Positions 1-64,000 of a DNA stretch of 64,000 nt are shown here, piece by piece (within the stretch, counting starts at the first letter, position 1; the number at the start of each line of letters is the position of its first letter). The translations under genes were made by a program, and so were the position numbers. The notes beneath the pieces are model-generated. The model had not been told where the DNA came from and searched no databases. It saw nothing but the letters and a program-made list of their open reading frames with translations. The DNA comes from Actinomycetes bacterium (GTDB lineage Bacteria; Actinomycetota; Thermoleophilia; BMS3ABIN01). Where the stretch lies: positions 13,422 through 77,421 of the forward strand of contig JAJYXB010000017.1 of NCBI GenBank assembly GCA_021791195.1, in the 5' to 3' direction.

Positions 1-245
1 ACTGCGAGCGCTATCTGAACAAGGGGCGCCAGGTGGCGATCGACGGCCGGCTGAGCTACCGGTCCTGGGAGGCCCAGGACGGCAGCAAGCGCTCGAAGGT
101 CGAAGTCGTCGCCAACACAGTGCAGTTTCTGGGCTCGCGTGAAGGCGGCGGCGCGCCGGTCGCGGCCGGATCCGCTTCAGGGCTCACGCCCGACACTTCG
201 GATTTCGACCAACCGTCCGCGAGCGACGACGATATCCCGTTTTAA
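1..245 (+). CDS. ssb: single-stranded DNA-binding protein, 3' partial (runs off window start)
   Basis: ORF ends in an acidic tail ...SASDDDIPF, the classic SSB C-terminal protein-interaction tip. Gly/Ala/Ser-rich linker upstream. Followed by rpsR as in the rpsF-ssb-rpsR operon. Confidence 0.8.
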
Positions 246-334
246 CCCGCACGGCCGGGCGCGCTCCGGCGCGCCCGCAGTCACAAATACAACTGTTCGC
301 AGCAGAAGCTGACAACATCAAAGGAAGGAAAAAT

Positions 335-613
335 ATGCCCGCACCCAGAGGAGGATCACGCAAGACCAGCAAGCGCCCATCGTGGCGCGGGGGCTTTCAG
401 GGAGGCCAGCGGCGCAAGTACTGCTACTTTTGCAAGGAGAAAGTCGAGCACATCGACTACAAGAACTATAACCAGCTGAGGCGCTTCGTCTCCGATCGCG
501 GCAAGATCCGCGCCCGGCGTGTCACCGGCACCTGCCGGCGCCACCAGAATCAGCTGGCGACCGCGATCAAGCGTGCCCGCGAGGTAGCCCTGCTGCCTTA
601 CGTGGCGCGTTAA
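335..613 (+). CDS. rpsR: 30S ribosomal protein S18
   Basis: 92-aa basic protein with ...[14 protein letters not shown]...[22 protein letters not shown]..., characteristic of S18. Position after ssb. Confidence 0.9.
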
Positions 614-647
614 TGCGGGCCAGCTGCCAAAGAAGAGGCGGCTTCTT

Positions 648-1613
648 TTGAGTGGCATCTCAACAAACGCGTTAGTCGATGGCGGCAAGGCGGCCGGGCT
701 GTCCGTCCTTTTTGGCCTGGTGCTGGCTTTCATGCCGGTGCTGGCCATCCTGGCGGTGCCTTTGCTGCCGATCCCGGTCGCGTATGTCATCGCCCGCCAT
801 GGCCTGGCGCCGGGAGGGCTGACCGCTCTGGCGGCGGGCGCGCTGCTGATCGCCGTCGAGCCGTTCAGCGGCATCCTGGCCTTTTTGCTGATGGCGTTGG
901 CGGGGACCGGCGCCGGCATCATGCTCAGGCGCGGCGCCAGCCAGGCGCGGCTGCTGGCGGTGCTGTCGGCACTGTTCCTTGCCGCCATGGTAATCTGGGC
1001 GGCGGTGGTGATGCTCAGCACCGGCATGGGTCCGGTAGAAGCCGTGCACAACGTCACGGGCCAGATGCTGGCGGCAGGGCAGCAGTCATCTTCGCTGATC
1101 GGCGGCCAGGACGGGCTCAACCAGCTGCGCGACATCCTTGACCTGATGCCGTACCTGCTGCCGTCGTTGATGCTGGTCGCTGCCATGGCTTTCTCGGCGA
1201 TCGCCGTGTTTCTGGCCCGGCCGGTTTTCGCCCGTCTGGACCAGGAATTTCCGGCGGGCGCGCCGTTTCGCGACCTGAGGCTGCACTATTCCCTGGCCTA
1301 CCTGATGATCGGCGGGCTGGTGTGTTACCTGGTGTCGCCGTTTGTGTCTGACAGCGCCTCCAGCGTGATCTATCTGGTGGGGCTGAACATGCTGATCGTC
1401 TCGCAGGCGCTTTTTTTCGTGCAGGCCATCGCGATCGCATATTATTTTCTGACGCAATATAACGTCTCCAGAGTGAAGCGCATCGGTGTCTACGCCTGCC
1501 TGGTGCTATTGCAGATGACCCTGTCGCTGCCCAGCTGGATGGCGCTGTTCGACATCTGGTTCGATTATCGCCGGCGTTTTGCCAAAAAAGGAAAGATCAG
1601 TCAAAGCAGTTAA
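648..1613 (+). CDS. polytopic membrane protein, DUF2232/YybS-like
   Basis: 321-aa strongly hydrophobic ORF with a TTG start. Sits between rpsR and rplI where yybS lies in firmicute-type genomes. Confidence 0.5.
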   Translation: MSGISTNALVDGGKAAGLSVLFGLVLAFMPVLAILAVPLLPIPVAYVIARHGLAPGGLTALAAGALLIAVEPFSGILAFLLMALAGTGAGIMLRRGASQARLLAVLSALFLAAMVIWAAVVMLSTGMGPVEAVHNVTGQMLAAGQQSSSLIGGQDGLNQLRDILDLMPYLLPSLMLVAAMAFSAIAVFLARPVFARLDQEFPAGAPFRDLRLHYSLAYLMIGGLVCYLVSPFVSDSASSVIYLVGLNMLIVSQALFFVQAIAIAYYFLTQYNVSRVKRIGVYACLVLLQMTLSLPSWMALFDIWFDYRRRFAKKGKISQSS

Positions 1614-1661
1614 GCCGCCGCAGTGCAGGCTCAATCAAAAGAGAAGAGAGGAGATTTCCCC

Positions 1662-2111
1662 ATGGACATGATATTGTTGCAGGACGTGGCTGGCCTCGGT
1701 CAGAAGGGACAGGTAGTGACGGCCGCGGACGGTTACGCGCGCAACTTTCTGCTTCCGCGGAAGCTGGCGGAGATCGCCACCCCCGGCCGCGTGGCGGAGG
1801 TCCGCCGCCGGCAGGAGGAGGCCGAAGTGAAGGTCCTGCGCGACGCCGAACGCGCCGATGAGCTGGCAGAGACGCTGGGCAAGACCGTGCTCACGGTCAC
1901 GGCGCAGGCGGGCGAGGACGGCAAGCTGTTCGGCTCTGTCACCGCCGCCGACATCTCTGACGCGATCTACGATGCCCGCAAGGTGCGCGTCGACAAGAAG
2001 AAGATCAGCCTGCCGGAGCCGATCAAGGAAACCGGCGACTATATGGTGGAGATCGAAGTCCACAGCGGCGTCAACGCCACCACCAAGGTGATCGTTGCCG
2101 CCGCCAGATAA
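1662..2111 (+). CDS. rplI: 50S ribosomal protein L9
   Basis: N-terminus MDMILLQDVAGLGQKGQVVTAADGYARNFLLPRKLA matches the L9 signature. AGAGGAG RBS upstream of the internal ATG. Confidence 0.85.
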   Translation: MDMILLQDVAGLGQKGQVVTAADGYARNFLLPRKLAEIATPGRVAEVRRRQEEAEVKVLRDAERADELAETLGKTVLTVTAQAGEDGKLFGSVTAADISDAIYDARKVRVDKKKISLPEPIKETGDYMVEIEVHSGVNATTKVIVAAAR

Positions 2112-2129
2112 ATCACTAAAAGGATCGTC

Positions 2130-3467
2130 ATGGCCCGCGAGCTGAAGCCGACCGCAGCCATCCCTCCGCAAAACCTCGAGGCGGAAGAATCCGTGCTGGG
2201 GGCGATGATGATGTCCCCCGGGGCGATCATCTCTGCCCTCGACCAGTTGCATCGCACTGACTTTTACCGCGATTCGCACCGGGAGATCTATGGCAGCATC
2301 GTCGATCTGTTCAACCAGGGCGAGCCGGTGGACCAGATTACGGTCACCGAACACCTGGCGCACCGCGGGGTTCTGGAGCGGGTTGGCGGGAAGGCATACA
2401 TCCATACGCTGGTGTCGACCGTACCGGTAACGGCCAACGCCGCCCATTATGCCCGCATCGTCCGCGAGAACGCCATCCTCCGGTCGCTGATCGATGTCGG
2501 CAACCGCATCACTGCGCTCGGCTATGATCGTCCGGGCGAGGTGCGGGAACTGCTGGACCGCTGCGAGAGCATGGTGTTCGAGATCTCGCAGGAGCAGATC
2601 AAGGGCGAGTTCCGTCACATGAAGGAACTGCTCTCCGACCAGTTCGAGCGGATCGAGAAGCTGCACGAGGCGGGCAAGGCGATCACCGGTGTTCCCACCG
2701 GTTTTCATGACCTCGACAAAAAGACCTCCGGCTTCCAGCAGTCCAACCTGATCATCCTGGCGGCGCGGCCCTCGATGGGCAAGACGGCGCTGGCGCTGAA
2801 CCTGGCGCAGAACATCGCCGTCAAGCAGGGCATCCCCGTGGCCCTGTTCAGTCTGGAGATGAGCGAGATGGAGCTGGCGCAGCGAATGATGTGCACCCAG
2901 GGCCGGATCGACAGCGAGCGCCTGCGCAACGGCGCGGTCAGCGCCGACGACTGGACGAAGCTGACCGAGGCCTGCACCCTTTTGCAAAAAGCGCCTATTT
3001 ATGTTGACGATACGCCGAACATGAACATGCTCGAGATCCGCGCCAAGACGCGGCGGCTGAAGAGCAAGCATCCCGACCTGGGCCTGGTGATCGTCGACTA
3101 CCTGCAGCTGATGATGTCTGACGAGCGGGTCGAGAGCCGGCAGCAGGAAATCTCGAAGATTTCCCGTTCGATGAAGATCCTGGCGCGCGAGCTCGAGTTG
3201 CCGCTGCTGGCGATCTCGCAGCTTTCGCGGGCGGTGGAATCGCGGACGCCGCCGCGGCCGGTCCTTTCCGATTTAAGGGAGTCAGGAGCGATCGAGCAGG
3301 ACGCCGACGTCGTGATGTTCATCTACCGGCCGCGTGACGAGTCCGGCAAGCTGGAAAACACTGCCGAGCTGATCATCGCCAAGCACCGCAACGGTCCCAC
3401 GGGCACGGTCGACCTGGTATTCACGGAAAAATATACCTCGTTTGCCAGCGCCGCCCGGCGCGCCTAG
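2130..3467 (+). CDS. dnaB: replicative DNA helicase DnaB
   Basis: PPQNLEAEESVLGAMM N-terminal motif. Walker A ARPSMGKTALALN, Walker B IVDYLQLM, RecA-like C-terminal domain. 445 aa. Confidence 0.9.
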   Translation: MARELKPTAAIPPQNLEAEESVLGAMMMSPGAIISALDQLHRTDFYRDSHREIYGSIVDLFNQGEPVDQITVTEHLAHRGVLERVGGKAYIHTLVSTVPVTANAAHYARIVRENAILRSLIDVGNRITALGYDRPGEVRELLDRCESMVFEISQEQIKGEFRHMKELLSDQFERIEKLHEAGKAITGVPTGFHDLDKKTSGFQQSNLIILAARPSMGKTALALNLAQNIAVKQGIPVALFSLEMSEMELAQRMMCTQGRIDSERLRNGAVSADDWTKLTEACTLLQKAPIYVDDTPNMNMLEIRAKTRRLKSKHPDLGLVIVDYLQLMMSDERVESRQQEISKISRSMKILARELELPLLAISQLSRAVESRTPPRPVLSDLRESGAIEQDADVVMFIYRPRDESGKLENTAELIIAKHRNGPTGTVDLVFTEKYTSFASAARRA

Positions 3468-3523
3468 AGCGAAGAGACCAGAAGCCAGGGGGTCACGACC
3501 TGCAACCGCCAGTTGAAAATCCA

Positions 3524-5041
3524 GTGCCGGCAGGCAGCGATCTGCGCCCCGCCGCGCGACTCCTTTCCCGGGCCCGAACCGTCAGCCATTTGCCGATCGA
3601 GGCGGCGCACTGGCACCCGGCGGCGCTGATCCGCCGCCTCGGGCTCGCCGGCGCCGGCCCGTTCGTGCTGCTTGACAGCGCCGGTGGCGCTCCCGGACTG
3701 TGCCGCTTCTCCTTCCTCGCCTGGGACCCGCGGCTGGTGCTCATGGTGCGTTACGGCCGGGCGCGGATCAGCAGCGGCGGAGACGGCGTAACCATCAAGA
3801 CCGGCGACCCGTTCAGGCTGCTGCGGCAGCTGTCCGACGTTCTGGAGCCGGCGAACCCGCCAAATATCGCCGGCCTGCCGGTAGCCGGCGGCGCCTTCGG
3901 GCTGGTCGGCTACGACGCCGGCCGCTACATCGAGCGGCTGCCGAGCCTCGCGGCCGACGACCTCGAGCTGCCGGAGCTCGGCTTCATTTTCCCCCGGCGG
4001 CTGATCTGCTTCGACCACGGCAGCGGCGCCGCCCATCTCCTGTTCGAGGATGCCGCGCCTGACGAGCTGCGGGCCGCGGCGCAGGCGCTCGACAACAGCG
4101 CCGGCAGCCGGCCGCCACAGGCGCCGGAATCGCTGGGCCGTCACGCATTCGGCCACAGCGCCGTCACGCGCTCCAACCTGACAAGACCAAGCTTCGAACA
4201 TATGGTCAGGCGGGCGAAGGAATTTATCCTCGCCGGAGACATCTTCCAGTCCAATCTGTCACAGCGGCTGGAGCTCCCCTATGCCGGTGACAGCCTTCTG
4301 CTTTACGAGGCCCTGCGTGCGGTCAATCCGTCACCCTTTGCCGGTTATCTGGATTTCGGCGCCGGCCCGTCCGGCTTCCAGCTGATCTCATCCTCGCCCG
4401 AGCGGCTGGTGCAGCTGGAGGGGCGCCGGGCGCAGACGCGGCCGATCGCCGGCACCCGCCGCCGCGGCACTGATTGCGCCGAGGACGGTGTTTTGACCGA
4501 AGAACTGAACCTTGATCCCAAGGAGCGCGCCGAGCACATCATGCTCGTGGACCTGGAGCGCAACGATCTGGGCCGCGTCTGCGATTACGGCAGCGTGCGC
4601 GTCAACGAGCTGATGGTGAACGAGGCCTACTCGCATGTGATCCACATCGTCTCCAATGTCCAGGGGATCCTGCACCCGGAACGGGACGCGCTGGACCTGC
4701 TAAGGGCGATGTTCCCCGGCGGCACCATCACCGGCTGTCCCAAGGTCAGGTGCATGGAGATCATCGACGAGCTGGAACCGGTCAGGCGCGGCGCCTACAC
4801 TGGCAGCTTCGGCTATATCGGCTACAACGGCAACATGGACATGAACATCATCATCCGCACGCTGGTGCGCCGGGCCGGCCGGGTCTACGCCCAGGCTGGC
4901 GCTGGTATCGTCGCCGATTCCGATCCCGGCAGGGAGTTTCGCGAAACTCTGCGGAAGTCGGAGGCGATGGTGAAGGCTGTGCAGCTTGCCGAGAAATGGC
5001 AGGCTGCGGGAACGGAACGGGAATCGATCCGCAGGATGTGA
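3524..5041 (+). CDS. pabB: chorismate-binding enzyme, aminodeoxychorismate synthase component I-like (PabB/TrpE family)
   Basis: C-terminal chorismate-binding motifs ERNDLGRV..., GAYTGSFGYIG..., IRT. Followed by a class IV aminotransferase (PabC-like). Confidence 0.7.
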   Translation: MPAGSDLRPAARLLSRARTVSHLPIEAAHWHPAALIRRLGLAGAGPFVLLDSAGGAPGLCRFSFLAWDPRLVLMVRYGRARISSGGDGVTIKTGDPFRLLRQLSDVLEPANPPNIAGLPVAGGAFGLVGYDAGRYIERLPSLAADDLELPELGFIFPRRLICFDHGSGAAHLLFEDAAPDELRAAAQALDNSAGSRPPQAPESLGRHAFGHSAVTRSNLTRPSFEHMVRRAKEFILAGDIFQSNLSQRLELPYAGDSLLLYEALRAVNPSPFAGYLDFGAGPSGFQLISSSPERLVQLEGRRAQTRPIAGTRRRGTDCAEDGVLTEELNLDPKERAEHIMLVDLERNDLGRVCDYGSVRVNELMVNEAYSHVIHIVSNVQGILHPERDALDLLRAMFPGGTITGCPKVRCMEIIDELEPVRRGAYTGSFGYIGYNGNMDMNIIIRTLVRRAGRVYAQAGAGIVADSDPGREFRETLRKSEAMVKAVQLAEKWQAAGTERESIRRM

Positions 5042-5044
5042 GAT

Positions 5045-5908
5045 TTGACCTACGTTTACCTCAACAGCCGCATGCTTCCGGCCCAGGCCGCCATGGTGCC
5101 GGTATTCGACCGCGGCTTTGCCTACGGCGATGCCCTGTTCGAGACGCTGAAACTGACGCGCGGCCGGCCGGTTTTTTTCCGCGAGCACTACCGGCGCCTG
5201 ATGCGCGGTCTGCGCGAGGCGGGCATTGAGACGGCTATCGATCATGACGGCCTGCTGGGCCAGGTGCTCTCGCTGGCCGAGGCGAACCAGGCTCACAGCG
5301 GCCGGCTGAGGATCCAGGTGACGCGCGGAACTCCGCCCGCGCCCGGCGGCCCGGAGCCGCTGCCCGGCACCGAGCCGGTGCTGCTGGTAACCGCCGAGCC
5401 ATTCGCCGGTTATCCGGAAGCAGTCTACGCCGAGGGCATCGCCTGCCGCACGGTGCCGTTCAACCGGGGGCGCTACGCACGACTGAAATCGACCAACCTG
5501 ATGGGTGTCATCCTGGCGCGGCAAGAAGCGCACGCCGCCGGCGCCCAGGAGGCGATTCTCACCAGCGGGCATGGCGGGATGCTGGAGGGGTCCTACAGCA
5601 ACATTTTTTTCCTTCAGGGAGGCAGGCTGATCACGGCGGCCGGGCAGAATATCCTCGCCGGCGTGACGCGGGACAAGGTGCTGGGACTGGCGGAATCCGC
5701 CGGCCTGGAGGTGGAACTGCGGGCGCCGCAGCTCAAGGAGCTGTCCCGGCATACGACGTCGCCGTTCCTGACCAGCAGCGTGCTGGGCCTCTGCCCCGTG
5801 CGCGAGATCGACGGCGACGGCTTCAGCCGCGACGGCCGCGTCGCCGGACTGGCGGCGCGCCTGGCTGCCCTGGAAGAGGCATCAATCGAGGCGCTGGCGG
5901 TTCCCTAG
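5045..5908 (+). CDS. pabC: aminotransferase class IV / aminodeoxychorismate lyase-like
   Basis: [11 protein letters not shown] motif and 287-aa fold-type IV size. Abuts the pabB-like gene. Confidence 0.65.
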
Positions 5909-6891
5909 CGGGCAGCGCCGGCGCTAATCTGCTTCTGTACCAGTTCCAGATCGCTGTCAACCATCATCTGCACCAGCTGCTCGAAGGATACCCGCGGCTG
6001 CCAGCCCAGCTTTTCCCTGGATTTTTTCGGGTCGCCGATAAGCATGTCGACTTCGGCGGGGCGAACAAAGCGGGGGTCGATCCGGACGTGGTCTTTCCAG
6101 TTCAGCCCCACGTGGCCGAATGCGGTCTCCACCAGTTCCTGGACCGAATGAGTCTCGCCGGTGGCGATCACGTAGTCATCCGGTTCTTCCTGCTGCAGCA
6201 TCATCCACATCATTTCCACGTAATCGAGGGCGTAGCCCCAGTCGCGCTTGGCGTCCAGGTTGCCGAGCGCCACCTCGTTCTGCAGTCCCAGCTTGATGCG
6301 GGCGACGGCGTCGGTGACCTTGCGGGTGACGAACTCATAACCGCGGCGGGGCGATTCATGGTTGAAGAGGATACCGGAGCAGGCGAACAGGTCGTAGCTC
6401 TCGCGGTAGTTGACGGTGATGAAGTGGCCGTAGACCTTGGCCACTCCGTAAGGGCTGCGCGGATGGAAGGGCGTCTGTTCGGTCTGCGGCGTCTCCTTGA
6501 CTTTACCGAACATCTCTGACGAGGATGCCTGGTAAAACCTGGCATCCTTCTTCACCAGTCGCATGGCTTCGAGCATGCGCGTTACTCCCAGCGCCGTAAA
6601 TTCGGCCGTGAGCACCGGCTTGGTCCACGAGGTGGGCACGAAGCTCTGCGCCGCCAGGTTATAGATCTCTTCCGGCTGCGATTCGCTGATGGCAGAGATC
6701 AGCGACATCTGGTCCAGCAGGTCTGCCTGGATCAGCGTGACGCGATCGCGGATATGTTCGATCCGCTCGAAGTTTTCGGTGCTGGAACGGCGCACCATGC
6801 CGAACACCTGGTAGCCTTTTTCCAGCAGGAATTCCGCCAGATAGGAGCCATCCTGTCCGGTTATGCCTGTAATCAGCGCATTTTTCTGCAT
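5905..6891 (-). CDS. gmd: GDP-mannose 4,6-dehydratase
   Basis: [24 protein letters not shown]-terminus and ...[19 protein letters not shown] (YxxxK) are typical of Gmd. Confidence 0.9.
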
Positions 6892-6936
6892 GAGGTCCCT
6901 TTCGTTATTCTACGGGGGCCGGCGCTCCCGCCTGGA

Positions 6937-7914
6937 TCAGCCGGATTGAGACACCTGGCGCCGCCAGTAATCGAGAGCGTCGCTCAGGCTCTGTTCGAGC
7001 GGCACTTGTGGCTGCCATTCTCCCAGCGACCGCAGGCGGCTGGCGTCGCCAATCACCTGCGGGATGTCCGATGGCCGCATCAGCTCGGGAATCGGCTCCA
7101 CCCGCGGCTGGATTTTGCTGAGCTTAAGCAGTGTATCAAGAATATGCTGGATTTTGTGAGCGGAGCCGGAGGCGATGTTATAAATGCCGCCTGGTTCGCC
7201 TTTGCGTAAAGCCAGCCAGTAGCCGTGGACGATGTCGCGCACGTCGGTGAAATCCCGTGCGGCATCGAGGTTGCCGACTCTCAACACCGGCTCCCGGAGC
7301 CCCGCCTCCATCTCCGCCAGCTGGCTGGCAAAGGCCGGCACCACGAAATTCCCTTTCTGTCCGGGACCGATGTGGTTGAAGGGGCGGGCGATCACGATCG
7401 GCGCGCCGAATGCGTGAAAATACTGCAATCCGATGTATTCCTGGGCAACCTTGCTCGCCGAGTAGGGATTGTTTGGCTTGAGCGGCGTTTGCTCGTCGAT
7501 CGGCATCTGCTCCGGCGGCACCTTGCCGTAGACCTCGCTGGAGCTGATCAGCAGCACCCTTGCCTGCGGCACGGCCTGGTGAATTGCCTGCATCAGTGAC
7601 TGGGTGCAGACGGCGTTGCTCTGGGTGATGGCGACCGCATCTTCCCAGGCGCCGGCCACCTGCGCGCGGGCCGCCAGATGCACGACCGCCTCGGGCCGCT
7701 CCCGCGCTAGCACTTCCGCCACCCGGCCGGAATCGGCCAGATCGCAGCAATGGACCGGCGGCGGCGCGTCACCGAAGCCAGCATTGAACTCTTCCGACGC
7801 GGGCCGCAGGTCCAGCCCGGAGACCTCGATGCCCTCGCCGCGCAGATAAGCGGACAGATGGCTGCCGGCAAAGCCGGTGATTCCGGTGACCAGGACCTTC
7901 ACGCAGTTCTCCAC
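6937..7914 (-). CDS. NAD-dependent epimerase/dehydratase, GDP-4-keto-6-deoxy-D-mannose reductase (Rmd)-like
   Basis: VLVTGITGFAGSHL Rossmann motif, YSASKVAQE catalytic YxxxK, 325 aa. Directly downstream of gmd on the same strand. Confidence 0.6.
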   Translation of the reverse strand: MENCVKVLVTGITGFAGSHLSAYLRGEGIEVSGLDLRPASEEFNAGFGDAPPPVHCCDLADSGRVAEVLARERPEAVVHLAARAQVAGAWEDAVAITQSNAVCTQSLMQAIHQAVPQARVLLISSSEVYGKVPPEQMPIDEQTPLKPNNPYSASKVAQEYIGLQYFHAFGAPIVIARPFNHIGPGQKGNFVVPAFASQLAEMEAGLREPVLRVGNLDAARDFTDVRDIVHGYWLALRKGEPGGIYNIASGSAHKIQHILDTLLKLSKIQPRVEPIPELMRPSDIPQVIGDASRLRSLGEWQPQVPLEQSLSDALDYWRRQVSQSG

Positions 7915-8015
7915 TCTTTAGGGATGGCGCCGCACCCGCCGGGTGTCAGACCAACTGGGAAATTATAGTAGGGGTTCGCGGCAGGTGGCAAACTCCAGCC
8001 GCAGTAACATAAAAA

Positions 8016-8033
8016 GGCGGTCCGAAGACCGCC
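8016..8033 (-). terminator. putative rho-independent terminator after the metallopeptidase gene
   Basis: GGCGGTC-cgaa-GACCGCC hairpin followed, on the minus strand, by a TTTTT run. Confidence 0.4.
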
Positions 8034-8119
8034 TCGAGATTGCATTCATTTAGTGGCGCCTGCCGGGGCGAACCGCAAGCCGTCCGGCGGGAAGCGGGAT
8101 GCGCTCGCACGCCGCCGGG

Positions 8120-8821
8120 TCAGCTTCTCCGGCTGAGCAGGAGCATGCGCACCAGCATCAGGATCGACATCAGCGCCGCAGCCACATAAGTGAGCGCTGC
8201 CGCTCTGAGGACCTTGCGGGCGCCTTCGGCTTCGCCGGAGACAATGATGCCGTTTGACTGCAGCAGCCGCATTGCCCGGCTGGACGCGTCCAGCTCTACC
8301 GGCAGGGTGACGATCTGGAAAACAACCGCGGCGGTAAAGATGACGATGCCGATCGTCATCAGCGGCCGGAAGCTGCTGATGAACAGGCCCATGATGAAGA
8401 TCATCCAGCCGAAATTGGAGCCGAACTGGGCTGCCGGCACCAGCGACGAGCGGACCTTGAGCGGCACGTAGCCGTTTGCGTCCTGCAGCGCATGGCCGGT
8501 TTCGTGCGCGGCCACGCCCAGCGCCGCCAGCGAATGGCCGCGTGCTACGCTCTGGCTGAGCCTGAGCACCCGCTCGCGCGGGTCATAATTATCGGTGAGA
8601 TTCCCGGGTATCTCCTCGATGGCGACATCGGTGAGACCGGCCTGGTTGAGCAGCTGGCGGCTGGCTTGCGCCCCCGTCAGGCCGCTGGCGGCCGGCTGCT
8701 GCGAATATTCGGCGTAGGTGCGTTTGACTTTGTGCTGGGCGTAGGCGGCAAGGATGATCCCGGGGACGAGAACAATCATGCTCGCCAGAAACGCCGGATT
8801 GAAATAGGGGAAAAAGAACAT
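8120..8821 (-). CDS. putative neutral zinc metallopeptidase (YugP/Zn_peptidase_2-like) membrane protein
   Basis: HETGHALQD HExxH motif flanked by transmembrane segments. 233 aa. Confidence 0.65.
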   Translation of the reverse strand: MFFFPYFNPAFLASMIVLVPGIILAAYAQHKVKRTYAEYSQQPAASGLTGAQASRQLLNQAGLTDVAIEEIPGNLTDNYDPRERVLRLSQSVARGHSLAALGVAAHETGHALQDANGYVPLKVRSSLVPAAQFGSNFGWMIFIMGLFISSFRPLMTIGIVIFTAAVVFQIVTLPVELDASSRAMRLLQSNGIIVSGEAEGARKVLRAAALTYVAAALMSILMLVRMLLLSRRS

Positions 8822-8945
8822 ACGGAATCCCTCCGTCAGCCGCGGACGCGGTGCGTCCAGAGCATGGTTATCATGAAAAAATTATATCATAGGGAAAGGG
8901 GGCCGGAGCCGGGCCGGCAAGCGCATCTGTAAAAAATGCGTAAAA

Positions 8946-10220
8946 TCAGGTGACGGTATTGGCGGAGACCTTAGCCGGATCCTCCGCTGCTTCATCGGCG
9001 AGAGCTTCGATGGCTTCCGGTTTTTCCTTGCCGGAGCCGGGATAGAATTTTTTAACCAAAGTCATGACGACCAGCGCGAAAGACACCTCGATCATTGTCT
9101 GCCACAGCCGCGCCAGGATGGCGAAAGCGGAAGCAACGCCCGCCTCGTGGTTGAAGGCAAAGGCCAGCGTGCTTGCGTAGACAAGCTCTCGCACGCCGAT
9201 GCCACTGGGCGACACGAAAACAATCATCGCCAGCAGCCAGGCGAGGGGGACGCTGGCGATCACCACCGGCAGGCCCGTGATGCCGACCGCCGTGACGGAC
9301 CGCAGCAGCGAGAACAGGCCCATGCCGGCCACCGACCAGGTGAAGCAGTAATACAGCACAAACGCCAGCACGGTCCTGAACGGCAGGAACTCCTCGATCG
9401 GCTCGCGGCCGGTCTTGGCAAGCAGGAAGTTGCCGACCTTGCCGAGCACGGCCGGATGCAGTCCGGTAATCGCCAGTGGCGGCAGCAGCAGGATAAGCCA
9501 GACAACGGGCAAGCCGATAACCGGAATCACCGGCGACAGCGTGCGCACGCTGGGCCAAAGCGGCAGCGCTACAGAAACCACCGTGGCGCATCCGGTAGCC
9601 AGCAGCGACTGTTCGTAGACGATGGTGGTCAGCGAAATGCGCTTGGGCACGCCGAAGGGCTCGATCATCATGATCCGGCCCACCACCATCAGCACGTTGC
9701 CGGGAACGTAGCGCGCCAGCAGCGACTTGGACCAGACGAAGGTGCCGGGCAGATGCTTTACCCCGTGGTCGAAGCGGCGCAGGATCAGCAGCCAGCCGCT
9801 CGAATGGCAAACATAAAGGCCGAACAAAAAAATGAAGGAGACGGCCATCCAGGGGATGCTGAAATCCCATTCGCGCCCCGTGATCTGGCTCCAGTCGTGG
9901 TGGATGGCGCGGCCCAGATAAAGGAACACCACGCCAGCCACAACGATCTGGGCGGCGAAGCGCAGACCCTTTTTGCCATAAGTTAGGCCAACCAGCAGGA
10001 TGGCGATCGCCAGCGGAATGATGTCCAGCTTGCCGTTGCCGATGGCAAAGATGCCGGCCCAGCCGTTATCCAGCTCGCGTCTGAGCAACATACCGACGAA
10101 AATTAAGATGCCGCCCGCCAGTACAACCCGAGCAGCATGTCGCAACCACTTCTTGTCTTGAAAGGCTATTGTTTCCCCCGGAGAGTGAAGGGCGCCGATC
10201 GTCGCCGCCTCTTTAATCAT
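8946..10220 (-). CDS. MprF-flippase-like / LPG_synthase_TM (UPF0104) family membrane protein
   Basis: ~425-aa polytopic membrane protein. C-terminal charged tail. Start taken at internal ATG (MIKEAAT) to avoid overlap with ddl. Confidence 0.45.
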   Translation of the reverse strand: MIKEAATIGALHSPGETIAFQDKKWLRHAARVVLAGGILIFVGMLLRRELDNGWAGIFAIGNGKLDIIPLAIAILLVGLTYGKKGLRFAAQIVVAGVVFLYLGRAIHHDWSQITGREWDFSIPWMAVSFIFLFGLYVCHSSGWLLILRRFDHGVKHLPGTFVWSKSLLARYVPGNVLMVVGRIMMIEPFGVPKRISLTTIVYEQSLLATGCATVVSVALPLWPSVRTLSPVIPVIGLPVVWLILLLPPLAITGLHPAVLGKVGNFLLAKTGREPIEEFLPFRTVLAFVLYYCFTWSVAGMGLFSLLRSVTAVGITGLPVVIASVPLAWLLAMIVFVSPSGIGVRELVYASTLAFAFNHEAGVASAFAILARLWQTMIEVSFALVVMTLVKKFYPGSGKEKPEAIEALADEAAEDPAKVSANTVT

Positions 10221-10350
10221 ACTAGCCGGTCTGCAGGAAAAAAAGCGATCGGACTGTTTCCGGCGCGGCGGGCAAAGCAAGGGGTGCGCGCCGGGAAAGC
10301 AGTGGGATATAATGTCATCCCAGTTTGCGCGCATATCATCCGGAAACTGG

Positions 10351-11304
10351 ATGGTGATGAAACCGGCAGAGCTGAAAAACAAACGCATCGGTGTCCTGAT
10401 GGGAGGACTCTCCCGCGAGCGGGAGGTCTCCTTGCGCTCGGGGTCCGGCTGCCTGGAAGCGCTGACCGCGCTGGGTTACGACGCGGTCGGTATCGATGTG
10501 GACCGCGAGGCGGCCCCCACGCTGGGCCGCGAAGGCGTGGAGGTGGCCTTCCTGGCCCTGCACGGGAAATTTGGGGAAGACGGCGCGATCCAGGGATTGC
10601 TCGAGCTGCTCGGCATCCCCTACACCGGTTCTAGGGTTCTGGCCAGCGCCACGGGCATGAACAAGGTGCGTACGAAGCAGGTCGCGGCCTGGTACGGCAT
10701 CGCCACGCCCGCGTTTGCCATCTTCGACGGCGTCCACGAGCTGGAGGCCGCGACTCGCGACGCAGCCGCGCGGCTGCGTTTTCCCGTGATGGTGAAACCG
10801 TGCGAGGAAGGCTCGAGCCTGGGAGTAGCAAAGGTGGAGAGCCCCGATCGGCTGGCGGAGGTGGTGCACGCCACGCATGGCGATTTCGGGCCCTCGCTGG
10901 CGGAAGAGTTCGTCGAGGGCGACGAGGTGACCGTGGGTCTGCTGGAATCGGAGGACGAACTAACGGCGCTGCCGGTGCTGCAGCTTGTACCGGGCGCCGA
11001 CTTCTATGACTTTCACTCCAAATACAGTGAGGGCGGCACCCGCTTCATCGTGCCGGCGGAGCTGCCTGAGCCGGTCTGCGCCCGGACCCGGGAGCTGGCC
11101 GCGCAGGTGCACCGGGCGCTGGGCTGCCGCGGGTTCAGCAGGGTGGATTTCATCATCGGCGCGGATGGCGCACCGCAGCTGACCGAGATCAACACCATTC
11201 CCGGAATGACCGCCACCTCGGACCTGCCGGCGCAGGCAGCCGCTGCCGGCATCGGTTATGAAGAGCTGGTGGAGAGGATGCTGACGACCGCGATGCTGCC
11301 CTGA
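10351..11304 (+). CDS. ddl: D-alanine--D-alanine ligase
   Basis: RIGVLMGGLSREREVSLRSG N-terminus, ATP-grasp motifs, C-terminal EINTIPGMT. Start taken at the MVMKPAELK ATG. Confidence 0.85.
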   Translation: MVMKPAELKNKRIGVLMGGLSREREVSLRSGSGCLEALTALGYDAVGIDVDREAAPTLGREGVEVAFLALHGKFGEDGAIQGLLELLGIPYTGSRVLASATGMNKVRTKQVAAWYGIATPAFAIFDGVHELEAATRDAAARLRFPVMVKPCEEGSSLGVAKVESPDRLAEVVHATHGDFGPSLAEEFVEGDEVTVGLLESEDELTALPVLQLVPGADFYDFHSKYSEGGTRFIVPAELPEPVCARTRELAAQVHRALGCRGFSRVDFIIGADGAPQLTEINTIPGMTATSDLPAQAAAAGIGYEELVERMLTTAMLP

Positions 11305-11352
11305 GCGCCGCCTTTGCGCTGGGCTGTGGGGTTTCCGCCTTCGGGGTCTTTT

Positions 11353-11562
11353 CTACCGCTTATGGTGTCTGGAACTGGCATCGAGATAGGCTTCGCGCAG
11401 TATCCCTCTGGCGACCAGTTCCGCATTGACGCCGTAGCTGCGTGAGGCCACAGATGCTCTTAGCCGCTCGACCCTGTGGGCTCGCTCAAGGCGATTTCGC
11501 AGCGACAGTTCCTGTACATCGATTGGCATCATGAGATCAATTTTCATGTCAACGAGAGCCAT
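11353..11562 (-). CDS. small ribbon-helix-helix (FitA/VapB-like) antitoxin-type protein, candidate
   Basis: 69-aa ORF in a 426-bp gap. AAGGA RBS 5 nt upstream of the ATG. ...LRASVASRSYGVNAELVARGILREA resembles the RHH helix pattern of FitA/VapB-type antitoxins. Confidence 0.35.
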   Translation of the reverse strand: MALVDMKIDLMMPIDVQELSLRNRLERAHRVERLRASVASRSYGVNAELVARGILREAYLDASSRHHKR

Positions 11563-11730
11563 TGAAATCCTTGTGTGGGCTTCTTCCCGCGGGCTCCCTT
11601 TTCCATTAATAATATCGGAGCCTGCCCGCACTTGATTGAATATTATTCTTTTCCGGCGGCCGTGGACTTTGGCCTCATCCTTGCTTGCAGTTACAATTAT
11701 TAATGGATTGCATGACCGGGATGATGACAT

Positions 11731-12468
11731 ATGGGTAGATTGAGGTTCGGCGGCCAGGCGGCTTCGCGGGCAGGAATCAGCTTTCTTGCCGGCCACGGGT
11801 TTGATTTTGCCGACCTGAACCTGAATGAGATGGACAAGATCCGCTCCGAGGAGCAGGAGATTCTCACGGGGGCGCACAAGGCGGGGATGTTCTTCGTCGC
11901 CCATGGCCCCGACCTGCGGGTTGATGATCCGGCAGGGCTTGCCAGGATTGAGGAATCGGTCAGGTACGCGGAGGCGTTCGCGCCGCGCACGATCACCATC
12001 CACCCCATCCTGTCGCCGATCTCGAAGGACAATACACCCGAAAGGATCAAACTCAAACTGCGCGAGATCGGCAGGCTGCAGGAGCTGGCTTCCGCTTACG
12101 GCGCCAGCATCGCCTGCGAGAACACCGCGGAGGAAGCCGTAGACATGCGGCAGCTGCTGGACGCTGTGCCGGGGGCCGTGCTGACGGTGGACATCGGGCA
12201 CAGCGAGCTTCTCAGCGAGCGGAACAAGTCGCTGGATTTCATCGAGGCATTCCCCGACCGCATTGGTCATATCCATATCCACGACAACGTGGGCGGCAAC
12301 ACATATTACGAGGATCTGCACCTGCCGCTGGGCGAGGGCAGGATCGACTTCGCCCCGATCATGCGGGCCCTGAGCGCCCTGCCCCAGGAAGTGACAGTCA
12401 CATTCGAGATGCCCCGGCAGAAAGCCTACGAAGGTCTCAACTGGCTGCGGGAGCGCAGCCTGGCCTGA
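11731..12468 (+). CDS. sugar phosphate isomerase/epimerase (xylose isomerase-like TIM barrel)
   Basis: ACEN..., HIHIHDN and GEGRIDF motifs typical of the AP-endonuclease-2 / xylose-isomerase-like TIM barrel family. 245 aa. Confidence 0.6.
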   Translation: MGRLRFGGQAASRAGISFLAGHGFDFADLNLNEMDKIRSEEQEILTGAHKAGMFFVAHGPDLRVDDPAGLARIEESVRYAEAFAPRTITIHPILSPISKDNTPERIKLKLREIGRLQELASAYGASIACENTAEEAVDMRQLLDAVPGAVLTVDIGHSELLSERNKSLDFIEAFPDRIGHIHIHDNVGGNTYYEDLHLPLGEGRIDFAPIMRALSALPQEVTVTFEMPRQKAYEGLNWLRERSLA

Positions 12469-12528
12469 CCCGGTTCCCTGGAGCTGCACGCCCCGGTCCG
12501 CAGGAACCCGAAAAGAAGGAAGACATTT

Positions 12529-13155
12529 ATGGGGACGACCAGCGTATACCGCGCCAAGAACAACATCTATCTGAATCTGACCAATCGCTGCTCTTCCGAT
12601 TGCAGCTTCTGCCTGGCCCGTTTTGCCGGCACCGTCTATGGCAGCGATCTCAGGCTTGAAAGCGAACCCGAAGTCGCAGACGTGCTGCGCGACCTGGAGT
12701 ACGAATTCCTGGAGGGTCCCGCCGACGAGGTGGTTTTCTGCGGCCTGGGTGAGCCGACGTTGCGGCTGGATGCGGTTTTGCAGATCACGGAATGGCTTCA
12801 CCTGAGGCGGATTCGCTCGCGACTTAACACCAACGGACAGGGCGCGCTCATCAATCCGGAGGTCGATGTCGCCGCCAAACTGGCGCGCGCCGGCCTGGAT
12901 GCAGTGTCGATCAGCCTTGTGGCCCATAATTCGGAAGTCTACAATCAGATATGCCGGCCGATTTTCAGCAAAGCGTTTCGCGCGGTGATCGGATTTGCCG
13001 AAGATTGCATCCGCGCGGGGATTGAAGTGACGCTGAGCGTAGTCGATCTTCCAGAGGTCGACATCGAGGCTTGCCGCAGCATCGCCGCCAGAATGGGTGC
13101 GGCATTCCGCGTGCGGCCGCTGATCACGGCCGGTTCCCAGGAGGTTAGCGCTTGA
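12529..13155 (+). CDS. minimal (~208 aa) radical SAM protein
   Basis: NLTNRCSSDCSFC = CX3CX2C [4Fe-4S]/SAM motif near the N-terminus. GLGEPTL glycine-rich SAM-binding motif. Confidence 0.6.
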   Translation: MGTTSVYRAKNNIYLNLTNRCSSDCSFCLARFAGTVYGSDLRLESEPEVADVLRDLEYEFLEGPADEVVFCGLGEPTLRLDAVLQITEWLHLRRIRSRLNTNGQGALINPEVDVAAKLARAGLDAVSISLVAHNSEVYNQICRPIFSKAFRAVIGFAEDCIRAGIEVTLSVVDLPEVDIEACRSIAARMGAAFRVRPLITAGSQEVSA

Positions 13156-13859
13156 ACGAGAACCGGACTCCCCGGATATTGCTGGTCGACGATGAGGAGG
13201 CCATCCAGAAGCTGCTGACATACCCCATGGAAAAAGAGGGGTATGAGATCGAACAGGCTCGCGACGGCGAGGAAGCGCTAGCCAAATTCCATGAGCACCA
13301 GTTCGATCTGATTGTGCTGGACATCATGCTTCCTGGCATGAGCGGCATCGATGTCTGCCGGCTAATAAGGGCCGAGAGCAACATCCCCATCATCATGCTC
13401 ACTGCCAAGTCCGACGAGTTCGACAAGGTTCTGGGCCTGGAGATCGGCGCCGACGACTATATCACCAAGCCGTTCAGCATCCGCGAGTTCCGCAGCCGGG
13501 TCAAGGCGCAGCTCAGGCGGGCGCAGATGAGCGTCGAGGCGCCGGCGGCGGCCAAGGAAATGGTCGAACTGGACAGCCTCACGATCGATTTTCTCAAGCG
13601 CAACGTATTTGTGAAAGACGAGAAAGTGGATTTGACCTACAAGGAATTCGAGCTGCTGAAGACGCTTGTGGGCCATCCCGGGCGCGTGTTCAGCCGGGAT
13701 TCGCTGCTGCACCTGGTGTGGGGGGATTCTGACTTTCGCGACCCGCGTACCGTGGATGTGCACATCCGCCACCTGCGCGAAAAGATCGAACCCGACGCCC
13801 ACGATCCGGAGTACATCTTTACCGTCCGCGGCGCCGGCTATAAGTTCCGGGACATGTAG
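13152..13859 (+). CDS. OmpR-family response regulator (WalR/CssR-like)
   Basis: Receiver domain LLVDDEE...DLIVLDIMLPGMSG. Winged-helix trans_reg_C domain ...TVRGAGYKF. TTG start overlaps the upstream stop. Confidence 0.85.
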   Translation: MNENRTPRILLVDDEEAIQKLLTYPMEKEGYEIEQARDGEEALAKFHEHQFDLIVLDIMLPGMSGIDVCRLIRAESNIPIIMLTAKSDEFDKVLGLEIGADDYITKPFSIREFRSRVKAQLRRAQMSVEAPAAAKEMVELDSLTIDFLKRNVFVKDEKVDLTYKEFELLKTLVGHPGRVFSRDSLLHLVWGDSDFRDPRTVDVHIRHLREKIEPDAHDPEYIFTVRGAGYKFRDM

Positions 13860-13860
13860 C

Positions 13861-15666
13861 ATGGCGTTCATCAGAAAAATCCGCACCGGCTTCCTGCACA
13901 AGATCCGTTTCAGCATCTCTGTGCGGCTCAGCCTGGTCTACTCGCTGGTTTTTGTGGTTGTCGTCGCGCTCATCTATCTGGCCGTAGTCCCGAAGCTGGA
14001 GAACAACCTCACCAGCCAGAAGGAATCCGAGCTGGGCAACTACGCCTCCCTGTTCTCCGAGAGCTTTCTCTCAGCCCAGAACCAGGGCGCCTCGCTGATC
14101 TATCTCGATCATCTTGTGCAGCAGTTCTCCGTGACGGCCGACGCACGCATCCTGTTCATGGACGGCTCCGGCAACCTGCTGGCGGATTCACAGAACGGCC
14201 AGTCTTTTGACTCCAATGATTATTCCATCTCAAAACGCGCCATCAACCACCGCGGTCCGCTCACGGATGTCGTCACCCAGAGCAACAACCAGAAATATGT
14301 GATGGCGGCGGTGCCGGTGGCCAGCTCCAACCGCATCGTCGGGGTCATCGTCGTTTCCCAGTCGCTCGCCGGCGTGCAGTCGGCGGTGTCGCTGGTGCAG
14401 CGGCTGCTGGGGATCGCGGCCGGCCTGGCGCTGGTGCTGGCGTTGATTTCCACCTACCTGGTGTCGCACTTCCTGGCGCGCCGCGTGCGGCGCATAGAAG
14501 CCGGCGCCGTCCAGATCGCCAAAGGCGACTTCGCTACGCGGGTGCCGGTGAAATCGCAGGATGAGCTGGGGCAGCTGGCGCGCACTTTCAACGACATGGG
14601 CGACAAGCTCGGGGCGGCCTTCCAGCAGATCGACGTGGAAAAGCGGCGCGCGAAGCTGCTGCTCGATGACCTCAGCGAAGGCGTGATCGGCATCGACACC
14701 AGCGGCAACATCATCGTCGCCAACCCGGCGGCGGAGAGTCTGCTGGGCAAGACGATCGAGCCGCCGGTGGCGTTGCAGGGATGCGTGCCGGAGGAGATTT
14801 TTGACCTGTGGGATTCCATGAGCGTCAACAGTCCCCAGCGCGAGGATACCTTCCTGCTCGGATCCGGGCAGGCGCTCGCGGTCCACAGCTCTTATCTCTC
14901 CGACCAGGCCGAACTGGCTTCGCTGCTGGTGCTCCGTGATGTAAGCCAGGAGGTGAAGCTGGAGCAGTCGCGCCGCGACTTCATCGCCAACGCCTCCCAC
15001 GAGCTGAAGACGCCGATCTTCTCGCTGGGCGGCTTCCTCGAGATCCTTCAGGATGAGGAAGTCGATGAGAACACCAAGCGGGAATTCGTGGCCACGATGC
15101 GCGAACAGGTTGACCGGCTGGCAAATCTTGCCAGAGATCTGCTCGACCTCTCGCGCATGGATTCCGGCGCGATGAGCGTTCAGGCCGGCAATGTGGAGCT
15201 GAATGAGGTGATCAGCTCCGTTGCCCGCGAATTCTCGGCGCGGCAGGTCAGCGGCGATGCCCGCGTGGACCTGGACGGTTTGCCTGCCGGGCTGACCGCC
15301 TGCTGTGACCGCGACCGGACGGTGCAGCTGGTGAGGATCCTGATCGATAACGCACTCAAGTATTCTCCGGCCAACACGAGGGTGCGGGTGTCTGGCAGAA
15401 ACGGCAATGGCGCATCGGTCAGCTTCACGGTCGCGGACGAAGGCCCGGGGATCCCCCATGATGAGATCGGCCGCATCTTCGAGCGTTTCTACCGCGGGCA
15501 TGGCGCCGGCCGCATCCGGGGCACCGGCCTCGGACTCTCGATCGCGCACGAGATCGTCCGGTTGATGAACGGTTCGATCAGTGTTGAATCGGCGGGTCGC
15601 GGCTCCTCCTTCACCGTGACCTTGCCGGCCAATGGAAAGGCGGCGCCGCGCCGGGTCGCGCATTAA
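13861..15666 (+). CDS. sensor histidine kinase (2 TM, HAMP, PAS-like, HisKA, HATPase_c)
   Basis: ATG at 13861 follows the RR stop. H-box ANASHELKTP, G-boxes DEGPGI / GTGLGLSI. Confidence 0.8.
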   Translation: MAFIRKIRTGFLHKIRFSISVRLSLVYSLVFVVVVALIYLAVVPKLENNLTSQKESELGNYASLFSESFLSAQNQGASLIYLDHLVQQFSVTADARILFMDGSGNLLADSQNGQSFDSNDYSISKRAINHRGPLTDVVTQSNNQKYVMAAVPVASSNRIVGVIVVSQSLAGVQSAVSLVQRLLGIAAGLALVLALISTYLVSHFLARRVRRIEAGAVQIAKGDFATRVPVKSQDELGQLARTFNDMGDKLGAAFQQIDVEKRRAKLLLDDLSEGVIGIDTSGNIIVANPAAESLLGKTIEPPVALQGCVPEEIFDLWDSMSVNSPQREDTFLLGSGQALAVHSSYLSDQAELASLLVLRDVSQEVKLEQSRRDFIANASHELKTPIFSLGGFLEILQDEEVDENTKREFVATMREQVDRLANLARDLLDLSRMDSGAMSVQAGNVELNEVISSVAREFSARQVSGDARVDLDGLPAGLTACCDRDRTVQLVRILIDNALKYSPANTRVRVSGRNGNGASVSFTVADEGPGIPHDEIGRIFERFYRGHGAGRIRGTGLGLSIAHEIVRLMNGSISVESAGRGSSFTVTLPANGKAAPRRVAH

Positions 15667-15831
15667 CACTTCTTAATCTCTCTTAACCCTATCTCAGTTG
15701 GCGTTTCTTATCGCTAAGGTATAATTTTTATACGATTGGGATCGAAAAAGACCCAATGTTTTGGCGGGAGAACCGCAATCTTGATATCGGGGGGTTGTCG
15801 CCTCTCGATATTCTTGATAGGAAGGGTGAAA

Positions 15832-17022
15832 ATGAGAAAAGGTTTATTGGACGTGATCAACAGCGCTGCTGCCGGTTTTGCCGGCGCGGCCGTGCTCCTG
15901 CTGCTGGCGTTTGCGCTGCACTGGGGCGGCCTGGGTCAGAATCAGCAGGCACAGCTGGCACAGACGCCGTCTGGCAACGACACGGGAACGTCCACGCAGC
16001 AGTTTACGGCGTCGTCTGGTCCTGGCGGCATCATGAATGCCGAGCAGATCTATCAGAAGTATGCCGACTCGGCAGTCCAGATCGTCTCGACATTTCCGGC
16101 GCCGAGCGGCGACTTCTTCCACAGCGCACAGAATGCCCAGCAGGGAATCGGATCCGGTTTTGTGGTCTCACCCGACGGTTACATTCTCACCAACGCGCAC
16201 GTCATCACCGATACCACCAGCGTGCAGACAGGCGGCCCCTCCACCAAGGCTTCCGATGTTGAGGTGAACTTCCGCAACGGCAAGAAAGTCAAGGCGCAGA
16301 TCGTCGGCTACGACCTCACCAGCAGCGATATCGCCCTCCTGAAGGTCGATCCCACGGGATTGAACCTGGTGCCCGCGGTGCTTGGCAATTCGGATCAGGT
16401 GCAGGTCGGTGAGCCGGTGGTGGCCATCGGCAGCCCGTTCGGCGTCTACGCCAGCTCGCTTACCTCGGGTGTCGTCAGTGCTGTCAACCGCACGGTCGAG
16501 TCGCCGCAGGTCGGCTTCACCATCAATAACGCCATCCAGACGGATGCCGCCATCAACAGTGGCAACAGCGGCGGCCCGCTGTTCAACGAGCGCGGCGAGG
16601 TCATCGGTCTGAATGAGCAGATCGCCACCACCAGCGGCGGTTCCGAGGGCGTGGGCTTCGCGGTGCCGATCAATACTGCCAAGAAGGTCAAGGACCAGAT
16701 CATTACGACCGGTTCGGTGGATTACGCCTTCATGGGAGTCGTCGGCCGGACGGTAGACAAGGGCATTGCCCAGCAGGATAATCTGCCGGTCGACAAGGGC
16801 GCGCTTATCACCGACGTGCAAGCGGGCAGCCCGGCGGATCAGGCAGGCATCCGGAAGAACGACATCATCATCTCCATCGATGGCCATGACATGAAAACGA
16901 TGGAAGATGTGACCGGTTACCTCGTGCAGAAGAAACCGGGCGACCAGGTCAAGGTTACGGTCAGGCGGGGCGACAAGACCCGGGACATCCAGGTTAAGCT
17001 GGGGAAGCGGCCGACCAGCTAG
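15832..17022 (+). CDS. htrA: trypsin-like serine protease HtrA/DegP with PDZ domain
   Basis: Catalytic triad context TNAHV, DIALL and GNSGGPL. C-terminal PDZ. N-terminal TM anchor. Confidence 0.85.
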   Translation: MRKGLLDVINSAAAGFAGAAVLLLLAFALHWGGLGQNQQAQLAQTPSGNDTGTSTQQFTASSGPGGIMNAEQIYQKYADSAVQIVSTFPAPSGDFFHSAQNAQQGIGSGFVVSPDGYILTNAHVITDTTSVQTGGPSTKASDVEVNFRNGKKVKAQIVGYDLTSSDIALLKVDPTGLNLVPAVLGNSDQVQVGEPVVAIGSPFGVYASSLTSGVVSAVNRTVESPQVGFTINNAIQTDAAINSGNSGGPLFNERGEVIGLNEQIATTSGGSEGVGFAVPINTAKKVKDQIITTGSVDYAFMGVVGRTVDKGIAQQDNLPVDKGALITDVQAGSPADQAGIRKNDIIISIDGHDMKTMEDVTGYLVQKKPGDQVKVTVRRGDKTRDIQVKLGKRPTS

Positions 17023-17036
17023 TCAGGGACGTCCCC

Positions 17037-18203
17037 GTGGTCTTATGCGCACTCGTATATAGCGATAGTTACCAGGGCTACGAACTCAGCCCCTCGCATC
17101 CGATGAAGCCGGCGCGGCTGATGTTGACATATGAACTGATGCGCGCTTATGGCTTGTTCGACGGCGGCGTGGCGGTCATCGAGCCGCGGGCCGCCACCGA
17201 GGACGAACTGGCGCTTGTCCATGACCGCGATTACATCGCCAAGGTCAGGGAGCTGAGCCAGCCGGGCGCGCCGGCTGGGGCAGGCGCCGGCTGGGGCCTG
17301 GGCACCGGGGACAACCCGATCTTTCCGCGGATGCACGAGGCTTCCGCCCTTATCGCTGGCGCCAGCATCACCGCTGCCGCCTGGGTCATGAAGGAGAGCC
17401 CGGGGCATGCCTTCAACATGGCCGGCGGGCTGCACCACGCGCTCAGCAACAAGGCTTCGGGATTCTGTGTTTACAACGATGCGGCGATTGCCATCGCCTG
17501 GCTGAAGAAACACTATGGCGCCCGCGCACTCTACCTGGACTTCGACGCCCATCACGGCGATGGGGTCCAGTACGCTTTTGAAGCCGACCCCGACGTGCTG
17601 ACAGTATCCTTCCATGAGTCGGGGATGTACCTGTTCCCCGGGACCGGCTTCACCAACGAGCGGGGCCGGGGCGCCGGCAGCGGTTATGCTGTGAACCTGC
17701 CGCTGCCTCCGGGATCCGCCGATGGCGAGCTCATCGAAGCTTTTGATGCGCTGGTGCCGCCGCTGGCGCGCGCCTTCAGGCCGGACATCATCGTGACCCA
17801 GGACGGCTGCGATGCTCACTGGAGCGATCCGCTCTCGCACCTGGCGTTGACGCTGGCCGGCTACCGGGCGCTGTTCGAGCGCCAGCAACGGCTGGCGCAT
17901 GAGCTGACCGGCGGCCGCTGGCTGGCGCTGGGTGGTGGCGGCTACCAGGCGTATACCTCCGTGCCGCGCATCTGGACCATCCTGCTGGAGGTCATGGCCG
18001 GCAGAAAGCTCGATGATACGCTGCCGGAAGAATGGCGCCGGCTGTGTGCCCGGTTTGAAGCAGGCGCTGTGCCGCGCCGGCTGAACGAGGATGACAGCCC
18101 TGAGGCGCCGGTCGCCGAATCGGAGCGTGTCCGCGCCTCGGTCCGGCGCAGTGTCGACGAGATCATCAGCGGCGTGCCGGCGGAGCTCAGGGCCGCGCTG
18201 TAA
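17037..18203 (+). CDS. histone deacetylase-family protein (AcuC-like)
   Basis: YDLSPSHPMKP..., DFDAHHGDG and Zn-binding residues typical of the Arginase/HDAC fold. Confidence 0.75.
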   Translation: MVLCALVYSDSYQGYELSPSHPMKPARLMLTYELMRAYGLFDGGVAVIEPRAATEDELALVHDRDYIAKVRELSQPGAPAGAGAGWGLGTGDNPIFPRMHEASALIAGASITAAAWVMKESPGHAFNMAGGLHHALSNKASGFCVYNDAAIAIAWLKKHYGARALYLDFDAHHGDGVQYAFEADPDVLTVSFHESGMYLFPGTGFTNERGRGAGSGYAVNLPLPPGSADGELIEAFDALVPPLARAFRPDIIVTQDGCDAHWSDPLSHLALTLAGYRALFERQQRLAHELTGGRWLALGGGGYQAYTSVPRIWTILLEVMAGRKLDDTLPEEWRRLCARFEAGAVPRRLNEDDSPEAPVAESERVRASVRRSVDEIISGVPAELRAAL

Positions 18204-18236
18204 CAGCTCCCTGTTTTTCCGTTATACTGCTCACTT

Positions 18237-19205
18237 ATGAGCAGCAGTGCCAGCGACATCCAGCAGCTCGCGATCGAGCTTACCGGCGCCATCCGCGCCA
18301 GGATTCTGCCACAGATCGGCAGCGCCGACGCGCGCGTCCACGCGGGCACCGCTGTTGGCGGCGACGTCACCTTTGGCATCGATGAGGTTGCCGAGGAATT
18401 CCTGGTCAAGTTCCTGCGGGAGCGCGGCGCAAACGTGGCGATGTACTCCGAGGACAAGGGCCTGCTGACGTTCGGTGAGCCCGAGCATGTGCTGATCATC
18501 GATCCGGTGGACGGCACGCGTCCGGCCGCAGCAGGGCTGGAGGGCGCGATGGTCTCCGTTGCGGTGGCGGATCTCAGGGATGAGCCCGCCATGGGCGACG
18601 TCTCGTTCGGCTGCCTGCAAGAGATCAAGAGCGGCGCTTTGTTCACCGCTGTCCGCGGGGAGGGAGTGTCCATCACCGGCGCAGATGGCGAACCTGCTGC
18701 CGTGATCCTTTCCGAAAACACCGACCTGGCGCGGCTGTTCTGGACGATCGGCTTCCGCGGCCGTCCGGCGCGGGCGCTGATCGAGGCGCTCGGCGATCTG
18801 GTCGATGCCTCCTCCGTGGACGGCGCCGTCTTCGATCTGGGCAGCGCCACTTTTTCCATCACCCGCATTCTCACTGGCCAGCTGGACGCCTACGTCGATG
18901 TGGGGCCGCGCATGATCGAGGAGGTTCCGGAGGTACGGCCGCTGTTCGAGCGCGTTGGCAAGGGGGCCATCCTCAACAATTCCCCCCACGACCTGGCCGC
19001 GGTCGGGCTCATCGCCCGCGAGGCGGGCGCCTTCTTTGGCGATGGCTGGGGCAATTCGCTGTCGGAGCGGTTGCTGCTGGGATCCGAGCACGAGTTTCAA
19101 ATGTCCTGCATTGCGGCGTCAAATGGCGAACTCGCGGGCCGCATCGTCGCCGCGGTGGACGAAGGCATCGACAAGCTCAGGGCTGCGTTTGGAAAGAGCC
19201 GTTAA
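18237..19205 (+). CDS. inositol monophosphatase / FBPase-family phosphatase
   Basis: IIDPVDGT metal-binding motif and C-terminal HDLAA motif. Confidence 0.7.
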   Translation: MSSSASDIQQLAIELTGAIRARILPQIGSADARVHAGTAVGGDVTFGIDEVAEEFLVKFLRERGANVAMYSEDKGLLTFGEPEHVLIIDPVDGTRPAAAGLEGAMVSVAVADLRDEPAMGDVSFGCLQEIKSGALFTAVRGEGVSITGADGEPAAVILSENTDLARLFWTIGFRGRPARALIEALGDLVDASSVDGAVFDLGSATFSITRILTGQLDAYVDVGPRMIEEVPEVRPLFERVGKGAILNNSPHDLAAVGLIAREAGAFFGDGWGNSLSERLLLGSEHEFQMSCIAASNGELAGRIVAAVDEGIDKLRAAFGKSR

Positions 19206-19258
19206 CGGGCAGCAACCACTCACAAGCGGCAAAACACAGCCTGTTTGGATAGCCTTTC

Positions 19259-20329
19259 ATGACCGACACGACGATCACGCTGCATGAGGGACTGCTATAT
19301 GATGCGCGCCCGGATGGAAAGGTTCAGTGCCACGTATGCCCGCGGCTGTGCATTATCGCTGAAGGCCGCATGGGAATCTGCAAGACCAGGAAGAACGTAG
19401 GCGGCAAGTGCTATACGCTTATCTACGGCAAGGTCTGCTCGGTGGCCGCGGACCCCATCGAGAAGAAACCGCTGTTTCATTTCCACCCCGGCACCTCAGT
19501 GCTGTCGCTGGGCACCCTCGGCTGCAACATGCGCTGCATCCACTGCCAGAACTGGCAGATCGCCCATGCCGACGCGCTCGAGGATAGCGCGCAGCTGCGT
19601 GAGCTGCCGGCAGGGAAGCTGCCGCAGATCGCCGTCAACAATGATTGCCAGGGGGTTGCCTGGACTTACAACGAGCCGACGATCTGGCTGGAGTATGCCA
19701 TCGACGGCGCCAGGGCCTGCCACGCGCACGACCCCCGGCTTTACACCGTTTTTGTCACCAACGGATACATCACGCCGGAGTCGCTGAATCTGGTCGCCCC
19801 CCTGCTGGATGCATATCGAGTTGACATCAAGGGCTTCAGGCCCGAGACTTACAAGTTCCTGGCAAAAATCAGCGACGTGGCGCCGATCTTCAGGGCGGCG
19901 GTGGATGCGAAGCACAGGTATGGCTGCCATGTCGAGATAGTCACGAACGTGATTCCGACGGTCAATGACGACGAGGAGACCCTGCGCTCGATTGCGGCGT
20001 GGATCGCCAGGGACCTGGGTGACAAGACGCCCTGGCATGTGACGCGCTTCTATCCGTATCTGGAACTCGATTACCTGCCGCCGACACCGATTGATACGCT
20101 CGAGCGGGCGCTGGAGATCGGCCGCGAGGAAGGGCTGAAGTTCGTCTATATCGGCAATGTGCCGGGTCATCCGGCGGAAAACACTGTTTGCCCAAATTGT
20201 AAACGAGTGGTAATTCGCCGCGACGGTTACGAGATCGGGAAGCTGGAGGTCCGGGAAGGTTACTGCGCGTTTTGCGGTGAAGATTTAAACGTTGTGCAGG
20301 CTCCGGGCAAGGAGAAAGCGAAGATATAA
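19259..20329 (+). CDS. AmmeMemoRadiSam-system radical SAM enzyme (PflA-like)
   Basis: N-terminal VQCHVCPRLC, CNMRCIHCQNW radical SAM motif, C-terminal CPNC...CAFCG cluster. Domain order typical of the AmmeMemoRadiSam rSAM subfamily. Confidence 0.65.
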   Translation: MTDTTITLHEGLLYDARPDGKVQCHVCPRLCIIAEGRMGICKTRKNVGGKCYTLIYGKVCSVAADPIEKKPLFHFHPGTSVLSLGTLGCNMRCIHCQNWQIAHADALEDSAQLRELPAGKLPQIAVNNDCQGVAWTYNEPTIWLEYAIDGARACHAHDPRLYTVFVTNGYITPESLNLVAPLLDAYRVDIKGFRPETYKFLAKISDVAPIFRAAVDAKHRYGCHVEIVTNVIPTVNDDEETLRSIAAWIARDLGDKTPWHVTRFYPYLELDYLPPTPIDTLERALEIGREEGLKFVYIGNVPGHPAENTVCPNCKRVVIRRDGYEIGKLEVREGYCAFCGEDLNVVQAPGKEKAKI

Positions 20330-20423
20330 GTCCTGCCCGGACGCGGACGGCGCCGGCAAGGGCGCGGCTCAACGACCGGCGGCATCCGGCCGATAAGATG
20401 CCGCGAAAGCAGTGCACGGAGCC

Positions 20424-20448
20424 AGGCGCACACAGGTGCGCCTTTTAC
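20424..20448 (+). terminator. putative rho-independent terminator
   Basis: GGCGCAC-acag-GTGCGCC hairpin followed by TTTTAC, between the rSAM gene and treT. Confidence 0.35.
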
Positions 20449-20482
20449 GTGAAAGACCAAGGACAGTGAGGAGGCCAGAGAG

Positions 20483-21715
20483 TTGCTTCAGGAAGTCCAC
20501 GTAGGCCATAAGTCGCTGGCGGACTATCAGAGCATGGTCGTCAAGCCGCTGGTGGAGGAGATCAGGGAGCTGGCGGAGGCGCTGAAAGGCATGCGCGTGC
20601 TGCACATCAATGCCACCTCATTCGGCGGCGGCGTCGCCGAAATCCTTTACACGCTGGTGCCGCTCATGCGCGACGTCGGCCTGGACGCTGACTGGCGCGT
20701 CATCATGGCGGCCCAGGAGTTTTACGAGTCGACCAAGCTGATGCACAATGCGCTGCAGGGCAATCCCCAGGGACTGAACAAGGCGCAGCAGGACATCTAT
20801 GAGGAACAGAGCCGGCTGGCGACTGAATCGCTGGGCGGCGGCTTCGACTTCATCATCGTGCATGACCCGCAGCCCCTGCTGCTGCGTCATTTCGCCGGGG
20901 ATCTCGGCGCCAAGTGGATCTGGCGCTGTCACATCGACACCTCGTCGCCGAACCCGGAGCTGGCCCGCTATATGCTGCCGTTCGTCCAGCTTTACGACGC
21001 CGCCATCTTCAGTATGGACAAGTATGTCTTCGAAGGCCTCGACATCCCCATCAAGGTCTACATGCCGGCGATCGACCCGTTATCGACCAAGAACATGGTG
21101 CTGTCTCCCGAGGACGCCGATTATGTCGTCAGCCAGTTCGGGGTGGAACCGGGGCCGCCGCTGCTGCTGCAGGTATCGCGGTTCGATCCCTGGAAGGATC
21201 CGCTGGGCGTGATCGATGCCTACCGGCTGGTCAAGAAGGAGTTCGCCTCGGTGCAGCTGGCGCTGGTGGGTTCGATGGCCACCGATGACCCCGAAGGCTG
21301 GGCCTTTTTCACCAAGACCGTCGAGCATGCCGGCGACGATGGCGACGTGCTGATCCTCTCCAACCTCAACAACGTCGGCAACCTGGAAGTTAACGCTTTC
21401 CAGGCGCGGGCGGATGTTGTTATACAAAAATCAATCCGGGAAGGATTTGGATTGACTGTAAGCGAAGCACTATGGAAGGTGAAGCCCACCGTCGGTGGCA
21501 ACGTGGGTGGTATCCCGCAGCAGATCCGGGAGGGGGAAACCGGTTTTCTGGTCGATTCGGTCGATCAGTGCGCCGAGCGCTGCATGTGGATACTCGACCA
21601 TCCGGAAGAGGCCAGGAACATGGGTCGCGCCGGCAAGGAGCACGTGCGCGCCAATTTTCTCATGCCCAGGGTGCTGCGGGACTATCTCAGGCTTTTTTCC
21701 GAACTGACAAAATAG
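20483..21715 (+). CDS. treT: trehalose glycosyltransferring synthase TreT (GT4)
   Basis: HINATSFGGGVAEIL, HNALQGN, VHDPQPL, WRCHIDTSSPN, SRFDPWKD, MATDDPEGW and IREGFGLTVSEALWKVKP match archaeal/bacterial TreT motif-for-motif (from memory). TTG start. Confidence 0.75.
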   Translation: MLQEVHVGHKSLADYQSMVVKPLVEEIRELAEALKGMRVLHINATSFGGGVAEILYTLVPLMRDVGLDADWRVIMAAQEFYESTKLMHNALQGNPQGLNKAQQDIYEEQSRLATESLGGGFDFIIVHDPQPLLLRHFAGDLGAKWIWRCHIDTSSPNPELARYMLPFVQLYDAAIFSMDKYVFEGLDIPIKVYMPAIDPLSTKNMVLSPEDADYVVSQFGVEPGPPLLLQVSRFDPWKDPLGVIDAYRLVKKEFASVQLALVGSMATDDPEGWAFFTKTVEHAGDDGDVLILSNLNNVGNLEVNAFQARADVVIQKSIREGFGLTVSEALWKVKPTVGGNVGGIPQQIREGETGFLVDSVDQCAERCMWILDHPEEARNMGRAGKEHVRANFLMPRVLRDYLRLFSELTK

Positions 21716-21769
21716 CGTCCGTCCCAGGGGAAGCCATGACCGCGGCATGGGCGCCGGCGAGGGGATTAC

Positions 21770-23242
21770 ATGCAAAGTCTGTTTGAAAACGAGCTGATCC
21801 TGGTCTCCAACCGGGGTCCGTTCTCCTACCGGCGGGACAGGAGCGGTGAGCTGGTCACCGCCCGCGGGGGCGGCGGCCTGGTCACCGGCCTGCTGGGCGT
21901 GGCCGGCTCGCATGACGTCACCTGGATCGCCAGTGCGATGACACCCGAGGATGCCGAGGTGAGCCTGCGGATGGGCGGCGGGCGTATCGCGGTCGAGCAC
22001 GGCGGACACAAGCTGGGGCTCAGGTTCGTCGTCATCGACTCCGACACCTATCACCGCTACTATTCCATCATTGCCAATCCGCTTCTCTGGTTCATTCAGC
22101 ATTACCTGTGGGACCTGTCGGTTGCGCCCGATATCCGCAAGAGTGAGACCGACGCCTGGGAGCAAGGCTACCAGGTAGTCAACAGCTATTTCGCCGATGC
22201 TGTCTGCGACGAGCTCGATCAGCGCAAGGAAAAGCGGCCGGTGGTGATGCTGCACGATTACCATCTGTACACCTGTCCGCGGCTGGTGCGCGAGCGCAAT
22301 CCGGATGTGTTCCTGCATCAGTTCATCCATATCCCCTGGCCGCAGTCGGATTACTGGCGCGTGCTGCCGCGGCATATCCGCCGCGCTGTCATCAGCGGGC
22401 TGCTGGCCAATGACATCGTCGCCTTCCACACCCAGCGCTACGTGCGCAATTTCCTCGTCTGCTGCGAAGAGTTGTTGGGGCTCGATGTCAACCATGAAAA
22501 TGATTCCGTTGTCGTTGACGGTCGGGAGGTGTGGGCGCGGGCCTATCCGATCTCAATCGACTGCTCCGAGTTCGACCGGCTGGCCGACAGCCAGGCGGTG
22601 CTGGCGGAAGAAGAGGCCATCAAGGAGCTCCGCCGCGATCACCTGATCCTGCGCGTCGACCGCATGGACCTGTCCAAGAATATCGTCCGCGGTTTCAAGG
22701 CATTCGACATGTTCCTGGACGAACATCCGGAATTCAAGCAACGCATCACGTTTCTGGCGCTGTTACAACCATCGCGCGAGGACGTCGAGGAATACGTGGA
22801 GTACCGCAAGAAGATCATGCGCGTCGTCGAGGTCATCAACACCAAGCACGGCACCACCAACTGGATGCCGATCGACCTGCGCATGCAGGACAATTTCAGC
22901 CGCTCGCTGGCTTCCTACAAGCAGTTCGATGTGCTGATGGTCAACGCCATCTATGATGGCATGAACCTGATCGCCAAGGAGGCCGGGCTGATCAACCGGC
23001 GCGACGGGGTCATCATCCTCTCGGAGAACACCGGCGCCCATGAGGAGCTGGGCGAGTTCTGCATCACGGTCGGTCCCTTCGACCTGGAGAGCCAGGCGCA
23101 GGCCATCTTCCAGGCGCTGGTGATGCCGCAAGATGAGAAACGGCAGCGCGCGGGTATGATAAGGGATACAGTCAGACACAACGACATCAATAAATGGATC
23201 GAGACGCAGTTTATCGATATCAAGCAAAAGATGTCCGGCTGA
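21770..23242 (+). CDS. otsA: GT20 alpha,alpha-trehalose-phosphate synthase-like (OtsA family)
   Basis: LILVSNRGP..., HDYHLY and retaining GT-B fold motifs of the OtsA/GgpS family. 490 aa. Confidence 0.7.
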   Translation: MQSLFENELILVSNRGPFSYRRDRSGELVTARGGGGLVTGLLGVAGSHDVTWIASAMTPEDAEVSLRMGGGRIAVEHGGHKLGLRFVVIDSDTYHRYYSIIANPLLWFIQHYLWDLSVAPDIRKSETDAWEQGYQVVNSYFADAVCDELDQRKEKRPVVMLHDYHLYTCPRLVRERNPDVFLHQFIHIPWPQSDYWRVLPRHIRRAVISGLLANDIVAFHTQRYVRNFLVCCEELLGLDVNHENDSVVVDGREVWARAYPISIDCSEFDRLADSQAVLAEEEAIKELRRDHLILRVDRMDLSKNIVRGFKAFDMFLDEHPEFKQRITFLALLQPSREDVEEYVEYRKKIMRVVEVINTKHGTTNWMPIDLRMQDNFSRSLASYKQFDVLMVNAIYDGMNLIAKEAGLINRRDGVIILSENTGAHEELGEFCITVGPFDLESQAQAIFQALVMPQDEKRQRAGMIRDTVRHNDINKWIETQFIDIKQKMSG

Positions 23243-23269
23243 CGGCAACCGGACGGAAGGAGTGATTGC

Positions 23270-23638
23270 ATGGCCGAGAACCTGATCGAGAAAGTCCTGT
23301 TGCTGGGGATCGGCGCCGCGTCGCTGACACGCGACAAGATCGACGAGCTGGCACACGAGCTGGTGAAGCGGGGCCAGATGACGCGCGAGGAAGGGCAGGA
23401 TTTTGTCGACGTGGCGGTGGCCCGGGCCGAGAAGCAGGGTTCGCAGGCCTTTGACAAGGTGTCGGATGCATATCAGGATACGCTCAGGTCGCTGGGCATC
23501 GCCACCCGCGACCACGTGGACGACATCGAGCGGCGCGTAGCTGTGCTCGAGGCCAAGATCTACGGCAAGCCCTCACGTATCGAAGAACCGGAAACGGGCT
23601 TTGTGGTGACTCCGACAGAGGAAGAAGAGCCCACTTAG
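23270..23638 (+). CDS. phasin-family (PHA-granule-associated-like) small coiled-coil protein
   Basis: 122-aa helical protein, ...LLGIGAASLTRDKIDELAHELVKRGQMTREEG... resembles the phasin/PF05597 pattern. Confidence 0.45.
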   Translation: MAENLIEKVLLLGIGAASLTRDKIDELAHELVKRGQMTREEGQDFVDVAVARAEKQGSQAFDKVSDAYQDTLRSLGIATRDHVDDIERRVAVLEAKIYGKPSRIEEPETGFVVTPTEEEEPT

Positions 23639-23659
23639 CCGGCGCCGCTGCCATCAGGC

Positions 23660-25165
23660 TCAGCCGCCGCCTGCCACCCGCCGAATGTCAGGCAGCCACA
23701 AGGTGAGCGGCGGCCACTGCGTGGAACGGTAGTCGACGCGGTACCTGCTTTTCAGGCCGGTCTCCATGGCCGCATATGTGGGCTGGCTCTCAGAAAGCGC
23801 TACGGCGGCAATCTGCCCCTGATCGATATCGATGCTGATGCGGTCAAACAGGGCGCGGGCATCCGCGTCGCCCCGCTGGTATTTCTCCTCCCACAGAAAC
23901 TGGTCGTAGAACCCGAACGCCACCGGTCGCGCGGCCTGGAAGGCATAGCACCCGGGTGCCAGCACCGGCATCCCGCCACTGGAATTTTTTTCAATCGCCG
24001 CCACTATCCGGTCTACGTCAGCGCTATTACTCCGGGCCAGGAAATCGCGGTCCCTGGCCAGCATCGCCGCCGCGGCGGCCGCAATCAGGACCATCGCCAC
24101 CATGGCAGCCGCTTTCCCCCCGGGCTTCTGCCTGGGCCGCCGGCGGGATCTCAGCCTGGCGGCGGCGCCCGCGAGCGTCACGACTCCCCAGGCGGCCATC
24201 ACGGCTATAGCCGGCTCCGCCGTCTGAAACAGGTTGATGTCATGGCCCGCCGCTGGCAGCGTTGCCAGCGGCAGCAGTCCCGCTCCCAGCCACAGCAGCG
24301 GCAGCGCGAAGCTCTCGCCGCCGCCCGCGTTTCCGGCTTCACGTGCCCGGCGGCGCGTCCGGAGCAGGCTGGCCAGACAAAACCAGACCCCGGGGACAGC
24401 CAGAAGCAGCAGGGGCCAGTCGAACTGCCAGATCCGCTCCATCCCCTGGTAAAAGTTGGCGAAGCTCAGCGTCTTGCTGCCCTGTGCCAGGAAGATGTCG
24501 TCGAAATAAGCGCCGCCTGTGAAGAATTCGATCGCCGCGGCGGCGATGGAGCTGACGCCCAGGACCACGGCCAGGAACAGGCCGCTAAGGCTGCGGCGGT
24601 AGAGCAGGGCGAACATGGCGCCGGCCGCCAGTACCGGCAGGAAGGTGAGTTTTGTCAGCACTCCCAGCGCCGCGACCGCGCCGGCTGCCCCCGCCGACCG
24701 GCGGGAGGCCCCCAATAGCAGCAGAAACATCGCCACGGACAGCAGCGAAGTGAGCGAGTCATTGAGGAACATCCTGGAGAAGAAGACGCCTGCGGGAGCC
24801 ACGAGCGTGAATGCGCCGGCCAGGAACGCCAGCCAGGGTTTCCCGGTCAGCTTCATGGCCAGGAACAGCACTGCCAGCGCCAGCGCGCACTGGATCACCA
24901 GGCTGAAGATCCGGAAGGGCTCGACACTGCCGCCGAACAACGCCAGCGGAGCGCCCAGCAGATAAAGCAGCGGTGGGTGTGCGGCCAGGAAATCGCGATA
25001 GGGGAAGGCGCCGTGGGCGATGGCGCTGGCCGAGATCAGGTAGGCGCTGTCAGCGGCGTCCAGGCAGCTGGTGTCGATGCTAGTGGCGGCAGCCAGGAAA
25101 AAAACAAGCAGAAGAAAAAAGAACGAAAGCAGGCAGGAGCGGGGCAGCTTGGCAGGCGCCGCCAT
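23660..25165 (-). CDS. GT-C membrane glycosyltransferase (PMT_2 / ArnT-like, GT39/GT83-type)
   Basis: 501-aa protein with >10 TM helices. N-terminal loop with YRDF...PPLLY, as in dolichyl/undecaprenyl-phosphate-sugar-dependent GT-C enzymes. Confidence 0.55.
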   Translation of the reverse strand: MAAPAKLPRSCLLSFFFLLLVFFLAAATSIDTSCLDAADSAYLISASAIAHGAFPYRDFLAAHPPLLYLLGAPLALFGGSVEPFRIFSLVIQCALALAVLFLAMKLTGKPWLAFLAGAFTLVAPAGVFFSRMFLNDSLTSLLSVAMFLLLLGASRRSAGAAGAVAALGVLTKLTFLPVLAAGAMFALLYRRSLSGLFLAVVLGVSSIAAAAIEFFTGGAYFDDIFLAQGSKTLSFANFYQGMERIWQFDWPLLLLAVPGVWFCLASLLRTRRRAREAGNAGGGESFALPLLWLGAGLLPLATLPAAGHDINLFQTAEPAIAVMAAWGVVTLAGAAARLRSRRRPRQKPGGKAAAMVAMVLIAAAAAAMLARDRDFLARSNSADVDRIVAAIEKNSSGGMPVLAPGCYAFQAARPVAFGFYDQFLWEEKYQRGDADARALFDRISIDIDQGQIAAVALSESQPTYAAMETGLKSRYRVDYRSTQWPPLTLWLPDIRRVAGGG

Positions 25166-25168
25166 CCG

Positions 25169-25807
25169 CTAGAAGCAGGCCGGGACCGGGAAAGCTTCGG
25201 CCGGTTCCTCCGCGGCGAAAGCTACCGGCACCGGTGCTGGCCGTTTGAGGCGCCGGAGTATTCCCCGCCGCTTGCGGCGCGCCGGCAGGTACACGGGCTG
25301 GACGCCGCCCAGCTCGAGGCGCATGAGCTGCACGCCCCGCGAGCTGCGCACCGGGTTAAAGCCGCACTCCCGCAGGAAATCCTGCTCAAAAAAGTGTCCT
25401 TTGTCCTGCTGCCGCGGGAGCAGCCGGCAGAAAGCTTCGACAGTGTCGATCCCGTCTTCATGCAATTCCGAAAGCACGGCCAGCACCAGGCTCTTGCGCA
25501 CGGAATCCAGCGACGGCTCGGCGACGAGGCTGCAGGTCAAAAGGACCGAATCCACGCCTGCCGGTCCCGCCCTCAGCTTGCGGGCGAAGAGAGGCGAAGG
25601 GGCGAACTGAACCATCCCCAAAAGCCGGCCGTCACCGAACGCCAGCTTTCCCCAGCGGCCGAAGCGCTCCTCGGCAACCTGGTTCCAGTGATCAGCCTCC
25701 GCTGTGCTCCAGCCGTCGTCATGGCCCTGCCACCAGCCGCAATTGCCGCAACACTTGGGGAGATGCGGGAACGTGAGACGGTTAAGTTGTTGAAGCTCGA
25801 AATGCAT
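25169..25807 (-). CDS. hypothetical protein with Cys-rich N-terminus (HLPKCCGNCGWW)
   Basis: ORF 4 bp upstream of the GT-C gene. No family recognised. Confidence 0.3.
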   Translation of the reverse strand: MHFELQQLNRLTFPHLPKCCGNCGWWQGHDDGWSTAEADHWNQVAEERFGRWGKLAFGDGRLLGMVQFAPSPLFARKLRAGPAGVDSVLLTCSLVAEPSLDSVRKSLVLAVLSELHEDGIDTVEAFCRLLPRQQDKGHFFEQDFLRECGFNPVRSSRGVQLMRLELGGVQPVYLPARRKRRGILRRLKRPAPVPVAFAAEEPAEAFPVPACF

Positions 25808-25873
25808 GTTTCCGAAACCGATGATCAGATCGCCTTTGGCGGCGGCCGGCAGACCGGCAGGTTGCCAACCCTT

Positions 25874-26821
25874 TCAGGTTATTATACCGGAGCCTGCCTG
25901 GTTTTTCCCCGCATGGAGCTCCAGGAGCGTGATCTCGGGTCTGGTCAGCAGTCTGAACGGCACCAGGGTTGTGCCCACGCCGCGAGAAACGTGCAGTGTG
26001 GTGCCGTTGACGCGGTAAATGCCTTCGCCGAACTCGGAGCCGGACGAAGAAAGCATGACCTTTCCTTTACTTGGATGCGGGATGCAGATCTGGCCGCCGT
26101 GAGTGTGGCCTGCCAGCACCAGCTGAAAATCGCTGCTGGCCTCTTTTACCGCGTCCGGACTGTGGGACAGCAGAATCCGCAGGGCCGCCCCGGGATCCAG
26201 CTGCTGCCTGACCTGGTCCAGCCGCGCGTAACCGTACTGGTAGTCATCGATACCACATATCTGAATCCGGTCATCGCCGACCGTGACATGGACGCACTCG
26301 TTGTCCAGCAGCCAGATGCCAGCCTCCATCATCAGCATCCGGTTGCGTTTCACGGTCCGGGAAGGGTCAGCATCGACAAAGGGCCTGAACCGGCTGCGGC
26401 CGGAAAACCGGCGGACAAGATCCTGCAGAACGGTCTTGCGCACGCCATGGTCATGATTGCCGAGCACGGCGAATTTGCCGTAAGCAGCATCCAGGGACGC
26501 CAGCCGGCTGATGTAGGGGCTCAGGTCCCGTTGCTTGTCGGTCATGTCGCCGGTGAAGAGGATCATGTCGGCGCCGGCGTTCATGGCGGCGCCGACGAAC
26601 CTGGCGATGGCCAGGTCGTTGGTTCCGGGGGCTCCCGCATGCAGATCGCTGACGTGAAGCAGCTTTAGACCGTCCAGTTGCTGTGGCAACCCCTGGACCA
26701 GCAGCTGCCGCCGCTGGAAGCGCAACCACTGTGCTTCGAAGAGCATATAGCCGGTCCCGGCGGCCGCAATGCCGCCGGCAAGCGTGGCGATTCTGGTGAT
26801 GTAACGCAGATAATTGTTCAT
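25874..26821 (-). CDS. calcineurin-like metallophosphoesterase (YkuE-like)
   Basis: LHVSDLHAG, FTGDMTD and GNHDH motifs. N-terminal TM anchor. Confidence 0.75.
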   Translation of the reverse strand: MNNYLRYITRIATLAGGIAAAGTGYMLFEAQWLRFQRRQLLVQGLPQQLDGLKLLHVSDLHAGAPGTNDLAIARFVGAAMNAGADMILFTGDMTDKQRDLSPYISRLASLDAAYGKFAVLGNHDHGVRKTVLQDLVRRFSGRSRFRPFVDADPSRTVKRNRMLMMEAGIWLLDNECVHVTVGDDRIQICGIDDYQYGYARLDQVRQQLDPGAALRILLSHSPDAVKEASSDFQLVLAGHTHGGQICIPHPSKGKVMLSSSGSEFGEGIYRVNGTTLHVSRGVGTTLVPFRLLTRPEITLLELHAGKNQAGSGIIT

Positions 26822-26965
26822 TTCAGGTACGCGGCCGCGGTGGATGGAAAAATTTTCAGAGCCGGGCTTACCGGCACCGTGGGAGCATCAACGGCGCCGC
26901 GATGCGGAAAGGATCGCCGGCGAACGGCTGGCTGGTTCGGCGGCAGCCGGCCGGTATGCGGTTGC

Positions 26966-27196
26966 TCAGGATTTCCCGTCCTGCCCGGCTTCGACCTCCG
27001 CTTTCAGCCGGGCGCGGGTTTCCTCGATGCGGGCCTTCAAATCCTCGGCCGCCTCCATCTCCGGGCGGGGAGCCGCTGTCTCTGTACCGGGTTCCGCCAG
27101 CAGGTCAAGGGGACCGCCGAACAGCTCCCGTCTGATCTCGCTGCCCGACTTGGGGGCGAGCAGCATTCCGGCTGCGGCGCCCATGCCGGCGCCCAT
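26966..27196 (-). CDS. YtxH-domain (DUF948-like) small protein
   Basis: GAGMGAAAGMLLAPKSGSEIRREL N-terminus typical of YtxH. Confidence 0.45.
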   Translation of the reverse strand: MGAGMGAAAGMLLAPKSGSEIRRELFGGPLDLLAEPGTETAAPRPEMEAAEDLKARIEETRARLKAEVEAGQDGKS

Positions 27197-27447
27197 CAAA
27201 AAAACGCAACAACGCTTGTGTTTGCAAAGGGCCATCCATACCTCCGGGGAGTCCGGTTAGACGCACGCTCTTAAGGCGCATTCTAGTGACTCGCCCGTCG
27301 CCCCGCAAGGATCGGGCGAGGCCGTCCTCCAGGCGGCGCCGTCATCCGGGTTTGGCGCGCTTTGTGCGCGGGCAGGTAAAGCGTGCTAAAGTGCAATCTG
27401 GAAGGGAAGGAAAAGGACCACTGACGGAAAAGAAGATCACCGGCGGC

Positions 27448-27627
27448 ATGGTTATCAACGAGGTCATCCAGCGGTATCCCTGGACGCTGCCCGTGTTTCA
27501 CCGTTATGGGGTGGATTCCTGCTGTGGCGGCGCCCAGACGGTCGCCTTCGCCGCCGCGTCACAGGGCCTGAATCTGGGCGAATTGCTGGCTGAGCTGGAA
27601 GCTGCCGCCCGCTCCCCCGGGTCATGA
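27448..27627 (+). CDS. DUF1858 small redox-associated protein
   Basis: MVINEVIQRYPWTLPVFHRYGVDSCCGG pattern of DUF1858. Start uncertain (may lie upstream). Confidence 0.45.
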   Translation: MVINEVIQRYPWTLPVFHRYGVDSCCGGAQTVAFAAASQGLNLGELLAELEAAARSPGS

Positions 27628-27667
27628 ACCGGCGCAATCAACCCCCGCACAGGGGAAAGGAGGTCGC

Positions 27668-28222
27668 ATGATCGCCTGGCTAATCATCATCGCGGTTATC
27701 GCGGTGCTGATCATCGCGCTCGCCGCTGCCTACAACGGCCTGGTAAGGTCGCGCAACAAGGTGAATAATTCCTGGAAGCAGATCGACGTGCAGCTAAAGC
27801 GGCGGCATGACCTGATACCGAATCTTGTCGAAATGGTCAAGGACTACATGTCCTATGAGCAGGAAGTGCTGCAGAATGTCACCAAGGCCCGCTCGGAGGC
27901 GATGCAGGCGCAGGGCCCGGCGGACTCCGCCAAGGCCGAGAACGTGCTCAGCGGCGCCCTCAAGTCGCTGTTCGCGGTGGCGGAGAACTATCCCGACCTG
28001 AAAGCCAACCAGAACGTTTCGCAGCTGCAGGAAGAGCTGACCTCGACAGAGAACAAGATCGCTTTTGCCCGTCAGCTGTACAATGACCTGGTCATGGATT
28101 TCAACAATAAGGTACAGACGTTCCCGTCGAACGTCGTTGCTGGCGCCTTCGGCTTCAAGGCGCGGGAATACTTCGAAGTGCCGGAAGAAGAGAAGGAACC
28201 GGTGAAGGTCAATCTTCGCTAG
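27668..28222 (+). CDS. lemA: LemA family protein
   Basis: N-terminal TM, ...YNGLVRSRNKVNNSWKQIDVQLKRRHDLIPNLV... characteristic of LemA. Confidence 0.85.
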   Translation: MIAWLIIIAVIAVLIIALAAAYNGLVRSRNKVNNSWKQIDVQLKRRHDLIPNLVEMVKDYMSYEQEVLQNVTKARSEAMQAQGPADSAKAENVLSGALKSLFAVAENYPDLKANQNVSQLQEELTSTENKIAFARQLYNDLVMDFNNKVQTFPSNVVAGAFGFKAREYFEVPEEEKEPVKVNLR

Positions 28223-28340
28223 CGCGAGGCTCCGCGAGAACATACGGGATCCCCACGCGGATCCGTTAGTGCCCTCAAGGCGGACCGGCCAGCGGCTCCC
28301 TGGTTGTACCCGGAGCGCCGGCTCATAGCACGGATATCCT

Positions 28341-29261
28341 GTGTATCAAGAAATAGCAAAAAACAAGCGGCTCTCCTACCTGCTCATCGTGATCGTGACC
28401 GCCCTGCTGATCGTGCTCGGCTATGCGATCGGCTATGCCACGGGATTGGGCTGGTTCGGACTGGTGATCGCGCTGGCGATCGCTATCGGCCTTGGCCTGG
28501 CCAGCTATTTCCAGGGCGACAAGATGGTGCTGGCCGTCAGCCACGCCCGCCCGGTGACCCACGAAGACGCGCCGCAGCTTTACAATGTCGTCGAGGAGAT
28601 GGCGATCGCGTCCGGCAATCCGGTGCCGGCAGTCTACATCATTGACGATCCGGCGCCTAACGCCTTTGCGACTGGCCGGGACCCGCAGCATTCATCGATA
28701 GCCGTCACCTCGGGGCTGCTGGCGAAGATGAACCGGGAAGAACTGCAGGGCGTGGTAGCCCACGAGATGTCGCATGTGCGCAATTACGACATCCTTTTCG
28801 CCACGCTGGTCGGCATCATGGTGGGGGCGATCGCGCTCATGGCCGATTTCTTTCTGCGCTGGAGCATTTTTGGCGGCGCCCGCCGCAACGAGAACGACAA
28901 CAACGGCACGATCGGCGTCATCCTGCTGGTCGCCGCGCTGGTGCTGGCGATCCTGGCTCCCATCGCCGCCCGCATGGTGCAGCTGGCCATCTCGCGCAAG
29001 CGCGAATACCTGGCAGACGTGTCGGCGGTGAAGCTTACGCGCAACCCCAACGGGCTGGCCAGTGCGCTGGAGAAGATCGCCGCAGACAAAGAGGTGCTGG
29101 TGGAGGCCAACCGCGCTACGGCGCATCTCTATATCGCGCAGCCGATCAAGAAGTTCGAGAACCGTTCCCGCGGCCTGTTCGATACCCATCCACCGATTCA
29201 GGAGCGTATCCGCATCCTGCGGGCGATGGCCCACGAAGCGCCCGCGCCTGAGAGCGCCTGA
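28341..29261 (+). CDS. htpX: M48 zinc protease HtpX
   Basis: HEMSHVRNYD HExxH motif and 4 TM segments. Classic LemA-HtpX pairing. Confidence 0.85.
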   Translation: MYQEIAKNKRLSYLLIVIVTALLIVLGYAIGYATGLGWFGLVIALAIAIGLGLASYFQGDKMVLAVSHARPVTHEDAPQLYNVVEEMAIASGNPVPAVYIIDDPAPNAFATGRDPQHSSIAVTSGLLAKMNREELQGVVAHEMSHVRNYDILFATLVGIMVGAIALMADFFLRWSIFGGARRNENDNNGTIGVILLVAALVLAILAPIAARMVQLAISRKREYLADVSAVKLTRNPNGLASALEKIAADKEVLVEANRATAHLYIAQPIKKFENRSRGLFDTHPPIQERIRILRAMAHEAPAPESA

Positions 29262-29397
29262 AGTCTCGCCAGAGGCGCCAGGCTTCGCCAGGCACTGGTA
29301 TGCGGGGGCGCTTGTGTCCCGGACGGTTTCCAGATAAGATTGCCTCTCCCCCCGCACTCCCGGCAGAAAATCCGCTCCGTGGCAACAGGAGCAGCCA

Positions 29398-30050
29398 TGT
29401 CATATCCCTTGCTGAAAGACGTTTCCGGTGCGGTTGCCGCGCCGGCCGCCGACCCCGCCCTGTTCGACCACGAGCTGGTGGGCCTGCTGCTTGACAGGCC
29501 GGGCGGTGAACCGCTGGCAGTACTTTCAGAGCGCATTTTCAGCCTGTTCGCCGGCAGGGCGCTCTCGCCGGTGCCTTCCGAGGAGATCCGCGGCTGCGGC
29601 CTTTCCGGGCCGGAGGCCGACCGCCTGCTGGCGGCGATCGAGCTGGCCAAGAGGCTGTTGTGGCCTGACGATGGCCGCATCTGCATCCGCTCGCCCCAGG
29701 ATGTCTGCCGGGCGGCGGCCGCGATCCGCTCCGCCGGCAAGGAGCACTTCCTCGCGCTCTATCTCGATGCGCGCAACGTGCTCATCCATCAGGAAGTGGT
29801 GTCGATCGGCAGCCTGAACGCCAACATCGTGCACCCGCGGGAGGTATTCCGGCCGGCGATCGCCACCGGCGCCGCCGCGGTCATCCTTGCCCATAATCAC
29901 CCGTCGGGGGATATCTCGCCCAGCCAGGAAGATCTGAGCCTGACTGCCCGCATGGTCGATGCCGGCCGCCTGCTCGGCATAGAGGTGCTCGACCATGTCG
30001 TCATTTCCAGCAGCCGGTTTATCAGCTTCCGCAGCGAGTCATACATCTGA
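29398..30050 (+). CDS. radC: RadC-like JAB/MPN domain protein
   Basis: C-terminal JAMM motif ILAHNHPSGDISPSQED. Start taken at internal ATG MSYPLL; TTG at 29340 is also possible. Confidence 0.75.
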
Positions 30051-30083
30051 TATCCTTTACAAAGATGAAAAAATAGTCCCATT

Positions 30084-30386
30084 TGTGGAAAAACCGCTTG
30101 TCTCCTTGCGGCAACTTTTTTACCGCCGCCGTTTCCGGGCCTGCAATCCCGCCATAAACATTATTCATTAAGCTGTTTTCAAAAATGACGTGTTTTGCGG
30201 GCAGGTTGCTCAATGAAAGTGTTTTTGACTTTCTTTGTCGGGTTTTTTTGGCAAGGAGTTTTTAACCGTGCAAATCCTTTTTGGGACACGCCGGCGTGAA
30301 GTTATCCACACTTTCCACAGTTTTGCATAGGCCCGATTCGCGGCACCGGGGTGATGTTGACTTTGTGGAAAAAATGACTGTATACT
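30084..30386. promoter_or_regulatory. DnaA-box cluster, AT-rich stretch and sigma70-like promoter upstream of rpmH
   Basis: Perfect TTATCCACA at ~30302-30310 followed by CTTTCCACA. Two TGTGGAAAA boxes (~30084-30092, ~30364-30372). AT-rich run ~30170-30300. TTGACT(~30357)-18 nt-TATACT(~30381) promoter with a DnaA box in the spacer. Confidence 0.5.
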
Positions 30387-30417
30387 GTCAGGTCGTTAAT
30401 ATGTAAAGGAGATTCCT

Positions 30418-30552
30418 GTGAAGCGGACCTATCAGCCGAACACGAGGAAAAGGAAGAAAACACACGGTTTCCGGATCCGGATGAGCACGAAGGCCGGCCG
30501 CCGTTTGCTCAAGCGCCGCCGCGACAAGGGCCGGAAGAGGTTATCGGCATAG
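30418..30552 (+). CDS. rpmH: 50S ribosomal protein L34
   Basis: [47 protein letters not shown] start, AAAGGAG RBS. Confidence 0.9.
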
Positions 30553-30569
30553 GAACCGGCACGTTTTCG

Positions 30570-30935
30570 GTGGACAAGAAGCACCGTCTCACCAGGTCGG
30601 CGGATTTCCAGCGGGTCTACCGCCAGGGGAAATCCGTGGCCGGCCGGCACATGGTCCTATATTACTTTGAAAGGCCCACGGAGAGTCCGGCTGATCCCCG
30701 GCTGGGGCTCACGGTATCGAAGAAGATCGGCGTGGCCGTGGTGCGCAACCGTGTCAAGCGGGTGCTGAAAGAGGCCTTCCATCAGTTTCAGGAAGATGTC
30801 GCGCCGGGCTACGATTATGTAATTATTGCCCGTTCCGGGCTGGCGGAGTATGTAGAAAAAAGCCAGTTTGAAGCCATCGTGACCGCGATGGCGGACCTGT
30901 TCCGGCGGGCTGACCTAATCCAGGAAGCAGAATAA
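30570..30935 (+). CDS. rnpA: ribonuclease P protein component
   Basis: ...HRLTRSADFQRVYRQGK...NRVKRVLKEAF... RnpA signature. GTG start. Follows rpmH. Confidence 0.9.
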   Translation: MDKKHRLTRSADFQRVYRQGKSVAGRHMVLYYFERPTESPADPRLGLTVSKKIGVAVVRNRVKRVLKEAFHQFQEDVAPGYDYVIIARSGLAEYVEKSQFEAIVTAMADLFRRADLIQEAE

Positions 30936-30936
30936 C

Positions 30937-31158
30937 TTGAAGCGAATACCAATCTTGCTGATCGGCTTTTATCAGAAGCTGATTTCACCGCTGTTTCCCC
31001 AACGTTGCAAATATCATCCCTCCTGCTCGAACTATGCAATCGATGCTTTCAGGGAATGGGGTTTTTTCCGCGGCCTGGCGCTGTCAGTGTGGCGCGTCTT
31101 GCGCTGCAATCCCTTCTCGCTGGGCGGCTTTGACCCGGTCAGGAAGAGGCAGCCGTGA
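30937..31158 (+). CDS. yidD: membrane protein insertion efficiency factor YidD
   Basis: CKYHPSCSNYAIDA...RCNPFSLGGFDPV. Confidence 0.85.
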   Translation: MKRIPILLIGFYQKLISPLFPQRCKYHPSCSNYAIDAFREWGFFRGLALSVWRVLRCNPFSLGGFDPVRKRQP

Positions 31159-31883
31159 CCGACGCTCTTGCTTTCCTGATCAATCCGCTTCGGCAGATAC
31201 TTTTCTTCCTGCATAACAACCTCGGCCTGTCGTATGCGCTGGGGATCATCGTCATGACCATCGCGCTGAGGCTCATCCTCACGCCCCTGACCATCAAGCA
31301 ATATACGGCGATGCGGGCGATGCAGAAGATCCAGCCGCTGATGAAAGAGCTGCAGGCGAAGTTCAAGGACGACCGGCAAAAGCTGAACGAAGAGACGATG
31401 AAGCTTTACCGGGAGCACAAGGTAAATCCTTTCGGCTCCTGCCTGCCGATGCTGATCCAGCTGCCGATCACCATGGCGCTCTATTACATGATCCGCAGCC
31501 AGCCTTTCACCACCGACAACTCATTCCTCTGGATCAGCAACATCAACGACCCTGACAGGATCCTGCTGGTCTTCTATGTGCTCAGCCAGCTGGGCTCCAG
31601 CCTGATGCTCACCACCACCACCGACAAGTCCCAGCGCATGCTGATGCTGATCATGCCAGTGGCCATCGGTTTCCTGGTGATTGGATTCCCGGCCGGGGCG
31701 CTGCTGTTCTGGGTGACGTCCAATCTGCTGATGCTGGGCCAGCAGCTGATCGTGCGGGAAGTAATCAAGGGCAGGGAGGCTCGTGAAGAGCTGGCGATTG
31801 AGCCGGCTCCTGAGCCACCTCAGCCAAAGACCGGAGGCAAGCCGCATGCAGGAAAACCAAAATCAAAAAAGAAACGCCGCTGA
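31155..31883 (+). CDS. yidC: membrane protein insertase YidC (short Gram-positive type)
   Basis: 242 aa, 5 TM helices, ...LTPLTIKQY...MQKIQPLMKELQAKFKDD... YidC/Oxa1 core. Lys-rich tail. Confidence 0.85.
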   Translation: MTDALAFLINPLRQILFFLHNNLGLSYALGIIVMTIALRLILTPLTIKQYTAMRAMQKIQPLMKELQAKFKDDRQKLNEETMKLYREHKVNPFGSCLPMLIQLPITMALYYMIRSQPFTTDNSFLWISNINDPDRILLVFYVLSQLGSSLMLTTTTDKSQRMLMLIMPVAIGFLVIGFPAGALLFWVTSNLLMLGQQLIVREVIKGREAREELAIEPAPEPPQPKTGGKPHAGKPKSKKKRR

Positions 31884-32628
31884 GGCCAAGGTAATCGGCA
31901 GCGGCAAGACGGTCGTGGAAGCCCAGGCTGACGCGCTGGCGAAGCTGGAGGCGGTGGCTGGACCCTTCCGCAAGGACGAAGTCGAGCTGATCGTCCTCTC
32001 AGAGGGTTCGAAAGGCTTTTTGGGGATGGGTTCCGCCATGGCGGAGGTCGAGGCGTCCCTGCCTGGCCCCGAAGCGAGCCAGCCGGAACCGGAGTTCTTC
32101 GACGAGGTCCTGGCCGACGAGCCTCAGCCTTTCATGACCGAGCGGGCGGAGAAGGAAGAGGATTTTCAGCCGGCCGGCGCGGAGGCCGAAGCCCGGCTGG
32201 AGGAATTCCTGCGGCAGATTCTGGAAGGGATCGGCCTGGAGGCCAGCGTGGTGGTGGCGGATGAGTACGAGGCGCTGGTGGGCAACATCACCGGGGAAGA
32301 CCTCGGGCTGCTCATCGGCCGTCACGGCCAGACCATAGATGCCATCCAGTATCTGGCCAACATCGCCGTGTTCCGGGGAACTCCCGATCGCAAGCGGGTA
32401 GTTGTCGACGCCGAAGACTACCGCGAACGCCGCGCCGAGGTACTGAAATCCCTGGCCGAACGGGGCGCCAGCGAGGTTTTGAGCGGCAAGCCGCAATATG
32501 AACTGAAACCGATGAGCGCCGCCGAGCGGAGGGTCATCCACATGTATCTGCAGGACCGCAAAGGCATCGATACCATCAGCGAGGGCAGCGACCCATTCCG
32601 CCGGGTGATCATCACCCGCTCAGCGTAA
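31846..32628 (+). CDS. jag: Jag/KhpB-like RNA-binding protein (KH + R3H domains)
   Basis: C-terminal R3H motif ...SAAERRVIHMYLQ...DTISEGSDPFRRVII. Position after yidC. Confidence 0.7.
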   Translation: MQENQNQKRNAAEAKVIGSGKTVVEAQADALAKLEAVAGPFRKDEVELIVLSEGSKGFLGMGSAMAEVEASLPGPEASQPEPEFFDEVLADEPQPFMTERAEKEEDFQPAGAEAEARLEEFLRQILEGIGLEASVVVADEYEALVGNITGEDLGLLIGRHGQTIDAIQYLANIAVFRGTPDRKRVVVDAEDYRERRAEVLKSLAERGASEVLSGKPQYELKPMSAAERRVIHMYLQDRKGIDTISEGSDPFRRVIITRSA

Positions 32629-32639
32629 TAGGAACCTGC

Positions 32640-32846
32640 TTATTCTGCCGGGTAGCCGGCTTCGGCCAGCGCCTTTCTGATCTCGTCCAGCGAAACGGCG
32701 CTTTCATCGTAGCTGATGTCGACCGCCTTCGTCTGGGGGTCGGCGCTTATCGACTTCACCCCGCCGAGCGATCCGCCGGCGTTTTCCACAGCCATCTTGC
32801 AATGGCCGCATGACATCTTTGGAACATTCAGCGTTACTTTCTGCAT
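32640..32846 (-). CDS. copZ: heavy-metal-associated copper chaperone CopZ-like
   Basis: MQKVTLNVPKMSCGHCKMAVE with the MxCxxC HMA motif. ~68 aa. GGAGGA RBS. Confidence 0.75.
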   Translation of the reverse strand: MQKVTLNVPKMSCGHCKMAVENAGGSLGGVKSISADPQTKAVDISYDESAVSLDEIRKALAEAGYPAE

Positions 32847-33042
32847 GGCTTCCTCCATTCTTAGACGGCGGCCTGCGTCCCGACCAGACATGCCGCCCGA
32901 AATATTTTTCTGACAGAGAGGATAGCAGAGCCCGATGTAGAAAAAGAAGGCTCGATGAGGGATTCCCGGCGGGAAAGCGGGAAAGCGGGAAAGGGCCGGC
33001 GTCGTGGGGCCCGGGCAGCAAGACTATCCAGAAAGGACCAGG

Positions 33043-33261
33043 ATGTTCAGCGATAATGTTTTTAAAGGTTTTCAGTTGCATCGCGGCCTGCAATTGGCCA
33101 AGGTGCCCTGTTCGTGGTGCGGAGAGGAAGTGCCACTGCCAGCGGGAGATTTCAGCGGCGTGTGCATCGAATGCGGTACCGTGATGTTCCGCGGTTCCCG
33201 TCGCGCTTCTCTGGCCAGCGGAAGCCGGGAGGCGGATTATATCCCGGCGCCGGCTGTCTAG
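33043..33261 (+). CDS. hypothetical small zinc-ribbon protein
   Basis: Two CxxC pairs (CSWCG...CIECG). No family recognised. Start uncertain. Confidence 0.3.
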   Translation: MFSDNVFKGFQLHRGLQLAKVPCSWCGEEVPLPAGDFSGVCIECGTVMFRGSRRASLASGSREADYIPAPAV

Positions 33262-33412
33262 CCGGCCGCAGCAGACAGAAAACCAGGCACTTGCGGAAGG
33301 CCGCCCGCGCGGGCGGCCTTCCGCTGCCTGAAAACGGCACGCATGCCAGCGCCCACTGCTGCGGGCATGATACAATCCTTCCCGGGAGCCTGCCCCCTTT
33401 TTCGCAATTGAC

Positions 33413-34405
33413 TTGCCTGATAATTCGCCTAAAAAACAGTTTCTGTCCGACCTGACCGGCGGCGCCGCAGTCGATGATGTCTTCTATGTCGTCGAGGCCG
33501 CACGTCGTTTGACCCGCGACGGCCGTCCCTTTCTGGCCCTGAAACTGAGTGACCGCAGCGGCGTTTGCGAGGCCAGGGCCTGGGATGATGTGATCGGCAT
33601 GGAGTCCTGCCTGAGGCCCGACAGGTTTGCCCGGATACGCGGGCGAGCAGAGCTGTACCGCGGCCGGCCGCAGGTCATTATCAGGCAGGCCGGGGCTGTG
33701 AGCGGCGCCCTGCTCGATCAGCGCGACTTCCTCCCCAGCACCTACCGCAGCATCGAAGAACTCTCCGGATTCCTCACTTACTTTCTGACCGAGGTCTTCG
33801 ACAGCGATTACCGCGCGCTGCTGGAGTCATTTTTCGGGGACGGGCAGTTCATGGAACGGTTTTGCCTTGCTCCCGGGCACGAGCGTTCGCATCATGCATA
33901 CCTGGGCGGGCTGCTGGAGCACACAGTATCGGTGGTGACGCTCTGTCAGCATACGGCGCTGCAGCATCCGCGTCTGAACAGCGACCTGCTCATTACCGCG
34001 GCGCTGCTGCACGATATTGGCAAGACGGAAGAATTTTGCTACGAAGGACGCATCAGCCTGAGCCAGGAAGGCCGGCTGCTGGGACATGTGCTTATCGGCC
34101 AGCGGATGATCGGGCAACGTCTGCGCCAGCAGCCGGAGCCCTTCCCCCGCGAAAAGGAACTGCAGCTGATGCACGCCGTGATCAGCCATCATGGTGAGCT
34201 GGAATGGGGGGCGCCAAAAAGGCCGCAAAGCGGGGAAGCGCTGGTGCTGCACCACATCGACAATCTCGATGCCCGCACCAAGGGTTTCTTCGAGGTGATC
34301 GAGGGGAGAGGCGAGCTTTCCTGGCCTGAGGTCAAGAACTACTTCCGCCGGCCGCTGGATGCGCCGCTGGCAGCAGACAGGGAAACCGGTCCGGGCGCGA
34401 GGTAG
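33413..34405 (+). CDS. HD-domain 3'-5' exoribonuclease-like protein with N-terminal OB fold (YhaM-like)
   Basis: OB-fold N-terminus. HD motif ...HHAYLGGLLEHT...LLHDIGK... Confidence 0.65.
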   Translation: MPDNSPKKQFLSDLTGGAAVDDVFYVVEAARRLTRDGRPFLALKLSDRSGVCEARAWDDVIGMESCLRPDRFARIRGRAELYRGRPQVIIRQAGAVSGALLDQRDFLPSTYRSIEELSGFLTYFLTEVFDSDYRALLESFFGDGQFMERFCLAPGHERSHHAYLGGLLEHTVSVVTLCQHTALQHPRLNSDLLITAALLHDIGKTEEFCYEGRISLSQEGRLLGHVLIGQRMIGQRLRQQPEPFPREKELQLMHAVISHHGELEWGAPKRPQSGEALVLHHIDNLDARTKGFFEVIEGRGELSWPEVKNYFRRPLDAPLAADRETGPGAR

Positions 34406-34423
34406 CGCCGCTCCGGCCGCGCC

Positions 34424-35467
34424 CTAATACTCTTCCTTCAGCGATTCCTCGATCTGCTTTTCGACTTCGTCCCCGAGTTTGGGGCTGTCGGGTTTCCCAT
34501 GCTTGCGGGCCTTGTCGGCCTCGGTTTCGATGAATGTCTCGCCGCTGACCATGGCATCGAACGCCTTTGCCTTGAGGCGGTCGCGGGTTTCGTTGATGCG
34601 GCGGCGCATCTCATCCTGGTCGAGTCTGGACGGCTGCGGCCGTTCGGGCTCCCGGGGGGCCTCGTCGACGGGTTGGACTTCCCCGATCGTCGGTTCTCCC
34701 TCGGCGGGAGTCCTCAGCGCATCGAATTCACCGGATGCGGTTTCTCCTGCCTCTTCCGTCCGGCCGTGCTCCTGCGCCAGTTCGGCCAGAGTCTGACCTT
34801 TGGGGAACCTGCCGCTCGCTTCCTGCTCGACTTCAATTTCGGCTTCCTGCTGGCGTGAGATCTCTTCCGCGAAGGCGCTCTCGTCCTGGGCCGCGGCGAG
34901 CTCCTCCTCCGCCAGGGCCGCTTCAGCTTCCTCCGAAGGGAACTCAACCGCCGCCTCCGGCTCCGGCTCGGCTTCTGCCACCTCTTCCGCCTCTGGCTCC
35001 GCTTCCGGCTCGGCTTCTGCCACCTCTTCCGCCTCTGGCTCCGCTTCTAACACTGCTTCCGCCACCGGTACTTCTACGGGCACGGCTGCTTCGGGCTGCG
35101 GAGTCGCCGGCGGCTCGGCCGCTTCAACGGGCGCTTCTTCCACGACGAAATCTTCCTCTATCATCGCGGCCTCGGTTACTTCAACCAGCGCTTCTTCAAC
35201 AGGTGCGGCCGGGGCTGCGGCAGCCGTGGAAGCAAGCTGCGACTCGACCTGGCGCCTGGTCTCCTCGATTCTCGACTCCAGGCTGACTTCTCCGGCTGCA
35301 ACCGGCCCGCCGGGAGCGGGAGCGGTGGAAGGCTGCGGCGGGGGCAAAGCCGGCCGGCCGCCGCCCATGAACATGCGCCGCATCTCGCGGCCGGTCTTGG
35401 GCGCGAACATCAATGCGAGACCGGCGCCGATGACGCCGCCGAAGAGGAATTTGGTAAACCTTGGCAT
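34424..35467 (-). CDS. YtxH-domain protein with long acidic EAEP-type low-complexity repeats
   Basis: N-terminal FGGVIGAGLALMFAPKTGREMRR (YtxH). Central tandem EAEEVAEAEPEAEP repeats. Coiled-coil ends. Confidence 0.5.
   Translation of the reverse strand: MPRFTKFLFGGVIGAGLALMFAPKTGREMRRMFMGGGRPALPPPQPSTAPAPGGPVAAGEVSLESRIEETRRQVESQLASTAAAAPAAPVEEALVEVTEAAMIEEDFVVEEAPVEAAEPPATPQPEAAVPVEVPVAEAVLEAEPEAEEVAEAEPEAEPEAEEVAEAEPEPEAAVEFPSEEAEAALAEEELAAAQDESAFAEEISRQQEAEIEVEQEASGRFPKGQTLAELAQEHGRTEEAGETASGEFDALRTPAEGEPTIGEVQPVDEAPREPERPQPSRLDQDEMRRRINETRDRLKAKAFDAMVSGETFIETEADKARKHGKPDSPKLGDEVEKQIEESLKEEY
34960..35050. repeat. in-frame ~45-nt direct tandem repeat (x2) inside the acidic repeat gene
   Basis: CCGGCTCGGCTTCTGCCACCTCTTCCGCCTCTGGCTCCGCTTC repeated back to back. 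Confidence 0.55.
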
Positions 35468-35552
35468 CAGTGATCAAACCTCCAGCTTGAAATCGGATTT
35501 CATCTTAATATCTGTTTCGGTAAAAAGAAAGAAATCCCGAAAGACCTGCCGA

Positions 35553-36887
35553 TTATCCGCCGCTACTGTCTTTACGTCCCAGTTCTCTAATTCTCCGCGC
35601 CAGCTCCTTCTCAAACCCGCGGTCGACCGGTTCGTAATAACTGCGCCGGGCCATTCCGGGCGGGAAGTATTCCTGTTTTACGTGACCGCCTGGGTAGCTG
35701 TGGGGATACCTGTAATCCTTGCCGTGACCCAGCTTCTTCGCGCCGGGATAGTGCGCGTCGCGCAGGTGCTTCGGCGGCCGTTTCGTGCCTTCCGTCTCCA
35801 CGTCGCGCATCGCCGCGCCGATTGCCCGTGTGGAGGCGTTGCTCTTCGGCGCCAGCGCCAGGTAGGCAACCCCGTGCGCCAGGTTGAGCTGGCATTCAGG
35901 CAGCCCCACGAACTCCACGGCGCGCGAGATCGCGGTGGCGAGCAGCAGGGCTTGCGGATCGGCATTGCCGACGTCCTCCGAGGCGAAGATGATCATCCGC
36001 CGGGCGATGAACTTGGGGTCCTCTCCGCCGGCAAGCATGACTGCCAGCCAGTAGATGGCGGCGTCGGCGTCGCTGCCGCGCATGCTCTTGATGAACGCGG
36101 AGATGGCATCGTAGTGCAGGTCGCCGCCCTTTTGATAAAAAACAGGCTTGCGGCTGATCGCCTCCTCCACGGTTGCCAGCGGGATGGTCTGGCTGCCCGG
36201 CGCATTCAGCCCCGCGGCTGCTTCCAGGATGATCAGGGCGGCGCGGGCATCGCCGGCGCTGGCTCTGGCGATCGCCTCGATGCCGCTTTTTTCCAGCTTC
36301 AGCCGGGTCTTGCCCAGACCGCGTTCGCGGTCGGCCAGCGCGCGCTCGATGATCTGCTTCATGGCCGTCCCGCTCAGCGTCTGGAACTCGAACAGCTCGC
36401 AGCGGGAGATCAGCGGGCCGATGACCTCGAAGTAGGGGTTCTCAGTCGTGGCGCCGATCAGCGTGACCACGCCGCTTTCGACTACAGGCAGCAGGGCGTC
36501 CTGCTGCGCCTTGCTGAAGCGGTGGATCTCGTCGACGAACAGGATGGTGGGATGCTGGTGGAATTTAAGCTCGTCCCCGGCTTCGGCGAAGACGCGGCGC
36601 AGGTCCGCGACGCCTGAGCTGACGGCGCTTGCCTGGCGGAAATTTGCTTTCGACTGGCGGGCGATGATGCGCGCCAGGCTGGTCTTGCCGCTGCCGGGCG
36701 GCCCGAAGAATATCATCGACGGCAGGCGGTCGGACTCAATCGCCTGCCGGAGGGCGCCGCCGGGCGCCAGGATCTCTTCCTGACCGGCGAACTCGTCGAG
36801 CGTCACCGGCCGCATCCGGTAGGCCAGCGGTGCAAAGCCGTCCGGGACTTCCTCGTTTTGCAGGTTAAAAAGGGTGGGCTCGCTCAT
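35553..36887 (-). CDS. rarA: replication-associated recombination protein A (AAA+ ATPase RarA/MgsA)
   Basis: MIFFGPPGSGKTSLARIIA Walker A, FVDEIHRF Walker B, C-terminal MgsA domains. 444 aa. Confidence 0.9.
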   Translation of the reverse strand: MSEPTLFNLQNEEVPDGFAPLAYRMRPVTLDEFAGQEEILAPGGALRQAIESDRLPSMIFFGPPGSGKTSLARIIARQSKANFRQASAVSSGVADLRRVFAEAGDELKFHQHPTILFVDEIHRFSKAQQDALLPVVESGVVTLIGATTENPYFEVIGPLISRCELFEFQTLSGTAMKQIIERALADRERGLGKTRLKLEKSGIEAIARASAGDARAALIILEAAAGLNAPGSQTIPLATVEEAISRKPVFYQKGGDLHYDAISAFIKSMRGSDADAAIYWLAVMLAGGEDPKFIARRMIIFASEDVGNADPQALLLATAISRAVEFVGLPECQLNLAHGVAYLALAPKSNASTRAIGAAMRDVETEGTKRPPKHLRDAHYPGAKKLGHGKDYRYPHSYPGGHVKQEYFPPGMARRSYYEPVDRGFEKELARRIRELGRKDSSGG

Positions 36888-37004
36888 ACTCAGATTCTAG
36901 CACGCCGTTGCCGGGCGTCCTATGGCGCCTGCTTTCTTGCCAGCCGTCGCTCCGAGGACTAGAATTTCTGGCAGAAGTCACTCCGCAGGAAGGAACCAAA
37001 CTTC

Positions 37005-37511
37005 ATGGGCGAACAGGTGCTGGTGCTCAATGCCACGTACGAGCCGCTCAACGTGTGCACGGCCAGGAGAGCGATTGTGTTGATGCTCAAACACAAGGCT
37101 GAGGTATTGGAAGTCTCCGGCAGGCAGTATCACACCACCGGGCAGGCTTTTTCCGTCCCCGATGTCATCAAGCTCAATTATTTCGTCCGTGTTCCCCGCG
37201 GGAACATGCGCAAGGTGTCGCGGCGGGCGGTGCTGGCGCGCGACAACCACTCCTGCCAGTACTGCGGCTCGCGGACACATCTGACGATCGATCACGTCAT
37301 TCCGCGCAGCCGCGGCGGCGAGACCTCATGGGAGAACATCGTCACCTCGTGCGCGCCGTGCAATGCCCGCAAGGGCAACAGGCTGCCGCGGGAAGCGGGT
37401 ATGCATCCGCGTACGAAACCGCGGTCGCCCGAACCGCTTGCTTACATTTTTCTGACCGTCTCCGAGATCAGGCGCTCGTGGCGGCGCTATCTGGAGTATG
37501 CAACTGCCTGA
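37005..37511 (+). CDS. HNH endonuclease family protein
   Basis: CQYCGSR...IDHVIPRSRGGETSWENIVTSCAPCNARK HNH/Zn-finger motif. Confidence 0.8.
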   Translation: MGEQVLVLNATYEPLNVCTARRAIVLMLKHKAEVLEVSGRQYHTTGQAFSVPDVIKLNYFVRVPRGNMRKVSRRAVLARDNHSCQYCGSRTHLTIDHVIPRSRGGETSWENIVTSCAPCNARKGNRLPREAGMHPRTKPRSPEPLAYIFLTVSEIRRSWRRYLEYATA

Positions 37512-37696
37512 CGCGCCAGCGATGTGGGTTGACACCCGGTCAATTCCTGATTAGTCTGTTTGCCGGGTGATTTTTGTGAGACATCCGCCGGTGACCCCCC
37601 CGCGGGGGGAAGCCCGCTTTTGGAAACGTCTGGGAAACGGAGCAGGATGCATGACATGCGAAACGTGAAACCCGCCACGACGAGGGCGAGGACAAG

Positions 37697-38806
37697 TTGA
37701 AAGCCGTGATCCTTGTGGGCGGTCAGGGCACCCGGCTGCGGCCGCTTACTCTCGGCACCCCCAAGCCGATGGTGCCGCTGGCAAACATGCCTTTCGTCTC
37801 ATACGTGCTCGAACACCTGAAGAAGAACGGCATCGAGGAGATAGTCTTTTCGATGGGATACCTGCCTGACGGCATCAAGTCCTATTTCGGCGACGGCTCC
37901 GCCTTCGGCGTCAAGGTCACGTATGTCGTCGAGGACAGGCCGCTGGGCACCGCGGGAGCGGTCAAGAACGTCGCCGAGCATATCAGCGACCATGATTTCA
38001 TGGTTCTCAACGGCGACATTCTCACCGATCTGGATCTGCGGGCGCTGATCGACTTCCATCAGAAAAAAGAAGCGATGGGCACTATCGCCCTGACGCCGGT
38101 ACAGGACCCGACCGCCTACGGGCTGGTGCGCACCGGTCCCGCCGGAGAGGTGCTTGGCTTTCTGGAAAAACCCAGCTGGGACCAGATTGACACCAACCTG
38201 ATCAACGCCGGCATCTATGTGCTGAAGAATGAAGTGCTGGACATGATCCCCGCCGGCATCGAGTATTCGTTCGAGCGGGGCGTCTTCCCGCGGCTGGTCG
38301 GCAAGGGCCTTTTCGGTTTCGGCAGCGAATGCTACTGGATGGACATCGGTACGCCGGAAAAGTATCTGCAGGCACACTATGACATCCTGGAAAAGAACGT
38401 CACTACCAGCGTTTCCGCCTGCCTGGACAAGGATTTTGTCTGCGTCCAGGGCAAGATCGAACTGCACAACGGCGCCAAGCTGGTTCCGCCGGTGATGATC
38501 GGCGAGGGCACGAGGATCGAAGCCGGCGCCCGCATCGGCAGGATGGCGGTGATCGGTCCGGGCTGCGTCATCTCCGCCGGTTCGGTCGTCGAGGAATCGG
38601 TCATCCAGGAGGGCAGCACGCTCGAGGAAAACGTGGTCGTGCGGCGCAGCATCATCGCCCGTGGCGCGCAGATCGGTCGCGACACGGTCGTGACCGCGGG
38701 CGCCATCGTGGGCGAGGAAGCGAAAGTCGGCGGGGAGAACATCCTGGCCAATAACATCCGGGTATATCCCCGGACAGTGATCCAGGAAGGCACGATCAAG
38801 TTCTAG
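37697..38806 (+). CDS. NDP-sugar pyrophosphorylase with C-terminal left-handed beta-helix (mannose-1-phosphate guanylyltransferase-like)
   Basis: AVILVGGQGTRLRPLT motif, TTG start, C-terminal hexapeptide repeats. 369 aa. Confidence 0.7.
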   Translation: MKAVILVGGQGTRLRPLTLGTPKPMVPLANMPFVSYVLEHLKKNGIEEIVFSMGYLPDGIKSYFGDGSAFGVKVTYVVEDRPLGTAGAVKNVAEHISDHDFMVLNGDILTDLDLRALIDFHQKKEAMGTIALTPVQDPTAYGLVRTGPAGEVLGFLEKPSWDQIDTNLINAGIYVLKNEVLDMIPAGIEYSFERGVFPRLVGKGLFGFGSECYWMDIGTPEKYLQAHYDILEKNVTTSVSACLDKDFVCVQGKIELHNGAKLVPPVMIGEGTRIEAGARIGRMAVIGPGCVISAGSVVEESVIQEGSTLEENVVVRRSIIARGAQIGRDTVVTAGAIVGEEAKVGGENILANNIRVYPRTVIQEGTIKF

Positions 38807-38822
38807 CCGGCCGGCAGCCGGT

Positions 38823-40106
38823 TCAGCTGTGGCCGATGCCTTCGTAGGTGAAGCCGGCGGCGCGGATCTCCTCCGCATTAAGGAAATTGCGGCCGTCGAT
38901 GATCAGGTGATGGCGCATCCGCTTCTTCATCTCCGCCAGCGGCAGGTGCGCGAACTCCTCCCACTCCGTGACCAGCACAGCGGCATCGCAGTTCTCCACG
39001 GCCGTGAGCACATCATCGCACAGCAGCACTCCGCGCACGCTTCTGGCCGCATCCGGGATCGCCACCGGGTCGTATGCCTTGACGTAGGCGCCGTCACCCA
39101 GCAGCCGGGAGGCGAGCACAATCGAGGACGCCTCTCGCAGATCGTTGGTATTGGGCTTGAAGGCCAGCCCCAGCAACGCAACCGTCTTGTCGTTGAGCGG
39201 TCCGAGGTGCTTCTTCAGCTTGTTGACAACACGGCGCTTTTGTAACTCATTGACCTCGATCACGGCCGTCAGCAGCTGGAAGTGATAGCCGGAGTTGCCG
39301 GCAATCTGCTTCAGCGCCGCGACATCCTTGGGAAAGCAGGAGCCTCCGTAACCGATGCCGGCCTGCAGGAAATGCTTGCCGATCCGGGCATCGTAACCCA
39401 TGCCTTCGGCGACGACGGTAACGTCGGCGCCGATCTCCTCGCAGACGTTGGCAATCTCGTTGATGAAAGAGATCTTCGTTGCCAGAAAGGCATTGGATGC
39501 GTACTTGATCATCTCGGCGGTGGCGATGTTGGTCTTCAGGATGGGAGCTTTCATCCTGGTGTACAGCGCCGCTACTCTCTCACTGGCTTCCGGTTCCCGC
39601 GAGCCGATGACGACCCGGTCCGGATTGAGGAAATCGCCGATCGCCGAACCCTCTCGCAGGAATTCCGGGTTCGAGACGTAAGCGATGTTATCCATTTTCT
39701 GGCGGGCCAGCTCGCTGCTGATCTTGAGGCCGGTGCCTACAGGCACGGTGCTCTTCATTACCAGAATATGTTGTCCGGAGGAGAGTCCCGGCAGCGCTGA
39801 GATTACGGCGAAGACACGGCTTAAGTCGGCATCTCCGGTGAAGGAGGGCGGCGTGTCGACCGCAATGAACACGATCTCGCATTTCTCGAAGATCTCGTCG
39901 AGCGAGGTGGTGAAATGCATGCGCTCCCGGTTCTTTACCACCAGCTCGGGCAGCCCCGGTTCGAAGATGGGGACCTTGCCCTCACGCAGCGAAGCGATCT
40001 TTTCCGCGTCGATGTCCATGCAGACGACGTCATTGCCCAGCTCGGCCAGGCAGGTGGCCGTCACCAGGCCCACGTAACCGATGCCGATAATGCCGACGCT
40101 GCTCAT
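38823..40106 (-). CDS. ugd: UDP-glucose/GDP-mannose 6-dehydrogenase
   Basis: VGIIGIGYVGLVTATCLA NAD-binding motif, catalytic GGSCFPKD. 427 aa. Confidence 0.85.
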   Translation of the reverse strand: MSSVGIIGIGYVGLVTATCLAELGNDVVCMDIDAEKIASLREGKVPIFEPGLPELVVKNRERMHFTTSLDEIFEKCEIVFIAVDTPPSFTGDADLSRVFAVISALPGLSSGQHILVMKSTVPVGTGLKISSELARQKMDNIAYVSNPEFLREGSAIGDFLNPDRVVIGSREPEASERVAALYTRMKAPILKTNIATAEMIKYASNAFLATKISFINEIANVCEEIGADVTVVAEGMGYDARIGKHFLQAGIGYGGSCFPKDVAALKQIAGNSGYHFQLLTAVIEVNELQKRRVVNKLKKHLGPLNDKTVALLGLAFKPNTNDLREASSIVLASRLLGDGAYVKAYDPVAIPDAARSVRGVLLCDDVLTAVENCDAAVLVTEWEEFAHLPLAEMKKRMRHHLIIDGRNFLNAEEIRAAGFTYEGIGHS

Positions 40107-40176
40107 GCCCCTGCACCGCCCGCACCATCAGGCCGGCAGGCATGCGAAACTCCCGTGGTCGCGCACCGAGGTCGCC

Positions 40177-41925
40177 TCATAGCGGCTTGAAGGATGTGGC
40201 CAGCTGCACCATGGTCTCCTCGCTGAGCGAGTTCTGCAGCGAGTTGCTGATCCAGAGGGCCACGTTGCCGTTCTGCCAGGCGAGATACCTGAGCTGTCCG
40301 TCCACGTAAAAGAACCGGTACATCTTTCCCTGGATTTCTTTTTCCACGCTGGGCGCCTGCAGGAGCGGCGCATCCGTGAAAGTTGTCTCCATTATTCCCC
40401 AATAGTCCCCCGACTGGTCTTTGCCGACCACTTTGAGCGCCGGCCTGGAGCCGTCATCGGTCGAAATGTTGTAAGAGTAAAATCCGCCACCGGCGTATGA
40501 GAATTCCCTGGGAAAATCGGTCGGCTTCTCGATCCTGAACGGGACCTTGAGCGAAATTGACTGCCACGCGAACTTTCCGGTAATGGAATCCTGCTGGAAA
40601 TGCAGCGCCGGCGACATCTCTGGCTGCCTCTGCGTCAGATCACCGCCGAAGTTGTTGCCAACGATCACCAGCAGCTGGCTCTTTGTCGCCAGGCCTTCGG
40701 GCAGTGGTTCCACCTTGCAGGGCTTCAGCAGCGTGGACAGTTCGTTGGCCGCCGGCCGGAACCCTTCAGTGTAGTATACCTCGTTATCGGAGTAGCTGTT
40801 ATGCGTGTCGCCGGCAACGGAGATGGTGGTGAAACCTTTCCGCTTGAGCATGCCGGCCGCCAGACTGGCGGCGCCGGCCTTGCTGCCGCCGTTCATCACC
40901 GCCACCGAAACCTTCCTGGTATTGTCGGAAGGCACCGTACGCGCCGGCGCTCCCGGAACCGCCGGATCCGGCTGGTCGAACCGCGGGGATTCGAAATCCT
41001 TCATCACCCGGGCCAGGCCGGTCGCATCCAGCAGCACCTGGTTGCCGCTCTCGTAAATAGGGGCCTGGACCTGATAGATGTGTTCCTTGTTGAGCTCGAC
41101 CAGGAATTTTGAGAGCGAAATGATCCCGCCGCGGTCGATGTCGGAAGTGGTGTTGCTGGCGAAGACATCCGCCAGCTCCGGCAGCTTGGTGACGTTGCCC
41201 CACTGCATCGACTGCGCCTTGGCATCCCGGAGGAAATACTGCTGCCGCCTGATCCGCATGAAGTCGCTGTCAGTGTGGCGGAACCTGACGTAGTGCAGCG
41301 CATCTTGCCCGTTCAGCCGCTGGTAACCGGGCATGACGTCGATGGGGTCGTAGCCTTCCCCGGGGGCGGCGTCGCTGTTGTCGTTGTAATAGCGGTGATC
41401 CACATCCACGTAAATGCCGCCAAGGGCATCGACCGCTTTGGAGAACCCGTCAAAGTCCATGACGACAAAATGGTGGATCGGCTCGCCGGTCAGCTTGCGT
41501 ACGGTTTCGATGGCCAGCGGTACGCCGCCGTATGAATAGGCGGCGTTGATCTTGTCACTGCCGTGGCCGGGGATCTGCACGATCAGGTCGCGGGGGATGG
41601 ACAGCACCGACAGGGTGTTGCCCTGGGGGTCGACGCGCACCAGCATGAGGGTGTCGGAGCGGTGAGAGCTGCTGTCGGGGTCTTTATCGGCTCCCATCAC
41701 CAGGATGTTTTCCGGCTGGTCGGGCGGAGGGATGTCGAGCGAGGTCTTCGCCCCTTCGATGACCTGCGTGTTCTGCCCCACTTTCCCCAGCGTGTGGTAA
41801 ACGAAGAAGAATCCTGCCAGACCCGCGGTGAAAACGACGACCAGGAGCGCAACCACGGACCACTTGATGACTCGTTTCCACAGCGCTGGTTTTCTGTAAT
41901 GACGCCCGCGGTTGAACGGTCTCAT
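40177..41925 (-). CDS. LytR-CpsA-Psr (LCP) family cell-envelope glycopolymer transferase
   Basis: N-terminal TM. LCP core ...LVRVDPQGNTLSVLSIPRDL...INAAYSYGG. Long C-terminal extension. Confidence 0.8.
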   Translation of the reverse strand: MRPFNRGRHYRKPALWKRVIKWSVVALLVVVFTAGLAGFFFVYHTLGKVGQNTQVIEGAKTSLDIPPPDQPENILVMGADKDPDSSSHRSDTLMLVRVDPQGNTLSVLSIPRDLIVQIPGHGSDKINAAYSYGGVPLAIETVRKLTGEPIHHFVVMDFDGFSKAVDALGGIYVDVDHRYYNDNSDAAPGEGYDPIDVMPGYQRLNGQDALHYVRFRHTDSDFMRIRRQQYFLRDAKAQSMQWGNVTKLPELADVFASNTTSDIDRGGIISLSKFLVELNKEHIYQVQAPIYESGNQVLLDATGLARVMKDFESPRFDQPDPAVPGAPARTVPSDNTRKVSVAVMNGGSKAGAASLAAGMLKRKGFTTISVAGDTHNSYSDNEVYYTEGFRPAANELSTLLKPCKVEPLPEGLATKSQLLVIVGNNFGGDLTQRQPEMSPALHFQQDSITGKFAWQSISLKVPFRIEKPTDFPREFSYAGGGFYSYNISTDDGSRPALKVVGKDQSGDYWGIMETTFTDAPLLQAPSVEKEIQGKMYRFFYVDGQLRYLAWQNGNVALWISNSLQNSLSEETMVQLATSFKPL

Positions 41926-41994
41926 GGGCCCTCCGCAAATTCCCCCGATAAAAAAATTGCCTCCCCCGGAGGCTGGGACATTATATGCTTCCTG

Positions 41995-43047
41995 CTATTT
42001 TCCGGCAACCGGCTGGCGGCCGGAACGGCCCTCGCTGACATTTCGATAGATCTGTTCGTAGCCGTCGGCCGCTTTGGCGACGCTGAATGTATCCTGGACA
42101 TAGCGGCGGCATGCCTCCGGATCGATCTCGTCCAGCCGGCCCAGCTTCTCGACCATCTCATCAACATTGTCCACCACGAAGCCGGTGACTCCGTCGGCGA
42201 CAACCTCAGGCACCGATCCCTCGGGGAAGGCCAGCACCGGCGTGCCGGCGGCCATCGCTTCGATCATCACCAGTCCGAACGGCTCCGGCCACTGGATCGG
42301 GAACAGGAACGCCCTGGCATTGGCAAACAGGTTCCATTTCTCCGACAGCGACACCTCGCCCACGAACCTGATCTGCTCGCCATCGACTTCCGGTTTGATC
42401 ACCGTCTCGAAATAGTCCCGGGAGACCTGTTGCACGGCTCCGGCGATGACCAGATTGCTGCCGGTGCGTTTGGCTACCTCAATGGCGGTGTGAAACCCCT
42501 TGTCAGCACAGATCCGTCCAAAAGCCAGCAGGAAATCATCCTTCTGTTCCCGTCCGCGGAAAGTCCAGTTGGCGATATCGATCGGGTTATAGACCGTGCC
42601 GGCATAATTGAGGTCGGGACAGCAGCTGCGCTGGTATTTACTGATGGCGACGTAGTGCGCGGAGGTGCGAGAATTGCGGTAAAAGGAGCAGATGTCGTTG
42701 TTGAAAGGCCCATGCAGCGTATGCACCACGGGCGTGTCGATGAACTCGGCGACGGCCGCGGCGATGAAGCCGGAGTGGTCCTGGATAACATCGAAGTCGC
42801 CGGCCTGCCGGAAGCAGCTGATGACCTGCTGGACATCGTACATCGTCTGTCCGATGCGGTCGGGCATCTCGCGGGGGAAGGCCGCCACCAGCCTGGCCCT
42901 GGTGACAGAATCGCCGGTGGCAAACAGGGTCACGTCATGTCCGCGCTCAACCAGCTCGTCGGTAATGTAATGCACCACCCATTCGATGCCGCCGTAGCCC
43001 GCGGGCGGAATCTTGATCCAGGGCGGCGCCAGCATGCCTATCTTCAC
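41995..43047 (-). CDS. GT4 family glycosyltransferase
   Basis: MKIGMLAPPWIKIPPAGYGGIEWVV N-terminus. C-terminal ...EPFGLVMIEAMAAGTPV EX7E motif. Confidence 0.75.
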   Translation of the reverse strand: MKIGMLAPPWIKIPPAGYGGIEWVVHYITDELVERGHDVTLFATGDSVTRARLVAAFPREMPDRIGQTMYDVQQVISCFRQAGDFDVIQDHSGFIAAAVAEFIDTPVVHTLHGPFNNDICSFYRNSRTSAHYVAISKYQRSCCPDLNYAGTVYNPIDIANWTFRGREQKDDFLLAFGRICADKGFHTAIEVAKRTGSNLVIAGAVQQVSRDYFETVIKPEVDGEQIRFVGEVSLSEKWNLFANARAFLFPIQWPEPFGLVMIEAMAAGTPVLAFPEGSVPEVVADGVTGFVVDNVDEMVEKLGRLDEIDPEACRRYVQDTFSVAKAADGYEQIYRNVSEGRSGRQPVAGK

Positions 43048-43089
43048 GTGGTGCCCCGTTTTATGGTCAAGACAGTTCCAGGATGTGGA

Positions 43090-44136
43090 TTAATTACCCC
43101 GGGAGGGCATTTCTGAATCTGTTTCGGACAGGGCCCTGCCAACCTCTGTGCGCAGGAACCCGATGATCTGGTTCGCAGTTTCGCCGCTGACTGAGGCGCC
43201 GGCCGCCTGTGCATGGCCGCCGCCGCCTTTCAGCCTGGCGATCCGCTGGACGTTCACCTTCGCGGAAGAGGAGCGGAGGCTGAGGCGGTAAAACGGCTCG
43301 CCTTCGTTCTCATGGTTGGTGCGCGCGTAGACCAGGCATGCCACCATCACTCCGTCGATCGCCCGCAGGTTGTCTACCAGCCCCTCGGTGGACTCATTGC
43401 TGGTGCCGGTCTGGTCGAAATCGGCCTGCTCCAGCACCGCTACCGCCAGCCGGCCGTCCAGCGCCAGGGTCAGATGTTCGAACATGCGGCAGAAGAGTCT
43501 GGTCTTGCTCAGTGGCACGCGTTCGTACACCGCGCGGAAGATGGCGGTATGGTCCACCCCTCGTCCGATCAGGTCCGCCGCTACCCGGAAGGTGGCCGGG
43601 GAAGCCGACGAATACTGGAAACGGCCGCTGTCCACGAGGATGCCCGTGTAAAGCGCCTCCGCGATCTCGGGCGTGATCTCGGCACCGAGCCGTTCGAGGA
43701 TGAAATACAGGATCTCGGCGGTGGAGCTGGCGCCGTCGACCACGAGGTTGATCTCGCCGAAACGTGTGTTATCGGCGTGATGGTCGATGTTGATTATTCG
43801 TCGCGCCTCCGCAACCAGTTGGTCGTTGCCGACGCGCTCGGCGTTGCCGCAGTCGACGCACACCAGGGTGCGTGTTCCGGAATCCGCCGGCGGATCGCCG
43901 CGCACGACCTCTGCCAGGCCTTTGAGAAAGTGCCATTCGGGTGCTACCGGCTCAGTGGAAGAAATGTACATCACGGAATCGGCGCCCAGCTGGGTCATTG
44001 AACGGTGCAGGGCAATCAGGCAGCCAATGGCATCGCCGTCCGGGTTGACGTGGCAGGTGATAAGCACTCTGGGTTCCCGCTTCAGGGCCTCGGCAACGGC
44101 CTTCAGGGCCTGATCGATGGATTGGGAAGCGGTCAC
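43090..44136 (-). CDS. nrnA: DHH/DHHA1 phosphoesterase NrnA-like (oligoribonuclease / pAp phosphatase)
   Basis: CHVNPDGDAIG, INIDHHADN and GGGHAQAAG motifs. Confidence 0.75.
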   Translation of the reverse strand: MTASQSIDQALKAVAEALKREPRVLITCHVNPDGDAIGCLIALHRSMTQLGADSVMYISSTEPVAPEWHFLKGLAEVVRGDPPADSGTRTLVCVDCGNAERVGNDQLVAEARRIINIDHHADNTRFGEINLVVDGASSTAEILYFILERLGAEITPEIAEALYTGILVDSGRFQYSSASPATFRVAADLIGRGVDHTAIFRAVYERVPLSKTRLFCRMFEHLTLALDGRLAVAVLEQADFDQTGTSNESTEGLVDNLRAIDGVMVACLVYARTNHENEGEPFYRLSLRSSSAKVNVQRIARLKGGGGHAQAAGASVSGETANQIIGFLRTEVGRALSETDSEMPSRGN

Positions 44137-44158
44137 CGGGCGTTACCGCGGAGCAACA

Positions 44159-45600
44159 CTAATTGCCAGCCTCGCCATGATTGCGGGCCGGTTTGAGCGG
44201 ATTTACCGACTTGAGCGGCTCAAGATAATTGCGGCCGTCCGCGAATTCCCGGGCTGATTTGAGGATGCGCCGCAGGTGGCTGAAGGTCAGCCGGCGGGTG
44301 GCCAGTCCCTTGATCAGCGGCACGGCCCGCTGCACCAGGACGCCGGAATTTACATATGCCGTGCGGTAGAGGCTGGCGAATTCCTTGTAGAACTCGGCCG
44401 GATCCAGCTTGGTTGGCACTACCGAGTGGAGAAAGTCGTACAGCTCGTAATTCCTGGTGACGATCTTGCCTTCGATCTCCCTGAAGAGGTCGGTGCCCGG
44501 CAGCGGCGTCAGCACGGTGAACTGGGGGACGTTGACGCCGTGGCTGGTAACGTAGTTGCGCAGCCGCTCGAACTCCTGGTGGCCGTAATCCGGGTTGATG
44601 ATGAAGGCGCCCGTGACCGATACGTCCTGTCCCCGGATGATCTTCAGCGCTGCGTCATTGGTGGCGACGCTGTTCTTCTTGTTCACCGCCTTGAGCTCTT
44701 CCTCGTCCAGGCTTTCAAAACCGATGAAAACGTGCGAAAGGCCGACCTTGTGCCATTTGGCGATGATCTCGGGATGCTTGACGATGGTATCGCTGCGCGC
44801 CTGAAAAGAATAGTGCTTCTTGATGCCGCGCGCCATGAGCAGATCGGCGATCGCATCCGCGCGCTTGACGCTCATCAGGAAATTGTCATCGGTGATCAGG
44901 ACAAACTTCTCTTTCAGCCGCGCCAGCTCCTCGACCACCCGTTCGGGGCTCTTGGTGCGGCAGCGTCCCTCGAAGAAGGCCCAGACGCTGCAGAAATTGC
45001 AGCGGTGCGGGCAGCCGCGGGCGGTCTCGATGGTCGCCAGCGGCTTCCAGAAATTGAAGAAGTAGCGCCGCCGCCGTCTCTTCGGCACGAGGTCCCGGGC
45101 AGGAAACGGCAAATCATCCATGTTGTCAACAGGCTTGCGCGCTCCGGTGGAGATCTGGCCATCCGCGGTGTTGAGCATCAGTCCCGGGACGCTGTTGAGG
45201 TCGCCGCCGTCCCGCAAAGTGTTGATCAGTTCAGGGGCGCCGAATTCGCCTTCGCCGATGACGATGGCGTCGATCGCCTCACCGCTGAAGTCAGAAGGAT
45301 TGAGTGAGGCATGCAGCCCGCCGATGAACACGAACGGGGCGCCATTGTCCTTGGCGACCTGCGCGATTTTCTGCGTGCGGAAGACATCGATGGTGAATGA
45401 GCAGCTGATGCCGACAGCATCGGGGCGGAAATCAGCCAGCGCCGGTTCCAGGTCGCCGTCGACACGCATGTCATGGATGCGCACCTCATGGTCCGGGACG
45501 AGCGCGCCAGCGACCATCTCCAGTCCGAGCGGCTCGACCAGGGCTACCTTGGTAAAGCCGGGCTTGCCAAACTGCGGTGGTTGTACCAGAAGAACTTTCA
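44159..45600 (-). CDS. B12-binding-domain radical SAM protein
   Basis: N-terminal Rossmann-like cobalamin-binding domain (MKVLLVQPP...AVGISCSF...FIGGLHAS). Radical SAM motif ARGCPHRCNFCSVW. ~480 aa. Confidence 0.75.
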
Positions 45601-45694
45601 TAGGTAAAAATTTCCCGATTTCAATGAAAAGCATCCTATTAGATTGGGTCAAAAAGTGCAATGCGGCGCTACCTGGCCGCATGGGCTCCGAACG

Positions 45695-46744
45695 TCATGC
45701 TTTCCGGGATATTTGGAACTCGGCCGCGGTTCCTTCCTCATGCTGGATGAAGAACCTGATCGCCAGCAGCAACAACAGATCGAAAATGAAGCCGGGCAGG
45801 GCGTCGAACCCCTCGCTAATGAACAGGAAGAACTGGCTGATGAAGATGGAGATCAGCATCGAGCGCTCGAACATCCTGAAAGCGGCCAGGCGCGAGCGCC
45901 GGATCAGTATCAGCCCCCAGAAAACAAAGATGCTGGCGATGAGATTGGAACCCAGGATGGCCCATTCAGCGAACGAAAGTACGTCTATCTTCGCCGCGAT
46001 CGAGCCACCTCCGAACATCAGCGCCAGCATCGTCGCCGCGGCGCTTGCCGCCTGGATGACGAAAAAAGCGACGATCACGTTGTTGAACCAGCGCCGGCTT
46101 GCCAGTGTCCGGTAACGGCGGTGCCAGTAGCCTTTCCAGCGCTCGTACGCAGCCGCCGGCCTGGCTTCGGGCACGGCGCCGGCCCGGTCGATTATCTCGA
46201 GCAGGCTGGCTGTGAGCCAGTCCTGGCTTGCCTGATCCAGGGCGGCAAGCACGCGTTCGCGCGTATCTTCCCGGAAGCTGCCCGCCGGGATGTCCCGCAT
46301 CTCGTTGATGGCGTTACTCAGGACCTCGATGCGCGTGAAATTCCAGGCGGTGAGGATGTAGCGTGCCGCCAGGAAGATGGCCACGAAGGTGACGTACATG
46401 ATCGCCACCGCCGGCTGAAAGAAGTAATTGTTATCCCGGGTAACAAACTTCCCCACTTCGTCGATGAAGAGGCCGAAGCCGGCGCCGCCCGCAAGCGCCG
46501 CCAGCTCCTCGGCGCCCCGGTTAAGGAAGAGGATCAGGACCAGGATCGCCGCCGCCATCAGCAGCCCGCCCCAGAGCACGTGGGCGACGTGGATGGACGA
46601 GCCGCCGCCGAGCCTGGGGAAGCCGGTCAGCTCCAGAAACAGCCGCACCCCCAGGATGGTGACGATGGCGGAGATGAAAAAATATTCGGTGCCCCGCATG
46701 GCGCGGGAATCGCGGATCGGGTGTATTTGCAAATTTGCCGCCAT
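45695..46744 (-). CDS. hypothetical polytopic membrane protein
   Basis: 349 aa from internal ATG (MAANLQIHP). ~8 TM helices with a central soluble loop. No family recognised. Confidence 0.45.
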   Translation of the reverse strand: MAANLQIHPIRDSRAMRGTEYFFISAIVTILGVRLFLELTGFPRLGGGSSIHVAHVLWGGLLMAAAILVLILFLNRGAEELAALAGGAGFGLFIDEVGKFVTRDNNYFFQPAVAIMYVTFVAIFLAARYILTAWNFTRIEVLSNAINEMRDIPAGSFREDTRERVLAALDQASQDWLTASLLEIIDRAGAVPEARPAAAYERWKGYWHRRYRTLASRRWFNNVIVAFFVIQAASAAATMLALMFGGGSIAAKIDVLSFAEWAILGSNLIASIFVFWGLILIRRSRLAAFRMFERSMLISIFISQFFLFISEGFDALPGFIFDLLLLLAIRFFIQHEEGTAAEFQISRKA

Positions 46745-46865
46745 CACGAAGAGCCTCCCTTCCAAATTTGTCGGTCCGGGCGACGGACGGCCGGGAACGC
46801 GGCGGACTTGCACAGGGCCCTGTTACCTTTGCCAGGCGGAATCGAAACGCGAGGATGCCCGAGGG

Positions 46866-47282
46866 CTACCGGCTGCCGGTAGCGGCGGTGGTCGCGGCGG
46901 GCGCAGTCTGCGCCGGCGGAGCCGCCTGCCTGACCCAGATTCCGCCGGAAGGATCGGTGATCTTGCCGTCACCTATCTTGCCGGTGACCGGCGGCTTCTG
47001 GAACTCGGCGTAAGCGGTCAGCGTCAGTGTGCCGCCGGAGACAGCGAATTTGCCGGTCGTATCAAGGCCGGGCTCTTTGAGATGATAGGTGCCGTCGGCC
47101 TTGAGCTCGATGAAGCTGCCGCCGCTCCTGGAACTGCTGTAGTAGCCGGCGTAGTCGGCCGGATTGGCCTGGTTGGTGCCGCCCGAGCCGCAGCCGGCCG
47201 CAGCCGCCAGCAGGCCGGCGATGAGGCCGAAACCAGCCAGAGGCAGGATTATCCTATGCAGATTTCTCAGGTCGGGCATCAT
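46866..47282 (-). CDS. putative lipoprotein
   Basis: Signal peptide ending in lipobox LAAAAGC. Gly/Thr-rich mature region. Confidence 0.45.
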   Translation of the reverse strand: MMPDLRNLHRIILPLAGFGLIAGLLAAAAGCGSGGTNQANPADYAGYYSSSRSGGSFIELKADGTYHLKEPGLDTTGKFAVSGGTLTLTAYAEFQKPPVTGKIGDGKITDPSGGIWVRQAAPPAQTAPAATTAATGSR

Positions 47283-47317
47283 TTTGCACCATTTCTTAAG
47301 CACCGGCGACGGGGGGA

Positions 47318-47394
47318 TGGCGCCCCGAGAAGGATTCGAACCTTCGACCTACCGCTTAGGAGGCGGTCGCTCTCATCCTCTGAGCTATCGGGGC
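47318..47394 (-). tRNA. tRNA-Arg (anticodon CCT)
   Basis: Reverse complement folds as GCCCCGA-TAGCTCAGAGGAT...ACCGC-CTCCTAA-GCGGT...GGTTCGAATCC...TCGGGGC-G-CCA with encoded CCA. Anticodon loop CT-CCT-AA. Confidence 0.85.
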
Positions 47395-47461
47395 GGACGA
47401 TCCAGGCGCCGCACAGCGACATTCTAGAGGTTTTTGCCACCAAATCCGAAACGCGCCTGCC

Positions 47462-48397
47462 TCAGCTCTCAAGCGCGCAGAGCAGGATCTCTTCCACCAT
47501 GTCATTGAAACTCAGGCCCGCAGCCTGAGCCGCCATCGGCATCAGGCTGGTCTCGGTGAAACCGGGGATGGTGTTGATCTCCAGACACCAGAGCCCGCCC
47601 GCATCGTCGAGGATCAGATCGACGCGGCCGAAGCCGGAGCAGTTCAGCGCGTTGAATGCCTTCAGCGAGATCTCGACGGCGCGTGCGGCGACGTCCTCCG
47701 GGATCTCCGCCGGCACGACGTAATCGGCTTTCCCCATCGTGTAACGCGATTCGAAGTCGAAGAACTCTGTCTTGGGGATCGCCTCGACGATCGGCAGCGC
47801 CCGCGGTTCCCGGCCGATGATGCTGACCGCCAGCTCCCGTCCCTTGACGTATTTCTCCAGCAGCACCTTGTCGTCGAAACTGAAGGCGGAGATCAGCGCC
47901 GCCGGCATCTCCTCGACGCTGTGGGCGAAGCGCACGCCCAGCGCGGAGCCCTGGCCGGCGGGCTTGACGACGATCGGCAGGTCGAGCTCCCCGGTGATGA
48001 TCGGCAGGGTGTCCACGGCGCCCAGCTCCTGGAAGGCGTCACGGCTGAAGGCGTAGAAATCCGGCGTCGGAATGCCGTCCGCCACAAAGATGTGTTTTGA
48101 CAGCACTTTGTCCATGCACCGCAGCGAAGGCAGAACGTTCGAGCCGGTGTAGGGGATGCCAAGGATCTCCAGCAGCTCCTGCACCGTGCCGTCCTCGCCG
48201 CTCTTGCCGTGCATGGCGATGAACGCCGCGTCCGGTTTCATCTCTTTCAGCCGCCTGACCATGCGTACATCGACGTCGATGCTCTCGACCGTGTGGCCGA
48301 GCTCTTCCAGAGCCTTCTCCACCCGCGCTCCCGACTTCAGCGAGATGTTGCGCTCGAGCGAACGCCCTCCTTTGAGAACCGCCACTTTCTTGCTCAT
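47462..48397 (-). CDS. D-alanine--D-alanine ligase family ATP-grasp enzyme (second Ddl paralog)
   Basis: MSKKVAVLKGGRSLERNISLKSG...HGKSGEDGTVQELLEILGIPYTGS...EINTIPGFT. 311 aa. Confidence 0.8.
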   Translation of the reverse strand: MSKKVAVLKGGRSLERNISLKSGARVEKALEELGHTVESIDVDVRMVRRLKEMKPDAAFIAMHGKSGEDGTVQELLEILGIPYTGSNVLPSLRCMDKVLSKHIFVADGIPTPDFYAFSRDAFQELGAVDTLPIITGELDLPIVVKPAGQGSALGVRFAHSVEEMPAALISAFSFDDKVLLEKYVKGRELAVSIIGREPRALPIVEAIPKTEFFDFESRYTMGKADYVVPAEIPEDVAARAVEISLKAFNALNCSGFGRVDLILDDAGGLWCLEINTIPGFTETSLMPMAAQAAGLSFNDMVEEILLCALES

Positions 48398-48469
48398 TTT
48401 GTTCCCCCATCGGTTAATTGATGAGTTGCCTGTTCGTGACAGGAACTGCCGTGCCGCCGCGCCAACGTC

Positions 48470-49717
48470 TCAGCTGCCCCGCAAGGCCTGGTACAGATCC
48501 ATCTGCTCGCGGATCACCTTGGCCAGCCGCTTGATGCCTTCTGCGATCATGGCCTCGGGGACGCCACAGAACGCCAGCCGCATATGGTTGGCGCCGCTGC
48601 CGTCCTCCCAGCCGCCGGCGCCGGGAACGAAGGCGACTTTTTCCTGTTCCAGCGCCAGCGCCAGCAGATCGGTGGCGTCAAGATATTCCGGCAGCGTCGC
48701 CCAGATGTAGAAGCCGCCGCGGGGCCGCGTCCAGGTCGCCTCTGGCGGAAAATGCTCTTCGAGCGCCGCCTGCATGGCGTCGCGCCGGCGCCTGTATACT
48801 TCGATCACCGTCTCGACGTAGTCGCGCCAGTGAGCCTCGCGGAAATATTCGTTGACGATCATCTGCGCCAGCGTGGACGGACACAGGTCCGCCGCCTGCT
48901 TCCCCAGGTTGAACTTGGCCAGCAGCGGTGCCGGCGCGGCGATCCATCCCAAACGGATGCCCGGCGAGAGGATCTTGGAAAAAGTGCCCACGTAGATGAC
49001 GTTGTTGTCGCTGTCGAGCGAGTAGAGCGTCGGCTGCGGCTCGCCCTCGAAGCGCAGCAGGCCGTAGGGGTTGTCCTCGACGATGATCAGCTGATGCTCC
49101 CGCGCCAGCTCCACCAGCTCGTGCCGCCGCGCCAGACTCAGCGAGACGCCGGCCGGATTGTGGAAATTCGGGATGACGTAGATGAACTTCGGCTTGCGCC
49201 CCCGCTTTAGCTCTGCCTCGATCACCTGGCGCAGCAGGTCTATGCGGATGCCGTCGTCGTCCAGCGGCACCTGGGTCACCTCGGCCTGGAAGCTGGAGAA
49301 TGACGGGATGGCGCCGGGGTAGGTGGGCGCTTCGGCGATGATCAGGTCGCCGGGATCGATGAGCACCCGCGTCACCAGATCGATCGCCTGCTGCCCGCCG
49401 GTGGTGACGATGAGGTTCTCGATATCGACATGGGCGCCCTCCGCGGCCATCACTTCGGCGATATTGCGCCTGGTCTGGTCGAAGCCTTCCGTGGGGCCGT
49501 ATTGCAACGCCGCCGCCGAGGACTTCATCGCCACCTCGTGCGTCACCTTTGCCAGGGTTTTTGCGGGGAAGCTCTCGGTGCTGGGCAGGCCGCCGGCCAG
49601 ACTGATGACATCGGGGCGCGCTATCACCGCCATCAGGTCGCGCATCACCGATGAGCGCATGTTGCCGGTGCGCTTCGCATAAAAAACTTCATACTTGTCA
49701 AGATCGATTTTCGTCAT
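48470..49717 (-). CDS. PLP-dependent aminotransferase, class I/II (LysN/AadAT-like)
   Basis: Fold type I aminotransferase motifs (...YVGTFSKILSPGIRLGW...). Start taken at internal ATG MTKIDL. Confidence 0.7.
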   Translation of the reverse strand: MTKIDLDKYEVFYAKRTGNMRSSVMRDLMAVIARPDVISLAGGLPSTESFPAKTLAKVTHEVAMKSSAAALQYGPTEGFDQTRRNIAEVMAAEGAHVDIENLIVTTGGQQAIDLVTRVLIDPGDLIIAEAPTYPGAIPSFSSFQAEVTQVPLDDDGIRIDLLRQVIEAELKRGRKPKFIYVIPNFHNPAGVSLSLARRHELVELAREHQLIIVEDNPYGLLRFEGEPQPTLYSLDSDNNVIYVGTFSKILSPGIRLGWIAAPAPLLAKFNLGKQAADLCPSTLAQMIVNEYFREAHWRDYVETVIEVYRRRRDAMQAALEEHFPPEATWTRPRGGFYIWATLPEYLDATDLLALALEQEKVAFVPGAGGWEDGSGANHMRLAFCGVPEAMIAEGIKRLAKVIREQMDLYQALRGS

Positions 49718-49816
49718 AAACCCAGATTCTAGTCTGGCCCGTTTCTTTAAGCAATAACGCGGGAATGGTACAATGCGGGCTTGTCCGGAATGAGTCAAGC
49801 TAATCAGGAGGTTCTG

Positions 49817-50386
49817 ATGCCGGTTGCGTGGGCGATCGGGGCGGGGGCAGGGCTGGCCTCCATGGCCGGGGTGCGTTCTTTTATCCCTTTGGCGATCTAC
49901 ATGCTGTTTGCCAGGCTCGGATGGGTCTGGGGTTTTTCGCCGGAGAATACGCCGATGGATTTCCTGCTGTCCAACGCCGCCGCCGCCGTGCTGCTGGTAG
50001 CGGTCGCGGTGCAGATCGCCATCACGCGGCTGCCGGCGATGGCCAGGATCGACCTGCTCCTGCGCATGCCGCTGGCCGTGCTGGTGGGAGCGCTGATTAT
50101 GGCCGGCACGCTCGCAGGCGCGATCTCTTCCAGTCTGTACCTGGTGGGCCTGCCCGTGGGCGCGGTGCTGGCGCTTCTTGGTGTCTACGTGTATCAGGGC
50201 CTGGTCATGGCCGGAGGCGGCCGGGACCCGGGGCCGGCGCTGGACGTCTCCCTGATCATCGTTTCAGCCCTGACGATGCTGGTGCCGCCAGCCGGCTACC
50301 TGGCCCTGCTTCTGGGGATCTGGCTGGCGCTGAGGGTGCGCCGGCTGAAGCGGATGAAGTACAAGGGTCTGCGGGTGCTGGCCTGA
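49817..50386 (+). CDS. small polytopic membrane protein (DUF4126-like)
   Basis: ~190-aa, 4-5 TM helices. Weak family recognition. Confidence 0.35.
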   Translation: MPVAWAIGAGAGLASMAGVRSFIPLAIYMLFARLGWVWGFSPENTPMDFLLSNAAAAVLLVAVAVQIAITRLPAMARIDLLLRMPLAVLVGALIMAGTLAGAISSSLYLVGLPVGAVLALLGVYVYQGLVMAGGGRDPGPALDVSLIIVSALTMLVPPAGYLALLLGIWLALRVRRLKRMKYKGLRVLA

Positions 50387-50465
50387 AAACGGGGACGTTG
50401 CTTTCCTAACGATCCTGAATTGGTAAGGTAAAATCTCAAACATCCGCGGAGTTTTTGGAAGCCCC

Positions 50466-50750
50466 ATGCCGATCAAGCGCGCACATCTTTACATCTCCGG
50501 CCGGGTCCAGGGAGTGTTCTTCCGCGCCTGGACAGCCGAGAGCGCCCAGCGCCTGGGCCTGGGAGGGTGGGTGCGCAACCTCGTGGACGGGCGTGTGGAG
50601 GCGGTCTACGAAGGCGATCCGGCCAAAGTCGACCGCATGATCGAGCTGAGCCGTGAAGGGCCGCCCCGCGCGCGCGTCGATGCCGTTCTGGATGACTACA
50701 GCGAGCCGCCGCAGGGGCTCGTGGCGTTCGAGGTCCGGCGCACCGCCTAA
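50466..50750 (+). CDS. acyP: acylphosphatase
   Basis: ISGRVQGVFFRAWT...GLGGWVRNLVDGRVE signature. 94 aa. Confidence 0.85.
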   Translation: MPIKRAHLYISGRVQGVFFRAWTAESAQRLGLGGWVRNLVDGRVEAVYEGDPAKVDRMIELSREGPPRARVDAVLDDYSEPPQGLVAFEVRRTA

Positions 50751-50824
50751 AAACCCGGGACACCTTATAAAATTCGGCAGCGAAATAATTTGCAGGGTGT
50801 CCCGGGTTTTTCAAGCACCCCGCA

Positions 50825-51658
50825 TCATCCGCGGTGCCGGTGGTCATGTTTTTCCACGTGGCTGTGCGGATGCGAGTGCTCGAGGCCGTCATGGCGGTGG
50901 GTGTGATAGTGCACCAGGTTGGCGCTGAGCAGCAGCTCCCGATCGGCCAGCACCTCCGCGGCCGGTCCCTCGCCGGCGAGCCGGTGATCTTCTCCCAGGA
51001 CTATCGCCCTGCTGGCGATGTGGGTGACGATGCCCAGGTCCTGGGTGGCGGTGATTATGGTCTTGCCGGCGCGGTTGAGCTCTGCCATCATCTGGATCAG
51101 GAATTCCTCCGTCTTGGGATCGAGACCCGCGGTGGGCTCGTCGAACAGCAGCACATCCGGGTTGATAGCCAGCACCGCGGCCAGCGCCACCTTCTTTTTC
51201 TCGCCGCCACTCAGGTGATATGGCGGCCGGTCGCGCAGATGTTCGAGACCCAGGATATGCAGCGTGTCCTTGACGCGTTCTTCGACCTCATCCTGGGGCA
51301 AACCCAGATGCAGCGGTCCGAAAGCAATCTCCTCCCAGACGTTGGGCGAGAACAGCTGTGCATCGGAGTTCTGGAACACGAAGCCGACACGGCGGCGGAA
51401 ACCCCGGGCGAAACCCTCGTCCTGAAGCGCGGTTTCGTCCAGCCTGCTGCCGAAGGCCCTGATCTGACCCCCGCTGGGGAAGATGAGTCCATCCAGCAGC
51501 TTGAGCAGCGTCGATTTGCCGGAGCCGTTCGCGCCCAGCAGGGCTAACTTCTCCCCGGCGTCCACCCTGAAGCCGATGCCGTCCAGGCCCGTGGCGTCCA
51601 TATAACTGTAACGGACAGCCTCGAGCTCGAATACCGGATGTGGGCCGCGCTCAGCCAA
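50825..51658 (-). CDS. cbiO: ECF-type ABC transporter ATP-binding protein (CbiO/NikO-like)
   Basis: Walker A GANGSGKST, LSGGEKKKVALA signature, Walker B LLFDEP. Probable TTG start overlapping the cbiQ stop. Confidence 0.8.
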   Translation of the reverse strand: MAERGPHPVFELEAVRYSYMDATGLDGIGFRVDAGEKLALLGANGSGKSTLLKLLDGLIFPSGGQIRAFGSRLDETALQDEGFARGFRRRVGFVFQNSDAQLFSPNVWEEIAFGPLHLGLPQDEVEERVKDTLHILGLEHLRDRPPYHLSGGEKKKVALAAVLAINPDVLLFDEPTAGLDPKTEEFLIQMMAELNRAGKTIITATQDLGIVTHIASRAIVLGEDHRLAGEGPAAEVLADRELLLSANLVHYHTHRHDGLEHSHPHSHVEKHDHRHRG

Positions 51659-52601
51659 GCAGGCGGTCGCCTCCCACAGCCGCAATCGCCAGCAGCAACG
51701 CCGCAACCAGCAGCAGCAGGTCTTGAGTGCGCATGCGAAAGGGCCTCATGGTCATCGGCTCGCCGTTGAAGCCGCGGCTGACCATGGCCGCGTAGATCTC
51801 GTCGCTGAGCGTGCTGGACTTGCCCAGCAGCGTCCCCATGCTGCTGGCGGCGAAGTGCCGGTCGTCACGGGGGCTGCCGGGGCCGACCATGCGGCTGCGT
51901 CTGGCTGTGAACATGTCGCTTGCCAGGCTGAGGAGCAGGAAGATATACCGGTACGCCATCGACAGGATCAGCACAAAGACACGCGGCACGTAAAAGATCC
52001 GCAGCGCCTTGAGCAGGTCGGACCAGCGCGTCGTCAGCGTCAGCAGTACCGCCAGCGACACCGACACCGCCACTCGGAGGATGAGGATGGCGGCGCCAGC
52101 GAGCCCCTGCCTGGTGATCGCCAGCGAGGTGCCAAGCGACCACGGGCCCAGACGCACCTCGTGGCCGAAACTCCAGATAGTGAACAGCGGGTCACCTGCT
52201 TTGACTACATTAAATATACTGGGTAAAACAATCACGCCGGCGAAGACGGGGATGAACAGCCAGACGCGCTTGATGAAAAATCTAAGCGACACCCGCGAAG
52301 AAGCGGCTGCCGCCAGAGTGAGCGCATAGAGGGTCAGCAGCAGGAGGGGTGTCCGGATGATCGCCGCCGCCATCAGCAGCGCCAGCAGCCCGGCGCTCTT
52401 GGCCCGCGGATCGGTGCGCTGCAGCAATCCCTGCCGCGCCGCAATCTGCTCGGAGAAGACGCTGGTCCTGAGCGCGTGCGCCATCCCCTGGATCGTCCGT
52501 TCCACCGCGCTGCGCCGGCGCCTGCGGCCGCTGGTGGCTGGAGCTTTCGCGCCGGCAGCGGCGATCATCCACCGTGGCAGTGTCGGCTCAGTTTCAATCA
52601 C
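51651..52601 (-). CDS. cbiQ: ECF transporter transmembrane T component (CbiQ/NikQ-like)
   Basis: Polytopic membrane protein between M and O components. Start possibly at internal ATG. Confidence 0.6.
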   Translation of the reverse strand: MIETEPTLPRWMIAAAGAKAPATSGRRRRRSAVERTIQGMAHALRTSVFSEQIAARQGLLQRTDPRAKSAGLLALLMAAAIIRTPLLLLTLYALTLAAAASSRVSLRFFIKRVWLFIPVFAGVIVLPSIFNVVKAGDPLFTIWSFGHEVRLGPWSLGTSLAITRQGLAGAAILILRVAVSVSLAVLLTLTTRWSDLLKALRIFYVPRVFVLILSMAYRYIFLLLSLASDMFTARRSRMVGPGSPRDDRHFAASSMGTLLGKSSTLSDEIYAAMVSRGFNGEPMTMRPFRMRTQDLLLLVAALLLAIAAVGGDRLLG

Positions 52602-53601
52602 TTTTTTTTGTCCTGTGTATCAACTTGACCGCGAGAAAAGTCAGGCCGCCGACTATGGCCAGGCCGATCGCGGCGGAGGCCATATACCCGGGCACCGAGG
52701 ACCAGAAGCTGCCCCGCACGCCGTAATGCGGCAGTATTCCACTCCAGAAGCCCGAAAACCTGTTCATCCCTTCGGGGATGAAGCCGAAACGCCGGCGGAT
52801 ATCCTCGGGGCTCCACTCGCCCCAGGCCGTCGCCGTGGCCAGCAGACCCAGCGGCACGAAGATGAGCATCAGCAGCAACCCGATCAGCAGCGGCCGCAGC
52901 CGTGGGCCGGCTGCTGGCGCGGCGGCTTTCTCACCCGCCAGCAGGCCGATGCGCGCCCGCTGCAGGTAAACGACGGCCAGGGCGGTCACCCCCGCTTCCA
53001 CGAAGCCGATCACCGTCAGGTGCACCAGCATCATCGCCGGGATCGTCTGCGAAAGGCCGTAAGGCGAGTACAGCGCCGTACCGTTGGCGGTGTGGAAGAG
53101 GCCGGGCTGGATGCCAACCTCGAGCGCGACCAGGAAAGCGGAAACGTTGAGGCCGACATATGCGCCGATGCCGGCGCCGATCCAGCGGCGCGCTCCCCGG
53201 GGGGAGGAGCCGGCTGAAATCAGTCGGTATACATAATAGCCGACGATTGGCAGGATGAATGCCATGTTGAAGCAGTTGGCGCCGATGGCGAGGATGCCGC
53301 CGTCACCAAAGAAGAGCGCCTGGATCACCAGCGCCACCGTCAGCGCGATCACCGCCGCCCACGGTCCCAGCGTTACCGCCACCAGCGTGCCGCCCACCGC
53401 GTGCGCTGAGGTTCCACCAGGCACGGGGATGTTGAACATCATGATGACGAACGTGAACGCCGCCCCGATAGCCACCAGCGGCGCCTGCCGCTGCCTGAGC
53501 GTCCGCTTGACCTTGTGGCCGGCGGTGTACCAGACGGGCACCATCATCGCCCACAGGCCGCCCGCGGTCTGCGGGCTGATGTAGCCATCGGGTATGTGCA
53601 T
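52594..53601 (-). CDS. cbiM: fused CbiM/CbiN (NikMN-type) substrate-capture component of Ni/Co ECF transporter
   Basis: Starts MHIPDGY, the Met1-His2 metal-coordinating N-terminus diagnostic of CbiM/NikM. C-terminal extension with an extra TM (CbiN-like). 335 aa. Confidence 0.8.
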   Translation of the reverse strand: MHIPDGYISPQTAGGLWAMMVPVWYTAGHKVKRTLRQRQAPLVAIGAAFTFVIMMFNIPVPGGTSAHAVGGTLVAVTLGPWAAVIALTVALVIQALFFGDGGILAIGANCFNMAFILPIVGYYVYRLISAGSSPRGARRWIGAGIGAYVGLNVSAFLVALEVGIQPGLFHTANGTALYSPYGLSQTIPAMMLVHLTVIGFVEAGVTALAVVYLQRARIGLLAGEKAAAPAAGPRLRPLLIGLLLMLIFVPLGLLATATAWGEWSPEDIRRRFGFIPEGMNRFSGFWSGILPHYGVRGSFWSSVPGYMASAAIGLAIVGGLTFLAVKLIHRTKKSD

Positions 53602-53737
53602 GCGTTTCTCCTTTCAGATCCCCGTCTTCCGCTGGGACCTTCAGCCATGCCGGACCGTACGCAGCCTTCAGGCTGCGTACGGGCCTCCGTGGTCCTCCTC
53701 GCCTTCCGGCTTGATATTGGCGACATCTCCGGCGTTA

Positions 53738-55186
53738 TTACACGGCAACGAATGCGCCCCTGAGTTCTGCATGAAGGGGACGATGCGCTAACAGATATTT
53801 TCGCATCGCATCAATAATCCGTTCAGACTGATTTTCGCGAATGCGGCCGTATTGCCGAGGGACCCCTTGCGGAGTGACGAATGCCGCTGTATAGTTCCGG
53901 CCGGGCTGAACCTCCTCATTGCCTGCAAACAGTTTTTGAATACGGTGTCCAGGCGGATTCTCTATCTTGAAGTAGACATTAAGACCGAGACAGCGCTTGA
54001 CATATCCTCCCATTTGCTGATACGGATCGCATGAAAACGTCCTCTCAAGATTCTCCTCCAGCATTGTCCTGATTTCCTCCCCGGTCAGCTCTACTGTGGA
54101 GACGGGCGGGTTCATGGGAATGATATTGTAAAGGTCATTCAAGGTTATCTGTCCCGGGACTACTGGTGCGCCGTAGCGCCAGCCATTTGAAAACGCCAAT
54201 TGCGCCCCCGTGTTTTCAAGCAGGGCCTGAAGGAGGAAGTTGTCCATGGTAGTTTCCAGAGTTGTGCCCCTGTTGAGCGCTGTGACAGTTTCACCGACAA
54301 CCTCCGAGAGATCATTCTTATAGGGTGCGAGTGCCCGTCTTACCGGTTCATCCACTGTGGGGTCAGGTTGCGTGGCTGCTTCGACCTCAATCAACCGGTG
54401 CCGGTAATCCATGATCTGGCCGTCTGCCACCTCCAGGTCCAGGCGACCCAAAAAAGAACCATGGCAGCCTGACTGTATAACAATAGTTTTCCCATTGAGA
54501 ACCGGTTTATAAAGACGGTTGTGGGTGTGGCCGCTGAGACAAATATCGATGCCGTGCACCTCGGACAGAAGCTTCATCTCCTGAGGGAACCCGAGGTGCG
54601 AGAGCAAGACAATGAAGTCCACCTTTTCCCGGGCGCGCAGCACATCGATAACTGGCGGGAGTTCATCCTTTCCCAGGGTAAAGGATATGCCTTCGCTGTA
54701 GGAAGGCGGCATGGTCTTGTCCACAATATTTGAGGCTATCCCCACAAGGCCGATCCGTAATCCGCCGGTCTCTTTTACGACATACGCCGGAAAGACCGGC
54801 TTGCTTGTCTCCTGATCGTAGACATTGTTTGCCAGCATCGGATATTCAAGCTCGGCGACCCGCTGCTGGAACACCTTCGGGCCATAAGCAAATTCCCAGT
54901 GAGCGGTCATGGCATCAAGTCCCAACGAATTCAAAACAGGGATCAAAGCCTGTCCCTGGGTGTTCAGGGCAGGATAGGTGCCATGCATGGTATCGCCGCA
55001 GTCGCAAAAGAGAATCCGTCCCCGGCTCTCAGCTCGAATCTGTTTTACGATCGTGGCGATGCGAGCGTAACCACCCACGGGACGGTATACAGCGCGGCCG
55101 CCCTGCCAGAACATTTCCTGATGTAAATCAAAATATGCGTGGCTGTCGTTCATTTGGACTATTGTGAGCTTGTTGCTCCCACTCAT
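53738..55186 (-). CDS. bifunctional metallophosphatase/5'-nucleotidase family protein
   Basis: MSGSNKLTIVQMNDSHAYFD..., GDTMHG and GHTHN motifs. Start at internal ATG with AGGAGGAGAA RBS. No signal peptide. Confidence 0.75.
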   Translation of the reverse strand: MSGSNKLTIVQMNDSHAYFDLHQEMFWQGGRAVYRPVGGYARIATIVKQIRAESRGRILFCDCGDTMHGTYPALNTQGQALIPVLNSLGLDAMTAHWEFAYGPKVFQQRVAELEYPMLANNVYDQETSKPVFPAYVVKETGGLRIGLVGIASNIVDKTMPPSYSEGISFTLGKDELPPVIDVLRAREKVDFIVLLSHLGFPQEMKLLSEVHGIDICLSGHTHNRLYKPVLNGKTIVIQSGCHGSFLGRLDLEVADGQIMDYRHRLIEVEAATQPDPTVDEPVRRALAPYKNDLSEVVGETVTALNRGTTLETTMDNFLLQALLENTGAQLAFSNGWRYGAPVVPGQITLNDLYNIIPMNPPVSTVELTGEEIRTMLEENLERTFSCDPYQQMGGYVKRCLGLNVYFKIENPPGHRIQKLFAGNEEVQPGRNYTAAFVTPQGVPRQYGRIRENQSERIIDAMRKYLLAHRPLHAELRGAFVAV

Positions 55187-55350
55187 TCTTCTCCTCCCTT
55201 CCGTTATTCCATTGTATCTTTTTGTGCGGATTCCACCGCCACAAACCAGGAACCAGACATGCGCAGCATTCAGACATTGCGTCGCCCCGTCTCCATCTCC
55301 TGCCTCTCGACTGGCAGGCAAGAAATTGGCGTGCCCTGAGAAAATATTGG

Positions 55351-56673
55351 CTAAGAAGCCTCCCGCTCTTTCAGGGGCTCCGCGAGCAGGCCTGGCCGCA
55401 AGAGCAGGAAGAACGCGTAGGCTAGCAACACGGCCGCGCCGGCCAAAACCGCCGAATCGGGGCCGATGACGCCACCGAGCCAGCCGAAACCGAGCGATGA
55501 GAACGGTTGCATGCCCATGAAACACAGGACGAATAGAGCCATGACGCGACCGCGCAGCCGGGGCGGGGCGGCCCACTGCACCCCGGTCATCGCGGTCGCC
55601 GAACCGGTGAGTAACGAGGCGCCTGCCAGCGACACCAGTCCCACGGACAGGTAATAGTTGCGGGAAAGCGAGAATGCCAGCAGCGCTGCTCCCATGCCCA
55701 GCACGGCGGCGCGGATGAGCAGTCCGCGGCGGACGCGCGGCGGCAGGCTGGCGACAAACAGGGCGCCGATCACAGCTCCCAGCCCGCTTGCCCCCATCAG
55801 CACCGCATAACCGGTTGCGCCCTGCCCAAGGACCTGCGCCGCGATCACCGGCATGAGCGTGATGTACGGCATGCCGAACAACGATAGCATCAAAACGCTG
55901 ATCAGCAGCCAGGCAACCTGCCGGTTCTCGCGTGTGTATTTCAAACCGGCGGTCAGCGTACTGAGCGCACCGCCGCAGCTACGCGCATGCTGCTCCTGCC
56001 GCGGATGGATCAGCGCCAGAGCCGCTATCACGAACAGGAAGCTGATGGCGTTGACGTAGAAGACCTCGGCGGCGCCGTAACGCGCGAAAACGAGGCCGCC
56101 CAGCAATGGACCGAGCAGGCGGGCGCCGTTGAACTGGGCCGCGTTGAGCGCGACGGCGTTAAGCAGCGATTTCTTCGGCACGATATCCGGCAACATCGCC
56201 TGCCAGGCGGGGAAAACGAATGCCGTGATGACGCCGCCGAACAGAACCAGCCCGCCGATTAATACGATTGTGATGGCGTTTACCTGGGTGAGCCGCGCCA
56301 GCAGGAGCGCCTGAATCATCAGCAGGGTTTGAGCCACGATGATCAGTCGTTTACGGTTGAGGCGATCAGCGAACAGTCCCGCGAAAAGCGTCAGCAGCGT
56401 CGTCGGCAGGAAGTTGAGGAAGTTGATGACGCCCAGGGCGGCGGAGGGGTTGCCTGCCTTGGTGATGTCATAGACGACCCAGCCGACAGCGACCGTCTGC
56501 ATCCAGGTGCCGATGTTGGAGATCAGCGCGCCGCTCCAGAAGTAGCGGTAATCCCGGTGCCGGAATGATTTGAACGGACTCCTCTCGCGCCCCCGGACAG
56601 CTTCGGGACAGGTTTCAACCGTTGCTTCAATCGAATAGGTATCCTTATCGGGCTCACTCTCCGAATTGACCAT
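55351..56673 (-). CDS. MFS transporter
   Basis: 12-TM major facilitator. Start at internal ATG MVNSE. Confidence 0.75.
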   Translation of the reverse strand: MVNSESEPDKDTYSIEATVETCPEAVRGRERSPFKSFRHRDYRYFWSGALISNIGTWMQTVAVGWVVYDITKAGNPSAALGVINFLNFLPTTLLTLFAGLFADRLNRKRLIIVAQTLLMIQALLLARLTQVNAITIVLIGGLVLFGGVITAFVFPAWQAMLPDIVPKKSLLNAVALNAAQFNGARLLGPLLGGLVFARYGAAEVFYVNAISFLFVIAALALIHPRQEQHARSCGGALSTLTAGLKYTRENRQVAWLLISVLMLSLFGMPYITLMPVIAAQVLGQGATGYAVLMGASGLGAVIGALFVASLPPRVRRGLLIRAAVLGMGAALLAFSLSRNYYLSVGLVSLAGASLLTGSATAMTGVQWAAPPRLRGRVMALFVLCFMGMQPFSSLGFGWLGGVIGPDSAVLAGAAVLLAYAFFLLLRPGLLAEPLKEREAS

Positions 56674-56889
56674 GCCGTGCGTCCCATCCGTTTCAGGAAA
56701 TGTTATTGTCTGAAAGCTCAAAAGCCTGCGGGAACCGAACTTTAAAATGTTGGGGATATCCGCTGTACAAGAATAAAATGTCCTTATTAATCCGGGGCCA
56801 AACATGCGCGCTATTTTGTCATATTGCTAAATAGTGTTATAGTCCAAGCCGCAGGAACGCAGAAGCAACCGTTTTTCGATTTTGCCGGC

Positions 56890-57020
56890 GTCCCCAAAAA
56901 ATAGCCGGCGTCCCGAATAAATAGCCCGGCGTCCGAAAAAATAGCGCCAGCAGCGTCCCGCCGGCCGTCAGCGAGAAAGGTGTCCCGGATAAAAAGCCCG
57001 GCGTCACGGGAAGATTTTTC
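56890..57020. repeat. tandem ~21-nt repeats (AATAGCCGGCGTCCcGAAAAAA-like, 3 clear + 2 degenerate copies) with phased A-tracts
   Basis: Seen directly in the divergent MFS/thiM intergenic region. Produces a repeated DAGLFIRD peptide in an antisense ORF. Confidence 0.55.
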
Positions 57021-57136
57021 GTGACTGGAGATGAGTAGGGTATTATCTGGGCAGAGAGGCCTTTTACCGCTTCGTTTAGTCCGGGGCTTCTCCCCGGACC
57101 GTCCCGGAGTAAGTGCAAAAGCTGGAAAGGATATAA

Positions 57137-57952
57137 ATGATGGAAATCGAAGCAAGTGCGATTGAGTTACTCGCCAGAGTCAGGCAAAAAGCCCCGCTGA
57201 TTCATAACATCACTAATTTTGTTGTCATGAACAGTTCTGCCAATATCCTGCTGGCGATCGGCGCTTCACCTGTCATGGCCCACTGTCAGGCGGAAGTTGA
57301 AGAGATGACCTCCATGTCCAGTGCCCTGGTGCTCAACATCGGCACCATCCAGGAAGATTGGCTCGACTCCATGATCTGTGCCGCCAAAACCGCAAATTCC
57401 GTTGGCATACCGGTAATTCTTGATCCTGTTGGTGCGGGGGCTACCAGACTCCGCACCGACGCCATCAACGAAATAATGGGGAAAGCCTCTATCTCTGTCC
57501 TGCGAGGAAACTGTTCAGAAGTGCTTTCTCTTGGATCTTCCGGTATCAAAACCAAAGGAGTTGATACTTCCCTTTCATTATCCGACCAGACTGTTGAGGC
57601 CGCCAGGCAAATGGCAGTTGACAAGAAGTGTGTCATCGCGATTTCGGGAGAAGAAGATTGCATCACTGATGGCCACCAGGTTTTCCGCGTGCGAAATGGC
57701 CAGCCGCTGATGACCAGGGTAACAGGGTCCGGCTGTGGACTTACGGCAGTGACCGCCGCTTTTTGTGCAGTCGCGGAAAACAGCCTTGCCCTGGCAACGG
57801 CGGCCGCTTTTGGTTATTACGGACTTTGCGGTGATTTAGCGGTAAAAACAAGTGACAAACCGGGCAGCTTTCATGTCGCTTTCATCGATCAGCTATATTC
57901 AACGGGGGACGAAGAGATCAGGGAGCATCTGAAGATAAAAGAAGTTTGCTGA
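57137..57952 (+). CDS. thiM: hydroxyethylthiazole kinase
   Basis: ...PLIHNITNFVVMNSSANILLAIGASPVMAH...VLRGNCSE...GSGCGLTAV... ThiM signature. 271 aa. Confidence 0.85.
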   Translation: MMEIEASAIELLARVRQKAPLIHNITNFVVMNSSANILLAIGASPVMAHCQAEVEEMTSMSSALVLNIGTIQEDWLDSMICAAKTANSVGIPVILDPVGAGATRLRTDAINEIMGKASISVLRGNCSEVLSLGSSGIKTKGVDTSLSLSDQTVEAARQMAVDKKCVIAISGEEDCITDGHQVFRVRNGQPLMTRVTGSGCGLTAVTAAFCAVAENSLALATAAAFGYYGLCGDLAVKTSDKPGSFHVAFIDQLYSTGDEEIREHLKIKEVC

Positions 57953-58094
57953 CGTCAATGCAGAAATGTTAGCCATCGCTCGCAATGGAGGCACCGTCGG
58001 CTCAGTTCCGTGAGCCTCCGGCGGAAACGCTTCCCTTTCTATAATCACCAGCGCCGCCGTCACCGCGCTCGCCGTAGCCCGCGGCCCCAGCCCG

Positions 58095-58277
58095 CTAGTC
58101 AAGGTAGATTTTATGCTCGAGCAGTTTCAGCTCCCTGATCCTGGCCTTCAGTGTCTTTTGCTGGCCAAGGATATCGGTCAGGGTGATGTTTCCGCCCTCA
58201 ACGCTGATGACGGCGACGTCCTGCATCACCTCTTTCTCATGGCCATCAGTGACAAGGTAAGCGTTCATTTCACACAT
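58095..58277 (-). CDS. cooT: CooT-family nickel-binding protein-like
   Basis: ~60 aa starting MCEMNAYLVTDGHEKEVMQDVAVISVEGGNITLTDIL. Matches the CooT pattern MC(x)...L...G...E(I/V)..DV...EGG.(I/V).(L/V)T.(L/I)(F/L) with Cys2. Confidence 0.6.
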   Translation of the reverse strand: MCEMNAYLVTDGHEKEVMQDVAVISVEGGNITLTDILGQQKTLKARIRELKLLEHKIYLD

Positions 58278-58387
58278 AAGTAACTCCTGTCCCGCAGTTT
58301 TCGAGTCCTGCCCCAAGTCTAATTACCGCGACGCGGAAAAACCAATCCTGCGCATTTCCCGGACGGCCAAGACACCAGGCCAAGCCG

Positions 58388-60691
58388 CTAATGGGGGAGA
58401 TGGAAGGGAACGGTGGTGACTACGACCTTGGGCAGTGGCTGCAGCGCTCGCTTCAGCCGCGGCGCGTTCTGATTGTGCAGGATCCGGTGCCACCAGTGAC
58501 GGACGATAATCTCCGGGACTATCACGGTCAGCGTCAGATCCGGGCGCTGGTGGTGCAGTGACCAGATGTAGTGGACCATCGGCGCTATAATCGCGCGGTG
58601 CGGGGAAACGATGACGTGGAGCGGCAGGTGATTGCCCCAGGTGCGCCAGTAGTCGCGGAAGCGTTCGGCTTCGCTCCCTGTAGGACTGATATGCAGCGCC
58701 AGCACAGGTTGCTGAAATGATGCCGCGTAAGCCAGTGCACGCAGGCCGGCGAGGTCCAGCGTGGCCATCGGCACAATCGCCAGATGATGGATCTCCCCGG
58801 GGGTTTCCTCTACCTCGGCTTCGGCCTCATGATTCGTTCTGGCCGCATTTTGCCGCCTGGCAGGCGACGTCAGCCGTCCGGCGCCGCCAGGCCGGAGGGC
58901 GGGCTCGTACCGGGGAACTTCCCCGGTGGTATGGGGATGCAGGGCGAGTGCTTGGTCAACCATGTCATAGTAGCGGCGGATGCGAAGCGCCGCGAGTATG
59001 AACAGCACGATCACGAGTATGGCGGCCCAGGCGCCTGCGGTAAACTTGGTGATCCCGGCGGTGATGAAAACAATCGCCGAGAGTGATGCTCCGGTGGCAT
59101 TGAACGCCATGCTTTTCCGCCAATGAGCTTCATTGCGATGGCGCCACCAGTGGACTACCATCCCGGTTTGTGACATTGTGAATGCCAGGAACACGCCGAC
59201 GGCAAACAGCGGGATAAGGGCCTCTGTCTGGCCGCCGAACACGACGTAGATCACAGCAGAAGCCACCGAGAGCGCAATGATACCGTTGCTGAACCCCAGC
59301 CGGTCCCCGATCGCGAGGAAAAGCCGCGGCGCCTGCCGGTCCCTGGCCATCAGGAACAGTAGCCGCGGCAAGTCATTATAAGCGGTGTTTGCCGCCAGAA
59401 GCAGGATCGCGGCTGTTGACGCCTGGGTGAACATGTACATTAAACCAGGGCCGAAGTTGCTGTGAGCAAGTTGGGACAGGACGGTCTCGCTCTGATTGGG
59501 CACCACCCCGTCGAGCATCACCAGGGCGATTGTGCCGGCGAATAGTGCGATCAGAAGGCTGATCATCCATGTCAGGGTCGTGCGGGCATTGCGCCACTCG
59601 ACCGGCTGGAAAGCCGGCACCGCGTTGGAGATGGCTTCAATGCCGGTCATGGCCGTGGATCCGGAGGCGAACGCGCGCAGCACCAGCAGCACGCCGACCC
59701 CTTCGGCTGCGGTCAGCCGGGGCCTGGGGAGAGGTTGCCAGCCCCGGCCGGCGGCATGAACGGCACCAACGGCCACCAGGGCTCCGATCGCGGCGATAAA
59801 CGCGTAGGTCGGCAGGGAAAACATTGTTCCCGCCTGGCGTACGCCACGCAGGTTGCCGGCCAGCAGCAGTGCGATAACGCCGACTCCTATCACTACTGTG
59901 TCAGGTGTCAGTGAAGGAATTGCCGAGGTAATCGCAGCAACGCCGGAGGATACTGACACGGCGACCGTCAGGATGTAGTCGGTCGCCAGTCCGGCTGCGG
60001 CGACAAGGCCCGCCACCCGGCCGAGATTGTCCCCGGCCACCAGGTAGGACCCGCCGCCGAACGGGTAGGCGCGGATGGTCTGACGGTACGAAACACCGAC
60101 GGCCAGCATCAGGAAGGCGATCACGGCAGAAATCGGCAGCGTGTAACTCAATCCGGCGGTTCCAGCTAGAACGAGAATTGCCAGCATCGCCTGGGGTCCG
60201 TATGCGATCGACGAGATTGCATCGGCTGAGAGCACCGGCAAGGCCACCAGCTTGCGCATGCGCTCAAGAGCGATCGCAGTCACGGCAAGAGGGGGGCCCA
60301 GCAATATTCGGCGGACAGTGCCTGCTGCCCGGCCTTTCCAAGATGACGGTGCTTCCGTCTCGCTGGTTGTCCTGATCGCCGGCAGCTGCCCGTTACGCCC
60401 GGCAAGCCGCACAAAGCGTCCGAATCGGGTGGGCCGAATCGCCCTGGGGGCGGGATACCTGCCAAGATCGGGGTCCACCGGCAGCGCACTCCGCCACTCC
60501 TCGGGATTGCCGGCCGCTCCCCCCCAATCGCGCCCGACAACACTTAACGCCTGCAGCTGTTTATCATCCAGTTCCGGCAGCAACACGTCAGGGTTCGGCG
60601 CACCCGCATACTCGCCCTCTTGATTGCCGGGCTCGTTGCCGTCCTTCGATCCGGCCGAACCAGACCACGGCTCTTGGCGCGCTTTCCCCAT
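58388..60691 (-). CDS. APC-superfamily amino acid/polyamine permease with ~250-aa C-terminal cytoplasmic domain
   Basis: ...RRILLGPPL...LERMRKLVALPVLSADAISSIAYGPQAM... N-terminal signature and 12 TM helices. True start may be an internal GTG near 60316 (low-complexity N-terminus). Confidence 0.7.
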   Translation of the reverse strand: MGKARQEPWSGSAGSKDGNEPGNQEGEYAGAPNPDVLLPELDDKQLQALSVVGRDWGGAAGNPEEWRSALPVDPDLGRYPAPRAIRPTRFGRFVRLAGRNGQLPAIRTTSETEAPSSWKGRAAGTVRRILLGPPLAVTAIALERMRKLVALPVLSADAISSIAYGPQAMLAILVLAGTAGLSYTLPISAVIAFLMLAVGVSYRQTIRAYPFGGGSYLVAGDNLGRVAGLVAAAGLATDYILTVAVSVSSGVAAITSAIPSLTPDTVVIGVGVIALLLAGNLRGVRQAGTMFSLPTYAFIAAIGALVAVGAVHAAGRGWQPLPRPRLTAAEGVGVLLVLRAFASGSTAMTGIEAISNAVPAFQPVEWRNARTTLTWMISLLIALFAGTIALVMLDGVVPNQSETVLSQLAHSNFGPGLMYMFTQASTAAILLLAANTAYNDLPRLLFLMARDRQAPRLFLAIGDRLGFSNGIIALSVASAVIYVVFGGQTEALIPLFAVGVFLAFTMSQTGMVVHWWRHRNEAHWRKSMAFNATGASLSAIVFITAGITKFTAGAWAAILVIVLFILAALRIRRYYDMVDQALALHPHTTGEVPRYEPALRPGGAGRLTSPARRQNAARTNHEAEAEVEETPGEIHHLAIVPMATLDLAGLRALAYAASFQQPVLALHISPTGSEAERFRDYWRTWGNHLPLHVIVSPHRAIIAPMVHYIWSLHHQRPDLTLTVIVPEIIVRHWWHRILHNQNAPRLKRALQPLPKVVVTTVPFHLPH

Positions 60692-60986
60692 AAGCTGCTC
60701 CTGCGGATTGGAGCCACAACCGGGGCTGCGACAGCCGCCGGCTGCTTTACGTAATGCAGCTAGGTTCCCCGCCTGATTCTCTACATAAACAACTTCTTTC
60801 CTGATGTTTTAATTATGAAGCAGACCTTTGTCAAAATACCGTTTACCTGATTCAGGATACAAAAGGTATTCGGTTCCTGCCGCTCAGCTTAAGTTTTTGC
60901 CGGCATTTCCGACTAAACGTAGGCGCGTCACGGGCAGTTTTTCCGGCAGCGGCGCGTCGGGCGGGCAACGGCTTGCGGGAGGGCGC

Positions 60987-63299
60987 ATGCAACAGGACGA
61001 ATTGAAACCGGTTCCAGACAGCGAATTTTTCGCGGGGCGCAAGCGCGCGCCCTGGCTCGTGTACACGATCGCATCGCTGGGCCTGGTGATCAATATCGTC
61101 TACTTTGGTTCGGAGGCGGTTTCGAAAGGCGAGAGCGGCTTCGAGGCGCACCTGACCGGCAGCCTCCTCGAACATGTGGTCATTCTGTCACAGGTCTTCA
61201 TCTTTCCTGTGATCGCCTATCTGGCGCACCGGATCATCGTCGGCCGCCAGCTGGACGAATACTCGCGGCGCCTGGAGCTCGAAGTGGCGGCGCGCACCAG
61301 GGAGCTGGAAGACCTGAAGTCCTTCAGTGAAAACATCATGGCCAGCGTCAACGATCTCATCTTCGTCATCGGCTCTGACGGCCGGTTTCAGTTTGTCAGC
61401 GGCAACTGCGAGAAGGTCCTCGGCTACGCGCCGGAGCAGCTCATCGGCAGCCAGTACATCGATCTGGCGGCGCCGGGAGCGGTGGCCATGGCGCTGGGTA
61501 ACTTCGAGCGCATCATGCGCGGCGAGGAGGTTCCTGCTTACGAGATCGAGATGGTCGACGTCGCGGGAGAACGCAAGTTTGTCGAGGTTGTGAGCACTCC
61601 CTACTGGGAATGCGGGCGGGTACTAGCCCAGGTCGGAGTCGCGCGCGACGTCAGCGAGCGCAAACGTCTGGAGCAGCAGGTGTTCGATCGCAACCGCGAA
61701 TTTGCCGCGCTGAACGCTGTCTCCAGCGCAGTGGGCCAGTGGCTGGACCTCGACCAGGTGCTGCGGGCGGCCCTGGAGCAGGTCGCGACGCTGTTCACCG
61801 CCCACCGCGCCTGGATGCATGTCGTCGATCCGGACACCGGCGAGCTGTGCCTGCGGGTCTGGAAGGGCGGCAGCGATGAGTTCATCCGGGGAATCAACCG
61901 GATAAAACCGGGCGAGGGTCTGGTGGGAATGGCGGCCGAACGCGGCGAGGCCATCGCCCGGAACCTGGACCAGGATTATCCTGCCGATACCGTTGAGCTG
62001 GTTGCCGGCGAGGGACTGAAGTCGATCGCCGCGATCCCGATGAAGTCAAAAGGCGGACTGATCGGCGTCATGGGTCTGGGCAGCGAGCGCCCCGACCGTT
62101 TTTCCCGCACCGATCTGGACCTGCTGGGATCGGTGGCCAGCCAGGTGGCCATGGCCGTGGAAAACGCGCTCCTGTTTGAAGACCTCAAGGGGAAGACGCA
62201 GCAGCTGACCTCCCAGAACGAAGAGCTGGCTTGGACAACCAACCAGATCAGCAAGCTCATCAAGGTGGCCGAGCGCGAGAAGAGTTTTGCGGTCAGGTAC
62301 GAGAATCCACATCTGGCGGCATGCTGGGAGGTGAAACAGTGCTCGCAGTCCGACTGTCCTTCGTACAAGTCGAGCAATCTGCGCTGCTGGCAGGTTGCCG
62401 GCACACACTGTGGCGGCGAGGCGCAGGGAGTCTTCGCCCAGAAGCTGGGGAATTGCGAGCGCTGCGAGGTCTACCGGCTGGCGCGGGCCGACAGGCTTAA
62501 TTCCATCGGTGAGGACTTCAATAACATGATGGCGATGCTGGAGCAAAAGGTTGAGGAACAGCATCAGTTGCAGGAACAGCTGGTACACTCGACCAAGCTG
62601 GCCGCCATCGGCGAGCTGGCGGCCAATATTGCCCACGAGATCAACAATCCGCTCACCGGCGTGCTTGGCTATGCGGCGCTACTGAAACAGGCAGCCCCGG
62701 CGGATGACCCGAATACAAAGAACCTGATGGTGATTGAGAATGAGACCTTGCGCGCCCGTGACATCGTCCGCAATCTGCTTGATTTCGCGCGTCAGGACAG
62801 TCTCAAGAGAAGGAAGATGTCAATCAATGACGTAGTCGGCGATACGCTCAGCCTGCTGCGCAAGCAGGCCGAGCTGTCAAACGTAGCCGTCAGCGTCGAA
62901 GTCGATGAAGCACTGCCTCATGTCCGTGTCGATGCAAACCAGATAAAGCAGGTGTTTATCAACATCATCAATAACGCGCTTCATGCAATGCCCGGGGGCG
63001 GGCGCCTGGACATCGCCGTCAGGGCGGCCAAGCCCGACGGCCGCCGGCCGTGGGTGGAGGTTGTCTTCGCCGACACCGGAGACGGCATTGCGCCAGAGAA
63101 GCTCGGCCGCGTCTTCGATCCTTTCTTCACCACGAAAGACGCCGGCAAGGGCACGGGTCTGGGGTTGTCGGTATCGCAGCGGATCATCGAGGAGCACGGG
63201 GGAGTTATCGAGGTTGCCAGCCTGCCCGGAAGCGGTTCAACCTTCACGGTCAAGCTACCGACGGCAAATGTATCCACAGGCTTCAAAAGCGTGGCATAA
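60987..63299 (+). CDS. sensor histidine kinase with 2 TM, PAS, GAF, a 7-Cys insert, HisKA and HATPase_c
   Basis: GGGAGGG RBS before ATG at 60987. H-box ANIAHEINNPL. G-boxes DTGDGI / GTGLGLSV. Cys-rich segment CWEVKQCSQSDCPSY...C...THC...C..C between GAF and HisKA. Confidence 0.8.
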   Translation: MQQDELKPVPDSEFFAGRKRAPWLVYTIASLGLVINIVYFGSEAVSKGESGFEAHLTGSLLEHVVILSQVFIFPVIAYLAHRIIVGRQLDEYSRRLELEVAARTRELEDLKSFSENIMASVNDLIFVIGSDGRFQFVSGNCEKVLGYAPEQLIGSQYIDLAAPGAVAMALGNFERIMRGEEVPAYEIEMVDVAGERKFVEVVSTPYWECGRVLAQVGVARDVSERKRLEQQVFDRNREFAALNAVSSAVGQWLDLDQVLRAALEQVATLFTAHRAWMHVVDPDTGELCLRVWKGGSDEFIRGINRIKPGEGLVGMAAERGEAIARNLDQDYPADTVELVAGEGLKSIAAIPMKSKGGLIGVMGLGSERPDRFSRTDLDLLGSVASQVAMAVENALLFEDLKGKTQQLTSQNEELAWTTNQISKLIKVAEREKSFAVRYENPHLAACWEVKQCSQSDCPSYKSSNLRCWQVAGTHCGGEAQGVFAQKLGNCERCEVYRLARADRLNSIGEDFNNMMAMLEQKVEEQHQLQEQLVHSTKLAAIGELAANIAHEINNPLTGVLGYAALLKQAAPADDPNTKNLMVIENETLRARDIVRNLLDFARQDSLKRRKMSINDVVGDTLSLLRKQAELSNVAVSVEVDEALPHVRVDANQIKQVFINIINNALHAMPGGGRLDIAVRAAKPDGRRPWVEVVFADTGDGIAPEKLGRVFDPFFTTKDAGKGTGLGLSVSQRIIEEHGGVIEVASLPGSGSTFTVKLPTANVSTGFKSVA

Positions 63300-63305
63300 C
63301 CGACT

Positions 63306-63701
63306 TTGGGGGGAAAAGTGATCGACGAAAATGTGCTGGTTGTGGACGACGAGGAAGTCATCCGGGATGTCTGCGCGAAGATACTCGAGTCGAAAGGGTA
63401 CCGTGTGACTACGGCTGCCAGCGGCAGGGAGGCGCTGCGCCTTGTCAGCGAGACAGATTTTGATGTGGTTGTCACCGACATCATGATGCCCGACATGACC
63501 GGCCTGGAGCTGCTGGAAGTGATCAAGAGCACAAACCTGGATGTGAGCACCGTGGTCATTACCGGCCTGGGCACCTTTGACATGGCGACACAGTCAGACA
63601 GGTTGGGAGCGCGTGAATTCGTGGTAAAACCATTCACTCCCGACGAACTCAGCCGCGCGGTGCACAAGGCGCTGGCCAAGCGTGAGCTGAAGACCGGCTA
63701 G
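63306..63701 (+). CDS. stand-alone CheY-like response regulator receiver
   Basis: LVVDDEEVIRDV...DVVVTDIMMPDMTG...KPF receiver motifs. No output domain. Confidence 0.8.
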   Translation: MGGKVIDENVLVVDDEEVIRDVCAKILESKGYRVTTAASGREALRLVSETDFDVVVTDIMMPDMTGLELLEVIKSTNLDVSTVVITGLGTFDMATQSDRLGAREFVVKPFTPDELSRAVHKALAKRELKTG

Positions 63702-64000
63702 TCGCTCGGGCGGAAGCGCAGCTTCCACACCATCAGCATCGCCTCCAGCACGATTCGCCGCGACATCTTTGATTGCCCCAGTTCCCGGTCGGCGAATGTG
63801 ATCGGAATCTCCCTGACGCGGAATCCCCGCCTGAGCGCCTTGTAAGTAAGCTCGATCTGAAACCCGTAGCCCTGCGACGACACCCGGTCCAGGTCCAGCG
63901 CTTCCAGCACCTCGCGGCGGAAACATTTCAGCCCGCCTGTGAGATCGTTTACCTTGACGCCCAGCACCCATTTGGCATAAAGGCCGCCGCCGCGGCTGAT
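63698..64000 (-). CDS. GT2 polyprenol-phosphate mannosyltransferase-like (Ppm1/DPM1 family), 3' part; gene runs off window end
   Basis: C-terminal ...GYGFQIEL...RGFRVREIPITFADRELGQSKMS typical of dolichol/polyprenol-phosphate mannose synthases. Confidence 0.7.
   Translation of the reverse strand: MSRGGGLYAKWVLGVKVNDLTGGLKCFRREVLEALDLDRVSSQGYGFQIELTYKALRRGFRVREIPITFADRELGQSKMSRRIVLEAMLMVWKLRFRPSD

Follow-up and report, generated by a model that had tools for sequence, protein, structure and literature searches.

A class I aminotransferase gene (AT) and a neighbouring gene for a D-Ala-D-Ala ligase homologue that lacks the equivalent of E. coli Lys215 (Ddl2) probably form an ancient, co-transcribed two-gene module, in which D-Ala-D-Ala or a close variant of it is made and the aminotransferase feeds or balances alanine; we put the probability of this reading at about 55%. 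The pair was located in a 64,000-nucleotide stretch of DNA, here called the window, from a Thermoleophilia MAG (Actinomycetota). The relevant features of the window are as follows.

10351-11304, plus strand: Ddl1, Lys215-containing DdlB-type ligase, 317 aa, of the 'ESKYD' type (Leu282Asp); no AT is adjacent.
47318-47394, minus strand: tRNA-Arg(CCT) (ARAGORN; Rfam 71 bits).
47462-48397, minus strand: Ddl2, homologue of DdlB-type D-Ala-D-Ala ligases in the Lys215-less subfamily, 311 aa, second gene of the pair.
48398-48469, minus strand: AT-Ddl2 spacer, 72 bp; a GGGGGAA ribosome-binding site lies 5 nt upstream of the Ddl2 ATG.
48470-49717, minus strand: AT, class I (fold-type-I) aminotransferase, 415 aa, first gene of the pair (Pfam PF00155, Aminotran_1_2, 2e-39).
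49726-49754, minus strand: candidate promoter of the pair, found by eye (TTGCTT, 17 nt, TAGAAT); 8 nt separate it from the AT start codon.
49781-50386, plus strand: DUF4126 membrane protein gene, divergent from AT (Pfam PF13548).

In agreement with the initial annotation, two full-length genes of the D-Ala-D-Ala ligase family were present in the window, and the products of both scored above the NCBIfam cut-offs. Ddl2 gave 344.1 bits on NF002378 (cut-off 243) and 296.4 bits on TIGR01205 (cut-off 245.65); the corresponding scores for Ddl1, which is 41% identical to Ddl2, were 338.4 and 296.6 bits. The start of Ddl1 was the same in public gene calls, where P0121 was 100% identical at 317 aa. For AT the ATG at 49717 was taken as the start; a longer, TTG-started ORF extends to 49798, but identical contigs carry the 415-aa form in public gene calls. 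A mur/fts cluster surrounded neither ligase gene, and Ddl2 was situated approximately 16 kb from rnpA-yidD-yidC.

The proposed position of Ddl2, 72 bp 3' of a fold-type-I aminotransferase gene on the same strand, was confirmed, and no terminator-like site was found in the spacer. From the sequence, we infer that AT and Ddl2 are co-transcribed. The hexamers upstream of AT represent a possible promoter for the pair, with a -35 hexamer that matches the consensus at 3/6 positions and a score under the threshold of the consensus scan. Since this candidate ends so close to the AT start codon, the mRNA of the pair would be nearly leaderless. No riboswitch or other known RNA was detected 5' of AT by the Rfam scan, which gave the tRNA only.

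The initial annotation had named a lack of conservation of the adjacency in related genomes as evidence against its proposal; in fact, AT and Ddl2 were adjacent in 80/80 Thermoleophilia species genomes; an AT match was obtained in 79 of these, and the 80th carried a partial AT at a contig end. The pair was also present in four of four distant lineages, with a stop/start overlap in three of them. Overlaps of 4 bp (ATGA/GTGA) were seen in 28 of the 80 Thermoleophilia loci, as judged by a start-codon heuristic, and in 16/53 diverse loci. A sample of 80 diverse metagenomic Ddl loci was then considered, for which the scan query was a 4-sequence alignment, a 14-sequence alignment being too diverse. 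Among the loci with enough upstream sequence to be informative, AT lay directly 5' of the ligase gene in 49/49 non-Lys215 cases compared to 0/23 Lys215 cases (Fisher p = 2.6e-19, for loci that are phylogenetically non-independent). The pair was unsplit in approximately 135 informative loci (80 Thermoleophilia, L094, 4 distant, 49 metagenomic and the window), from lineages spanning 37-74% G+C, and AT orthologues (39-79% identity) were found 5' of every non-Lys215 Ddl examined. The conserved adjacency and the frequent stop/start overlaps support the suggestion that AT and Ddl2 act as a functional unit. In L094 the AT gene carries a frameshift. A search for AT-Ddl fusions ('Rosetta stone' proteins) returned long Ddl-containing representatives that were MurC-Ddl and MurB-Ddl fusions, and a 789-aa ORF in L088 was a frameshift artefact. 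A subclade with His215/Pro282 was rejected as a member of the module; in L102 its upstream gene was another Ddl-like gene, with no AT.

The genes around the pair were far less constant. A tRNA-Arg gene had been noted beside Ddl2, and the tRNA-Arg(CCT) indeed begins 67 bp past the Ddl2 stop, with its own TAGAAT box in front. It was kept in L090 as well as in the clade of the window and was absent 3' of Ddl2 in 11 scanned Solirubrobacterales-type (70% G+C) loci; it is a neighbour only and lies outside the AT-Ddl2 module. In L094 and the close clade the DUF4126 gene occupied the same position, the Solirubrobacter equivalent fell narrowly under the cut-off (26.5 compared to 27.5 bits), and the gene was absent beside the pair in more distant lineages. 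In several lineages the module adjoined parB-parA-gidB-jag-yidC; families recurring near the pair matched the parB, parA, gidB and jag genes of L097 and L100 in size and position. No recurrent third gene (racemase, dipeptidase or Mur ligase) was found beside the pair. Since the flanking genes vary among lineages, the pair alone is what is retained.

These observations bear on the explanation that Ddl2 is a housekeeping ligase and that AT, a general aminotransferase for aromatic, aminoadipate or branched-chain substrates, has no metabolic link to it, the adjacency and Lys215Arg having arisen once and persisted by inheritance and shared expression needs. The association does have a single phylogenetic origin, the pair sits among housekeeping genes in several lineages, and the characterised relatives of AT bear general transaminase names (multiple-substrate aminotransferase, 2-aminoadipate transaminase, alanine-glyoxylate transaminase). 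However, the surrounding gene order has been fully reshuffled, yet the pair stayed together throughout, often translationally coupled. Functionally unrelated genes are seldom kept together to this extent, and we consider this explanation unlikely.

Diaz-Saez et al. 2019 (PMC6899670) reported that the Lys215 equivalent is a key residue in substrate binding and catalysis and that it is strictly conserved across 588 representative Ddl sequences. Ddl1 has Lys at this position; in Ddl2 it is occupied by Arg218, and Lys215Arg was found in 117/117 Ddl2 homologues. Across the non-Lys215 clade, omega-loop position 215 was usually Arg and rarely Met or Ala, and the 'serine-loop' residue Ser151 was usually Ala (Ala152 in Ddl2). 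The branch was separate on the Ddl tree, and position 215 alone split the two ligase groups cleanly. Two other substitutions were dropped as hallmarks of Ddl2: Glu148Gln, because Gln148 is frequent in ordinary Ddl proteins, and Ser151Ala, because Ala151, while enriched in the clade, also occurs in some Lys215 enzymes. No characterised member of the clade was found in the literature, and nothing relevant was found there on an AT-ddl operon, on Lys215 variants or on racemase-independent D-Ala synthesis. The non-Lys215 branch is widespread and apparently undescribed.

Apart from this position, Ddl2 resembled a standard ligase. The protein matched Dala_Dala_lig_N (PF01820) and Dala_Dala_lig_C (PF07478) with an E value of 5.5e-56, and its AlphaFold model (pLDDT 91.8) overlaid E. 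coli DdlB (1iow, 2dln) with a TM score of 0.94 and an rmsd of 1.7-1.8 A. Canonical active-site residues in both copies had been named in the initial annotation as evidence against its proposal; the active sites were canonical except for one residue in each, Lys215Arg in Ddl2 and Leu282Asp in Ddl1. Glu15, His63, Ser150, Tyr216, Arg255, Asp257, Glu270, Asn272, Gly276 and Ser281 were present in both proteins and did not vary in the clade of Ddl1, and these residues, together with Lys97 and Lys144, were invariant or nearly so in the 117 close Ddl2 homologues and 51 metagenomic clade members. The ATP-, Mg- and D-Ala-binding residues of Ddl2 were all as in E. coli DdlB except two (Lys215Arg and Ser151Ala), and no feature of its substrate pocket appears to demand an unusual substrate. 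Positions 216 (Tyr, Ser, Met, Thr or Val in the clade) and 282 (Leu, Thr, Met, Ala or Ser) were more varied than in Lys215 enzymes. These two positions shape the second D-Ala site.

The nearest solved relatives of AT were Thermococcus MsAT (1wst), the kynurenine aminotransferase II homologue PH0207 (3aov), TM1131 (1vp4) and the 2-aminoadipate aminotransferase LysN of Thermus (2egy), with E values ranging from 3e-106 for MsAT to 2e-79. The PLP lysine motif GTFSK was present, the MRLAF motif with the alpha-carboxylate-binding Arg aligned with the solved relatives, and the Ser20/Arg23 pair by which LysN recognises Glu and 2-oxoglutarate was found as SxxR (Ser23/Arg26). By sequence, AT is accordingly assigned to the class I aminotransferases, in the KAT-II / AadAT (LysN) / MsAT subgroup. 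A MocR-family regulator (PdxR, GabR) was rejected as an identity for AT, which has no HTH domain and is only 415 aa long; on the PdxR model the match began at profile position 91 and reached 266 bits (cut-off 320). No racemase-like second base was evident. Only seven residues conserved among the ligase-linked aminotransferases were absent from the four characterised relatives: Ala30, Val89, Glu93, Asn216, Pro262, Trp297 and Asp372.

The constant linkage of AT to the Lys215-less branch suggests joint work in cell-wall precursor supply. In the favoured reading, Ddl2 would ligate D-Ala-D-Ala, or a close D-Ala-D-X variant, in an ATP-dependent reaction for peptidoglycan, and Arg would stabilise phosphate in place of Lys215. 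The Glu-linked AT would be metabolically coupled to Ddl2, its most likely role being the conversion of pyruvate and Glu to Ala and 2-oxoglutarate, ahead of racemisation and ligation, and Ddl1 would be a second ligase with Lys215 intact, retained together with Ddl2 in this lineage. This reading sits awkwardly with the reported strict conservation and catalytic importance of Lys215 (PMC6899670), and the Met or Ala found at position 215 in some clade members fits poorly with a simple exchange of Lys for Arg. The greater variability of positions 216 and 282 and the retention of Ddl1, which hints at non-redundancy, also count against it, and L-alanine supply has no obvious need of strict co-inheritance with one ligase subtype.

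The same loss of a reportedly invariant catalytic lysine, variation at positions 216 and 282 and coexistence with a Lys215 ligase could instead reflect a new two-step pathway, in which AT makes the substrate of the ligase (D-alanine, by a stereo-inverting or racemising reaction, or else an unusual amino acid) and the ligase produces a non-canonical dipeptide or alanine-racemase-independent D-Ala-D-Ala. Strict co-inheritance, frequent stop/start overlaps and the wide G+C range of the organisms concerned are in its favour, and VanH-VanA, VanT-VanC and the 'pdx' operon (PMC8698665) provide precedents. On the other hand, the D-Ala1- and D-Ala2-binding residues of Ddl2 were unchanged, AT has the appearance of a normal class I enzyme, L-specific and Glu-linked, with no sign of a second base, and a dipeptidase, racemase or Mur ligase did not recur beside the pair. 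To our knowledge, the fold-type-I enzymes that make D-amino acids fall in other subgroups. A pathway of this kind is therefore regarded as a tentative alternative, and coupled alanine supply and ligation by the AT-Ddl2 module remains the preferred explanation.

Comparison of the two copies was carried out in the same MAGs, where identity for Ddl2 and Ddl1, respectively, was 85 and 69, 79 and 70, 79 and 69, 77 and 63, 80 and 67, and 80 and 64%; Ddl1 thus evolves faster than Ddl2. Both ligases were encoded on the same contig in one case (L021/L092). Ddl1 had a conserved context of its own, comprising Zn_peptidase_2, a divergent LPG_synthase_TM gene, Ddl1, a xylose-isomerase-like TIM barrel, a radical SAM protein, a two-component system and HtrA. 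A Ddl1-type group at 55% identity had a G+C content of approximately 62%, a composition which suggests a single lineage that is not Solirubrobacterales. When a profile built from distant clade members was used to search for homologues, Solirubrobacterales sequences dominated the matches. Among the matched contigs, co-occurrence of both ligase types was not found outside the window's own clade. That Ddl1 is kept beside Ddl2 hints that the two copies are not redundant.

Ddl is essential and is the target of D-cycloserine, and the usual view is that its active site does not vary. A large natural branch without Lys215, tied genetically to one aminotransferase and common among the Actinomycetota of soil, sediment and freshwater, therefore offers a clean natural experiment on the roles of Lys215 and the serine loop, and it predicts that a transaminase and a cell-wall ligase are functional partners. 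Present annotation ('D-alanine--D-alanine ligase' and 'PLP-dependent aminotransferase family protein') masks this conserved module. It is conceivable, though we doubt it, that AT and the Lys215-less ligase constitute an unrecognised peptidoglycan precursor route in which AT delivers the substrate directly, for example D-alanine by stereo-inversion or another D-Ala-D-X partner. If so, the terminus of the peptide stem in many Actinomycetota would be made differently from the textbook Alr-Ddl pathway, and our understanding of how a major bacterial phylum obtains its D-alanine would change; if AT does not supply the substrate, the result is still a well-defined subfamily and operon that deserve a curated model.

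The initial annotation had also raised the possibility of a D-Ala-D-Lac or D-Ala-D-Ser ligase of the vancomycin-resistance type, or of a dipeptide ligase of secondary metabolism. Ddl2 has a PLP enzyme as its neighbour and does not belong to a mur/fts cluster, as such an origin might lead one to expect, but neither proposal was borne out. On all Van-family NCBIfam models Ddl2 scored 133-210 bits against cut-offs of 495-775, the best value for the VanA/B/D/M-type (D-Ala-D-lactate) models being 169 (cut-off 550), with 210 on the VanG model (495) and 186 on the D_ala_D_ser model (520). Tyr216 was kept, and no vanH, vanX, vanY, vanT, vanRS, serine racemase, VanXY, dehydrogenase, dipeptidase or biosynthetic genes were found near Ddl2, whose neighbourhood consisted of housekeeping genes, with rnpA-yidD-yidC in the same window. 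Ddl2 matched no solved L-amino-acid ligase (BacD, RizA, TabS type) at E ≤ 0.001, and the match of Ddl1 to the L-amino-acid ligase structure 3vot reached only 2.6e-6. Together with the class-wide conservation of Ddl2 and its slow evolution, slower than that of Ddl1, these results make both origins very improbable.

Among known systems, the DdlB-type ligases (E. coli 2dln/1iow, Yersinia pestis 4zqi) are most like Ddl2, sharing its length class, its two Pfam domains, approximately 40% identity in a structure-based alignment and the predicted fold (TM 0.92-0.94). Unlike DdlB, whose gene in E. coli sits between murC and ftsQ, Ddl2 has Lys215Arg (some clade members have Met or Ala) and Ser151Ala, and AT is always located 5'. 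MsAT, PH0207, TM1131 and LysN share with AT the PLP lysine and the serine-arginine pair for acidic substrates; we know of no report that any of them adjoins a ddl gene. Bacilysin synthesis (bacD/bacF) also combines the two kinds of enzyme, an ATP-grasp ligase building a dipeptide from an amino acid that the aminotransferase provides, but BacD is an L-amino-acid ligase outside the Ddl family, and AT-Ddl2 has no biosynthetic cluster. In VanH-VanA and VanT-VanC, one operon encodes both a Ddl-type ligase and the enzyme providing its substrate, and the AT-Ddl2 pair may work like vanHAX and vanC-vanXY-vanT in this respect. Its partner enzyme, however, is a class I aminotransferase rather than a D-lactate dehydrogenase or serine racemase, it has neither a dipeptidase nor VanRS, and it is chromosomal, ancient and vertically inherited. 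The Micromonosporales 'pdx operon' (Andreo-Vidal et al. 2021; PMC8698665), which consists of a PALP Ser/Thr dehydratase, a Ddl-like ligase, a VanX-like dipeptidase and VanRS, likewise combines a PLP-dependent enzyme with a Ddl-like ligase in Actinomycetota. Its PLP enzyme is a fold type II dehydratase, whereas that of AT-Ddl2 is a type I aminotransferase; the 'pdx' operon includes the dipeptidase and two-component regulator that AT-Ddl2 lacks, and it has a different and narrower taxonomic range.

The two genes of the Ddl (D-Ala-D-Ala ligase) family, the adjacent aminotransferase (AT) gene and the tRNA-Arg gene described in the initial annotation were all confirmed, as follows:

48470-49717, minus strand: AT, 415 aa, the first of three consecutive minus-strand features
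47462-48397, minus strand: Ddl2, 311 aa, after a 72-bp spacer from AT
47318-47394, minus strand: tRNA-Arg(CCT), 67 bp beyond Ddl2
10351-11304, plus strand: Ddl1, 317 aa, 36 kb from AT-Ddl2

The window has a G+C content of 61.8%; contigs of the Actinomycetota MAGs GCA_027392855.1 and GCA_023379285.1 were identical to it across this region, and its nearest named relatives were "Thermoleophilia bacterium" MAGs. No terminator-like site was found in the AT/Ddl2 spacer, and the Ddl2 start was preceded by a ribosome-binding site (GGGGGAA). The AT start codon is preceded at 8 nt by a TAGAAT box and, 17 nt upstream of that box, by TTGCTT (49726-49754), an arrangement that suggests a leaderless mRNA. 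A second TAGAAT box (47420-47425) lies 25 nt ahead of the tRNA-Arg gene, which suggests that the tRNA has a promoter of its own. Downstream of the tRNA (44159-47303) were three genes, a trio kept in the close clade, encoding a 145-aa protein in which a Cys comes after a hydrophobic N-terminal stretch (perhaps a lipoprotein signal), a multi-pass membrane protein of 372 aa that matched no family, and a B12-binding radical SAM enzyme whose closest similarity was to HpnR, a hopanoid C-3 methylase (300 bits, under the cut-off of 650). The region upstream of a divergent DUF4126 gene (50466-53601) encodes an acylphosphatase and an ECF metal transporter of the CbiM-CbiQ-CbiO type; the distant L094 genome also retains acylphosphatase and DUF4126 genes upstream of AT.

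Ddl1 and Ddl2 are 41% identical, and each contains both Ddl Pfam domains. Both exceeded the curated cut-off (243 bits) of the NCBIfam D-alanine--D-alanine ligase model, with 338 bits for Ddl1 and 344 bits for Ddl2, and their best solved relatives were DdlB-type enzymes of Yersinia, E. coli and Pseudomonas. The D-Ala-D-lactate and D-Ala-D-serine models all scored far under their cut-offs for both proteins; the proposal that Ddl2 is a Van-like or secondary-metabolite ligase is very improbable. The AlphaFold model of Ddl2 had a mean pLDDT of 91.8, with low confidence only in the mobile omega loop, and overlaid on E. coli DdlB with a TM score of 0.94 and an rmsd of 1.7-1.8 A. The Ddl fold and substrate-binding residues of Ddl2 are intact; in E. 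coli DdlB numbering, both proteins retain Glu15, His63, Lys97, Lys144, Ser150, Tyr216, Arg255, Asp257, Glu270, Asn272, Gly276 and Ser281.

Three positions differed between Ddl2 and E. coli DdlB, namely Lys215 to Arg in the omega loop, Glu148 to Gln, and Ser151 to Ala in the serine loop. Among 150 family representatives (50% identity clusters), Gln148 was common, as was Ala or Thr at 151; only a minority had a residue other than Lys at 215. The Lys215-equivalent lysine is reported as strictly conserved in 588 representative Ddl sequences, and the Leu282 equivalent as 90% conserved in them (Diaz-Saez et al. 2019, PMC6899670). Lys215Arg was invariant among the homologues of Ddl2 itself (117/117). 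At the protein level, Ddl2 belongs to the Ddl family but lacks one feature that defines it, Lys215. Ddl1 differed by Leu282 to Asp, invariant in 120/120 of its own homologues; in E. coli this position shapes the second D-Ala site.

To survey the AT-Ddl2 adjacency, one genome per GTDB species was scanned, yielding 80 loci with a Ddl2 relative (56-87% identity) from the window's own clade, Solirubrobacterales and Thermoleophilaceae. In 79 of these, the immediate upstream neighbour, on the same strand, was an AT orthologue (53-79% identity); the remaining locus, L079, had just 691 bp of upstream sequence, which contained the AT 3' end. An additional complete-genome contig (L094) also had AT upstream, frameshifted. 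The AT-Ddl2 link is real: absence of the adjacency from relatives had been named as a refutation test in the initial annotation, and the pair proved to be conserved across these 80 Thermoleophilia species loci. A 4-bp overlap of the AT stop and Ddl start codons (ATGA or GTGA), a hallmark of translational coupling, was found in 28/80 loci by heuristic start-codon choice, all within the 56-62%-identity (Solirubrobacterales-type) group. Besides the pair, the only flanking gene common to the window's clade and Solirubrobacterales was the divergent DUF4126 gene.

The AT frame was broken in two assemblies (L088, 8672-11041; L094, 6739-7972), probably by assembly errors rather than as pseudogenes; a 789-aa "AT-Ddl fusion" ORF in L088 was rejected as a product of the frameshift. 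Nearly all Solirubrobacterales-type loci (L023-L089), as well as L100 (6950-7438), have a convergent BFN_dom (bifunctional nuclease) gene just downstream of the pair, in the former at about 0.05-3 kb from Ddl2. No BFN gene occurs in the window itself.

In a neighbour-joining tree, Ddl2 was placed in a separate branch with all representatives that have no Lys215, and Ddl1 among the Lys215 enzymes, in the "ESKYD" group. For four distant proteins of the non-lysine branch, which share 41-47% identity with Ddl2, genomic context was checked: P0331 (Arg at 215; "Actinomycetota bacterium" MAG, 57% G+C), P0523 (Ala; 67% G+C), P0264 (Met; 45% G+C) and P0498 (Arg; 60% G+C). An orthologous AT (39-55% identity) was immediately upstream in all four, overlapping the ligase gene in three, and parB-parA-gidB-jag-yidC adjoined the pair in two. 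Generic Ddl motifs were then used to scan metagenomes, and each of the 80 diverse Ddl loci obtained was scored for residue 215 and for an upstream AT whose end lay within -60 to +400 bp. AT was upstream of 49 non-Lys215 loci (44 Arg, 5 Met) and missing from none, with too little upstream sequence in two; the Lys215 loci comprised none with AT, 23 with no AT and six with too little upstream sequence. Because Fisher's exact test (p = 2.6e-19) ignores shared ancestry, this result shows a clean clade-level association and not independent events. AT was also absent from five further Lys215 loci used as controls, four of them Ddl1-type and the fifth that of the Lys215 representative closest to Ddl2. 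The AT-linked loci ranged from 37 to 74% G+C; in the diverse set of 53 (the four looked up plus 49 metagenomic loci), the 4-bp overlap occurred 16 times and the gap was <=30 bp in 34 cases. A third Ddl-like subclade, represented by P0252 (L102, 3-1339), has His at 215 and Gly-Pro at 281-282; considered as an AT-linked pair, it instead comprised tandem Ddl-like paralogs, the upstream gene overlapping the start of P0252.

AT is a fold-type-I enzyme whose nearest solved relative was the Thermococcus "multiple substrate aminotransferase" (MsAT; E = 3e-106), followed by Pyrococcus PH0207, Thermotoga TM1131, Thermus 2-aminoadipate aminotransferase LysN and Thermococcus alanine:glyoxylate aminotransferase. 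Its catalytic residues are intact: it has the PLP lysine (GTFSK), the alpha-carboxylate-binding arginine and the Ser/Arg pair used by LysN to recognise glutamate, 2-oxoglutarate and aminoadipate. A MocR regulator was rejected, since the DNA-binding domain is absent. On these grounds AT looks like an active, glutamate-linked transaminase, its second substrate not being readable from sequence. Seven AT residues (30, 89, 93, 216, 262, 297 and 372) were >=90% conserved in 113 ligase-linked ATs and absent from MsAT, LysN, TM1131 and PH0207; among them are Asn216 (adjoining the PLP-binding Asp215) and Trp297, and the set may be a signature of which substrate the subfamily prefers.

The two genes form a module with strict co-inheritance and frequent stop/start overlap. 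That they are housekeeping genes unrelated to each other, whose proximity is only historical, is unlikely and fits poorly with the survival of the pair in about 135 informative loci while its surroundings were completely reshuffled. The favoured reading, to which we give a probability of roughly 0.55, is that Ddl2 makes D-Ala-D-Ala or a close variant and that AT is metabolically coupled to it. The ligase would still join two D-alanines, or D-Ala and a close analogue, via the usual acyl-phosphate chemistry, with Arg218 substituting for Lys215 beside the altered serine loop (Ala152); coupling would most simply involve alanine formed by AT from pyruvate and glutamate. Several observations count against this reading and leave some probability to another, rather doubtful one, in which AT provides the actual substrate of the ligase, which might be D-alanine or a different partner. 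Residue 215 is Met or Ala in some clade members, positions 216 and 282 are more variable in the clade, a Lys215 ligase is also retained in this lineage, and L-alanine supply alone does not explain the strict coupling.

In MAGs carrying both ligases, identity to the window's proteins was consistently higher for Ddl2 than for Ddl1 (85 vs 69, 79 vs 70, 79 vs 69, 77 vs 63, 80 vs 67 and 80 vs 64%). Proteins were assigned to the same MAG when the length of the longest contig was identical; the L021/L092 pair is located on one contig. Ddl2 is therefore the more strongly constrained protein; it occurs throughout the class and is not an accessory "second" copy. The conserved context of Ddl1 comprised a Zn peptidase, a divergent LPG-synthase-like membrane protein, Ddl1, a xylose-isomerase-like TIM barrel, a radical SAM protein, a two-component system and HtrA. 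Its relatives at about 55% identity formed a single homogeneous lineage of ~62% G+C, compared with 70% for Solirubrobacterales; in that lineage a BFN_dom gene is divergently upstream of the Ddl1-type gene (L091, 5433-5921; L095, 8166-8651). Downstream of Ddl1 (11731-13155) were the TIM-barrel protein, weakly similar to CbiR (49 bits vs 105), together with a radical SAM protein of the TatD-associated kind (TIGR04038, 184 bits), a pair found again after Ddl1 in L096.

Genes usual near the replication origin were present at 30570-31883 and 33-3467: rnpA, yidD and yidC were confirmed by Pfam, and the ssb 3' end, rpsR, rplI and dnaB were recognised by motif and synteny. AT-Ddl2 is about 16 kb from rnpA-yidC. 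An origin-proximal site may be ancestral for the pair, since in L097 and L100 it directly adjoins parB-parA-gidB-jag-yidC.

Neither an AT-ddl operon nor a Ddl clade lacking Lys215 was found described in a literature search of incomplete coverage. AT-Ddl2 is a well-supported and apparently undescribed subfamily-plus-operon, belonging to an essential, drug-targeted pathway. The conserved link stood, and the Van-like or secondary-metabolite framing of the initial annotation was unsupported. As a system, AT-Ddl2 resembles van operons and the Micromonosporales "pdx operon" (PLP dehydratase, Ddl-like ligase, dipeptidase and VanRS; PMC8698665), in which a ligase is paired with a substrate-making enzyme. 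It differs from both in the class of its partner enzyme and in having neither dipeptidase nor regulator and, in contrast to them, the module is ancient and chromosomal.

Follow-up and report, generated by a model that had tools for sequence, protein, structure and literature searches.

A seven-cysteine two-CW domain with a putative metal centre at a proposed HAMP-like junction of a Thermoleophilia sensor histidine kinase

In this report, we find that the cysteine-rich segment of a sensor histidine kinase encoded in 64,000 nucleotides of Thermoleophilia DNA (the window) is, judged from profile matching, a member of a catalogued, uncharacterised signalling module, the two-CW domain (NCBIfam NF045718). 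The match spans kinase residues 498-553 (nucleotides 62319-62486) and scored 44.1 bits against a curated cut-off of 35 (E = 2e-11), and our own two-CW profile gave the window domain a score of 112.5 bits. Both of the Cys-Trp dipeptides that characterise the family are present (C499-W500 and C520-W521), and all of the family-invariant cysteines are in register. The segment shows no structural difference from NF045718, a family that is itself without an assigned function and for which searches of Pfam, of solved structures and of the literature found no Pfam model, structure or relevant paper. A sequence-only reading of the same DNA had thought a metal- or redox-sensing kinase of an undescribed type plausible, a description that must be given up since the segment belongs to a curated family. 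Our preferred explanation, in which we place about even confidence, is that the two-CW domain is a mostly helical module of about 50 residues with seven cysteines and a putative metal centre, set in a degenerate HAMP-like junction that would gate the kinase.

The features of the locus are collected in Table 1, where the kinase is counted from a TTG codon; the residue numbers of domains and cysteines refer to this 823-residue frame. A database protein that is 99% identical to the window kinase (P0001) has a length of 770 residues, and the true start is therefore probably the ATG at 60987. The two hydrophobic helices near the N-terminus correspond to helices 22-45 and 60-121 of the AF2 model (770-residue numbering) and are probably a membrane anchor that carries no large outside domain, as far as the topology can be predicted. 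The HisKA domain with its conserved histidine, the HATPase_c domain and the adjoining receiver gene identify the protein as a HisKA-family sensor kinase. The phospho-accepting residue, His603, is encoded at 62634-62636 within the H-box AHEINNP, 57 residues beyond the last cysteine of the two-CW domain. The linker that leaves the GAF domain ends in a conserved lead-in, SF-x-VR[YF]-x-NP-x-L, in the family alignments. In related GAF kinases, the slot held here by the two-CW domain is occupied by a PAS sensor. The receiver had been called an orphan, but its gene starts 7 nucleotides past the kinase stop and comes after the kinase gene in each of the ten orthologous loci. The receiver probably acts as the cognate partner of this kinase.

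Table 1. Coordinates of the kinase, its domains and the neighbouring genes in the window
Feature	Position	Strand	Extent	Basis
Sensor histidine kinase ORF	60828..63299	+	823 aa counted from TTG	
Two hydrophobic helices and the short loop between them	61050..61244	+	residues ~75-98 and 113-139	sequence
PAS domain	61329..61667	+	residues 168-280	Pfam PAS_4, E 1.1e-11
GAF domain	61746..62165	+	residues 307-446	Pfam GAF_2, E 1.5e-23
Helical linker, GAF to Cys core	62166..62288	+	residues 447-487	AF2 helix 374-439 (770-aa numbering)
Two-CW domain	62289..62498	+	residues 488-557	NCBIfam NF045718, own profile, conservation
HAMP AS2-like helix, ADRLNSIGEDFNNMMAMLEQ	62487..62546	+	residues 554-573	motif offset, hhalign, AF2 helix 501-569
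HisKA/DHp domain	62610..62801	+	residues 595-658	Pfam HisKA, E 2.2e-16
HATPase_c catalytic domain	62931..63266	+		Pfam, E 1.2e-26
Single-domain CheY-like response regulator	63306..63701	+	131 aa	Pfam Response_reg, E 3.3e-30; no other domain
CooT-family nickel chaperone gene	58095..58316	-	probable start, the MCEMNAY methionine	Pfam CooT, E 2.7e-23
ECF-type Ni/Co importer genes: CbiM fused to PDGLE domain, CbiQ, ABC ATPase	50825..53601	-		Pfam

The seven cysteines are located between the GAF and HisKA domains at residues 499, 505, 510, 520, 528, 543 and 546, with codons that start at 62322, 62340, 62355, 62385, 62409, 62454 and 62463, respectively. The segment from 499 to 546 (nucleotides 62322-62465) has the spacing C-x5-C-x4-C-x9-C-x7-C-x14-C-x2-C, exactly as reported in the sequence-only reading and inside the interval of 62300-62480 given there. 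Only three cysteines are found among the remaining 775 residues of the kinase, and at such a background the probability of at least seven in 48 residues was determined to be 8e-10. Conservation of the cysteines in orthologues, the check suggested with that reading, was found to be complete: all seven are invariant across 37 orthologous kinases, down to 56% full-length identity. They are 99-100% conserved among 156 two-CW copies drawn from representatives of 50%-identity clusters, are invariant in 120 stand-alone two-CW proteins, and are joined by an optional eighth cysteine in 28% of the copies. Invariant Gly, Thr, Gln and Lys residues surround them in the family alignments. A metal-free thiol/disulfide switch, in which reversible oxidation of the cysteines to disulfides alters the conformation of the linker, would suit the cytoplasmic location and the high density of cysteine; we consider it very improbable, since one or two cysteines normally suffice for such a switch, whereas seven invariant ones at fixed spacing, together with the invariant Gly, Thr, Gln and Lys, point to a ligand cage. 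The two-CW domain probably binds a metal.

The relatives of the domain were collected by exhaustive scanning and with a profile; a word-indexed search with the 70-residue domain alone returned no matches. At E <= 1e-3 there are 1,177 representative clusters (about 1,200 at 50% identity). Most of these proteins are histidine kinases, and the remainder include some GGDEF proteins, chemoreceptors and stand-alone proteins. Among 73 representatives, HATPase_c was found in 48, HisKA in 47, GGDEF in seven and MCPsignal in three. The stand-alone forms, some of which are named 'two-CW domain-containing protein' by NCBI, are 63-140 residues long, and their existence indicates that the domain folds independently. 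The gene contexts of three of them were uninformative, each being a solitary gene amid housekeeping genes. Where a protein also has a canonical HAMP domain and a transmembrane segment, the two-CW domain is downstream of both and is therefore cytoplasmic. The source genomes are nearly all from subsurface metagenomes (groundwater, deep mine or hydrothermal), and there are often several two-CW proteins per genome, in many paralogues with unrelated gene contexts. Tandem pairs of the domain also occur; our profile found no second copy in the window. One database protein with ten apparent copies (P0222) was rejected as a false positive, being an unrelated repeat protein.

The location of the two-CW domain resembles that of the HAMP domain (PF00672), which is likewise placed after the input domains and ahead of a DHp, GGDEF or MCP output. 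Beyond the cysteine core, at a fixed offset, there is a helix with the sequence GExFNNM, and in the AF2 model the helix 501-569 continues unbroken into the first helix of the DHp domain. The motif G[ED]x[F]Nx[M] was found at this offset in 115 of 157 two-CW copies, and the consensus of the outgoing helix, D-x-[IL]-x-x-[IL]-G-E-x-F-N-N-M, is similar to the AS2 signature of HAMP, D-x-I-G-x-L-x-x-x-F-N-x-M. Alignment of the outgoing helix with canonical HAMP AS2 by hhalign gave a probability of 92.7% and a score of 28.8, against 15 for the best of 30 column shuffles, a test that is partly circular since both sets were chosen by motif patterns. When the cysteine core was deleted in silico, the Pfam HAMP model recognised five of ten junction constructs weakly, at 12.7-20.5 bits (E of 6e-4 to 0.17), all below the gathering score of 25. 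The core-deleted construct of the window kinase itself gave no HAMP match, nor did the C-terminal flank of the core alone, and the native kinase had no match to PF00672 at E <= 1 and did not reach 25 bits. The alignment of the N-terminal flank with HAMP was no better than that of shuffled controls. By the Pfam criterion, then, the two-CW domain is not a HAMP domain, and in place of the short HAMP connector it has the core of about 50 residues with seven cysteines.

The distance from the last cysteine to the phospho-accepting histidine clusters at 55, 62 and 69 residues and at 57 and 64 residues in 76 of 91 kinases, so that the coupling to the DHp domain is heptad-periodic, as it is for HAMP. 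HAMP domains occur in poly-HAMP arrays, and the tandem occurrence of two-CW domains is a further likeness. Long helices flank the core on both sides in the AF2 prediction, the second of them entering the DHp domain. The proposal that the insert is placed where the signal would be passed to the DHp helix is borne out by the heptad-periodic spacing and the continuous predicted helix. The model of the two-CW domain itself has only moderate confidence (pLDDT 70, and less than 50 in the full-length kinase), and contains only short helices, without the beta-hairpins of a zinc ribbon.

The known cysteine-based modules do not account for the domain, in agreement with the earlier view that the segment is not a canonical ferredoxin, NreB, WhiB or ZAS motif. 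Neither the window domain nor any of 120 relatives matched a Fer4 family at E <= 1, and the CxxCxxCxxxCP spacing is absent. The ZAS motif HxxxCxxC is also absent, there being no histidine four residues before the CxxC (KLGNCERC), and no ZAS Pfam family was matched at E <= 1. No NreB-type PAS domain was matched, and the cysteines of the segment are outside the PAS and GAF domains. In NreB and AirS, cytoplasmic Fe-S clusters ligated by cysteine set the activity of the kinase in response to O2 or redox state. The clusters of NreB, AirS and CSK are embedded in PAS or GAF folds and use about four cysteines. The chloroplast sensor kinase CSK is described as an Fe-S-containing sensor kinase, the activity of which is set by redox state or O2 (PMC6949291). 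The two-CW domain differs from all three in being a separate small helical domain beside DHp with seven cysteines and no sequence similarity. WhiB-like (Wbl) proteins are small, helical and cysteine-rich, with a conserved Trp and a [4Fe-4S] cluster that senses O2 and NO; they are transcription factors with four cysteines and, to our knowledge, are confined to actinobacteria. Both the number and the spacing of the cysteines differ in the two-CW domain, and no Pfam WhiB match was found at E <= 1. The CZB domain, a cytoplasmic metal-based module common to chemoreceptors and diguanylate cyclases, binds Zn through a 3His/1Cys site in a four-helix bundle, and it matches the two-CW domain in neither sequence nor fold.

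A structural role for the domain has to be weighed as well, since the kinase already has PAS and GAF sensors and the cysteine module could be purely structural. The seven cysteines would then bind one or two zinc ions (for example as a binuclear Zn2Cys7 site with one bridging thiolate) and rigidify the HAMP-like connector, so that PAS and GAF sense and the two-CW domain only transmits. This explanation is consistent with the transmitter position that the domain always occupies, with its occurrence downstream of canonical HAMP domains and in tandem pairs, with the lack of a ferredoxin-like CxxCxxC spacing or of a match to an Fe-S Pfam family, and with zinc-finger matches at noise level (zf-primase in 9 of 121, best E of 0.018). 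However, the stand-alone versions of 63 residues have nothing to transmit, the predicted short helices lack the zinc-ribbon hairpins, and known zinc-binding families, whether ribbon or finger, were matched above noise neither in sequence nor in fold, with no zinc-ribbon Pfam family at E <= 1. An odd number of invariant cysteines, with the optional eighth in 28%, is unusual for zinc, and a structural zinc site leaves the strong bias toward anoxic subsurface habitats unexplained. We regard the structural zinc site as a serious but rather unlikely alternative. As an observation on the ligand count, seven ligands are a clean fit neither to two tetrahedral Zn sites nor to two 4Fe-4S clusters.

In the preferred explanation, the cysteine core would interrupt a helical junction of degenerate HAMP type, with the long helix from the GAF domain leading in and the AS2-like helix leading out, the latter forming with DHp helix 1 one continuous coiled-coil helix up to His603. 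The centre would most probably be an Fe-S cluster, with redox state, O2 or NO as the stimulus. A change in its state (oxidation of the cluster, damage, loss or the binding of a ligand) may alter the packing of the flanking helices, which would put the DHp coiled coil into another register and thereby switch autophosphorylation; the phosphoryl group would then pass to the adjacent single-domain receiver. More tentatively, the two-CW domain may be a sensory form of the HAMP transmitter that has so far gone unrecognised. An Fe-S or other Cys7 cluster would then take the place of the connector, and over 1,000 kinases, cyclases and chemoreceptors from subsurface anaerobes would read its redox state or integrity directly as a shift in coiled-coil register; in this Thermoleophilia lineage, the status of the cluster would be tied to nickel acquisition via CooT and CbiMQO.

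The family is large and apparently unstudied, and in many signalling proteins of anaerobes that have themselves received little attention, its strictly conserved chemistry is found where the signalling decision is made. If the centre is an Fe-S cluster, the domain would be a compact cluster-based input beside the kinase core, unlike the PAS- and GAF-embedded clusters known so far, and the 63-residue stand-alone protein would be a simple subject for biochemistry. The window kinase is not exceptional within the family; its added value is the conserved nickel-uptake neighbourhood.

The ancestral arrangement in this Thermoleophilia lineage places the kinase-receiver pair next to a nickel-uptake operon of CooT and CbiM(N)QO, the two being divergently oriented. 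The order CbiM, CooT, then kinase and receiver in the opposite direction, is kept in ten orthologous loci, where CooT adjoins the kinase on the opposite strand and the importer genes are directly downstream of CooT. In the window genome, four inserted genes separate the kinase from the nickel genes. The ancestral adjacency makes nickel or metallo-enzyme economy a plausible output; any control would be indirect, since the receiver lacks a DNA-binding domain. Unrelated genes (GT2 and FmdE) are also part of the conserved block, and the synteny may thus reflect common descent only. No genes for CODH, hydrogenase, urease or another nickel enzyme were found among the 20 ORFs scanned at 38.8-60.7 kb, and Rfam gave no match around this locus, either in the window or in its orthologous counterparts.

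The nickel link drawn in the sequence-only reading is thus strengthened as a matter of gene order, but direct sensing of the metal is not favoured. A Cys7 site that binds nickel or cobalt itself, with the kinase and receiver adjusting CooT and CbiMQO uptake, is what the sequence-only reading implied; it would account for the divergent arrangement in the ten loci, and a thiolate-rich site could bind nickel. A second group of orthologues, from Nitrospirota, has a CbiA/CooC-type ATPase and genes of the Wood-Ljungdahl methyl branch as neighbours. We nevertheless find a nickel- or cobalt-specific sensor improbable, since the domain recurs in many paralogues and unrelated neighbourhoods, in GGDEF proteins and chemoreceptors as well as kinases. 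The receiver without a DNA-binding output, the possibly inherited gene order around GT2 and FmdE, and the adjacency broken in the window genome also argue against it. At nine of these ten loci, moreover, the nickel operon has its own cis leader with a terminator, and one Thermoleophilia paralogue group is located among infB, truB and pnp.

The seven-Cys segment between the GAF and HisKA domains of the kinase was found to be, judging by its score, an ordinary member of a catalogued family. Residues 498–553 match NCBIfam NF045718, "two_CW_domain", with 44.1 bits (curated cut-off, 35 bits), and the proposal of the sequence-only reading that the kinase is of an undescribed type must therefore be set aside. 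The family is named for two Cys-Trp dipeptides, which in the kinase are C499-W500 and C520-W521. We found no function for the family, no paper in the literature searched that uses its name or the NF045718 accession, and nothing relevant in a wider literature search on Cys-rich kinase modules. All of the cluster members that were looked up come from uncultivated organisms, and this probably accounts for the missing experiments.

Residues 447–594 of the kinase have no Pfam match, and the Pfam search that had been proposed for the insert returned no model for the segment. The seven Cys all fall within this gap, with exactly the spacing that had been described. The remaining 775 residues contain three Cys, and at the background Cys rate of the kinase the probability of seven or more in 48 residues is ~8e-10; the cluster is real, beyond chance. 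The phospho-accepting His603 is held in the H-box AHEINNP. Since a 99%-identical database protein (P0001, labelled "Thermoleophilia bacterium") has 770 aa, the true start of the kinase is probably the ATG at 60987.

Features of the window and of the orthologous locus L001 (window nucleotides unless stated otherwise)
Feature	Position	Strand	Remarks
Kinase ORF	60828..63299	+	823 aa
PAS	kinase residues 168–280	+	Pfam
GAF	kinase residues 307–446	+	Pfam
Seven Cys	kinase residues 499, 505, 510, 520, 528, 543, 546; nt 62322–62465	+	
HisKA	kinase residues 595–658	+	Pfam
HATPase_c	kinase residues 702–813	+	Pfam
CbiM fused to PDGLE, CbiQ, ABC ATPase	50825..53601	-	Pfam
CooT	58095..58316	-	Pfam, E 2.7e-23
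APC-family permease	58388..60691	-	adjoins the kinase, where nine orthologous loci have DUF3842
GT2	63698–64000	-	
B12-binding radical SAM protein	44159–45682	-	
tRNA	47321–47394	-	Rfam, 71 bits
DUF3842	L001:3947–4390	-	147 aa
Nickel-operon leader	L001:4409–4525	-	equivalents in L002–L008 and L010

The feature is under strong constraint. In an alignment of orthologous kinases, also proposed as a check, the seven Cys were invariant in 37 of 37 proteins (56–99% full-length identity). An exhaustive phmmer search of 1.84 billion cluster representatives returned 1,177 proteins at E ≤ 1e-3, of which 378 reached E ≤ 1e-10. The best 150 of the 1,177 gave 156 domain copies, in which conservation is 100% for six Cys and 99% for the seventh, and residues R32, W34, G38, T39, Q46, G47, A50, and K52 of the domain are each at least 90% conserved. 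The best 120 of the 1,411 proteins returned by a profile search are stand-alone proteins of 62–141 aa, which have the seven Cys as in the kinase, no Pfam domain, and typically the form MNCWEFKKCGR...CPAYP...CW.VAGT.CGG.VQGTFAQKL.NC..C.FY; two stand-alone proteins carry the NCBI name "two-CW domain-containing protein". Because such forms exist, the domain is, on sequence grounds, an autonomous unit.

Among 73 multidomain representatives, HATPase_c was found in 48, HisKA in 47, a receiver in 28, GGDEF in 7, and MCPsignal in 3, and many contain PAS, GAF, Cache, or HAMP as well. Two copies of the two-CW domain are present in nine proteins. Scanning a single genome from each species gave at least 556 confirmed sites, of which 80 were retained as loci. 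The retained loci belong to Thermoleophilia, Gaiellales, and other Actinomycetota, to numerous Nitrospirota and Thermodesulfovibrionia, and to Desulfobulbales, Deferribacteres, Planctomycetota, and Omnitrophota. Almost all are from metagenome genomes of groundwater, deep mines, or hydrothermal sites, and several genomes have more than one copy.

The two-CW domain is likely to bind metal. A metal cage is favored by the seven invariant Cys at fixed spacing, the surrounding small and polar residues, which are invariant, a Cys-Pro at the third Cys (P24 in 87% of copies), and the conserved aromatics adjoining several Cys. In 28% of copies there is an eighth Cys, which creates a C-P-C (the sites concerned are 13 and 25 in the numbering of the 70-aa window domain). 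The first Trp is missing in 32 of 43 eighth-Cys copies vs 10 of the 113 without the eighth Cys (Fisher p 2e-15, kinship ignored), the first CW becoming CY, CH, or CS, and the C-P-C copies probably form a subfamily whose ligand set differs. At E ≤ 1, neither the window domain nor 120 relatives matched any Pfam family of the Fe-S, WhiB, ZAS, or zinc-ribbon type, which bears out the earlier statement that the motif is not a canonical ferredoxin, WhiB, or ZAS. In the PDB, neither the segment sequence nor a profile of 121 sequences had a matching chain, even at E ≤ 10. We lean toward an Fe-S center because of the pattern of seven or eight Cys, the helical fold, and the confinement to genomes from anoxic habitats, and we infer that the kinase may sense redox state. 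A structural Zn site is a serious rival; the spacing is not ferredoxin-like, and the kinase already has PAS and GAF sensors.

A conserved helix, ADRLNSIGEDFNNMMAMLEQ in the kinase, directly follows the last Cys. Its motif, G[ED]x[F]Nx[M], stands at a single fixed offset in 115 of 157 two-CW copies, its E and F are at least 90% conserved in the 73-protein alignment, and tandem proteins have a separate outgoing helix for each copy. The motif is similar to DEIGxLxxxFNxM, the AS2-helix motif of HAMP. A profile of the C-terminal flank aligned with the AS2 of nine canonical HAMP domains that occur in this set of proteins, with a probability of 92.7% and a score of 28.8, a test that is partly circular because motif patterns selected both sets; the top score of 30 column-shuffled controls was 15. 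When the Cys core was removed in silico and the flanks were joined, Pfam HAMP was matched in 5 of 10 constructs (E 6e-4 to 0.17), with the matches crossing the junction over profile positions ~11–51 of 53, and HAMP was the sole recurring Pfam family. Pfam HAMP did not match the native kinase, ten C-terminal flanks on their own, or the window's own core-deleted construct, and the N-terminal flank alone had no significant HAMP likeness. The Cys core thus appears to sit in a degenerate HAMP-like scaffold, although the junction falls outside HAMP as Pfam defines it.

Of 91 kinases, 76 fall into two heptad-periodic series when the last Cys and the phospho-His are compared in position: they lie 55 (33 kinases), 62 (9), or 69 (10) residues apart in one series and 57 (10) or 64 (14) in the other, with the window kinase at 57. 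Linker lengths of this kind would be expected if the coiled-coil coupling is rigid. In more distant GAF kinases a PAS domain occupies the slot held by two-CW. The domain lies downstream of the canonical HAMP motif in proteins having both, and for this reason is placed in the cytoplasm. Family membership, conservation, and the location at the transmitter are established. In the most likely mechanism, a seven-Cys metal center in the HAMP-like junction would gate the DHp, the helix domain with the phospho-accepting His.

CooT serves CO dehydrogenase as a nickel accessory protein, and ECF systems of the NikMNQO type are nickel importers (PMC11247825). The earlier calls of a CooT-like protein and a Ni/Co ECF importer near the kinase were both right. 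In ten orthologous loci (L001–L008, L010, and L017), CbiO, CbiQ, CbiM, and CooT lie on one strand, and the kinase and receiver are directly divergent from the CooT operon; this divergent order is a new result. A DUF3842 gene heads the operon in nine of the ten and is absent from that of the window. Between the nickel genes and the kinase, the window has genes for a 5'-nucleotidase, an MFS transporter, a thiazole kinase, and the permease. The 5'-nucleotidase and hydroxyethylthiazole kinase genes, between CbiM and CooT, lie in stretches (53500–55300 and 56500–58000) of 51–54% GC vs 62–66% around them. The low GC, together with the adjacency of CbiM and CooT in orthologous loci, suggests later insertions that split the block. 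No nickel enzyme genes were found among the 20 ORFs scanned at 38.8–60.7 kb. The window also has genes for a B12-binding radical SAM protein and a tRNA, with no link to two-CW seen for either.

The synteny supports a functional link between the kinase and the nickel genes, short of proof, and we infer that the kinase may control nickel uptake. In the orthologous loci the block also takes in a family-2 glycosyltransferase gene (GT2), convergent with the receiver, and then an FmdE-family gene. The conserved order thus extends beyond the kinase and the nickel genes, which weakens synteny as proof of the link. A GT2 gene is likewise convergent with the receiver gene in the window. The receiver has no output domain in Pfam. 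Other orthologue groups of two-CW kinases have unrelated surroundings. The Nitrospirota/Thermodesulfovibrionia group (L012, L016, L019, L020, L023, L024, L029, L030, and others) lies among genes for FTHFS (formate-THF ligase), FolD, 5-FTHF cyclo-ligase, and a CbiA/CooC-type ATPase, and these neighbors are mostly Wood-Ljungdahl methyl-branch genes. A paralogue group from Thermoleophilia has infB, truB, and pnp as its neighbors.

A conserved leader of ~116 nt was found upstream of DUF3842-CooT-CbiMQO in the nine DUF3842 loci (L001–L008 and L010). Downstream of a TTGACT/TATGTT pair that resembles a promoter, the leader has two small CGAA-loop hairpins, the first of which shows compensatory changes, and a 10-bp terminator stem that leads into a U-run. 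Rfam had no match for the leader; its covariance model gave one match per locus (80–125 bits) and none in the window or L017. The leader is a candidate cis-regulator of the nickel-uptake operon, an attenuator or a riboswitch of unknown type, that would act independently of the kinase.
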